NCBI GenBank assembly: GCA_964016885.1
Contig: CAXHJY010000565.1
Span: forward strand, 1-64,000
From: Eledone cirrhosa
Taxonomy: Eukaryota
Direction: 5' to 3'
DNA length: 64,000 nucleotides
A model generated the notes under the pieces. The model was not told the origin of the DNA, did not search any database, and was given only the letters and a program-made list of their open reading frames with translations. Made by a program: the position numbers and the translations under genes. How positions within the stretch are numbered: position 1 is the stretch's first letter; every line of letters begins with the position of its first letter. Of this stretch, positions 1 through 64,000 are shown piece after piece.

Positions 1-13211: not shown

Positions 13212-13801
13212 GAATAATGGTTTCTACTTTAGGCACAAGGCCAGCAACTATCCCAGTGCATTATTGGTACTTTATTTTATCGACCACGTAAGGATGAAAG
13301 GCAAAGTTAACCTCGGCAGGATTTGAACTCGGACCGTAAAGGTCCGTAACTCTATGCTGCAAAGTATGGTGTCCGACCCTCTACCGATACTGCCAATCCA
13401 CTGCCCTTAGAATAATGGTTTCTGATTTAGGCACAGGCAAACATTTTGGAGGCTGGGGAAAGTCGATCAAATCGACCCCAGTGAGTTACTGGTAATTTAT
13501 TTTATCGACCCCGTAAGGCAAACCTAACTTCGGAGGGATTTGAACTCAGAACGTAAAGGGCCGTTGCTCTTTGCCACGAAGCGTATTGTCCAATGCTTTA
13601 CTGATACTGCCCAAGAATTAAAATAATTGTTTCTACTTTTGGCACAAGGCCAGCAATTACCCCAGTGCATTACTGGTACTTTATTTTATCGACCCCGTAA
13701 GGATGAAAGGCAAAGTTAACCTCGGCGGGATTTGAACTCAGAATGGCAATAGCCGTAACACTATGCGGTCAAAGCATGGCGTCCGACCCTCTACCGATAC
13801 T
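13212..13801 (-). mobile_element. Three head-to-tail SINE family A copies
   Basis: 13212-13406, 13410-13611 and 13622-13801 are reverse complements of the consensus. Confidence 0.9.
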
Positions 13802-14592
13802 TTAAAATAATAATAAGAAAAGGTATTCAGTACTCGCTCTACCTACAACCTCCTTAAGCTAGCTGAAAGCGAGTTTAATCATTCACTGCTGCGACCTCTC
13901 ACGAAAGGAAAGATTAAAGAGTCAGGAAGGTAGAGAGAGAGGTGGGAAGAGAGAGAGAGAGAAAGAGTAAGCGTGTGTAGGTGTGTGCGTGCGTATGGAA
14001 GCGGAGAAGAAAGGCGCGGAACAGTGCGATGAGGGAAAGTAAAAAGGAAAAAGAGATTAGAATATTTGGAGAAAAAAAACGAAATGAGAAGGAAAGAATG
14101 ATGAAATCTCAGAGAAATTAGGAATGAGAGAAAGTGAAGATTGAAGGACAGACAGAAATGGGAGAAGAAAGGATTAGAAAGAAACTAGTAGAAAGAAAAG
14201 GAACCACAATATACTGGATAGAAAGATAGGAAAAATACAGACAGACAGGAGGTGGGAGACTAAATAAAGAGAGAGAGTGAGTAGGGGGAATCGAGAGATA
14301 GACAAAGAGGGGGAATATATATATATTCACACAGCTTATGCTGAAAGAATAACTATGTTGCTTGTGTTTATTTCCATCTTCGGTTAGCTTCCCCCTGTGT
14401 TGTTTACTTGTTTCACTCGCTTTACGCGTTTCTTTTGTCCTAATAACTTATTTTTGTTATTATCGCTCCAACGTGAGGTATATGATTTTTAATGCGATGA
14501 AATACCCATGATCGTTTGGTAAATCACTGATGAGGGACTCATTTTATAACATGTTATCCATGTGCAACCAGCAGTATTCTACTCACCCATAT

Positions 14593-14723
<131 letters not shown>

Positions 14724-15195
14724 GAGATGGGGAGAAAGAGAGAGAGAGAGAGAGAACACGGACAGAGGAAAAGAAAAAGTTCATAAAAAGGTATGTCAGT
14801 ATAACAACAGAGAAAATGAGTGAAGCATCATATCTGAATAGTTAAATTCTTTACAATATAAAATTGTACCATTCTTGTTGTTCCATGAGAAACCATTGAA
14901 TTTCGCATCGTCGCCTGCCGAGCTATTTAAACAAGGTAGGTGGCCGACTGGTTAAGGGAGGTAACTGTCTGTTCCGTGAACTTGACATCATTTACAACGG
15001 CGGCAAAGTACGGAATTGTAGTAAAAATATTGCTTATCTACTTCTGGAATCAAAATATGTGTCCATATCTATCTCAGACTTTGTACGTGTGGATTTATGA
15101 TGTCTTTACGTCAGTACGGCTGTTCGCTTTTTGTCTGTCAGTCTGTCTACGAATTTGTTGTTATTATTCTTGTTTTTGATTTTGTTGAATCATTC

Positions 15196-15898
<703 letters not shown>

Positions 15899-16406
15899 CG
15901 ATTATGTACGGAAGAGAGAGCGTGCTTAATGATTCTCTCTTTGCGCATTTTCTCTCGATTCCTTATCCATATATCCCGTCTATCTTATAACTGTATATCT
16001 ATCAATTTGTAACTATCTATTAATCTGTGACTATCTATTGTCTATTTTATCTGTCTGGAAGACAGGAACACCTACAAAACGTACTTCTGGTGTTGGGGGT
16101 TGTTCTATCCACGGGGTGTAAAACAACCCCGTAGTAACGTTCCCCCTGTTGGGGATTTCGATTATTTTATTTTATTTTATATATAGTTTATTGTCATTAA
16201 TTATTGTTAAAGATTTTATGTAAAAACCCCGACGTTATGTCTTGTAATGTCCCAATTTTGTACGCCCTGGTGGCAAATAAAGAAATATATCTATAACTAT
16301 CTATCAATCTATAACTATACATTTAACCGTATTTTAAAAGTATTTTATCCGTATGTATAATTATACACACTTACATACATGCATGCATACATAAATACAT
16401 ACATAC

Positions 16407-16817
16407 ATGGTGGGTGCCAACTCGTTTTCGAGTACGGCCACTACTTTATATCCATGTAGGAGAACCCCTACCGATGCGCTGAACGAGTGTGACTTTTTAG
16501 TCAAGCCAGCGACTTGAAAACTCTGGTACAAACACTACACTTGTGACAATTATTGACACATAGTGTTGGGCCCATGGTACCATGTGACGACAAGTGCAGA
16601 GAGTTCTCCAGATATAAAGCAATGCCTGTGCCGTGAAGCTTTTATAGTGAGCAAAGGCACTGCACAAAGCCAGTCCCACTCTCTTAACCAAGATGATATT
16701 TACCAAAAAGAAGAACAAGTCAACATCATTGGATACCATCAGGGTTGCAGGTTATATCAGAGTTTTCCTTCTCCTAGAATTCTGCCTTGACAAAGGCTAA
16801 GGGTTCATCTCTCTCGG
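16407..16817 (-). mobile_element. Non-autonomous bipartite RTE derivative, 5'-truncated
   Basis: Matches 57943-58350. (ATGT)n tail, CTCGAAAACGAG stem-loop, zinc-finger remnant. Confidence 0.85.
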
Positions 16818-16857
16818 ATACATACATACATACATACATACATACATACATACATAC

Positions 16858-17214
16858 AATACAAATCTTGAGAAGCTGGGCTTCACAGGAACTGAAAGAA
16901 CACAACTAGTTAGGAAATTACAAGTACAATCCATTAATGGAACAGTAAAAATATGTAAAATATTCCAAATATTTTGCATCTAATAACTGTATATACACAT
17001 GTACAGATACAAAGCATATACACATGCACACATACAACTCAAAACATACACATCCACACATACAATAACATCCATACCTGCACATGCATGCAGACATGCA
17101 GACATATCTACCTAGTTGATGTTGTGTAAATTCCAATGAAAGTGTCTTGCGTCTATGTTAGAAACAGACTCTCTCTCTCTATTGGTAAACATTTGTGAAA
17201 TTATAAAACCAGAA
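16858..17214 (+). mobile_element. R4/Dong-like family B, 3' fragment
   Basis: Matches 27371-27718 (NTNLEKLGF...GTVKICK plus 3' UTR). (CATA)n on both sides. Confidence 0.9.
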
Positions 17215-17470
17215 CATATAATCCATACATACATACATACATACATACATACATACATACATGATGATGATGGCTTCCCCCTCGTTATCGAGTATGGCCA
17301 TTGCACGAGGAGGGAAAATATATATATATATTAATAAATAAATAAAAAATAAAATAAAATAAAAAAAAAGAAGTATATATATATATATATACACACACAT
17401 ACATATATACACACATATATATATACATACACACATATACATTAATAACAATAATAATAGTAATAATAAT

Positions 17471-18721
17471 GATTTCATTTATTAGCCACAAGGGCCGACA
17501 TGTGGGGACAATACAAAGACAGGGACAGTGGGGGTTTACAATAAGGTCGAGTAAAAGTGCACAATGGCAAGACTAATTTAACAATGAAAATATAAAAATA
17601 TAAAATAAACTATGCATAAATATAACAAAATAAATTCCCCGATAGGGGGTGGACGACCCTGGGGTGACTCGGGTACCCCACCAATCCTGAACGACCCTGC
17701 GCTTCTAGGGCACCCAGGGAGAGCACCCCTCTCCTCAAGTTAGCTAGCCTAGGTGCATGGTCAGAGTAGGCCCATTCACACGAGCCATTCTCGCCACATT
17801 CACCCACCTTTTAGCAAATGTACTGGGGGGCAGCACTTCTCTCCCCACCCTCACCTTCCTTTCCAGGTGAAACTTGAAGAAGTTGATGAGAGATTGGCCG
17901 AAGAGAAAAGTGTCTGTCTTCAGTCCTTTTAACCTGGTCCACCATATAACCTCTTTCGCAACTGCCACCAGACAGAGGAAAATTTCCTGCTCTTCCTGAC
18001 CTAAGGAAGGCGGTGGATCGATCTTCACTATGGACTCGGCCGATAGCCGGATTCGTTCCACACGCGACAGTAGCTGTTCGACATAACTCCACAAGTCAGT
18101 AATGCACGGACATTGGACAAGTGCGTGCAGAACGGTTTCGTCGTTCTGTGCGCATCTTGGGCAGGTCCGTCTGACAGCACTTCCGTGCCTGTAGAGTTTA
18201 TCTCGAACCGGCAGTGCCCCCCGGTAGCACTGCCAAGCGAGAGATTTCTGGAAATTGTCCATCGTCCCCGGCTCAAAAGTCCTCCGGTACAGACTGGTCA
18301 GTTCGTCGAGGCCCAAAGCTTCTCCGAGTGCGTCATCGCACTTGCCCACCACTAATCCTCTATAGAACTCGAGAGTGGAAGTTCCACTGATCGCATTGCC
18401 CGCTTGGTAGAGGGCAGTGAGTGCCTGGCAACATTCCAGATGCCAGTCACCCAGTCTCGGTCTCTTCTTGACCCAGGACTGCAGCTCAGTTAAAGAAATG
18501 AGCTGCGGAAAGGCCCGTCTGATAAACGGCGACCACACCTGTTCACCGTTGAGGCAGAATATCTGGAGATGTCTCAGCCTCAACGCATGTCTGCGCATCA
18601 TTAGCCACGGCATGCCCAGCCCTCCGCGTAGAGGGTGCTGCAGGCAGATGGACCGCCTCACCAACGGAACTTGTCCTCTCCACAAGATTTAGAAGAGGAG
18701 CCGTTCCAACGTGACGAGGCC
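17471..18721 (-). mobile_element. 5'-truncated Tx1/L1-clade retrotransposon
   Basis: ORF 17744-18685 with RGGLGMP and CPRC...ETVLHALVQC (zf-RVT-like). AATAAA then an (ATT)n tail. Absent from RTE copy 2. Confidence 0.9.
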
Positions 18722-18835
18722 AACAATAATAATAACGACAACAACAACAATAATAATATACATATACATATATATATATACACACACACACGCGCACACA
18801 TAAACATATCTATACACACACACACACGATAGCAA

Positions 18836-21800
18836 CTAACAGCGCTGCGATCGAATGTGGCTTTTTAGCCCAGCCAATGATCTAAAATGTCTTGCACAGA
18901 GTCGGCAACCAAAACATTCACTGGGAATAGCCGGCTGTGGTTGGAGTTCATGCACTTTTGCATGTCGCTTGAGCCCTCCTGCTGATTTACATTCTCTACC
19001 ACATGTTTGGCAAGCATGATGAGTAGTATCTCCAACAGCAGCCTGGTAGTCAACCACTGGTCTTACTTTATGACTGCGAAGATGACTTTCGAGTCCAGCT
19101 TTGCTTAGGCAGAGTCTCGCACAGACGTTGCAAGTCAGCACCATAGGAGGACCCTCGCCGTCTGGAAGTGCAACAGCAATGCCCTTCCTCACATCCCGCT
19201 TTACTTTCTCGTATGCGATTCGAGATGCCTCAAAAGCAACTTTTTCCTCATATACAGTCTTTCTCCATTTATAACGATCAGCAGCAATATTTTCCCATGT
19301 ATCAGCAGAGATGTTAGCGTCTTTCAAAGAGGCTTTCAAGGAATCCTTATACCTCTTTTTTGGTTTATGTGGCGGTCGTTTTCCTTTAACCAACTCTCCA
19401 TAAAAGAGTTGTTTTGGTATTCTAGAATCCTTCATCCTGGCAAGGTGACCACTCCAACGGAGTCGTTGCTTAAGCACAAGAGCTTCTATACTGTCACATC
19501 TAGAGCTTTCCAAAATCTCGACATCACTGATGTGGTCTCCCCCCAGTGAACGCCATGGATCCGTCTGAGACACATCTGATGGAAACGCTCCAATTGCTTA
19601 AGGTGGTGTCGATATGTGACCCAGGTCTCGCAGGCATAAAGAAGACAAGAGAGCACACATGCCTTGTACCTTTACCTTTGTCCTCCTGCATATGTCTCGC
19701 CGACCCCAGAGTCGCCTTTCTAGCTTTCCGAAAGCATCACTTGCTTTCCTAATCCTAAATGAGATTTCACTGTCAAGGTTGCTGTATCGATTGACAGTGC
19801 TTCCCAAGTAGACAAACTGATCAACCACTCCAAGTCGTTTACCATACACATAGATATTTGGTTCAGAGTACTGCTTACCAGGGGCAGGTTGGTACATGAC
19901 GACGGTTTTCTTGAGACTGACAGTCAATCCTAGGGCAGTGCAAGCGTCAGAAAATGCATTCAAAATGTGCTGCATATCACTCTCTGTGTGCGCTACAAGA
20001 TCGCAATCATCTTCATACAAGAGGTCTCTTATGATTGATGTAAATACTTTTGTCTTTGCGGCAAAGCGCCTGATGTTAAATATGCTGTCTGAGGTTCGAT
20101 ATCGGATGTAAACACCATGCTCGCAATTCCTGAATGCAATACAGAAAACCATTGCAAAGTATATGGCAAACAGGGTCGGTGCTGGAATATCCCCCTGTTT
20201 CACTCCATTTTTTACTGAGATAGGCTCCGACATGTTACCTCCGACATTAACCCAAGCCTTCATGTCGTCATGGAAAGACCTAACTAAAGCAAGGAACTTA
20301 TCAGGGCAACCAAGTTTCTGGAGAACCTTCCATAATGCATCTCTGTTAACAGTATCGAAAGCTTTTGTCAGATCGACAAAAACCTGATACAGATCCAAAC
20401 CTTGTTCCATGCACTTCTCCTGGGGCTGTCTAGCTGAGATCATATCAGTAGTGCCGCGTCCAGCACGAAAACCAGATTGACTTTCAGAGAGAACATAATC
20501 TGCATTGTGTGTCAGCAGACGGTCCAGAAGCACCCTACATAAAACTTTCCCTACGACAGAAAGCAATGATATAGCTCTATAGTTCCCACAATCATTCCTG
20601 TTACCCTTTCCCTTGTACAAGACCACCATTACTGCATCTCCCCAGTCCTCAGGTACAGATTCATTAGCCCATATCCTGCCAAACAAAGAGTGAAGATGTT
20701 GCAGGAGTCTCTCACCACCATATTGTAGGAGCTCAGCATGTATGCCATCCATACCTGGAGACCTTCCACTGTTCAGCTTCGAGATAGCCACTGCAACCTC
20801 CACAATCGTCGGAGGTTCTGCGAGAGCTACTTTCACAGGACTTTCTGGAATGAGATTGAGGAAATATTCACTGACGACAGACGGCTGATTCAAAAGATCA
20901 TCAAAGCGCTCTCGCCACCTTCGTAGAATTCCTTGTGAGTCACGAAGAAGTTCTTTGCCATCCTTGCTGCGAAGCGGTGTCACCAGAGAAGAAGACGGTT
21001 CATAAACCTCACGCAAGAGACTGTACAACAGCTTTGTGTTATTGGAATCTGACGCAGTTTGTATCTCACCAGCCTTCTCACTCCACCACTGATCCTTCAT
21101 CTGAGAAAGACTCCGCCTAACACGTGATTTTACATCCTTGAGTTCCTCATGCAACGTATTCCTCTCCTGTGGTTTTGCCGTCAAGTAGCGTGACAGAGCA
21201 CGCCTCTTATCAGCCAACAAGTCTTCTATATGTACATCATTCTCATTAAACCAGTCCTGATGTTTTCTCTGCACCAATCCCAGAACACGCCTGCCTACAT
21301 CATAAACCGACTTTTTAAGGGTCGGCCAATCCTCACCAAGATCTGTAGCCTGCATCTCTTCTTCCAATGTCCTCTTCACATTTTTATCCTTAAGACGAGC
21401 AGCATTCAATCTTTTGGGCAGGGCAACACCAGGAGCCCGGATTTTATGTTTAGTGGTTAGTTTCACTACTTGCGCGTACCAGGCGGTGGTCCGTCCAGCA
21501 CTCAGCTCCACGAAGAGCACGAACACACTGCACATCCTGTCTGTCACGCATCCTGACTAGGACGTAGTCCAAAAGATGCCATTCCTTAGATGCAGGATGC
21601 ATCCATGCGGTCTTGAATTTGTTCTTTTGTTGGAACATAGTGTTGGTAACACACAGATCCAGCTCCTCACGCATCTGCAGCAGAAGCATACCATTGTTGT
21701 TACACTTTCCCACCCCATGCCTTCCGATTACATTCCATGTGTTAAAATCCATACCCACTCTAGCATTAAAGTCACCAAGCACGATGACTTTGTCTGCCTG

Positions 21801-22361
21801 AGGGATATTTCTTAAAACACCTTTCAATGCATGGTAAAAGGACAGAATTCATAGTTGGAGCATACACACTCACCAGGGTCGCATATCTTCCTTTGTCCAG
21901 CGGAATTCTCATGGACATAAGACGCTCACTAATCCCTACTGGGAATTCTTCTAATTTATTCACAAGAACAGTCTTAACAGCAAATCCTACCCCAGCCTCT
22001 CTTCTGGTTCCTTCATCTCTTCCTTTCCAGAAGAATGTATATTCTCCACAAAATTCTGTAAGATGACCATCTCCAGCTAACCTCGTCTCAGATAAAGCCA
22101 CGATGTCAAGATCGTAACGTCGAAGCTCCTTTGCAACAAGAGCTGTCCTCATTCAGGACGCTCCAAGGAATCCCTGTCAAGCAACGTCCGTACGTTCCAG
22201 CAGCCAAGACTAAATGCCATGTTTGGCTCTACTACAATGGCACGATGACGAGCGGGCCCAGGCTGTGATAACCTGGGGCCCCTGCCCTTATTGCCAATGA
22301 TCTTTTTTGTTCCAGAACCTAAATTGCCAATTATCTCTTTTATATTGTTCTGAAACATCAT
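18836..22361 (-). pseudogene. Disrupted RTE ORF (APE endonuclease, RT, 3 C2H2 fingers)
   Basis: Pieces 22149-22361, 21772-22152, 21450-21827, 19598-21547 and 18836-19573. Stops, frameshifts and YADD>YEDD relative to copy 2. Confidence 0.95.
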
Positions 22362-22440
22362 TGAATTGGAAAAAAAATGACATACATACATACATACATA
22401 CATACATACATACATACATACATACATACATACATACATA

Positions 22441-25400
22441 AAATGGCAACCGTTGTGGTCAGTGTCCGATAATCGGACGTGTGTAATTACGGCTTACATG
22501 AAGGCAACATACCATATATTGGAAAAAGTTGAGCTACATTACGCAGTAAGATTACATACAATAATTCTACATAAGTGTTTGAACTGTAAGTGTGTTGTAA
22601 AACACCTATTTATATGAACGATACATACACTTATGATATATGAACGATACATACACTTTAACATATAAATGCAACGTTGTTATATTACATTTATAAAGAA
22701 ATATACAAGTAACGTTTTCGATTCAGAAACAAAAATATAAGTGTTTGAACTGTGAATATGTTGTGAATAGGTTGTAGAACACCTATTTATATGAATGATA
22801 CATAAACTTTAACATATAAATACAGCGTTGTTATATTATATTACATTCATAAAGGAATATACTAAGTAACGGTTCTTTTTGTTCTCGATTCAAACGATTC
22901 AAGAGCAACGTTTAAAACACAGTTGTAGAATTAAAAACTAACTGAAAAGAAATATTACTCAAGCTGTGAATAACTTTAAATTTGATTCTGACAGAACTTT
23001 GTCGTAACTTTTAAAGAAGATCATCGACTATTTTGAAAAATAAATACGAAATATTAGTGAATAGACGAACTCATCATGGCAAAAAGTACAAGTCTCCTTC
23101 GACCAAATCGCAATTACAACCGTTGTACACAGTGGAGCTACGAGCTTAACAAAGTATTATATGAAGCATACAAACAATCTGAACCCCAAAAGTTCGGTTT
23201 TATGCAAAGGCTAAAAACTTTATGGAACTCCAAACACCCAGAATTAGACTTTTCTCCAAAGCATTTAAATGAACAGGCAAAACGTATCATTAGATGTAAA
23301 TTATACATCTAACGGAATCGAGTGATACTACAAATACAGCCCTTGTAGACAACCACCCCACCTCCACTGACAGACAAAGAGAATGGCCAGCTAAATCTAA
23401 CAGTGAACAGCTCACCAACAATTTTGCTGAAATTCATCCCACTTCCACTGAAGAACAGCGAGAAAGGTCAGCTGACTCTAGTAGTAATTGTCACCACATC
23501 AACAACGAGGCTGAAATTCATGACTCTACTGAACAAACAGAGCACCAAAAACTTGTGGGCTCCCTACAAGTGATATGGAATGATATGTTTCAAGAGATAC
23601 ACAGCCTTAATGTGAGTGACAGACCATACAACACTAGAGTCAGTAAAGAACCCACTAAATTGGAATTGGAAGCGGTGAACGAAATAGCTGGCAATTATCT
23701 GAAGGCTATACGATCTAAAGGTATAGAAACGACATTTGAAACGCTTAATGTTTTGTTATATGTTTCAGCTGTCACATTGCTATCATATAACACACATCTA
23801 AAACCACGCAATCAAGATACAAACAGAAAGCCTGAACCAGCGTGGATGCGAAATTTAAAAACCAAAATTTTGTCCCTGAGACGAAGTATCTCACACATCG
23901 CAGTCGTTATGAAATGCAACATAGAGAGAAACTTCACACGACACCAGGAAGACCTAAAGAAAAAGTTAGAGAGAAGATTTGGAGATACAAAATTTAAAAC
24001 TTTGAACTCCAAATTACACCAGTTGAAACAACAACTCACAGCTACAACAGAAAGACTAAAATATAAGTCAACAGCACAAAAACGACAAGTGCTAAATAGA
24101 TTGTTTGCCAGAGATCCTAAATCAGTTTATCGCAGCTTCGGTGGCAAAAGCTCAATCTCTGTAAATGACACCCCTTCAAAAGAACAGGTTGAGAGCTACT
24201 GGAGATCTGTATGGGAAACGGATGACGGGTTCAACAGACAAGCTAATTGGCTAAAAGAACTGGAACAGGACTACTGCCAACATGTCCAGACAAAACAATA
24301 TGACATAGATGGGTCAATACTGGAAACAGCTCTACAGAAAATGTCGAATAGGAAATCGCCAGGCCCAGACCTCATTACAGGATACTGGTTGAAGAATTTC
24401 ACTTTCTATCGGCAAGATCTCATACGGCTGTTTACAGAAACCATTAAGGGCACACAAGAACTGCCCAGATGGTTATCAACTGCCTCTACTCTCCTCATTC
24501 CCAAAAATAGCCAAACCACCCTTGCTAAAAATTACCGCCCAATTGCCTGCCAAAACATCATGTATAAATTATATACTGGGTGCCTTAACCTGTTCTTACA
24601 GGATCACTGTGCTACCAACAACATCATAACACTTGAGCAAGCTGGTGGAAAGGGGGAGGTGTGGGGTTGCATAGATCACCTACTAACTAACAAAATGATT
24701 CAGGAAAAAACAACAAAGAATCGCAGAAACATGACTGTCGTGTGGCTGGACTATCAAAAAGCATTTGATAGTGTACCTCATGGGTGGATTGTTAAGGCTT
24801 TACAGTTAGCTAAAGTCCCACAACCATTGGTAGCTGCTGTTGAACGCCTGACCAAGAACTGGTACACCAGTTTGATCCTTAGAGGTGAGAAGGAGCAGGT
24901 TAAGACTGATAAGATACATTACCAGAAGGGCATCTTTCAGGGTGATAGCTTGTCAGTGCTACTCTTCGTTCTCTCACTGAATCCACTATCTTACCTACTC
25001 AGGAAATAAGGTGGACAAAGAAGTGGGACCAGAAGTATCTCCCATCTTTTCTTTGTTGATGACCTGAAGTTGTATGGGCCAAATATCAATGACATCAAGA
25101 AACAATTGGACCTCATTACACAATTTTCAACCGACATCAAAATGAAATTTGGTGAGTCCAAGTGTGCATATTTGGCAGTAAAACGTGGAAGAGCTGTGCC
25201 CTCCTCTAGAAATCTAGAGATGAACGGCCTGACAATACAACCTCTGCAGTCAGGTGACAACTACAGATATCTTGGACAGGATGAGAATGTCAGATATGAT
25301 GGACCCATAAATAAGGAGAGAACCAGAACTGAATACCTCAGAAGAGTAAAGAAAATATGGTCATCAGAACTGTCAGCATACAACAAATACATTGCCTACA

Positions 25401-26665
25401 ATACTTATGCTGTGCCAATTCTAACGCCAACATTTGGCCTACTGAACTGGTCATTGCAAGAACTAAGTGAGATGGATGTTAGAACTCGAAAACTTCTCAG
25501 TGTTACTGGGAACTTTAACATCAATGGTGATGTGGATAGGCTATACTTCTCACGCAAGGAAGGTGGCCGGGGTCTAAAATCAATATTAACAACATATGAG
25601 ACCCGGATAGTGACACTGAAGCAACACCTTCAACAGAGGAAAAAGGTTGGCAACCATCTTGCCCAGGTTTATGACCATGAAAAAAGAAATATCATTAGAA
25701 TAGCGACTGATCTGGAGGAGAGATATGGAATAAAGCCTGATATAAATCTCTCACTCAGAGAAATCGGAAGATCCTATTCAATGTTCAAACAAGATAAAAA
25801 AATTGACCAATTTACAGAAAAAGTTGTGCATGGATACTTGAGGCGTAAAACACAGACCATAGAGGGGATAAACCACTCAAAAAGCCTGGCATGGAGTTCC
25901 GACAAGTTTATGACATCACACCTTGAGGGATATCTCTATGCAATACAGGAACAAGAACTCCCTACCAAATATCTGCTGCACAAAAGAGGAGGGCCAGCAG
26001 CTGACAATAAATGTAGGCTATGTAAAACAAAGATCGAGGATGTAAGCCACATTGTTGCCAGCTGCGAAAGAATGTCATCTCGCTACTACCTCCCCATGAG
26101 ACACGATGGGATAGCTAGAACCATCTGGAACGCACTTCGGAAAACAAAATTAACAACAAACGAGGAAGAATATATTGAGACAGATGGCACTAAGGAATAC
26201 TGGTGGAACCTGAAAATAAAAACTGCCACCAAATTAAAGCACAACCGGCCTGATATTGTAGTTTGGGACCACACATTGAAAACGTGTTCTGTTGTGGAGA
26301 TCAGCTGCCCACTTGATGTAAACGTTGTCAGAAAAATACAGGAGAAGGAGGACATCTACGGACCATTGATGAGGAGTTTACAAATCCAGTATCCAAGATA
26401 CACCTTTAGCTTCATACCCATCATTATTGGTGCTACGGGTTATATACCAACCCGCTTGGACCAAAGTATGACTGAACTTGGATTTGCGGACAAAAAGCGC
26501 AGCTCCCTAATTCATAGTCTACAAATGGCTGCGATAGCTGGCACCTTCAAAATTTACAAAACATTCTTGCGATTCAAGGGATGACAATTTCTTTTCTTTT
26601 ACAACCTTGACACCAGGAAGGTGGCCGGTCAAAAAAATATACTCGAAATTAAGAGAAAGAGAAAA
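22441..26665 (+). mobile_element. Near-full-length R4/Dong-clade non-LTR retrotransposon (family A) in (CATA)n
   Basis: R4-type N-terminus (W..ELN...GFMQRLKTLW), RT (NYRPIAC, DYQKAFDS, QGDSLS, FVDD), CCHC knuckle CRLC...HIVASC, REL nuclease RHD...RPDIV...EISCP. Pure (CATA)n flanks. Confidence 0.93.
23076..26584 (+). pseudogene. R4-like RT-REL ORF with one frameshift (~23300-23310) and one in-frame TAA (25007-25009)
   Basis: ORFs 23555-25009 and 25070-26584 share a frame that is open back to ~23300. ORF 23076-23312 is in another frame. Confidence 0.9.
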
Positions 26666-26707
26666 CATACATACATACATACATACATACATACATACAT
26701 ACATACA

Positions 26708-26737
<30 letters not shown>

Positions 26738-26738
<1 letters not shown>

Positions 26739-27718
26739 GTAATATAGATAAGGAAAGTAGTCTAACTTGGACCAACAACCGCTATATTGGCTCCCACTTT
26801 GAAGGATACGCTTTTGCAATCCAAGAACAGGAGATTAACACGAAATACCTGATTCACAAAAGAGATAGGGATGCAGGCAAAACACCTAGATGTGATAACA
26901 AGTGCAGACTCTGCAGAACTAACATCGAGGATATCACCCATGTCATCAGCAGCTGTCCAAAGATGTCATCGCGGTACTATCTACCTATGAGGCATGATGT
27001 AGTGGCCAAAACACTGTACAATGCAGTTCGTAAAAAAGATAGCCCTGATAATAAACACATTAAAAGCTACAACAATGTGGAAGACATCCATGTACATAAT
27101 ATGAAAGAGTACTGGTGGAATGTTCCAGTAAAAACCCCAATAAAATGCAAGCATAACAGACCAGATATTATGATATGGGACAGGGAGAAGAAAACATGCA
27201 CAGTAGTGGAAATTAGCTGCCTAGCAGATGCCAATATAATGTCAAAGATTAGTGAAAAGGATAGTATTTATGCAGAACTGATGAGAAATCTGCAGATACT
27301 TCACCCTGATTACACCTTCAGATTTATGCCTGTGATTATTGAGGCACTTGGGTATGTTAGTAACTGCCTCAATACAAATCTTGAGAAGCTAGGCTTCACA
27401 GGAACAGAAAGAACACAACTAGTTAGGAAATTACAAGTACAATCCATTAATGGAACAGTAAAAATATGTAAATCATTCCAGAAATTTTGCATCTAATAAC
27501 TGCATGTACAGATGCAAAGCATATACACATGCACACATACAACTCAAAACATACACATCCACACATACAATAACATCCATATCTACACATGCATGCATAC
27601 ATACATATCTACCTAGTTGATGTTGTGTAAATTCCAATGAGAGAGTCTTGTGTCTATGTTAGAAACCGACTCTCTCTCTCTATTGGTAAAACTTTGTGAA
27701 ATTATAAAACCAGATGAA
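26738..27718 (+). mobile_element. R4/Dong-like family B, 5'-truncated (REL domain and 3' UTR)
   Basis: AIQEQEI, CRLC...HVISSC, RHD and NRPDIMIWD...EISC in ORF 26621-27496. Diverged from family A. Confidence 0.92.
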
Positions 27719-27731
27719 CATACATACATAC

Positions 27732-28164
27732 ATACTCCACCCTGATTATACCTTCAGATTTATGCCTGTGATTATTGGGGCACTGGGATATGTTAGTAAC
27801 TGCCTCAATACAAATCTTGAGAAGCTGGGCTTCACAGGAACAGAAAGAACACAACTAGTTGGGTAATTACAAGTACAATCCATTAATGGAACAGTAAAAA
27901 TATGTAAAACATTCCAAAACTTTTGCTTCTAATAACTGCATATACACATGTACAGACACTAAGCATATAAACATGCACACATACAACTCAAAACATACAC
28001 ATCCACACATACAATAACATCCATATCTACACATGCATGCAGACATGCAGACATATCTACCTAGTTGATGTTGTGTAAATTCCAATGAGAGAGTCTTGTG
28101 TCTATATTAGAAACAGACTCTCTCTCTATTGGCAAAAATTTGTGAAATTATAAAACCAGAAGAA
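27732..28164 (+). mobile_element. R4/Dong-like family B, short 3' fragment
   Basis: Matches 27297-27718. (CATA)n on both sides. Confidence 0.9.
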
Positions 28165-28221
28165 CATACATACATACATACATACATACATACATACATA
28201 CATACATACATACATACATAC

Positions 28222-28624
28222 ATGGTGGCTGCCAACTCGTTTTCGAATACGGCCACTACTTTATATCCATGTAGGAGAACCGCTACCGATGCGCTGAACG
28301 AGTGTGACTTTTTAGTCCAGCCAGCGACTTGAAAACTCTGGTACAAACACTACATTTGTGACAATTATTGACACATAGTGCTGGGCCCATGGTACCATGT
28401 GACGACAAGTGCAGAGAGATCTCCAGATATAAAGTAATGCCTGTGCCGTGAAGCTTTTATAGTGAGCAAAGGCACTGCACAAAGCCAGTCCCACTCTCTT
28501 AACCAAGATGATATTTACCAAAAAGAAGAACAAGTCAACATCATTGGTAACCACCAGAGTTGCAGGTTTTATATCACAGTTTTCCCTCTCCTAGAATTCT
28601 GCCTTGACAAAGGCTAAGGGGTCA
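28222..28624 (-). mobile_element. Non-autonomous bipartite RTE derivative, 5'-truncated
   Basis: Matches 57943-58345. Confidence 0.87.
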
Positions 28625-28789
28625 TACATACATACATATACGGATAAATAGATAATTATACGCACGTACGTAGGTATGTATGGATGGATGATTCCGTGAC
28701 TCCTGGGGGTGGGGGGTCGTATGGACGCCGTATTGACAGCAGATTTCTTCCAGAGAAGGATAGAGGGAGGAAATGACAAAGAAATTGAG

Positions 28790-28949
28790 AGGAAGACCCC
28801 AGTACTAGACTGGTATGTTTTTTATCGGGCTCGAAAAGATGAAAGGCAAAGTTGACCTCGGCGGGATTTGAACTCCGAGAAGAGAGAGCCAGAAGGAACA
28901 CCATAAAGCATTCTATCCGACGTTCTAGCGACTCTGCCATTTTGCCGCC
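28790..28949 (-). mobile_element. Diverged SINE family A relative
   Basis: GATGAAAGGCAAAGTTGACCTCGGCGGGATTTGAACTC. Similar older copies at 29870-29985 and 39622-39750. Confidence 0.8.
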
Positions 28950-29164
28950 ATATTTATCTGTTGACGTATATGTATATCTTAGTCGAAGGTCAAATCTGAT
29001 CTGTAACAATTTCGTCAATCTTAAAGCGTACATCCTCTCTTGCGCATAGAGGCACACACGGAAAAGTGCACGCGCACTCACATACATTGTCAATCCCTGT
29101 TACTATAAATTTCAAGAATACACGAAGTGATTTAATATCAGACATCACTGGATAACTTATTGCC

Positions 29165-29280
<116 letters not shown>

Positions 29281-29357
29281 TATCGTGTGGTTAGGTTAAT
29301 TATAAATATATATCACGTTAATTATAAATATATATCACGTTAATTTATCGTGATATA

Positions 29358-29412
<55 letters not shown>

Positions 29413-29414
<2 letters not shown>

Positions 29415-29570
29415 TATCGTGTGGTTAGGTTTTGCCTACCGCAATGTTCAATTTGTCAAGCTATTTAAACGTATGTTATTACTCTAAGGACCCACCCTTA
29501 TTGAGTGCTTTGCTAACTCATTCATATTGTAGGTCGACTTTGCTTGCCCACAGCCAAAGCTTCGATTTTA
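29413..29570. repeat. Unclassified dispersed repeat adjacent to (TA)n
   Basis: TTCAATTTGTCAAGCT...AACGTATGTTATTACTCTAAGG...GAGTGCTTTGCT also occurs at 42590-42735. Confidence 0.7.
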
Positions 29571-30927
29571 CTAAGCGTCCACTTGTTGGCTATATGTCTA
29601 ATCAATTTCTACGGGCTATTAGAAATACTAGGTAAATCTTCTGTGGCTGTTGATCGCGGATAATTTATTTATCTATTGTTTCTTCATAGGTACATTTTAA
29701 ACTTATAGCCTCGTTTTTGTGTGGTTAATTATGCTGATTATGGTTAATTATGGCAGATCCCATCCCTCTCCAGGTCTGATGATAGCCAATTTCTTCCAGA
29801 GAGAGAGACAGACAGAGACAGGGTGAAGACGGTAATGCGATAGAAGATTCGATGTTAGTAATTATTCAATTTCAAAAGGATGAAAAGCAAATGTACCCTC
29901 GGCAGGATTTGAACTTAGAGCAGAGTGAGCCGGAACAAATACCGAGGCATTTTATCCGACGGTCTAGCGACTTTGTTAATTCGTTACTTAGACGTCAGAA
30001 AACGAATTGAAAGCACCAATGTAATATGATAAGTATACAGATATGAAGGTAATATTAGTAAACTCAAGGGAAATATTTTAACTTTCTTCATATGACGTTG
30101 ACAAGTGAATTTCATATCTTGTAAATCAGTACAAGGTTGTACATTGATTCAGAAGGAAGATATTGTTCTGAATAAGAGATAGTAGACACAATAAACAACA
30201 ATTTGTAAGAGAAAAGTTCAACAGTTCCACTGGCGAATAACGAAACAAATATGTGATTGGTCTCTCGATCTACACAGGTCATATTAACAAGTGTAGGTTA
30301 TTGCCAAACAATGAAGTTAACTCTTGAGTCTATATTGCGGTTCTTTTTTTTTTTTTTTTTCTTTTTTTTTTACAAAAGACGTAACATGTTCTATATCTTT
30401 ATTTTATTCATTATTTAACAAAAACAATACACTTTCAAAAATTGGCATTATAACATAGCAGTAAACTACTGTTCATGAAAAATGTAGTGTGGCGCAATAA
30501 AATTGACACTTTCTGAAATATTCAATTCCCAGCTCTGACTAAACATCATTTCTCGTTAGGTTAACTAATGATTGACACTTCTAAATTTTTGCAATGGTAA
30601 CTGCAAGTTTAAAGCAAGTAAAATATATTTCCTGCTCCACTTGTACATGCAAAAGATATTTTATGTTGTTTTATCTTTTTGTTTTATGGAAACATACCTT
30701 CCACATTATTGAAAGAAAAAAAACATGGAAAAAAGTGTTGAAGCGGAAGTGTAATATTCTTTTCTAAGTCACAGTTTTTAGTTTGGAAAGGATAGCTCTA
30801 TGAAATCAAATTATTTTCATCACAAATATTTTCACTCATTTCTTATCCCTGGTGGAAATAATATATAAGACGTTTTCATAGTTTTCATTTTTCGTTTTTA
30901 TTTTGAATTATACGAGGGTCAGCTGAA

Positions 30928-31118
30928 TTGGCAGTGGATTGGCAGTATCGGTAGAGGGTCGGACGCCATGCCTTGCAGCAAAGAGTTACGGCCCTTTATG
31001 GTCTGAGTTCAAATCGCGCCGAGGTTAACTTTGCCTTTCATCCTTACGGGGTCGATAAAATAAAGTACTAGTAATACACTGGGATAATTGCTGGCCTTGT
31101 GCCAAAAGTAGAAACAAG
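30928..31118 (+). mobile_element. SINE family A with a 19-bp target-site duplication
   Basis: TATACGAGGGTCAGCTGAA at 30909-30927 and 31119-31137. Confidence 0.93.
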
Positions 31119-31340
31119 TATACGAGGGTCAGCTGAAAGGTTCATAGGCTGAAACGTCCAAGGTCTAACCAAGATACTCTCATGGAGTGACCAAATGAGG
31201 CTTATTTTTATATAAAATAGTCCTTATAGTGATATGTATCACTACAAAAGTCTTTCCACATCTGAAAAATCTTGAATAAACTCATTAGAGAGCATCATCT
31301 TGAGAACACTATTCTCTACGGATGGAAAGTCTGGTTGTCA
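31119..31340 (-). mobile_element. Mariner-like DNA transposon remnant
   Basis: TA-CGAGGG...AGGTTCATAGGCTGA is a mariner-type TIR. The interior is degenerate. Confidence 0.45.
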
Positions 31341-31602
31341 GTCATAGAAGAGAGGAAGAGTGGGGTGCAGAGCAACAGACTGATGACCACTATGTCACAG
31401 TCTTTGCACATACATTGTCATTGTCTTTCCAATCTTCCTCTTACCAGCCATGATAGCCATTTCGTTTGGTTTTTCAATAAATTAGAGCAAAATTTAAACA
31501 AAATATGAAAGGTGAAGATATTATATACCATAAAAAATTTAACTATACATATACATTTCGATTATTATTATTTTTCACGTTTTTATACACTCATTTATAT
31601 AC

Positions 31603-31662
<60 letters not shown>

Positions 31663-32177
31663 TGTATACATATATGTACATACATATATCTATATACACA
31701 CTCATATATGCATATACATATATACATTTACATATACATATATATATACTCATATTTACACATACATACATATATTCACACACGTATATATAGAGAGAGA
31801 AGGAGAGAGAGAAAGGCGGGGAGCAGGCATTAAGTAACTTGGTGAAAGGAGATGTGAATGTAACAAAATTATTTGCTCCATTAGAAATATATCTAATGTG
31901 TAATGTATGTTTTACTACGTGGTTCAGTTAAACATCTATCTCTGTAGCCGCCATCTCTAATCTCTATTGCTCACAGAGGAATACAGTATCATCTACATTA
32001 TTTCTACGCCCAAGCGTGGACAATGTACGAGTAATAGTAATTCCTAAATACACGCACACATAGATATATAGATAATAGGCATATATATAATATTTATATA
32101 CACGCATATATTATTGTATGTGTGGAAACATATACATAAACACATATATATGTATATATATGTATGTATATATATAT

Positions 32178-32285
<108 letters not shown>

Positions 32286-32344
32286 CATTGTTATATTTTG
32301 GGAGGGTCACATCAAGAATCTTGTAAAACAAATACAAAAACGAA

Positions 32345-32427
<83 letters not shown>

Positions 32428-32434
32428 CATATAT

Positions 32435-32810
32435 ATGATGATGGCTGCCCACTCGTTATCGAGTATGGCCATTATACGATGAAAAAAAATAATAATAACA
32501 ATAATAATAATAATTGTTTCTACTTTTGACACAAGGCCAGCAAGTACCCAGTGCATTACTGGTACTTTATTTTATCTATCTCGTAGGGATGAAAGGCAAA
32601 GTTAACCTCTGCAGGACTTGAGCTCAGATCAGAAAGGGGTGTAACTCTGTGCTGCAAAGCGTGTTGTCCGACCCTCTGCCGATACTGGCAGTATCGGTAT
32701 ATAATAATAACAACAATAATAATAGCAACAATAATAATATACACACATATATATATACACACAAACACACGATAGCAACTAGCATCGCTCAGATCGAATG
32801 TGGCCTTTTA
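32435..32810 (-). mobile_element. Very short RTE 3' fragment with a SINE A (32511-32690, -) nested in its (AAT)n
   Basis: CTCGTTATCGAGTATGGCC terminus and CGATAGCAACTA...GATCGAATGTGGC (ORF end) as in both RTE copies. (CATA)n flank. Confidence 0.85.
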
Positions 32811-32996
32811 CATACATACATACATGCATACATACACATACATGCATACATACATACATACAATGTCTGCTAGATTCCTCCCGTTGGTGTTATCAATATT
32901 ATTAAAAAAAGAATTCATTATTATTATTATTTTCATTATTATAATCACTTTTTCTTGTTCGCTGTTGTTTTGCTTTAGATATCTCCTTGTATTATG

Positions 32997-33168
32997 ATCG
33001 GTAGAGGGTCGGACGCCATGCTTCCCAGCATAGTTACGTCCCTTTACGATCTGAGTTCAAATCCCGCCAAGGTTGACTTTGCCTTTTATCCTTACGTGGT
33101 CGATAAAATAAAGTACCAGTAATGCACTGGATAATGGCTGGCCTTGTGCCTAAAGTAGAAACAATTAT
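32997..33168 (+). mobile_element. SINE family A
   Basis: Matches the family consensus. Confidence 0.9.
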
Positions 33169-33208
33169 GATATTGAAGTCACAAGATTATATATATATAT
33201 ATATATAC

Positions 33209-33274
<66 letters not shown>

Positions 33275-33278
<4 letters not shown>

Positions 33279-33371
33279 CCCCCAAAAATGTATACACACT
33301 TTGATTACCTGTACAGGCAATATTTATTTGAATGTTATTAAAGTATGTAAACATTTTTCGGAAACACCCTG
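33275..33371. mobile_element. Tc1/mariner-type mini-MITE
   Basis: Same family as 47144-47243, in (TA)n. Confidence 0.8.
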
Positions 33372-33397
33372 TATATATATATATATATATATATATA

Positions 33398-34257
<860 letters not shown>

Positions 34258-34809
34258 CGGCGATGAATTAGTTTTGTGAGGTTTTTTATATGAAATCGTG
34301 TGTCGAAACAAATATTGTTATACTTGGGGAGGGTCATATTTGTGTAATATTGCGAGAATTAATAACAGAACACACTCACTGTTTGGTTGGTTTTCGCTTC
34401 TCGCTTCTGTGTCTTTTATATCGGTAATCTAACTTACTCGGTCCTCAATGTTGCCATTGACTGACCGACGGTCAAAAATAATACACATACAATATAGACA
34501 CAAACACATATATATATATAGTTTATCATAAATCTTTCGTTGTACATCTGCAACATCGTCAGTGGTGCTATCTTTTCCTCCTGTTGTATTGTATGTCTAC
34601 GCCATTTTTATTCAGTCTGTCTATATATTTATTTATTTATTTGCTTGTTTGTTTATTTTATTTTGTCTTCTTTGCGCATGCGTTTGCGTGTGTGTATAGT
34701 GTTTTGTTTGCTGTGTGATGGGTGACTAGTGTGTGTTTATGTGCTTGTTGTTATTGTGCTTGTGTATGTATTTATTTATTTATTTATTTATTTTATTTTA
34801 TTTACTTAT

Positions 34810-36203
34810 TTATACTTCTCTTAGGTCAGTGTTGTTTGTTTGGGTGTTGTTGTTATTCCATTCATTCTTTCTGTTTAGTCTTGGTCTTCTAATTTCTATT
34901 TCACTGGCCTCTCTGATTTGCCTATCTGCTGGGTCATTTCTATGTTTAGATATTATTCTAATTTCTATGTTGTCTATGTTACCGTCATGTTGTTGTCTAG
35001 CATGTTCGTATAGTCCTGACCCGTTTTTTCGTCCTTTTAGTTCCCCCCAGTGTTGGTCTATCCTTTCACCTATGCTACGAGCTGTCTCACCTATGTATGT
35101 TGTTGTCATGTTTCTGCAAGTACCCTCTGTACATCTTATGCTATAGACTACGTTTCTAGTTTTACAGTTTATCCGGGGGTTTACCTTACATATGATACAT
35201 TTCCTATTGGTACAGTGGGTTTTCTTAAAAGGGTAGGTTTTGCTGATCAGGGATTTTATGGTGGTTCCTGGCTTTTCTACCACCTTAATTTTTAAGTGGG
35301 TCTTTCTCAGGGCCTTTCTACACTGGTTAGCTAATTTCCCTCCAGGGGTAGCGTCCACAAACATGACACTCTGGTATCTCTGGTTGTCGTACCATGAGGT
35401 GGCTTTCCCTATCTTATGTCTAGCCCTATCTAAGCTATTCCATGATTTTCTCCTGTATAATGGGAAAATTCCTTTCATGTCCAGTTCTATGAGGGTCTTA
35501 TACTTCTCCATGGCTCCTTCGTATACTCTGACTCTGTCTCTTTGGTTTTAGCCAGAGAACTTCATGCGGTTGATGAAGTGTTGGATGTGTCTTTCCATTT
35601 CTGTTGGGTCGCACATGCGGGACACATTCTTCATCACTCGTACCAAATCTGCGATCAGAATATTAAAATTAGCACTACTGGACATTGCTGAGTATTTGGA
35701 GGCCATGGGTTTAGCATAGTGTCAGTGGAGAATTTGGGCTCTCTCGTCTATAGTGTTAATCCAGAGTTCTGTGTCTGATACAGGTAGTCTATTGTTAGGG
35801 TGTTTGGAAGGGAAGTCGATAGTTACAGTTATACTCTGGTGTATGGAATTAGCTATCTGCTGGATGTTTTCCATCGTGCTACGTTCTAAATCAAACTTGT
35901 TAGTGCTCTCTAGTGGGGGTGTTCTTATAACTATATTGATATCGTCTACATAACGAGAGTACATGATGAGGTCTATGGAGCTCTCATTAAGGAGATCTTT
36001 AAGTCTCCTTTCCCACCATACCATGAAAAGGTTGGCAACATCACCAGCTATGCTGACGCCGATAGCTGCTCCCTCATTTTGGGTGTAGATTTTCTCGTTG
36101 AACTTAAATATGTGGCCTTTTAAGGTAGTTTTGATATTGCATGTGCGACCATTTTTCTTACCTGATCATTGTTTTGGGGGGTCCGTATAGCTTTGGTCCA
36201 CCC
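34810..36203 (-). pseudogene. Disrupted PLE RT plus GIY-YIG endonuclease ORF
   Basis: ORFs 35722-36024 and 34810-35511 are separated by stops (ILH*HYAKPM, FSG*). Confidence 0.9.
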
Positions 36204-36535
36204 AATTAGAAGACCAAGACTAAACAGAAAGAATGAATGGAATAACAACAACACCCAAACAAACAACACTGACCTAAGAGAAGTATAAATAAGTAAATAA
36301 AATAAAATAAATAAATAAATAAATAAATAAATACATACACAAGCACAATAACAACAAGCACATAAACACACACTAGTCACCCATCACACAGCAAACAAAA
36401 CACTATACACACACGAAAACGCATGCGCAAAGAAGACAAAATAAAATAAACAAACAAGCAAATAAATAAATAAATATATAGACAGACTGAATAAAAATGG
36501 CGTAGACATACAATACAACAGGAGGAAAAGATAGC

Positions 36536-36577
36536 ACCACTGACGATGTTGCAGATGTACAACGAAAGATTTATGAT
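36536..36577 (+). ncRNA. Minimal hammerhead motif in the pLTR (mirror copy ~34526-34566, -)
   Basis: CTGACGA T GTTG..CAAC GAAA GATT TA. Stem I is weak. Confidence 0.55.
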
Positions 36578-36780
36578 AAACTATATATATATGTGTTTGT
36601 GTCTATATTGTATGTGTATTATTTTTGACCGTCGGTCAGTCAATGGCAACATTGAGGACCGAGTAAGTTAGATTACCGATATAAAAGACACAGAAGCGAG
36701 AAGCGAAAACCAACCAAACAGTGAGTGTGTTCTGTTATTAATTCTCGCAATATTACACAAATATGACCCTCCCCAAGTAT

Positions 36781-36952
<172 letters not shown>

Positions 36953-37139
36953 TATATATATATATATAGTTGATAAATGAAACAAAATCACAGAAATGTA
37001 AAAAATACAGTTATTAGAATCACGCTTGGATATATATACATATATATATATTCATGAATATATATACATACATATATATATACATATATATATACATATA
37101 TGTGTGTGTGTGTGTGTGTTGAGAGAGAGAGAGAGAGAA

Positions 37140-37239
<100 letters not shown>

Positions 37240-37426
37240 CTATGATAGCCTACTAGCTGATACATCAACACTTCCGGTTTTCTGGCTCTATATTTCTGGA
37301 CAATCCCTACATCAACAAAGGTCTCCCCTCATAACATGACAATCTAATCATTGTATTATTATTCACCATAGCATTCCTCATGTGAATATTATTTCTTTTA
37401 AACACATTTCCCACGCACACAAATAT

Positions 37427-37522
<96 letters not shown>

Positions 37523-37870
37523 TCAGGTTATCAATAATGTAGTGATAATATATCGTTACGTTAGAGATGAACAGCATACGTGCAGGTTTGCTCAAAGAGT
37601 ATAAATTATATTCCGGAGAAAATGTAGAAAGGATGAATATATATATATATATACATATATACATATATATATATATAAATATATACATATATATTTATAT
37701 ATATATATATATAAATATATATATATAAATATATACATATATACATATATATATATACATATATACATATATATATACATATATATAAATACATATATAT
37801 AAATACATATATATATATAAATACAAATATATACATATATATAAATACATCTATATACATATATATTATA

Positions 37871-37906
<36 letters not shown>

Positions 37907-37947
37907 CATATATATACATATATATATATATACATATATATAAATAC

Positions 37948-38064
<117 letters not shown>

Positions 38065-38317
38065 TATATGTGTGTGAAAGGTTGGAAGGTATTTATGTGG
38101 ACTGTATATTTGTTTATATACCTACAGTATATAGTCCTTGTTACCACTATTTTATCCGTATTGTGTATACAATTATTTTTGATTTGTTGTTTTGTGTTTT
38201 TCTATTTCAAGAACATACTTTCTCCTCCCTGTCTCTCTTATGTCTCCCATTCATCGACGCCGCCCAACAATATTTTTCTCTTAAATATGTGTTTTTTATG
38301 TTTGTTGTAGATGGTAG

Positions 38318-38632
38318 GATGGTGGATTGGCATATCGATAGAGCGTCAGACAACATTCTTTATGACATAGTTACGGTCTTTTAATTTTCTGTTCGAATCC
38401 CGTCGAGCTTAGGTTTGGCTTTCATTTTCCCGCCGAGGTTAACTTTGCCTTTAATCCTTACGGGGTCGATAAAATAAAGTACCAGTAATGCACTGGTGTC
38501 GATTTAATCGACTTCTCCCTCCCCCCAAATATGCTGGCCCTGTGCCTATATAAGAAACCATTTTATACGGGGTCGATAAAAAAAAGTACTAGCAATGCAC
38601 TGGGGCCGATTTAATTGAGTTTCCCCTCCCCT
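38318..38632 (+). mobile_element. Composite of SINE family A pieces
   Basis: A diverged head plus two 3' halves. Confidence 0.8.
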
Positions 38633-38649
38633 TCAATGCAATCCAAATG

Positions 38650-38830
38650 CTGGGTCACACAATCACAAATACAGAATGTATTTCAGTCCCCAACAAACAC
38701 TCACCCGCTATAAAGCTCAGGTGTGGCCCGTCAATAGAATACTACTCCCATATCTAAAGTACTGCTTCTGCAACAAACACAGCACACTAGAATACATGCA
38801 ACAAAATGCCAATCAACTGATTGACATGAA
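38650..38830 (+). mobile_element. Old CR1-group LINE RT C-terminal remnant
   Basis: With frameshifts it reads YFSPQQTLTRYKAQV.P..EYYSHI*, resembling the YKAQVRP.MEY.SH.W motif of CR1-group RTs. Confidence 0.55.
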
Positions 38831-39487
38831 GTTATAAACATTCTAGAACCTCTGACTTACAGACTTTATCCATTTTGTGCACCTACCCACCAACATGCCT
38901 AGCTAGCTAACTAGTTGGTTGAGTGTATGTGTGTGGACACAACATGTCTGGAAGCATAAGAAATTCGCTTTGTAGTCATTGGGTCCTGTGTTCGATCACA
39001 CTGCGTGGATTCTTAAGCAAATGCCATTTACAGTAGCCTCGGGTTGATCCATGACTTGTTAGTGACAATGGGAAGACGGAAACTTAATTATAGGTACAGA
39101 CCATCTGAAGGGCTTCCGAACAAAGAGCCAGCCTTGTTACACGCTGTGATACTCTGAATCTCACAGAAAATTACATAAAGGACACATGTATATTGAATGC
39201 TCAACCACATACTTGTTAATTTCATGAGCAGGTGGAAACACTCATCGTCGAAATCGATGGTGGTCCATTTCAGTGTCTATAAATGCGTGCATATACAAGT
39301 GAATATTAAAGTGATTATATTTTATTTCTATCTTTCACCATCACCCCGACTTACACTGCTCTTAATTTCATTGATTTCTCAATTTAAGCTGTTCTTATTT
39401 CTCTCTGCTAGCAGGCATGTATGTTTTATGTTATAAATATATGTAAACCCAAACTGCAGAAAAAAGTAGCATGCTGTATGTCCATAT

Positions 39488-39553
39488 CAGCTGATTGTGC
39501 CGTAGGGAGAGCTGTAGTTATATAAACCTAGTAGGGCCAATTCCTCTTCAGTT
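39488..39553 (+). promoter_or_regulatory. Candidate TATA plus Initiator Pol II core promoter
   Basis: TATATAAA at 39519-39526, TCAGTT with A at 39550 (spacing about -30), E-box CAGCTG at 39488, in non-repetitive sequence. Confidence 0.25.
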
Positions 39554-39914
39554 CAGAGCATAGCCTCTTTCTTCAAGAAAAAAAAGAGAAAGCGAGAGGA
39601 GGCGAGGAATAAAAATCGTCTTGAGTACTGGTATTTTATTTATCGACCTCGAAATGGTGAAAGGCAAATTTGAACTCAGAGCCTAAAGAGTTGAAACGAA
39701 TGCCAGAAAGCATCCTGACCGACATTCAAACAATTATGCCAACTCGCCCGCAGAAGAAAAAGTACTTAATATTATTTAAAAGCAAACTAGTTAGTGAATT
39801 AAGAATTTAATTAACTATTAGGTTGCATATCCATTTGAAATACTACTCTAATCACATTTTTATCCACTTCATATAGTACTCGAAATTTTGGTGCCATAAA
39901 TCTGCCAGCTGATA

Positions 39915-40040
<126 letters not shown>

Positions 40041-40603
40041 CATTTGACGTTTTCCCTGCTAGCAGCGAAGTAAATATCAGTGAAAAAAAAAGGAAAATAT
40101 ATACGGTACTTAAAGAACAAAATCTGTTTTCGAGACATTTTCTTGTCAATCTCACCATTACTAATGCAGAGAACTAATGATTATCCAACAGAAACCTGTG
40201 GCTAACGACGTTATTGTTCACAAATAAATAGATAAATACATAAGTAAATAAAACAACTCTTAGTGTCACATTCCCCCTGAAATTAAGAATCTTGGTGTGT
40301 GGGAAATGATAATAATGATTTTTCCCATTGTCACAGTCAAAATATTCGAAAAGGGTTGCGATTGATTAAATGGATATATTAGTGGAAGTAGCACCTACGA
40401 ATTTTTTTTTATTTTTATGGGATTAGAGACTCTGAAATAAATAGCAGCAAAGGAATGAATAATTTCCACCTATGGGATGCTACAGTAGATCGGAAGAGAC
40501 CAGGAAATCAGGATTGGGTAATTGTGTTTCTTTTTTTTTTTTCTTTTTTGAGGTCTTCAGGTGTTTGTTAGGGTTGTGTAAGGCAAATTGATATACTGTA
40601 TAT

Positions 40604-40814
40604 CAGGCATGTCAAACTGAGGGTCCTCTGAGGGCCACATGGGTCACATATGTGTTGTCTGAGGGTCACACATGACAACTAATTGCGCACATAACGACAA
40701 TATTTTTTCTTATTTTATATTACGAAGATAAAACATCCTTGCGCTGCGCTGTAAAAAGCATTGTAAATGATCGCGTGCAGCCGGCGGGCCGCATGTTTGA
40801 CATGCGGCCCGCTG
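40604..40814. mobile_element. hAT-like MITE
   Basis: TIR CAGGCATGTCAAAC...GTTTGACATGC with subterminal GCGGGCCGC/GCGGCCCGC motifs. Confidence 0.6.
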
Positions 40815-40988
40815 TATATTATATCATATTTCTGATACTTTGTGGAGTAAAATCCACGTTGAAAGGGCTTTGTTATGAAGAGTTTTATTGTTGCAGTTTT
40901 AATTTTAACTGGGTAATTGTAATTTAAGTTCTGGTTTGGAAATGTATTTTGTAGTTGTGTAGGGTTGTGTACGGAGAAAATTATATAC

Positions 40989-41069
<81 letters not shown>

Positions 41070-41106
41070 TGTGTGTGTGTGCGCGTGTGTGTATACATAC
41101 ATACAT

Positions 41107-41186
<80 letters not shown>

Positions 41187-41858
41187 AGAAAAAAGACATA
41201 TATCATTTGAGAAACAGCATATTGTAGAAATGCATAGAGCAAACAATATGTAGGAAAATATACATACTTTAAGGTGGCAATAATTCTATAGATCCCCATA
41301 CGGCCGTTTCATAAATCCAAAGAACTAAGCAAACCATTGATCTAAGTAATCGATTATCGATTATCAACTATTGATTTTGGTAAATCATCAAAGGCCAGGA
41401 TTTACTCATCATTGGGGATAGTCATGATATATGTCTCACACTGTACAAAATACTACATATCTGTCCAGAGGAAGAAGTTTTAATTTCCTCCACATGGTGT
41501 CAAAACAATGTCTAACAGCAAGGGCAGATATAAAGAGGACTATACGTTATAGGTGCCAGAAGTAGCTCCGAAAATCAAGTCCCAATTAAGGCAACTCAAC
41601 AAATTCATAAAATTTGGAGTAGTTAAGGATTCGATACATGTATAACGATCATGTTTCTCAATAAAAAAGCGCAACGGACCTTAGTATACAATTTCACCGG
41701 TCAACTCACAGGATCATCCGATGTGTTTTGTTTGATGATCCTGTGAGTAATTGATTAGCAAAACAAAAATGAAACAGTATGTCCTTCGCAAAGGAAAGTA
41801 ATATCTGTTTCAATATTGGTTTTCAAAATAAGAATCTTGCAAAACAAATATATAAATT

Positions 41859-41920
<62 letters not shown>

Positions 41921-41924
41921 TGAA

Positions 41925-42082
41925 TAGTTAGAGAACTGGATTCGCAATCGTGAGGTTGTCAGTTCCATTCCTGGACAGGGCGATGCGTTATGTCCTTGAG
42001 CAAGACACTTTATTTCACGTTGCTCTTTCTGGAGTTGCAGCCGATACATAGTATGAGCAATTGGAAAGACCAACGGAAACAT
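41925..42082 (+). mobile_element. SINE family B
   Basis: Matches the reverse complement of 4825-4985, including GCAATTGGAAAGACCAACGGAA. Confidence 0.7.
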
Positions 42083-42743
42083 TGTTTCCTCGGTCTGATT
42101 TGATGAAAGTCGATCGACAAATTTATGTATAGTATATTTGGCAATATACTGTATGTTTGATTAAAAACATTTTGAAGACCATTCGCTATTAGTTTTAAAG
42201 TAGTGACTATGTCACTTATTTATTCTCGGCAAAAGCAAAGAAGTGTGATCGACAGTCTGTTTCTCGCTTGTTAGAGTTTATCAAGACCACACACTCCCTT
42301 GCTTCTACCGAGATTTATAGAAGCTGGATTCTTATAGAATATATATATATATATATATAGGTGGTTCATATATGAACCACCCCTATAACCCGCTCGCGGC
42401 ACAGAACGGAAGCCTGTTGATAAAGTGAATCCACTGATCATCCAAAAACCCAAAACTTGCATACCGCGCAAGTGGAATTGTTGATTTCGGATTCATAGAA
42501 ACCTATCGGAGATATTGCATGATATCGCTGAGATGGTGCAGGTTTGTAAAAATATCCTGAGTTGGTTTTCTCGTTGCTTTGGTTCATGTGGGTGGGTCAC
42601 CGGTCGCAGTCTTCAATTTGTCAAGCTTTCTAACGTATGTTATTACTCTAAGGTGACACTACCTTATCGAGTGCTTTGCTGCACATTCCGGATTGTATAT
42701 CACTAGCTTGGCCATAGCCAAAACTTCGATCTGAACTTCCATT

Positions 42744-42806
<63 letters not shown>

Positions 42807-42976
42807 GGATACTATTTATAATTATGTATATACTATACTATATACAACTATAAACAGGTAAGGTCAGTAAATTATTACTACCTTATTACCAGTAAGATAA
42901 TAGCTCAATGTAAGAACATCATTTGTTATACAGAGCAGTAATATAGAATAACCGACAAGATATAACCCAAAATAAA

Positions 42977-43405
42977 TGTAACTATAGATCTAATAGAACC
43001 TGCCCTTTAGGTAACAACTGCTTAATCAAGGGCATCATTTACTCATGCACGGTCAACACTATCAACTCTTCTAAAACCTATATAGGCTCCACTTCGAACT
43101 GCTTCAAGACGAGATACAACTCACACCTCCACTCTTTCAGAAAGCACAATCTAGCCAACTCCACTTCACTATCTAGCTTCATACACTATCTGAAAACTAG
43201 GAATAGATAATATACACTTCAATGAGAAGTAGTAGGTAGGACAGCATCGTATAAACCACCTAATAAATTTTGTAACCTCTGTCTTCTAGAGACCCATACT
43301 ATAATCTTTTCGAACCTTAACCTCCTTAATAAAAAATCAGAAATGTTTGCATCGTGCCAGCACCGCTTCCGACACTCTTTCCAAAGCTTTAAACCTAGTA
43401 TATAG
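42977..43405 (+). pseudogene. PLE GIY-YIG endonuclease remnant (missed by the ORF track)
   Basis: CN...CPLGNNCLIKGIIYSC...TYIGST..FKTRYNSH..SF...TSLS...CNLCLLE...LLNKKSE...CQH, with two stops. Confidence 0.88.
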
Positions 43406-44750
43406 CAATGTCAGTTTTGAACTCAGCACCTCCATTAGCACTTCACCTTTAGGGCTTGCATTGCACCACTGCACCACACTTATGATCCACCCTTTCTGCT
43501 AAACAATTCAGCCGACCTATAACTCTATACTCTTACTATAGTAAACTTAGATTACTTATAATTATATAGTGATGGAAATATAATTTGGATAAACTTTAAA
43601 TATTAAACGTAACAATGAATTATATATACATTTTCAATTAAATGTAAAAATTAATATCATTGTATATATAGGATTAATGTAGTAACATAAGGGATTTATC
43701 TAACTTAAATGCAATATGGAACAATGAATTATGTATACATCTATAATTAAATGTATGGATTAACATTAATAACATTGTATATAAAGGATGTGTTTATTTA
43801 CTCTAGAGATATATCTATTTTACCATGCAAACAGCTATACGGTATTACATATCTTACCATATACTGGGTAGACAGCAATCTGGTAAAACCTTTGATATAT
43901 TTTGGGAGGGTAGACTGTATCTAAGATTAAATTAATATAAATATATAACACTTTGTATGGGAAATTCAATTATGGCACTTTATAATACTTGATAGGCAAC
44001 TTTATAATGATACCTTAATGTATTAGGAGAGAGTAGACTGGGTTTAAAATTAAATTAAATATAAATATATAGTTTCTATATTAGGACCTCAATTATAACA
44101 CTATATAAAGTCCCTAAGAACAATGAGTAATTATTATTATAATGAGCTAGTTACCTCCCCTTACGCATTAGCTCCCCTTATTTCCATTCCCACTTCCGGG
44201 TATTAAACAGTAGTAAATTCTCCCAGCTCTACAAATGTAATATACGATACGGACTAAATAACACTAAGTTACTTTACTTTACAAGCCATTACTATAACAG
44301 ACACTCAATACAAATATATCGTGACAAAAGTAATGGATGTGAAACCTGGAACTTTCTTATTCTACACACACACATATTTGATCTACACAGAAAATATCTC
44401 TGCACTGCAACCACCATAATATAATAACACACCCGCTTTAAGTGCTTGTATTTTGTATGCAACACCCAGCATTCATATATGCTTGATACTTTTGCTTGTT
44501 CAATTGCTTTATATATGACTAACGCACGTACTGTCTCTTTAATTTTATTTATTTATTTAATAGACGCTCTTGTATTATCTGTCACATGTGCTCCACCAAA
44601 AGCTTTTAATTTTGATTTTGAATCTTATTGTACAATTATAGTATAACATAATATATGTCGTATCCATCCCACACTGTTGACCACAATATGTATCTGTATG
44701 ATTCTTCAGCGGAATAGGAGGCTGATTATATGTACAAATATTATTAATAA

Positions 44751-44797
44751 TGCTCCGAAGACTCCAAGCCTAGGCATGGAAGAAACAATTGTCAGCA
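44751..44797 (+). ncRNA. Minimal type I hammerhead ribozyme, CCGAAGA core variant
   Basis: TGCT CCGAAGA CTCCA..TGGAA GAAA CAATTG TC AGCA. Confidence 0.75.
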
Positions 44798-44833
44798 ATT
44801 AAATGTTCTAACATAGCTTTGATTCTTGTGTAT

Positions 44834-44886
<53 letters not shown>

Positions 44887-44892
<6 letters not shown>

Positions 44893-45553
44893 ATACTTGG
44901 GGAGGGTCATATTTGTGTAACATTGCGAGAATTAATAACAGAACACACTCACTGTTTGGTTGGTTTTCGCTTCTCGCTTCTGTGTCTTTTATATCGGTAA
45001 TCTAACTTACTCGGTCCTCAATGTTGCCATTGACTGACCGACGGTCAAAAATAATACAGATACAATATAGACACAAACACATATATATATAGTTTATCAT
45101 AAATCTTTCGTTGTACATCTGCAACATCGTCAGTGGTGTTATATTGTCCTCCTGTTGTGTTGTATGTCTACGCCATTTTTATTCAGTCTTTATTGAGACT
45201 GAATAAAAATGGCGTAGACATACAACACAACAGGAGGACAATATAACACCACTGACGATGTTGCAGATGTGCAACGAAAGATTTATGATAAACTATATAT
45301 ATGTGTTTGTGTCTATATTGTATCTGTATTATGTTTGACCGTCGGTCAGTCAATGGCAATATTGAGGACCGAGTAAGTTAGATTACCGATATAAAGGACA
45401 CAGAAGCGAGAAGTGAAAACCAACCAAACAGTGAGTGTGTTCTGTTATTAATTCTGGCAATATTACACAAATATGACCTTCCCCAAGTATAACAATATTT
45501 GTTTCGACACACGATTTCATATAAAAAACCTCGCAAAACTAATTCATCGCCGC
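44887..45553. mobile_element. Palindromic pair of Naiad-like pLTR ends (about 300-bp arms, centre ~45190)
   Basis: Both arms match 34257-34620. The hammerhead at ~45248-45290 has a perfect GTTGCA/TGCAAC stem II. Confidence 0.9.
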
Positions 45554-45567
45554 TATATATATATATA

Positions 45568-46112
45568 TTAGAAATATAACCTTTAGAAGCTAGAAGCTAC
45601 ATTCTTAGCAAGTAAATGACAAGTAAGTATGTTTTGAAACAGTGAGCGAGTTTGAAATTAGAAATATAAGCTTTCACCGTATTTTTTACTAAAGAAATTT
45701 TTAGCCTGATAGTGGGGTTTAGAACCCTCAGAGAAACGGAAAAAGATGAGTATTGACGTACATGGGAGTCGAACCCACATCTTTGGTTATCGAGAGCACT
45801 GTGTTACCATTACACCAACACATCACCCATCTCCTTCTATTCAAATTAGAAGCTACATTCTTAGCAAGTAAATGACAAGTAAGTATGTTTTGAAACAGTG
45901 AGCGAGTTTGAAATTAGAAATTGGTAGCACAGTGGTCTGGATAACCAAAGATGTGGGTTCGACTCCCATGTACGTCAATACTCATCTTTTTCCATTTCTC
46001 TGAGGGTTCTAAACCCCACTATCAGGCTAAACATTTCTTTAGTCACAAATACGGTGAAAGCTTATATTTCTAATTACAAACTCGCTCACTGTTTCAAAAC
46101 AAACATACTTAC
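45568..46112 (-). mobile_element. tRNA-containing repeat unit with direct and inverted partial duplications
   Basis: Direct repeat 45591-45665/45848-45921 and inverted repeat 45623-45810/45922-46112. (TA)n flanks. Confidence 0.75.
45754..45824 (-). tRNA. tRNA-like cloverleaf (pseudo-tRNA or Pol III promoter; anticodon ambiguous)
   Basis: 71 nt: acceptor GATGTGT/GTACGTC with wobbles, D stem GTGT/ACAC, imperfect anticodon stem, T arm GTGGG-TTCGACT-CCCAT, then TTTTT about 10 nt downstream. Confidence 0.6.
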
Positions 46113-46648
46113 ATATATATATAGGTGGTTCAGTAGATTCGTGGTTTAAGGCACGTGTATATATTTAATTTCACATTAAAGAGGTTTAGAATCTATATAA
46201 ACGCTATAGACCTGACTCAAACGTTTATATAGATCCTGAGCGACCCATCTGAAATAGTCGTAACTGTGTATAATCAATAAAGACCTTAATGTGAAACCTC
46301 GCTTTGTTTTCAATATATATATATATGCATCTTTGTGTGCGTGCGCGTGTGTGTGCGTGTGCGTATACCTGTATCTCTGTGTGTGTGTGTGTGCGCCTAC
46401 ATAAATGTTTATGTTTCTTTCAGATTTTTTATCACTTCCCACTTTGTATAAATAAATCCCCAGGGTGGTGGATATTTAAAATGTGATACAAGGAAAGATG
46501 GAATAGCATCTGTATTAAAGTACATTCCGATAATATACACAGACGAAGAATTAATATAAACACATATACAGTTACACGCATAACTACATGTACAATACTT
46601 ACATACACGCAAACACACTCGCTCATATACATGTGTGCACGGCGTGTA

Positions 46649-46872
<224 letters not shown>

Positions 46873-46919
46873 CATACAGTTTACTGTGTTTCTTACTGCA
46901 TATATATTATTATTATATA

Positions 46920-47101
46920 TTGGCAGTATGGGTAGAAGGTCGGACGCCATGCTTTCCAGCATAGTTACGTCCCTTTACGATCTGAGTTCAAATCCCGCCG
47001 AGGTTGACTTTGCCTTTCATCCTTACAGGGTCGATAAAATAAAGTACCAGTAATGCACTGGGTAATTGCTGGCCTTGTGCCTAAAGTAGAAACAATTATT
47101 A
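46920..47101 (+). mobile_element. SINE family A
   Basis: Matches the family consensus. Confidence 0.9.
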
Positions 47102-47108
47102 TATATAT

Positions 47109-47143
<35 letters not shown>

Positions 47144-47243
47144 CAGGGTGTCCCAAAAAATGCATACACACTTTGATTACCTGTACAGGCAATATTTATT
47201 AGAATGCTGTTGAGGTGTGTATACATTTTTGGGGGACACCCTG
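47144..47243. mobile_element. 100-bp Tc1/mariner-type MITE
   Basis: TA|CAGGGTGTCCCAAAAAATGCATACAC...GTGTATACATTTTTGGGGGACACCCTG|TA. Confidence 0.88.
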
Positions 47244-47425
47244 TACATATATATATATATATAACTATTAAAATATAATAGGAGATATTGTACATTATTA
47301 TCTTGCCTTGTTACAAATATATTCATGCGCATAATAAATAAAATTGAAATACATTCCAATAGGTGTATATTAACAGAGCACATACAATATATAGTTTAAC
47401 GTCTGTGTGTGTGTGTGTGTGTGTT

Positions 47426-47486
<61 letters not shown>

Positions 47487-47549
47487 CTCCTACCTATACG
47501 AGAAACAAGGAGTGCGTGTGTGTGTGTGGAGTGTGTCTGCGTGTATGTG

Positions 47550-47593
<44 letters not shown>

Positions 47594-47607
47594 AGTGTGT
47601 GTGAAGT

Positions 47608-47675
<68 letters not shown>

Positions 47676-47926
47676 TCTCCTACCCATACGAGAAACAAGT
47701 GCTGAAAGAATGCGTTGTTAAGGGACGAAGAAAGAAAGTAGAGGTCTGCAAGGTAAGGGGGGTAAAGACGTTTGTTCAAGAATTGTATGATTACCTCAAC
47801 CTCTAACACAGCCATTCAGATCAAACAATCAAGACTGCACTGTATTATATATCGCCATCATCAGCACCAATCACCTCTGGGTTCAACATCAACACTTACC
47901 AACACTAAAACCTTACAATAGGCTCT

Positions 47927-48426
47927 AGAAGAAGAAGAAGAAGAAGAAGAAGAAGATTTTTAGCGAAAAAATATAATCTATAAAAAGAAATCCTAGTCAT
48001 CACTCCAAATGTATATAAACAATCACAGCCACACTCACCATCATCATCATCATCATCTTCATCGTGGTCATCGTCTTTGTCTTCATCATCATCATCATAT
48101 TTGTCATCGTCATCATCGTCGTCGTCATGTTTGTCATCATCATCATCATCGTCATCATCATCATCGTCATCATCATCGTCTTTATCAACACTAACATCAT
48201 CACTATATTCATCATTATCCTAATGAACATTTACCATCACCCTCACCACAATAAACACCACTACACACACTGTGTTTCTACCACTGTACATGTAACTATA
48301 TACCCCACATCTATCTACACCACTACCATAACAAACACACCTTATAAAAATGTATACACACTTTATAAAGATACACACATACACACAACTCATTCAAAAT
48401 ACACATATATATATATACATAAATAA

Positions 48427-48486
<60 letters not shown>

Positions 48487-50962
48487 CGAAGGAAGTGTCG
48501 TAAGGAACCAGATGGACCATAACGCACCAGAGTACTCAATACTTAGAGTAATAGAGTGGGTAATAGGAAAAAGTTTAACCTATATTTAACCTAAACTTTT
48601 TCCTATATATATATATATATATATAATGTAGGAGGTGAGTTTTATTGTAGCACAATAAAGCAATACAAATATCGGATAAGTAGCACTCTACAGTTTGTAG
48701 GACTGGAGTATAAATAATATAAGATCAAAAGATGGTTAAAAGAGTTCCAAGTATTTTATTATGCGCATTTCAAAAACAAATATTATCATGGGATGATATC
48801 TGCGTTCTCATTAGATAAAATAGGGAGAGATGATATGAAGCTTAAAAACACTTGTGAATAGTGAAGTTTTAAATCAACATATGAAAAATAAATTAAGATT
48901 GATGTATGAGATTGGGAAAAAGTGAGGGGGGAGGTAAGGAAGATGAAGAGATGAGAGTAAAGGATGGTGGGGGAGAAGTATAAGAAGGAAGGATGAGAGA
49001 GGAGGAGAGATGGGTGATAGAGAGAGAGAGAGAGATAGCCTTTACAACTTAGAAAAAAATATACATTGTCTCACAGAGAGAAATTAATAAGTCGTTGGAA
49101 GATAATAGATAATTTAAAAGATTTTGAAATTAAAAGTTAATAAGGTTTATGCATGAAGAAAAAGGAATTAAGAATAGTATTAAATTAAGGTTTGTATATT
49201 GAAGGGTTTAATAATATGTGCGAGGAAAAGAATTTATTAATATGTATTATTAAAATAAAAATATTAATGTTATTAAGGATATAATGTGAAAAGAAGGAGA
49301 AGAATGAATGAGTTATGAATTTAGAGGAATTAGTTAGGGTTTAAGTTTGTTTTTATGTAATGTGTACGTAAATAGTTTGTTTAAAATGAGCGCGGAAGGA
49401 AAGAAGAAAAGAATGTTTAAGGAAGAAAATATCTAACATCAAAAAGTATATATGTTTACGAAATATTTTCTAATGGTAATAATATAATATATTGCCATAA
49501 AATCCTTTTTCTCAAAGGCTTATATATCTTTTACAAATATACCCATCTTTCTACCTTATTTCAATATTATATATTATATAATACAATTTACTCATTCTAT
49601 ATCATTCCTCTTTATCATTTTCCTTTCTTCCTTTTTTCTTTTTAATTTCTAACCTCTAATCTGTACTTTTTCTTCCCAACTACTTCTCAATTCTTATTAT
49701 TACTCACCACAACATTATTCATTCTTCCATCTTTCTTTATATCATTGGCCATAAAAATTATTTTTTTAATACATTATAGTATTACCATTAGAAGTCCTTC
49801 GTGAACATATAATTTTTTGACGTTAGATTTTTTTCTTCCTTAAATTTTTCTTATCTCCTCCATCCTTTCATGCTCGTTTTAAACTACTACTTAATTTGAC
49901 TTTTACATATTACAATACATAAAAACAAACTTAAACCCTAACTAATTTCTTTTAATATATTATATTATTACCATTAGAAAATATTTCGTAAACATATATA
50001 CTTTTTGATGTTAGATATTTTCTTCCTTAAACATTCTTTTCTTCTTTCCTTCCGCGCTCATTTTAAACAAATTATTTACGTACACATTACATAAAAACAA
50101 ACTTAAACCCTAACTAATTCCTCTAAATTCATAACTCATTCATTCTTCTCCTTCTTTTCACATTATATCCTTAATAACATTAATATTTTTATTTTAATAA
50201 TACATATTAATAAATTCTTTTCCTCGCACATATTATTAAACCCTTCAATATACAAACCTTAATTTAATATATTCTTAATTCCTTTTTCTTCATGCATAAA
50301 CCTCATTAACTTTTAATTTCAAAATCTTTTAAATTATCTATTATCTTCCAACGGTTTTTTAATTTCACTCTGTGAGACAATATATATTTTTTTCTCAGTT
50401 GTAAAGGCTATCTCTCTCTCTCTCTCTATCACCCATCTCTCCTCCTCTCTCATCCTTCCTTCTTATACTTCTCCCCCACCATCCTTTACTCTCATCTCTT
50501 CATCTTTCTTACCTCCCCCCTCACTTTTTCCCAATCTTATACATCAATCTTAATTTATTTTTCATATGTTGATTTAAAACTTCACTATTCACAAGTGTTT
50601 TTTAAGCTTCATATCATCTCTCCCTATTTTATCTGATGAGAACGCAGATATCATCCCATGATGATATTTGTTTTTGAAATGCGCATAATAAAATACTTGG
50701 AACTCTTTTAACCATCTTTTGATCTTATATTATTTATACTCCAGTCCTACAAACTGTAGAGTGCTACTTATCCGATATTTGTATTGCTTTATTGTGCTAC
50801 AATAAAACTCACCTCCTACATTATATATATATATATATATATATAGGAAAAAGTTTAGGTTAAATATAGGTTAAACTTTTTCCTATTACCCACTCTATTA
50901 CTCTAAGTATTGAGTACTCTGGTGCGTTATGGTGCTTCTGGTTCCTTACGACACTTCCTTCG

Positions 50963-51028
<66 letters not shown>

Positions 51029-51029
51029 T

Positions 51030-51070
<41 letters not shown>

Positions 51071-51560
51071 TTATGTATATATATATATATGTGTGTTTTG
51101 AATGAGTTGTGTGTATGTGTGTATCTTTATAAGGTGTGTATACATTTTTATAAGGTGTGTTTGTTATGGTAGTGGTGTAGATAGATGTGGGGTATATAGT
51201 TACATGTACAGTGGTAGAAACACAGTGTGTGTAGTGGTGTTTATTGTGGTGAGGGTGATGGTAAATGTTCATTAGGATAATGATGAATATAGTGATGATG
51301 TTAACGTTGATAAAGACGATGATGATGATGATGACAAACATGACGACGATGATGATGATGATGATGATGATGACAAACATGACGACGATGATGATGATGA
51401 CAAAGATGATGATGATTATGATGATGATGACAAAGACGACGACCACGATGAAGATGATGATGATGGTGAGTGTGGCTGTGATTGTTTATATACATTTGGA
51501 GTGATGACTATGATTTTTTTTATAGATTATATTTTTTCGCTAAAAATCTTCTTCTTCTTC
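47927..51560. repeat. Large inverted repeat, arms ~1.55 kb (47927-49492 / 49955-51560), spacer ~460 bp
   Basis: The arms match throughout, including (GAA)n, (CAT)n and (TA)n blocks and a hammerhead-bearing module. Confidence 0.95.
50625..50695 (+). ncRNA. Type I hammerhead ribozyme (mirror copy 48752-48822 on - has core CTAATGA)
   Basis: TATTTTAT CTGATGA, long stem II (..CAGATATCATC/GATGATATTTG..), GAAA TGCGCA TA ATAAAATA, with palindromic stem III. Confidence 0.8.
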
Positions 51561-51768
51561 TCCTCCTTCTCCTCCTTCTTCTTCTGCTTCTTCTCCTCCT
51601 CCTCCTCCTTCTTCTTCTTCTTCTTCTCCTCCTCCTCATTTTCCTCTTCTTCTTCTTCTTCTTCTTCTTCTTCTCATCCTCCTCCTCGTCCTTCTTATTC
51701 TGCTTCTTCTTCTTCTTCCCTGCCAATAATGCGCTCAAAGGAGAAAGAATCCTGAGCTATTTAAAATA

Positions 51769-52221
51769 CAATATGCTGACAAGGTAACACACTAGAGAGA
51801 GATATACAGTGCGTTATCAATAAAACAGGGGAAAACCACCAGTGTATGGAATCTATAACCTATGAAAGGCAGGGTAGAGACACGATAATTAAAAATATAA
51901 ACTAAAGTGTAGAGACGCACCTCTATAACTATATAAGACACGTACAAATCAAAAGAGATCTGTTTCGCCAAGAAGTTGTTGACTGAAATGAAGTAGCCCA
52001 TGGTTCATCAGCGTGTGTAAGGCTATACATTCCAGACAAATAAGAGAATCTAAAGCGACCGCCCAGCTACACGTAGGAGAGAGATGTCACAGCGTTTTAG
52101 GGCAGTGAATCAGTGGTGTCTGAGGGACGAGCTACTAGAAAGATTCCACACACTGGTGGTTTTCCCTGTTTTATTGATGGCGCACTATCTCTCTCTAGTG
52201 TGTTACCTTTTCAACATATTG
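51769..52221. mobile_element. MITE with ~85-bp imperfect TIRs and TA flanks
   Basis: CAATATGCTGACAAGGTAACACACTAGAGAGAGATA...TATCTCTCTCTAGTGTGTTACCTTTTCAACATATTG. Confidence 0.75.
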
Positions 52222-52304
52222 TATATATATATATATATATACATATGCACATGTACACACAAACAAATACATATACATACATACACGAAAACGCGCGTGC
52301 ATAC

Positions 52305-52652
52305 ACACACATATACACACACACATCCACACACTCACATCCACACACTCACATCCACATACGCACATCAACACACTCACATCCACACACTCGCATCCAC
52401 ACACACACATCCACACACTCACATCCACACACTCACATCCACATACTCGCATCCACACACACACATCCACACACTCATCCACACACTCGCATCCACACAC
52501 TCACATCCACATCCACACACTCACATCCACACACTCACATCCACACACACACACATCCTCACACTCACCTCCACACATCCACACACTCACAGCGACACAC
52601 TCACATCCTCACACTCAGCCACACACACACACCCTTACACTCACATCCACTC
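52305..52652. repeat. (CACACTCACATC)-type 12-bp minisatellite
   Basis: Directly visible. Confidence 0.9.
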
Positions 52653-52796
52653 ATGCCCAAATCATAGCTAACAAAAGTTGTGTGATTCTTAGAGAATTTA
52701 TTCAAATGATTGTTATAGAGCAAATAATTTGGGGAGCTTTAAGGGGCTGATGGACTGCAAATCTAAACTGATAGTATCTAAACAATAACCCGAAGG

Positions 52797-53183
52797 AACA
52801 GCAGCAATTACAGCAACAGCAGCAGTAACAATAGCAGCAACAACAACAGCAACAACAGCAGTAACAATAGCAGCAACAACAGCAGTAACAATAGCAGCAA
52901 CAACAGCAGTAACAATAGCAGCAACAACAGCAGTAACAATAGCAGCAACAACAGCAACAACAGCAGCAACAACAGAAGCAACAACAGTAGCAACAACAGC
53001 ACTAACAACAGCAGTAACAACAGCAGTAACAACAGCAGTAACAATAGCAGTAACAATAGCAGTAACAACAGCAGTAACAACAGCAGTAACAATAGCAGCA
53101 ACAACAGCAGCAACAACAGCAGCAACAACAGCAGCAACAACAGTAGCAACAACAGTAGCAAAAACAGCACTAACAACAGCAGT

Positions 53184-53218
<35 letters not shown>

Positions 53219-53790
53219 AAGCAATAATATCAGCAGCAATTACAACAACATCAGTAATTACAACAGCAGTAGCAACAACAGCAATTGCAACAACAGCAGC
53301 AACAATAACAACAGCAGCAACAACAGCAGCAGCAATTACAACAACAACAACAGCAGTAGTAATAACACCAGCAGCAGCAATAACAACAACAGCGGCAGCA
53401 ATAACAACAACAGTAGCAGCAACAACAGCAGCAACAACAGCAGCAGCAATAACAGCAACAGTAGCAACAACAACAGCAACAACATCGGCAGGAATTAAAA
53501 CAACAGCAGCAGCAATAACAACTATAGGAGCAGAAATAACAACAGCAACAGCAGTAGTAGTAACATCATCAGCAACAACAGCACAACAACACCAGCAACA
53601 AATACAACAACAGCATCAACAACAAGAACAGCAACAGCAGTAAGAACATCAGCAACATCAGCAACAATAACAACAACAGCACCAGCAATAACAATAACAG
53701 CAGCAACAGCAATAACAACATCAGCAGTAGTAGTAACAACATCAGCAACAACAGCACAAAACTATCAGCAACAAATACAGCAGCAACACC
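52797..53790. repeat. Degenerate (CAA/CAG/TAA/TAG)n triplet repeat with 12-bp periodicity
   Basis: Directly visible. Confidence 0.93.
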
Positions 53791-55202
53791 AATGACAACG
53801 GCAGCAACACCAGCACAACACCAACAGAATCAACAACAACAACAAACAGCAATAACAACAACAGCAGCAACACCAGCACAACACCAACAGAATCAACAAC
53901 AACAACAAACAGCAATAACAACAACGGCAGCAACACCAGCACAACACCAACAGAATCAACAACAACAACAAACAGCAATAACAACAACAGCAGCAACACC
54001 AGCACAATACCAACAGAATCAACAACAACAAACAGCAATAACAACAACGGCAGCAACACCAGCACAACACCAACAGAATCAACAACAACAAACAGCAATA
54101 ACAACAACGGCAGCAACACCAGCACAACACCAACAGAATCAACAACAACAACAAACAGCAATAACAACAACGGCAGCAACACCAGCACAACACCAACAGA
54201 ATCAACAACAACAACAAACAGCAATAACAACAACGGCAGCAACACCAGCACAACACCAACAGAATCAACAACAACAACAAACAGCAATAACAACAACGGC
54301 AGCAACACCAGCACAACACCAACAGAATCAACAACAACAACAAACAGCAATAACAACAACGGCAGCAACACCAGCACAACACCAACAGAATCAACAACAA
54401 CAACAAACAGCAATAACAACAACGGCAGCAACACCAGCACAACACCAACAGAATCAACAACAACAACAAACAGCAATAACAACAACGGCAGCAACACCAG
54501 CACAACACCAACAGAATCAACAACAACAACAAACAGCAATAACAACAACAGCAGCAACACCAGCACAATACCAACAGAATCAACAACAACAACAAACAGC
54601 AATAACAACAACGGCAGCAACACCAGCACAACACCAACAGAATCAACAACAACAACAAACAGCAATAACAACAACAGCAGCAACACCAGCACAATACCAA
54701 CAGAATCAACAACAACAACAAACAGCAATAACAACAACGGCAGCAACACCAGCACAACACCAACAGAATCAACAACAACAACAAACAGCAATAACAACAA
54801 CAGCAGCAACACCAGCACAATACCAACAGAATCAACAACAACAACAAACAGCAATAACAACAACGGCAGCAACACCAGCACAACACCAACAGAATCAACA
54901 ACAACAACAAACAGCAATAACAACAACGGCAGCAACACCAGCACAACACCAACAGAATCAACAACAACAACAAACAGCAATAACAACAACGGCAGCAACA
55001 CCAGCACAACACCAACAGAATCAACAACAACAACAAACAGCAATAACAACAACGGCAGCAACACCAGCACAACACCAACAGAATCAACAACAACAACAAA
55101 CAGCAATAACAACAACGGCAGCAACACCAGCACAACACCAACAGAATCAACAACAACAACAAACAGCAATAACAACAACAGCAGCAACACCAGCACAATA
55201 CC
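53790..55202. repeat. 63-bp tandem minisatellite, about 22 copies
   Basis: Unit ACAACAACGGCAGCAACACCAGCACAACACCAACAGAATCAACAACAACAACAAACAGCAATA. Two units are 60 bp. Confidence 0.97.
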
Positions 55203-55667
55203 GTCACATAATCTGACTTGTGTTACACTTTATATTGTATACATTATATTGTATATTCTACACTATTTTATCGTCTGCTGTTTGTCTGGATTGGATTACA
55301 GCTAAAAGCAAATAAATATTGATCGCCATTCATTTTTTACTTAGATTTTGGGGGTTGTGTTTTTTAATAATGTTTAAGTATGTATAATTGAGATGAATAT
55401 ACACATATACAAATATACATACATACAACAAATACATACATTCATACATACATATATACACACACGTACATACATACATACATACATACATACATACATA
55501 CATACAAAAAATACATAGATATATGCATATGCATATACGCATACATACATACATTCATACTCACACGCACAGATAGATACATATATATATAACATACATA
55601 CATACATCAAATACATACATTCATACACACATACATACATACATACATACATACATACATACATACA

Positions 55668-55702
<35 letters not shown>

Positions 55703-55907
55703 GCATACATACATATACGCATACATACATACATACATATACACACACAGATAGATAGATATATATATACACATACATACAGCGCGCACACATGCATGCA
55801 TACACATACATGCATGCATTGACATATGTACACATACTTACACACACATACATACACATACACACATTCGTACACACACTCATTCATACACATACATATA
55901 CATACAT

Positions 55908-56013
55908 GCAAGGGATGATCGACTATACAAGGGACGAACAAAATATCTTCTTTACAACCCTGCCACCGGGAATATGGTCGGTCTAAGATAAACTGAAAAT
56001 TATGAGACAAAAT
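55908..56013 (+). mobile_element. 3' tip of a third R4-like subfamily
   Basis: CAAGGGA..A..TCTTCTTTACAACCCTGCCACCGGGAATATGGTCGGTC resembles 26575-26665. It lies in a CATA-rich tract. Confidence 0.65.
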
Positions 56014-56137
56014 ATATATACATACGTACATAGATACAAACATATATACATACATGCATACATACATACATACATACATACATACATACATACATACATA
56101 CATACATACATACATACATACATACATACATACATAC

Positions 56138-56743
56138 ATGGTGGCTGCCAACTCGTTTTCGAGTACGGCCACTACTTTATATCCATGTAGAACCCCTACC
56201 GGTGCGCTGAACGAGTGTGGCTTTTTAGTCCAGCCAGCGACTTGAAAACTCTGGTACAAACACTACACTTGTGACAATTATTGACACATAGTGCTGGGCC
56301 CATGGTACCCTGTGACGACAAGTGCAGAGAGATCTCCAGATATAAAACAATGCCTGTTCCGTGAAGCTTTTATAGTGAGCAAAGGCACTGCACAAAGCCA
56401 GTCCCACTCTCTTAACCAAGATGATATTTACCAAAAAGAAGAACATGTCAACATCATTGGATACCATCAGAGTTGCAGGTGTTATATCAGAGTTTTCCTT
56501 CTCCTAGAATTCTGCCCTGACAAAGGCTAAGGGGTCATCTCTCCCGGTGATTTTGGATGGCCATTGACTCTTAAGTGCTCCTTTGCCCTTTGACAGGTTT
56601 TGTTTTTAGTCCTGCAGGATGTCCAAAGTCACCCTCCTCACCAAGAAACCTTGGTGGGGTTGCCAGTTTAGTCGCCAACGACCCGACCATGAGACAGGTT
56701 GTACTGGGATACATGTTACCAGTTGCACCAACTGGTGACCTGA
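56138..56743 (-). mobile_element. Non-autonomous bipartite RTE derivative, full length (~605 bp)
   Basis: Same 5' end TCAGGTCACCAG as 57943-58550. (ATGT)n tail. Confidence 0.9.
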
Positions 56744-56819
56744 CATGCAAAAAAAAAATACATACATACATACATACATACATACATACATACATACATA
56801 CATACATACATACATACTT

Positions 56820-57861
56820 GGGGTCTAAAATCCATATTAACAACATATGAGACCCGGATAGTAACACTGAAGCAACACCTTCAACAGAGGAAAAGGGTTG
56901 GCAACCATCTTGCTCAGGTTTATGAGCATGAAAAAAAAAATATCATTAGAATAGCGACTGATCTGGAGGAGAGATATGGAATAAAGCCTGATATAAATCT
57001 CTCACCCAGATAAATCGGAAGATCCTATTCAATGTTCAAACAAGATGAAAAAATTGACCAATTTACAGAAAAAGTTGTGCATGGATACTTGAGACGTAAA
57101 ACACAGACCGTAGAAGGGATAAACCACTCAAAAAGCCTGGCATGGAGTTCCGACAAGTTTATGACATCACACCTTGAGGGATATCTCTATGCAATACAGG
57201 AACAAGAACTCCCTACCAAATATCTGCTGCACAAAAGGGGAGGGCCAGCAGCTGACAATAAATGTAGGCTATGTAAAACAAAGATCGAGGATGTAAGCCA
57301 CATTGTTGCCAGCTGCGAAAGAATGTCATCTCGCTACTACCTCCCATGAGACACGATGGGATAGCTAGAACCATCTGGAAAGCATTTCGGAAAACAAAAT
57401 TAACAACGAATGAGGAAGAATATATTGAGACAGATGGCACTAAAGAATACTGGTGGAACCTGAAAATAAAAACTGCCACCAAATTAAAGCACAACCGGCC
57501 TGATATTGTTGTTTGAGACCACACATTGAAAACGTGTTCTGTTGTGGAGATCAGCTGCCCACTTGAGGTAAACGTTGTCAGAAAAATACAGGAGAAAGAG
57601 GACATCTACGGACCATTGATGAGGAGTTTACAAATCCAGTATCCAAGATACACCTTTAGCTTCATACCCATCATTATTGGTGCTACGGGTTATATACCAA
57701 CCCGCTTGGACCAAAGTATGACTGAACTTGGATTTGGCACCGTCAAAATTTGCAAAACATTCTTGCGATTCAAGGGATGACAATTTCTTTTCTTTTACAA
57801 CCTTACCACCAGGAAGGTGGCCGGTCAAAAAAATATACTCGAAATTAAGAGAAAGAGATAA
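56820..57861 (+). mobile_element. R4/Dong-like family A, 5'-truncated copy
   Basis: Near-identical to 25569-26665, with stops and a deletion. (CATA)n flanks. Confidence 0.95.
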
Positions 57862-57942
57862 CATACATACATACATACATACATACATACATACATACAT
57901 ACATACATACATACATACATACATACATACATACATACATAC

Positions 57943-58550
57943 ATGGTGGCTGCCAACTCGTTTTCGAGTACGGCCACTACTTTATATCCATGTAGGAGAA
58001 CCCTTACCGATGCGCTGAACGAGTGTGACTTTTTAGTCCAGCCAGCGACTTGAAAACTCTGGTACAAACACTACACTTGTGACAATTATTGACACATAGT
58101 GCTGGGCCCATGGTACCATGTGAGGACAAGTGCAGAGAGATCTCCAGATATAAAACCATGCCTGTGCCGTTAAGCTTTTATAGTGAGCAAAGGCACTGCA
58201 CAAAGCCAGTCCCACTCTCTTAACCAAGATGATATTTACCAAAAAGAAGAACAAGTCAACATCATTGGATACCATCAGGGTTGCAGGTGTTATATCAGTG
58301 TTTTCCTTCTCCTAGAATTCTGCCTTGACAAAGGCTAAGGAGTCATCTCTCCCGGTGATTTTGGATGGCCATTGACTCTTAAGAGCTCTTTGCCCTTTGA
58401 CAGGTTTTGTTTTTAGTCCTGCAGGATGTCCAAAGTCACCCTCCTCACCAAGAAACCTTGGTGGGGTTGCCAGTTTAGTCGCCAACGACCCGACCATGAG
58501 ACAGGTTGTACTGGGATACATGTTACCAGTAGCACCAACTGGTGACCTGA
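57943..58550 (-). mobile_element. Non-autonomous bipartite RTE derivative, full length
   Basis: RTE-like 5' UTR joined to a C2H2 remnant (CSVCTRVFKSLAGLKSHTRSAHR*) and the RTE 3' stem-loop. Confidence 0.9.
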
Positions 58551-58667
58551 CATACATACATACATACATACATACATACATACATACATACATACATACA
58601 TACGTACGTACGTACGTACGTACATACATACATACATACATACATACATACATACATACATACATAC

Positions 58668-58733
58668 ATGATGGCTGCCCCCTCGTTATCGAGTATGGCC
58701 ATTGCACAATAAAAAAAAAAAAAAAAAAAAAAA

Positions 58734-58787
<54 letters not shown>

Positions 58788-58812
58788 AAAAAAAAAAAAA
58801 AAAAGGGAAAAG

Positions 58813-58845
<33 letters not shown>

Positions 58846-58967
58846 TATACACATATATATATATACACATATATATACACACACACATACATACACATAC
58901 ATACATATATACACACACACATACATACACATACACTCACACATATATACACACATACATTAATAAC

Positions 58968-59007
<40 letters not shown>

Positions 59008-59086
59008 GCAATAATAATAATAACGACAACAACAATAATAATATACATATTCATATATATATACACACACACGCACGCACATAAGC

Positions 59087-59124
<38 letters not shown>

Positions 59125-62100
59125 GATAGCAACTAACAGTGCTGCGATCGAATGTGGCTTTTTAGCCCAGCCAATGATCTAAAATGTCTTGCACAGAGTC
59201 GGCAACCAAAACATTTACTGGGAATAGTCGGCTGTGGTTGGAGTTCGTGTACTTTTGCATGTCGCTTGAGTCCTCCTGCTGATTTACATTCTCTACCACA
59301 TGTTTGGCAAGCATGATGAGTAGCATCTCCAACAGCAGCCTGGTAGTCAACCACTGGTCTTACTTTATGACTGCGAAGATGACTTTCGAGTCCAGCTTTG
59401 CTTAGGCAGAGTCTCGCACAGACGCTGCATGTCAGAAACATAGGAGGACCCTCGCCGTCTGGAAGTGCAACAGCAATACCCTTCCTCACGTCCCGCCTTA
59501 CTTTCTCGTGTGCGATTCGAGATGCCTCAAAGGCAACTTTTCCCTCATATACAGTCTTTCTCCATTTACTACGATCAGCAGCAATATTTTCCCATGTATC
59601 AGCAGAGATGTTAGCGTCTCTCAGAGAGGCCTTCAAGGAATCCTTATACCTCTTTTTTGGTTTATGTGGCGGTCGTTTTCCTTTAACCAACTCTCCATAG
59701 AAGAGTTGTTTTGGTATTCTAGAATCCTTCATCCTGGCAAGGTGACCACTCCAACGGAGTCGCTGCTTAAGCACAAGAGCTTCTATACTGTCACACATAG
59801 AGCTTTCCAAAATCTCGACATCACTGATGTGGTCCCTCCAGTGAACGCCATGTATCCGTCTGAGACACATCTGATGGAAACGCTCCAATTGCTTAAGGTG
59901 GCGTCAATATGTGACCCAGGTCTCGCAGGCATAAAGAAGACAAGAGAGTACACATGCCCTGTACACCCTTACCTTTGTCCTCCTGCATATGTCTCGCCGA
60001 CCCCAGAGTCGCCTTTCTAGCTTTCCGAAAGCATCACTTGCTTTCCTAATCCTAAGTGAGATTTCACTGTCAAGGTTGCCGTATCGATTGACAGTGCTTC
60101 CCAGGTAGACAAACTGATCAACCACTCCAAGTCGTTTGCCATACACATAGATGTTTGGTTCAGTGTACTGCCTACCAGGTGCAGGTTGGTACATGACGAC
60201 GGTTTTCTTGAGACTGACAGTCAAACCCAGGGCAGTGCAAGCGTCAGAAAATACATTCAAAATGTGCTGCATATCACTCTCTGTGTGCGCTACAAGATCG
60301 CAATCATCTGCATACAAGAGGTCTCTTATGACTGATGTAAATACTTTTGTCTTCGCAGCAAAGCGCCTGATGTTAAATATGCTGCCTGAGGTTCGATATC
60401 GGATGTAAACACCATGCTCGCAATTCCTGAATGCAACACAGAAAACCATTGCAAAGTATATGGCAAACAGGGTCGGTGCTGGAATATCCCCCTGTTTCAC
60501 TCCATTTTTTACTGAGATAGGCTCCGACATGTTACCTCCGACATTAACCCAAGCCTTCATGTCGTCATGGAAAGACCTAACTAAAGCAAGGAACCTATCA
60601 GGGCAACCAAGTTTCTGGAGAACCTTCCATAATGCATCTCTGTTGACAGTATCGAAAGCCTTTGTCAGATCGACAAAAACCTGATACAGATCCAAGCCCT
60701 GTTCAATGCACTTCTCCTGGAGCTGTCTAGCTGAGAAGATCATATCAGTAGTGCCGCGTCCAACACGAAAACCAGATTGACTTTCAGGAAGGACACAATC
60801 TGCAATGTGTGTCAGCAGACGGTCCAGAAGCACCCTACATAAAACTTTCCCCACGACAGAAAGCAATGATATACCTCTGTAGTTCCCACAATCATTCCTG
60901 TTACCCTTTCCCTTGTACAAGACCACCATTACTGCATCTCTCCAGTCCTCAGGCACGGATTCATTAGCCCATATCCTTCCAAACAGAGAGTGAAGATGTT
61001 GCAGGAGTCTCTCACCACCATATTGCAGGAGCTCAGCATGTATGCCATCCATACCTGGAGATCTTCCACTGTTCAGCTTCGAAATAGCCACTGCAACCTC
61101 CACAAGTGTCGGAGGTTCTGCGAGAGCTACTTTCACAGGACTTTCCGGAATGAGATTGAGGAAATCTTCACTGACGACAGACGGCTGACTCAAAAGATCA
61201 TCAAAGTGCTCTCGCCACCTTCGTAGAATTCCCTGTGAGTCACGAAGAAGCTCTTTGCCATCCCTGCTGCGAATCGGTGTCACCAGAGAAGAAGACGGTC
61301 CATAAACCTCACGCAAGAGACTGTACAACAGCTTTGTGTTATTGCAATCAGACGCAGTTTGTATCTCACCAGCCTTCTCACTCCACCACTGATCCTTCAT
61401 CTGAGAAAGACTCCGCCTAACACGTGATTTTACATCCCTCAGCTCCTCATGCAACGTATTCCTCTCCTGTGGTTTTGCCGTCAAGTAGCGTGACAGAGCG
61501 CGCCTCTTATCAGCCAACAAGTCATCTATATGCACATCTTTCTCATTAAACCAGTCCTGATGCTTTCTCTGCACCAATCCCAGAACACGTCTGCCTACAT
61601 CATAAACCGACTTTTTAAGGGTCGGCCAATCCTCACCAAGATCTGCAGCCTGCATCTCTTCTTCCAATGTCCTCTTCACATTTTTATCCTTAAGACGAGC
61701 AGCATTCAATCTTTTGGGCAGGGTAACACCAGGAGCCCGGATTTTACGTTTGGTGATTAGATTCACTTTTGCGCGTACCAGGCGGTGGTCCGTCCAGCAC
61801 TCAGCTCCACGAAGAACACGAACACACTGCACATCCTGTCTGTCACGCATCCTGACTAGGACGTAGTCCAAAAGATGCCATTCCTTAGATGCAGGATGCA
61901 TCCATGTGGTCTTGAATTTGTTCTTTTGTTGGAACATGGTGTTGGTAACACACAGATCCAGCTCCTCACACATCTGCAGCAAGAGCATACCATTGCTGTT
62001 ACACTTTCCCACCCCATGCCTTCCGATTACATTCCATGTGTTAAAATCCCTACCCACTCTAGCATTAAAGTCACCAAGCACGATGACTTTGTCTGCCTGA

Positions 62101-62686
62101 GGGATATTTCTTAAAACACCTTTCAAGGCATGGTAAAAGGACAGTTTTTCTTCATCGACAGAATTCATAGTTGGAGCATACACACCCACCAGGGTAGCAT
62201 ATCTTCCCTTGTCCAGCGGAACTCTCATGGACATAAGACGCTCACTAATCCCCACTGGGAATTCTTCTAATTTATTCACCAGTACAGTCTTAACAGCAAA
62301 TCCTACCCCAGCCTCTCTTCTGGTTCCTTCATCTCTTCCTTTCCAGAAGAATGTATATTCTCCACAAAATTCCGTAAGATGACCATCTCCAGCTAACCTC
62401 GTCTCAGACAAAGCCACGATGTCAAGATCGTAACGTCGAAGCTCCCTCGCAACAAGAGCGGTCCTTCGTTCAGGACGCTCCAAAGAATCCCTGTCAAGCA
62501 GCGTCCGTACGTTCCAGCAGCCAAGACTAAATGCCCTGTTTGGCTCTATTACAATGGCACGATGACGGGCGGGCCCAGGTTGTGATAACTTGGGGCCCCT
62601 GCCCTTATTGCCAATGATCCTTTTTGTTCCAGAACCCAAATTGGCAATTATCTCGTTTACATTGTTCTGGAACATCATTGAATTGG

Positions 62687-62724
<38 letters not shown>

Positions 62725-62729
62725 TAATA

Positions 62730-62764
<35 letters not shown>

Positions 62765-63067
62765 ACACTATTAATAATTATTAATGCACTCGTGCAATGC
62801 CTGTGCGTGACGAATATTTTTAAAGTGAGGAAAGACTGTGCACTGAACCAATCCCACTCTCTGAGCGACAGTAGCTATAACCCGAAAAGAAGAAAAGATC
62901 AACATCATCGGTAACTACTGAGCCGCAGGTTTTATATCGGAGTTAACCCAGTTTCCTGAGATGCCTTCTCCTAGAAGAATACCCTGACATGGGCTAGGGG
63001 TTCTTCACTCCCAGTGGTTTAACTGCGCGATCGGGCATCCAGCCCGATTATTTCTATGTCCCCGCGC
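58668..63067 (-). mobile_element. RTE-clade LINE, copy 2, including much of the 5' UTR
   Basis: 924-aa and 251-aa in-frame ORFs. The 5' UTR (62790-63067) is homologous to the non-autonomous derivatives. (CATA)n flanks. Confidence 0.97.
59133..62678 (-). CDS. RTE polyprotein (APE, RT with YADD, 3 C2H2 fingers), ~1181 aa, one in-frame TGA at 59904-59906
   Basis: The two ORFs are in the same frame. Copy 1 has CGA at the stop position. Confidence 0.93.
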
Positions 63068-63139
63068 AAAAAAAAAAAAAAAAAAATACACATACATACA
63101 TACATACATACATACATACATACATACGTACGTACATAC

Positions 63140-63681
63140 ATGGCATTACATGATAATGCAACTTGATTTCGAGTAATGCCATCGCTTGATACTTAAGCAT
63201 AAGCATCACGGGCGCGGCATTTGAATGATGCTAGGGACCTGCCAATGGCCAGCAATACCATGCATCGCAAAAATTATCACATATCAAGCGATACCCATGC
63301 TTGACGTTTTTTTAAGTGAGGAAATGGTTTGCACGGGGCCAATCCCACTCTCTGTACATTAAATGCATTTGCCCAAAAAGAAGAACTGGTCTACATCATT
63401 GGATGCAAATGAAGTCGCAGGTTTTATATTAGAATGACCTTCTCCTTGAGTGATGTCTTAATGAAAACTAGGAGTCTCTCGCTCCACAGAAAAAACCTTT
63501 ATTGGATGGCCGTTGACTTCCCTGGGTTCCTCCACCCTTTCACAGGTTTTACTGTTCATCCCGCAGTATGTCCAAAATCACCCTCCTCAACAAGCAAGCT
63601 TGGTGGGGTTGCCGGTTTAGTCGCCGACAACCCGACCATGCACAAGTTGTACTGGGTTACATGTTACCAGTAGCGACCTGA
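63140..63681 (-). mobile_element. Second, diverged family of non-autonomous RTE derivative
   Basis: 5' TCAGGTCGCTACTGGTAACATG..., RTE-type 5' UTR motifs, 3' CTCGAAATCAAG stem-loop, ATGT tail. Confidence 0.8.
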
Positions 63682-63691
63682 CGTACATACA

Positions 63692-64000
63692 TAGTGGCGG
63701 ACTGGGTCTAAAAATATTGGTTGCCAGGAGATGAAGGGGGCCAACCTACATATAGAATGCTATCATTTCATTTTTATAATGAATAAATAACATTTTCGAA
63801 AAATACATAAGTAGCAACAAAATAGTGCAATCAAATTTTTTACAGAAAAAATCTTACCTTTTCCAATAAAAAATATTATGCATTTTGCGAATTCCAGAGA
63901 CGTTCAATAATGACCAGAAGTCGAGCACAAATATTATTAATAGCTCTAGGAAAGCTATGAACGACACCACATCTTTTTAACTTTGATTTTGAAAGGAGGT
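63692..64000. mobile_element. Possible hAT-like transposon end, running off the window
   Basis: TAGTGGCGGACTGGG resembles CAGTGGCGGA-type TIRs. The partner end is not visible. Confidence 0.3.

Follow-up and report, generated by a model that had tools for sequence, protein, structure and literature searches.

The window, the whole 64,000-nucleotide stretch of Eledone cirrhosa DNA that was analysed, contains a stack of seven retrotransposon pieces within positions 16409-28622, each flanked by a plus-strand (CATA)n run. The pure (CATA)n runs around the seven pieces are 14, 41, 39, 61, 73, 18, 60 and 16 bp long. Three pieces are RTE-type and lie on the minus strand, and four are R4-type and lie on the plus strand; the clade names R4/Dong and RTE were assigned by architecture and flanks.

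The left boundary of the stack is an imperfect (CATA)n array (16363..16408), which like all arrays and spacers named below reads on the plus strand. It is followed by a 5'-truncated copy of family A (16409..16817, minus strand; 95-96% identity to the copies at 28224, 56140 and 57945), a 41 bp spacer (16818..16858), a 3' fragment of R4 family B consisting of the ORF end and the 3' UTR (16859..17223, plus strand; 94-95% identity to 27377-27714) and a 39 bp spacer (17224..17262). Next is an RTE-type LINE with an (ATC)n tail and a truncated 5' UTR (17263..22379, minus strand; 95.4% identity to 59125-62686). Its single ORF for APE, RT and C2H2 fingers is split into four open stretches, with Pfam matches to RVT_1 (8.6e-30), Exo_endo_phos and zf-C2H2. 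A fragment of about 1.25 kb from another LINE, which we take to be L1/Tx1-like, lies nested within the (AAT)n of this element's 3' UTR and outside the CATA rule (17470..18721, minus strand; zf-RVT, E 4.8e-9), and is missing from the second RTE copy.

Beyond a 61 bp spacer (22380..22440) lies a near full-length, 4.2 kb copy of R4 family C (22441..26664, plus strand) with an N-terminal helical motif, RT, a CCHC finger and an RPD...E nuclease motif, the ORF of which is broken twice, near 23310 by a frameshift and near 25007 by a stop. A 73 bp spacer (26665..26737) separates it from a 5'-truncated family B copy containing the CCHC and nuclease region and the 3' UTR (26738..27717, plus strand), which aligns to the family C C-terminus. 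An 18 bp spacer (27718..27735), a shorter family B 3' fragment (27736..28163, plus strand; 93.6% identity to 27296-27514), a 60 bp spacer (28164..28223) and a 5'-truncated family A copy similar to the others in the window (28224..28622, minus strand) complete the stack. The right boundary is (CATA)4 (28623..28638), the 5' flank of the last family A copy, which has no R4 neighbour on that side.

A first-pass annotation had described a stack of seven insertions separated only by (CATA)n. The stack was borne out, with coordinates accurate to within 1-4 bases, and all junctions between pieces are indeed (CATA)n; the wording applies to the junctions alone since the eighth, nested insertion sits in (AAT)n. 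Of the pieces it called RTE-family, those at 16409 and 28224 are not LINE bodies: both belong to family A, a non-coding derivative of RTE 605 bp in length, and are truncated.

The strand rule, which had also been proposed for an element at 32435 and six at 55908-63681, holds at 32437 and at 55908-63683, so that it applies to all 14 elements in the window. The first of these is an RTE fragment of 3' UTR only (32437..32808, minus strand) between (AT)n/CATA and (CATA)n, with mostly (AT)n on its 3' side and a SINE inside its (AAT)n. The six others are the 3' end of a third R4 subfamily, the likeness of which to the family C 3' UTR was judged by eye (55908..56015, plus strand); two full-length family A copies (56140..56746 and 57945..58549, both minus strand); a 5'-truncated family C copy with an internal deletion (56818..57860, plus strand; 97.5% identity to 25569-26486); an RTE-type LINE with a 5' UTR and its ORF in two open stretches (58670..63087, minus strand; RVT_1 2e-30, Exo_endo_phos 7.1e-12); and A2, a second short RTE-type derivative with 74% identity to the 5' part of family A (63142..63683, minus strand).

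The CATA-bounded stack is far beyond chance, since in 579.8 kb sampled from arbitrary places in the genome ACATACATACAT occurs at a frequency of only 7.3e-5 per position, and a control SINE had none of its 106 examined ends near a CATA run.

Orientation across the genome

The genome is about 3 billion bases in size and contains thousands of copies from two unrelated LINE clades inside (CATA)n. Using pattern searches of the contigs, we found 7,419 family A 3' ends on the strand expected from the rule and 3 reversed, and about 2,965 versus 17 for the 5' ends, both counts containing a few places listed twice. At 148 CATA spacers, 294 of the 296 element ends obeyed the rule. The opposite placement of the two clades on (CATA)n holds genome-wide at both 5' and 3' ends. 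The three reversed family A copies carry the reversed repeat at the 3' and 5' ends alike. On all contigs sampled, the CATA insertions are interstitial.

Most of the flanks sampled lie within 70 Mb of the start of contig C1, and with many copies sharing a stack they are not independent. Unbiased tallies exclude the loci chosen for reversed orientation (L141-143 and L183-197), family B copies that exceed the reference in length, low-identity matches and copies close to the edge of a locus.

RTE-type elements and their derivatives

The RTE-type LINE has a single ORF with APE and RT and no ORF1, and its homologues are 860-1200 aa long with the common domains PF03372 and PF00078; the N-terminal motif of the ORF is presumably like that of RTE/Bov-B. 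The 3' end has no poly(A) but a short tandem-repeat tail, made of 1-3 units of ATC (40 of 42 RTE 3' ends) or of ACC units. Family A is bipartite and lacks a long ORF: in alignments to the RTE it consists of an RTE-like 5' UTR joined to the C2H2-coding end of the ORF and a 3' hairpin. No exact autonomous parent was found for it. One short non-coding RTE derivative has at least 27,585 genome copies. An Rfam scan of 55800-64000, a segment with no R4 5' end, gave only sub-threshold repeat matches and no ribozyme where the RTE-type elements have their 5' ends.

Among the first 100 RTE 3' ends listed, 24 were flanked by pure CATA and about 15 by pure (AT)n. Relative to background, CATA was enriched about 3,300-fold and (AT)6 about 13-fold. 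RTE elements target (YA)n, of which (AT)n is one form, and strongly prefer CATA. The 5'/3' flank classes of 151 derivative copies were CATA/CATA in 40, CATA/AT in 3, AT/CATA in 0 and AT/AT in 9, the remaining 99 having a mixed class on one or both sides, and the classes matched between the two ends (p 6e-8).

In 101 copies of family A, 97-99% of the junctions begin with AT. The six informative target duplications are 10-18 bp long (median 13), and all six begin with AT preceded by T, so that the nick falls in the C-rich strand, at TpA; the TA of the RTE Tn-TA insertion signature is likewise present in all six. Mean duplication length in 28 copies was 10.4 for true flank pairs versus 4.9 for shuffled ones. 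For R4, only 4 of 65 duplications were informative, with lengths of 17-34, and the nick phase was derived from these four and the junction pattern. Together, the junctions suggest that both enzymes may nick one TpA step on opposite strands.

R4/Dong-type elements

There are at least 4,655 and at least 5,897 genome copies of two R4/Dong-type families. The window ORFs match RVT_1 and zf-RVT without Exo_endo_phos, and contain RT together with CxxC..H..xxC and RPD...VEI, which we take to be the CCHC finger and restriction-like nuclease motifs, and no APE. The structures most similar to the predicted fold of a natural homologue (59% identity) are those of R2 retrotransposon proteins (E 7e-37). Window positions 23061-23309 match the N-terminus of homologues (hhalign 99.3%) and were modelled as three helices, with no C2H2 motif seen in this segment of family C, which makes it a candidate counterpart of the Myb/SANT-like domain that R4/Dong proteins have in place of zinc fingers at the N-terminus. 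A PDB sequence search with the C-terminal half gave no match. No RNA source is listed for family C, and no unbroken ORF was present in the window R4 copies or in five other copies with the exact family C 5' end.

The sense strand of R4 is the CATA strand, also at varying 5' truncation points. Among the matches listed, CATA was found within 17 nt downstream of the 3' end in 94 of 100 for family C and 98 of 100 for family B. Upstream of 63 breaks in 5'-side alignments of family C we found CATA in 47, TATG in 1 and other sequences in 15, several of the latter being internal deletions or nested elements. All six copies with the exact family C 5' end, including the one at 22441, have CATA upstream. 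R4 is thus nearly CATA-specific: insertion is site-specific and into a microsatellite, which is (CATA)n and not the (TAA)n of Dong in the strict sense.

One protein query also finds relatives flanked by TAA. At the 26 of 80 metagenome loci where flanks of relatives were inspected, distant relatives had (TAA)n, as in Dong, and two closer ones had (CTTA)n. In a quick tree built from 25 of the loci, the R4 families and the two (CTTA)n-flanked relatives clustered apart from the TAA-flanked ones (SH-aLRT 100).

Origin of the strand rule

Both flanks of the insertions are target DNA and orientation is tied to the strand of the repeat. That two unrelated non-LTR groups sit in opposite orientations in (CATA)n is likely (probability roughly 0.7) because their differing nucleases nick opposite strands of the repeat. 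The R4/Dong-type REL nuclease would nick the TATG strand and the RTE-type APE nuclease the CATA strand, and each nick would prime reverse transcription. The palindromic TpA step may be the cut site common to APE and REL, and the AU of the RTE RNA tail could base-pair with the AT primer end. Family A would be mobilised by borrowed RTE protein.

Strand choice of the RTE group could instead come from pairing between RNA and primer, in which case APE would need only TpA, and read-through (AUGU)n or (AU)n in the RNA would pair with the nicked CATA or AT strand. The RTE 3' end, a short hairpin plus a tail of 1-3 units, fits this explanation, as does the pairing between RNA 3' end and target proposed for RTE in a passage of PMC6007223, which also reports that such pairing is needed for or aids priming in I factor, R1Bm and R2Ol. 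It would account for a strict bias in an enzyme clade said to be weakly site-preferring (excerpt of PMC13295347). However, a CATA 3' flank was found in none of the 14 copies with a pure AT 5' flank, so that read-through units are not copied in, and a variant that apparently tracked the target class was lost on splitting by sampling. This variant, at site 428, had suggested target subfamilies in family A (permutation p 0.003), which disappeared in the two parts of the split (p 0.74 and 0.18). We consider RNA guidance a possible but rather unlikely alternative to the choice of strand by the nucleases.

The first-pass annotation had RTE elements ending in (ATGT)n, so that their tails would make the arrays that R4 then uses. 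In support, the tract of 21 of 30 long CATA arrays also contains an RTE or R4 end, and microsatellites derived from RTE tails are described for Lepidoptera in part of PMC2887409. However, the tail borne by the element is ATC or ACC and the flank is duplicated target. Furthermore, the 5' and 3' flank classes agree, many copies lie between two (AT)n runs, the repeat is reversed at both ends of the three reversed copies, and loci L018 and L019 are insertions in non-repeat sites without ATGT. At the DNA level this origin is largely refuted, and we regard it as improbable.

Passive accumulation, in which random insertions survive better in microsatellite-rich DNA of low constraint, would suit a genome in which (AT)n and compound repeats are very common and has been proposed near CA repeats for Drosophila Waldo (passage of PMC3812793), but it is refuted by the strand and phase counts, since survival is unable to yield a strand bias of 2,500 to 1 or a fixed junction phase, and the control SINE does not share the association. 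An assembly artefact is similarly far-fetched: the window begins a small unplaced contig of 188,633 bp and spanning reads were checked at other loci only, but comparable stacks with differing members and orders are present on the chromosome-scale contig C1, and raw reads from another study cross joints of two derivatives through (CATA)n as well as the joint of an R4 truncation with CATA.

Growth of the arrays

The abundance of the tetranucleotide, which the stacks had been thought to help explain, is not especially high, with (ACAT)n making up 0.065% of the sampled bases versus 3.45% for (AT)n. The idea of self-amplification fared better, in that it is consistent with the target duplications and the association of elements with long arrays; regrowth was deduced from spacer lengths (median 41 bp), and no empty allele was seen. 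Each insertion would divide and partly duplicate an array, the pieces of which may extend by slippage into fresh targets, and stacks would grow as a result.

The lengths of 5' and 3' CATA runs did not differ significantly in family C (36 versus 28, p 0.15), which gives no sign of repeat synthesis at insertion, or in family B (p 0.58). A weak asymmetry in family A (p 0.039; 33 versus 14 in full-length and 18 versus 22 in truncated copies) was not relied on. We tentatively suggest, at somewhat less than even odds, that a (CWTA)n-specific R4 sublineage and RTE elements converging via APE on the opposite strand, as a third microsatellite-targeting APE clade, jointly make and keep most long (CATA)n arrays as a shared, self-renewing niche.

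The two clades offer a natural pairing of APE with REL, nucleases of unrelated origin, on opposite strands of one four-base repeat, and junctions by the tens of thousands to work from. This makes it testable whether RTE target choice is set by the enzyme or the RNA tail, and how specificity changed among R4 proteins for TAA, CTTA and CATA. It also bears on retrotransposons as drivers of long-microsatellite growth. In practice, CATA markers in this genome will often abut repeated flanks, and repeat annotation will fuse RTE and R4 elements in stacks.

Comparison with known systems

A literature search outside Repbase found neither a CATA target for Dong/R4 nor strand-specific microsatellite targeting by RTE. 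Octopus genomes contain many RTE and Dong-R4 LINEs, with recent activity in both clades (sections of PMC13282606, PMC9115989 and PMC8967140), and both clades are abundant here as well; these sections give no target sequence, and the word "target" had 0 matches in the available text of PMC13282606.

The R4 families resemble Dong, DongAg, DongBg and the ostracod Dong in having a single ORF with RT and a REL-type nuclease, in the modelled N-terminal helical motif and in microsatellite insertion with the repeat on both sides. The Dong target in most insects, molluscs and cnidarians is (TAA)n (parts of PMC7998251 and PMC3812793), whereas it is the tetranucleotide (CATA)n here.

RTE/Bov-B elements have a single APE-RT ORF, a short repeat tail and duplications that begin with A after T, and Bov-A, RTESINE and WALLSI3 are derivatives that join RTE 5' and 3' ends (passages of PMC5786205, PMC6007223 and PMC13295347). 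All these features are common to the RTE group here. The known preference is for a T stretch plus TA, as compared to (YA)n with strict strand choice in this genome. The only site-specific APE clades named in the portion consulted of the RTE paper cited are Tx1 and R1.

A parallel in layout is that of silkworm TRAS and SART, two families that insert in opposite orientations in one simple repeat and form arrays (excerpt of PMC10088271), as do the two groups in (CATA)n. However, TRAS and SART both belong to the R1 clade and lie in telomeric repeats, whereas the elements here differ in architecture, one group having APE and the other REL, and are found at tens of thousands of sites of one interstitial microsatellite.

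Orientation of elements in the window

The stack at 16409-28622 consists of seven element pieces, each bordered by plus strand (CATA)n runs, with three RTE-type pieces on the minus strand and four R4-type pieces on the plus strand. This orientation, which the first-pass annotation had put forward as a clade-specific rule, is repeated at 32437 and in six elements at 55908-63683, and holds for 14 of 14 elements in the window, which covers 64 kb from the start of a 188,633-bp contig in a 2.996-Gb genome. An eighth piece (17470-18721) sits inside the (AAT)n of an RTE 3' UTR and lies outside the CATA rule; this fragment of a LINE has a zf-RVT domain and may represent another clade that targets AAT.

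The long RTE-type elements (17263-22379 and 58670-63087, both on the minus strand) are 95.4% identical to each other and have one ORF encoding an APE nuclease, a reverse transcriptase (RT) and C2H2 fingers, which is broken in both window copies. The 605-bp non-coding family A aligns to the RTE 5' UTR, the C2H2-coding end of the ORF and the 3' hairpin, the anatomy of the bipartite RTE derivatives described in the part of PMC5786205 covered. Another derivative, about 360 bp long, joins the initial 300 bp of the window's RTE to its final 50 bp and is present at many loci under the same flank rule (L102, L103, L113, L118, L120 and others). The plus strand elements fall mainly into two R4/Dong-type families: family C (22441-26664, plus strand) lacks an APE but has an RT followed by a CCHC finger and an RPD...E motif, and family B aligns to the C-terminus of family C. 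A natural homologue (1,158 aa, 59% identical) gave a confident structure model (pLDDT 84.6), and the best PDB matches of this predicted fold were R2 retrotransposon proteins (E 7e-37).

Elsewhere in the window, inverted repeats of about 290 bp, 95% identical, surround ORFs with a weak RT match (34257-36788) and recur as a second inverted pair at 44885-45494. A large near-perfect inverted duplication of a trinucleotide-rich region (arms 98-100% identical) spans 47957-51546, and a low-complexity tandem region at 52789-55302 has long open frames on both strands with a Thr/Asn-rich reading.

Genome-wide flanks

R4/Dong-type and RTE-type elements share (CATA)n as a target, each in its own orientation, and this strand-specific co-targeting is real and genome-wide. 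Exact end motifs, which give lower bounds for copy numbers, located in the whole genome at least 27,585 3' ends and 8,858 5' ends of family A, at least 6,309 RTE-type 3' ends, at least 5,897 3' ends of family B, and at least 4,655 3' and 6 5' ends of family C. At the family A 3' end, the direct neighbour was ACATACATACAT in 7,419 matches and the reversed repeat in 3; (CATA)3 adjoined the 5' end at 2,965 places versus 17 for (TATG)3, with a few places counted twice. CATA occurred within 17 nt of the R4 3' end in 94/100 and 98/100 among the matches listed for families C and B, respectively. The sequence before the 5' alignment break of 63 family C copies was CATA in 47, TATG in 1 and other in 15, several of the last being internal deletions or nested elements. 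The loci examined are stack-enriched and chiefly from one chromosome-scale contig (C1); their 148 distinct CATA spacers border 296 element ends, of which 294 obey the rule. None of 106 ends of a control SINE was near CATA. Joints of two family A copies across (CATA)n, and a CATA-R4 truncation, are spanned by raw reads of another study. In contigs labelled as two other organisms, CATA borders an R4 truncation and a family A-like 5' end.

The single family C copy whose 5' side carries (TATG)n (L052) has a 5' flank that repeats its 3' flank in inverted form, as after a local inversion. The same unrelated element end occurs at two different positions within family C bodies, outside CATA (L207 and L208).

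The repeat as target DNA

The first-pass annotation had the RTE elements themselves end in (ATGT)n. Their own tails are instead 1-3 ATC units (40/42 ends), with ACC as the family A terminus, and the bases just after the tail are AT in 93-99%. Beyond the family A 3' end, the flank was pure CATA in 24 of the first 100 matches and pure (AT)n in about 15, with mixed or other sequence in the rest. The 5'/3' flank classes of family A agree (CATA/CATA 40, CATA/AT 3, AT/CATA 0, AT/AT 9; p 6e-8; 99/151 copies of mixed class left out), the reversed repeat flanks all three reversed copies on both sides, and duplications average 10.4 in true flank pairs versus 4.9 in shuffled ones (28 copies); the flanking repeat is therefore target DNA. 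In 58 arbitrarily placed 10-kb stretches, ACATACATACAT occupies 7.3e-5 of positions and (AT)6 1.17e-2, which gives a computed use over background availability of about 3,300-fold for CATA and 13-fold for (AT)6.

Array abundance and growth

The tetranucleotide whose abundance a self-amplifying system was to help explain is not abundant: (ACAT)n makes up 0.065% of sampled bases and ranks eighth by number of arrays; in a random sample, most CATA runs of 14-25 bp had no adjoining element. Self-amplification itself has partial support. Long arrays, of 34 bp or more, were read by eye: of the first 30, several of them within one stack, 15 had the end of an RTE-type or R4 element within 40 nt and 21 within 190 nt, all rule-oriented. 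The median CATA spacer is 41 bp versus duplications of about 13 bp. R4 5' junctions showed no clear repeat excess. Pure CATA sums to 322 bp over the window's stack and the longest pure run among the 30 arrays is 112 bp; a net repeat gain following insertion is therefore likely.

Probable nick sites

Target-primed reverse transcription begins with a nick in the strand that pairs with the 3' flank of the element. The RTE-type elements would thus nick the CATA strand first and the R4-type elements the TATG strand. Because the six informative RTE-side duplications (10-18 bp) start with AT and are preceded by T, the RTE nick is probably at TpA, which fits the TA part of the RTE signature in the covered parts of PMC6007223 and PMC13295347. 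For R4, the evidence on nick phase comprises the junction A|ACATA and one clean 18-bp duplication (L033), and from these sequences we infer a nick at GT^AT, which would be the same palindromic TpA step, give or take one base. RTE strand choice may be set by APE or, alternatively, by pairing of read-through RNA. An apparent signal of donor-linked target classes was lost once copies were stratified.

Relatives and known systems

We inspected 26 of 80 metagenome loci with R4 relatives. Distant relatives are flanked by (TAA)n, at both ends in L303, L309 and L320, and two loci have (CTTA)n at one flank each (L294, 3', 4651-4694; L295, 5', 1-43). A quick tree places both CATA families together with the CTTA pair in a single 18-row group (SH-aLRT 100) that excludes the TAA-flanked rows, and this grouping suggests a tetranucleotide-targeting R4 sublineage. 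The contig of L351, a distant REL-type element on a long branch, terminates, on the 3' side, in a putative 3' end of 18S rDNA. Two REL-type relatives have (ACA)n runs past the ORF, possibly a further target or tail (L337:3284-3370, L370:6324-6347).

In the covered parts of the respective sources, (TAA)n is the target of Dong elements (PMC3812793, PMC7998251), most REL clades are target-specific (PMC4640811), R4/Dong elements have self-cleaving 5' ends (PMC3774820) and RTE tails give rise to microsatellites in moth genomes (PMC2887409). RTE and Dong-R4 elements are abundant and recent in octopus, with no targets given in the parts covered (PMC13282606, PMC9115989, PMC8967140). No report of a CATA target was found in the literature searched, which comprised abstracts and main texts; the repeat library of PMC13282606 could bear on novelty. 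(CATA)n is a new target variant for Dong-type elements, and targeting by the RTE-type lineage here is unusually strict. TRAS and SART, both of the R1 clade, insert in opposite orientations in common telomeric repeats (PMC10088271, part covered); the CATA co-targeting pair works like TRAS/SART but does not belong to it.

Follow-up and report, generated by a model that had tools for sequence, protein, structure and literature searches.

Several families of RTE retrotransposons and five other LINE clades carry self-cleaving ribozymes at their 5' ends (PMC3774820; PMC5786205; PMC6765202; papers are cited throughout for the accessible part of their text). HDV-like ribozymes consist of five helices arranged in a double pseudoknot (PMC3774820). 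RTE elements have been described as lacking promoters of their own; they are transcribed within introns or downstream of other elements and are released by their ribozymes (PMC6765202). Active RTEs encoding C2H2 fingers are known from octopus, in two papers whose accessible parts do not mention ribozymes (PMC9115989; PMC13282606). Bipartite non-autonomous RTEs include Bov-A, RTESINE1/2 and WALLSI3 (PMC5786205), for which the accessible text of the papers searched describes no 5' xrRNA.

A different way of delimiting an RNA 5' end is found in flaviviruses, whose xrRNAs halt Xrn1 about 5 nt upstream of helix P1 (PMC7749634). In subclass 1a, P1 has five Watson-Crick pairs, P3 has four to eight, and a U·A-U triple is formed (PMC7749634). 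A single C is conserved between P2 and P3 (PMC7527734), and this J2/3 C is likewise part of a definition in which pseudoknot 2 spans 2-7 bp (PMC8571300). The Zika xrRNA contains the contacts G3:C44, U4·A24:U42 and A37:U51, with a stem, P4, downstream (PMC11929477). P1 is fixed and P2 highly variable, and mosquito-borne xrRNAs are near-invariant at the junction, where they have exclusively C-G pairs (PMC13161572). According to the accessible text of a 2021 review, xrRNAs had so far been characterised in viruses only and cellular xrRNAs were an open goal (PMC8374639); that of a further paper mentions no cellular case (PMC12397905). Putative xrRNAs have been reported in some marine invertebrate flaviviruses (PMC8128465).

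Here we describe a motif at the 5' ends of retrotransposons, first seen in a 64,000-nt stretch of DNA from Eledone cirrhosa (the window), whose genome is a microsatellite-rich animal genome of 3.0 Gb. To judge from the letters, the first 60 bases match the flavivirus subclass 1a xrRNA in every part visible in sequence, two U-A junction pairs aside. The motif probably functions in an xrRNA-like manner, as a candidate block to 5'-3' exonucleases. Unlike the flaviviral elements, it is DNA-encoded and lies at a retrotransposon 5' end instead of in a viral 3' UTR, and its resistance has the standing of a candidate property.

Carrier elements and their LINEs

The carrier of the motif is a non-autonomous element of about 610 nt (Table 1), composed of a LINE 5' end and a LINE 3' end, with no ORF and with a microsatellite tail. 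Its 5' part, 193 nt long, is 88% like the start of an autonomous element elsewhere in the genome (L263), and its terminal 33-nt stretch is 85% like the 3' end of the LINE in the window. By its sequence the carrier, made of LINE ends only and lacking an ORF, has the layout of the bipartite non-autonomous RTEs Bov-A, RTESINE1/2 and WALLSI3 (PMC5786205). Unlike in Bov-A-type elements, its 5' module is held in common with a LINE whose protein is 25% identical to that of the window RTE. The window contains two more copies. In the one starting at 56747, a private T-to-A change breaks the first P3 pair. The element at 63685-63150 is 74% identical to the 610-nt elements over 369 nt; its P2-less state has just two matches in the genome, and P2 loss was dropped as a family trait.

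The window LINE and L263 each have a single ORF with an APE endonuclease and a reverse transcriptase (RT), followed by a microsatellite tail; we infer from this architecture alone that these LINEs belong to the RTE clade. The RT used by the short elements likely comes from the window LINE. The motif is missing from this copy, which starts with a different leader. That leader (63076-62960, minus strand) is itself structured, with a GCGCG/CGCGC stem around an ATCGGGC/GCCCGAT hairpin; its start is identical in six loci, and related copies include L004, L025, L209, L267 and L306. The middle region of the 5' UTR of the window LINE and its relatives is common with the xrRNA-led elements, and leaders therefore seem to have been swapped between LINEs. 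A second copy of the window LINE (18724-22377, minus strand) is 5'-truncated and 95% identical.

Table 1. Carrier elements and parts of the leader motif, with positions in the window
Feature	Position	Strand	Evidence or remark
Bipartite non-autonomous element, ~610 nt	57945..58554	-	blastn; 60 full-length copies examined
Second copy, same family as the 58554 element	56139..56747	-	97% identity; R1 model score 90.4 bits
Copy of a different subfamily, P2 deleted	63150..63685	-	R1 model score 66.7 bits
RTE-type LINE: endonuclease, RT, C2H2 fingers; one in-frame stop	58669..63076	-	Pfam PF03372, PF00078, C2H2
TAT leader, putative opening triplet of the element RNA	58552..58554	-	Places the 5' end 5 nt before P1
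G and U, equivalents of Zika xrRNA G3 (pseudoknot 1) and U4 (base triple)	58550..58551	-	Sequence; RF01415 alignment; PMC11929477 (accessible part)
P1, 5 bp, CAGGT (58549-58545)/ACCTG (58506-58502), closes the three-way junction	58502..58549	-	97.4% of cells paired, no two-sided change; in 60-nt MFE
P2 hairpin CACC-agtt-GGTG, subfamily-specific sequence	58533..58544	-	115 of 123 copies keep at least 4 pairs
Single C between P2 and P3 (J2/3), subclass 1a discriminator	58532	-	Sequence; PMC7527734, PMC8571300 (accessible parts); kept in the diverged second motif
P3, 6 bp, TACTGG (58531-58526)/CCAGTA (58514-58509), 11-nt loop L3	58509..58531	-	96.2% paired
J3/1 CA, its C forming pseudoknot 1 with G58551	58507..58508	-	Invariant, second motif included
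Pseudoknot 2, 4 bp, L3 CATG (58522-58519)/CATG (58498-58495), 3 nt after P1	58495..58522	-	94.8% paired
Bulged hairpin directly after pseudoknot 2 (hairpin plus CTAA)	58469..58494	-	81-84% paired, mostly wobble variation
Second downstream hairpin, variable loop	58436..58467	-	Subfamilies differ at two pairs, with both partners changed (7 and 12 rows)

Architecture of the leader

P1, P2 and P3 together form a three-way junction within a core that spans 58495-58554 on the minus strand. The second pair of P3 is the A-U pair that serves as partner in the base triple; at G58551-C and at the triple bases, G-C or G-U and A-U pairing is found in 38 of 39 rows. The helices listed in a preliminary description of this DNA are all present in the sequence at 58549-58436 (minus strand), but the list was incomplete: P2 (CACC/GGTG, 58544-58533) had been overlooked, and it is lost in the third copy on which that description drew. 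The element start had been placed at TCAGGTC. This word is preceded by the G at 58551, and TAT (58554-58552) also belongs to the template; a G stands before TCAGG in 32 matches from 30 loci, found with GTCAGG-anchored patterns of which the G is part.

The minimum free energy (MFE) structure of the 60-nt core is the three-way junction in the window copy and in two other loci (L203 and L246) and not in a third (L191), and folding z-scores are unremarkable (-0.1 to -2.6, six sequences). In a context of 120 nt, the MFE structure pairs the 5' strand of P1/P2 with a far hairpin, a long-range alternative. With alignment A3, where one family's P2 is out of register, RNAalifold did not predict this helix. 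A descriptor that fixed nothing but the tertiary bases of the architecture had matches in 35 of 20,000 dinucleotide shuffles of the region; within the window it found two of the three copies and four other distinct places, three of them AT-rich.

Resemblance to flavivirus subclass 1a xrRNAs

An Rfam scan of 307 bases around the motif returned as its best match RF01415, Flavivirus_SLIV (Flavivirus 3'UTR stem loop IV), at 58556-58485. From its structure line and the papers, we read this family as the subclass 1a xrRNA. The window copy scores 23.4 bits (E 0.059) and L215 scores 29.6 bits (E 0.0029), with 24.5 and about 29 bits in further scans; scores overall lie at 23-30 bits, all below the gathering cut-off of 54.5 bits. 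A search of the 3-Gb genome, in which 64 of 216,717 candidates were scored, returned three matches with this model, and all three are motif copies. The alignments flag no non-canonical pairs, and two C-G pairs of the viral model, the inner P1 pair and the first P3 pair, are U-A here, with both sides changed. Pattern searches of the genome found no C-G junction variants. The motif is not filed in RF01415, given its scores below the cut-off, its U-A junction pairs and its candidate resistance.

The model leaves the two pseudoknots and the triple unscored as pairs, yet their bases are in place: equivalents of G3:C44, U4·A24:U42 and A37:U51 are present, together with the J2/3 C and a 4-bp pseudoknot 2. 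As in the mosquito-borne subclass 1a xrRNAs, such as Zika xrRNA1 and MVE xrRNA2, a 5-bp P1, a variable P2 and a 6-bp P3, within the 4-8 bp of the subclass, surround a three-way junction. The J2/3 C occurs in all rows of alignments A1 and A4, though a C at this position was part of most search patterns. Pseudoknot 1, a G-C pair, and the triple are recognised by bases at equivalent positions, without covariation. Pseudoknot 2, formed by L3 with the strand that follows P1 by three bases, lies within the range of 2-7 bp. A hairpin follows the core in both cases, and the RNA end lies about 5 nt before P1, a position derived for the motif indirectly from DNA junctions.

That this likeness arose by chance, and that conservation reflects recent common ancestry of the copies only, is most improbable, although several results agree with it. 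The Rfam scores stay below the cut-off, with E values of 0.003-0.06, and RF01415 has weak matches, likewise below the cut-off, in 7 of 14 control genomes. The invariance of the core could also stem from ancestry, and the search patterns selected for the core. On the other hand, the tertiary bases and the halt distance fit as well, although Rfam scores neither, and the pattern of change among copies described below also speaks against it.

Distribution of the motif

A DNA similarity search of the genome returned nothing, its words being too common, and patterns were used instead. The core pattern has 11,860 exact matches in the genome, against none for a reversed control. Patterns with other P2 types gave 1,464 matches, overlapping with the first set, and 126, partly in tandem arrays. 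The preliminary description was right to see in the motif a conserved RNA with a pseudoknot, placed at the very 5' end of elements of RTE type. The motif is far beyond chance, though the three window copies, two of which are 97% identical and the third P2-less, are a weak basis for its conservation.

The motif leads two autonomous LINE families as well as non-coding derivatives. In L263 and L264 it heads an element with endonuclease and RT, whose ORF starts about 1.1 kb downstream and whose protein is 44-65% identical to that of the window LINE in larger blocks. In L372 it heads a second autonomous LINE with an open frame of 1,049 aa and 25% protein identity to the window LINE. Motif elements are often inserted beside one another, and inverted partial leader copies occur near the 3' end of L263 (L263:1421-1495, plus strand) and upstream of L264. 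Tandem arrays of the motif alone were also seen (G000:C2:221059432-221061226, which is L231; L224-L230; G000:C15:169588-170792), built of 59-nt and roughly 95-102-nt units.

Outside this genome, a 1,061-nt contig of run X5 has the same core with an intact 5' strand of P1 and a longer, unrelated P2 region that pairs, as read from 30 letters. The core lies 241 nt into this contig, which is ten times deeper than the main family; it may be another family with an internal second motif. The long-P2 variant is absent from the genome of the window, as searched. A pattern scan of metagenomes gave, among the matches listed (at least 118 stretches), only chance-like ones with none near a LINE ORF, and the same holds for the 36 matches in viral contigs. 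A covariance model, R1, built from the core, was run on 92 outside loci, made up of the 36 viral and 33 GTDB loci in full and 23 of the at least 118 from metagenomes; its best match there had E 0.65. Related LINE proteins gave 1,401 matches on contigs of about 4 kb, without clade names. The 33 loci from prokaryotic bins (L308-L340) encode LINE-type RTs. The descriptor matched once in them, weakly and in AT-rich sequence, and the only locus that is both close and long (L311) is 5'-truncated. Several of these loci are clearly eukaryotic contamination, for example L311, with introns and microsatellites.

Sequence variation and compensation

In an alignment of 39 distinct copies, 89.0% of the cells pair, against 28-44% with slid partners. 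Changes on both sides of a pair occupy 35 cells, against 15.9 in shuffles, relatedness being uncorrected, and fall in P2 and in the hairpins downstream. The two pseudoknots, P1 and P3 are invariant in this set, with 95-97% of their cells paired. For P1, pseudoknot 1 and the triple, no change on both sides was seen in this genome, and such invariant pairs carry no weight as evidence for structure. Patterns for compensated variants of P3 and P1 gave 0, 0 and 0 matches genome-wide, and a long-P2 variant pattern gave one, a local duplication.

P2 is the part of the core that varies. The copies in which it keeps at least four pairs (Table 1) do so with CACC/GGTG, CACT/AGTG, CGCT/AGTG or CAGGC/GCCTG, counted outside in. 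Among four subfamily majorities, none of 32 paired core columns differs, as against 9 of the 17 columns without pairing. The search patterns prescribed the 5' half of the core, and the 3' half was free in the searches with other P2 types; among 35 new copies with a free 3' half, the exact 3' strand is kept for P3 in 31, for J3/1 in 33, for P1 in 23 and for pseudoknot 2 in 26. With P1 fixed and P2 free, variation in the core thus follows the viral pattern (PMC13161572).

A weak match of model R1 in L216 led to a family with a second, diverged motif 262 nt downstream of the first, which accounts for 93 of 100 matches. It is found at L372:473-600 and in L341-L370, in two P2 length variants and with a downstream hairpin of its own. 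One pair of its P3 is A-U in place of G-C, and its pseudoknot 2 is CTGG/CCAG in place of CATG/CATG, with two pairs changed on both sides. Three of the ten pairs of P3 and pseudoknot 2 are accordingly changed on both sides in this one family, and none is broken. The J2/3 C, the triple pair, the CA and the 3-nt linker are kept. The second motif has neither a fitting 5' strand of P1 nor the G-U start, and is therefore no complete xrRNA itself; we infer that it is a remnant of an older leader. At the level of sequence, its compensation, from one family and three events at most, is the best evidence for a real pseudoknot 2. The avoidance of paired columns, the rebuilding of P2 in four ways and the double compensation in pseudoknot 2 all argue against a chance likeness.

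The 5' boundary of the template

Copies of the element sit in repeats of alternating purines and pyrimidines, so that the junction can be read as a break in phase. The junction set comprised the 66 of 139 junctions in such a context, with the AGGC subfamily left out. At the step -4/-3 before the G, 18 of the 66 junctions break phase, against 2-7 at seven other steps (Fisher P = 2e-7 for -4/-3 against six other steps). Fresh loci replicated this, with breaks at -4/-3 in 17 of 48 kept junctions (of 64 new ones) against 1-7 (P = 8e-10). The three bases before the G are TAT in 28 of 35 informative junctions; one copy (L020) has a 14-bp target site duplication (TSD) followed by TAT. The microsatellites leave the mapping of TSDs ambiguous in most cases. 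Anchored TSDs of at least 10 bases were found in 34 of 60 full-length copies: 15 end within 2 nt of the G, five leave 3-4 extra bases, 13 leave 6-25 bases and one runs into a neighbouring copy. Read from these junctions, the 5' end of the template lies five bases before P1, which is where viral xrRNAs bring Xrn1 to a halt.

TAT is preceded by G in 25 of 79 cases, as compared with about half in the flanks; there is no excess of G, and hence no sign of a copied cap. L1 elements often show such an extra G, copied from the cap, at their 5' end. Among the 28 copies of the family picked out through its second motif, 14 reach full length; of the 14 truncated ones, 11 end within nt 4-60 and not within 61-262, a cluster which suggests that a stable fold makes RT stall.

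Both cleavage and exonuclease halting would agree with a sharp 5' end that appears uncapped, and several related elements carry ribozymes at this place. The preliminary description had proposed a candidate self-cleaving or leader RNA, possibly HDV-like; in the self-cleaving reading, a variant HDV or new ribozyme would cut just before TAT and free the element from host transcripts. This now appears very unlikely. Rfam scans of three copies, a check which that description had itself proposed, gave RF01415 as the best match and no ribozyme family at E<=10 or at the gathering score. An HDV descriptor, used without a positive control, fitted none of nine copies strictly and one of nine when relaxed, and the nested double pseudoknot with P1, P1.1, P2, P3/L3, P4 and the J4/2 C was not found in them. 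The earlier remark that the fold differs from the canonical HDV ribozyme was correct, whereas its comparison of the hairpin plus CTAA with HDV P4-J4/2 is not supported: the hairpin lies downstream of a complete xrRNA-type core, like flaviviral P4 (PMC11929477). The element ends in a U that is unpaired and lies five bases ahead of its first helix, and the xrRNA model accounts for all conserved bases. P1 of HDV-like ribozymes, by contrast, starts at the cleavage site with a G. Twister and hammerhead were also dropped, as no core words of either occur in the copies, and a hatchet fit, weighed against the general features of that class, was set aside.

A second alternative is a structured leader with another task: an internal Pol II promoter would start transcription at TAT, and the fold would bind the LINE protein or help translation, with no block to exonucleases. 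The fixed TAT start would suit a promoter, the passage of the leader to another LINE family resembles promoter capture, and the knot may be weakened by its U-A junction pairs. Pol II is thought to transcribe bipartite non-autonomous LINEs, which retain their 5' end (PMC5786205), and the first 77 nt of L1Tc act both as promoter and as ribozyme (PMC3383444). However, a DNA promoter leaves the two-sided changes in P2, P3 and pseudoknot 2 unexplained, the start lies at the distance at which Xrn1 halts, no excess of cap-derived G precedes TAT, and the motif is kept in non-coding derivatives, which speaks against a role in translation only. RTE elements have moreover been described without promoters of their own (PMC6765202). 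We regard this alternative as unlikely, though less so than a ribozyme. A promoter and an xrRNA are compatible with each other.

Proposed function of the knot

The xrRNA-like reading gives the leader the following part in the life cycle. The ring-knot fold likely forms as in the flavivirus xrRNA. The element would be transcribed inside a longer host transcript, in an intron or by read-through, or would lose its cap; a 5'-3' exonuclease, XRN1 or XRN2, would degrade the upstream RNA and halt at the knot, five bases before P1. The product would be a stable, uncapped, full-length element RNA, and the LINE protein would reverse-transcribe this protected RNA as its template. Most likely the candidate knot protects the element RNA at its 5' end, and it probably also defines that end. 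The DNA fits both formation of the 5' end by trimming and its formation by a promoter, in which case the knot would guard the RNA once it is decapped, and does not tell the two apart.

The motif shares its position with the HDV-like ribozymes of RTE, R2 and L1Tc (PMC6765202; PMC3774820), and likely their purpose too, a defined uncapped 5' end freed from a longer transcript; blocking of an exonuclease would here do the job done in those elements by cleavage. Like these ribozymes, it is found on autonomous and non-autonomous copies. The two differ in fold, with no fit to P1/P1.1/P3-L3 found in the motif, and in that the motif would depend on an exonuclease of the host, with a 5'-phosphate instead of a 5'-OH as the resulting end.

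Origin and implications

In a literature search of accessible texts, with most subscription papers outside its reach, no natural xrRNA came up for any retrotransposon or eukaryotic genome. Viral xrRNAs have been placed in cellular transcripts, where they protect uncapped mRNA in yeast (10.1101/2020.06.25.169177) or serve to impede XRN2 (10.1101/2021.07.09.451826). Such engineered mRNAs are artificial and contain viral sequence, whereas the motif would be natural. More tentatively, and with slightly less than even confidence, we propose the following as a whole: that the motif is the first natural non-viral xrRNA; that trimming by XRN1 or XRN2 is a third route to a LINE 5' end, next to internal promoters and self-cleaving ribozymes; that the module has been swapped between distant LINEs and stands in tandem with a diverged second copy, like the tandem copies of flaviviruses; and that it shares ancestry with the flaviviral 1a element through exchange of RNA between viruses and retrotransposons. 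An exchange of the motif with a virus is conceivable; the alternative is convergence on the same 20-odd bases.

The motif is 60 nt long, each of its predicted contacts can be mutated, and the exact base of the halt is predicted. If confirmed, a nuclease roadblock of viral type would exist outside viruses, on more than 10,000 retrotransposon copies in one genome, and LINEs without promoters would have a new way of maturing their RNA. More than 13,000 potential exonuclease roadblocks would then lie in introns and read-through transcripts of one animal genome, where they might affect RNA decay and termination by XRN2, and the question of a common origin of the flaviviral element and the retrotransposon motif would be raised.

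Other repeats in the window

The window contains further repeats. At 23300-27496 (plus strand), RT frames are followed by a restriction-like endonuclease region, and a second partial copy is present; the arrangement resembles an element of R2/R4 type. Fragments at 17744-18688 and 34810-35547 (both minus strand) presumably correspond to an L1/Tx1 C-terminus and a Penelope GIY-YIG region. A 63-bp tandem repeat occupies 52833-55202, with 22 copies at 98% identity in its younger part and long, low-complexity open frames.
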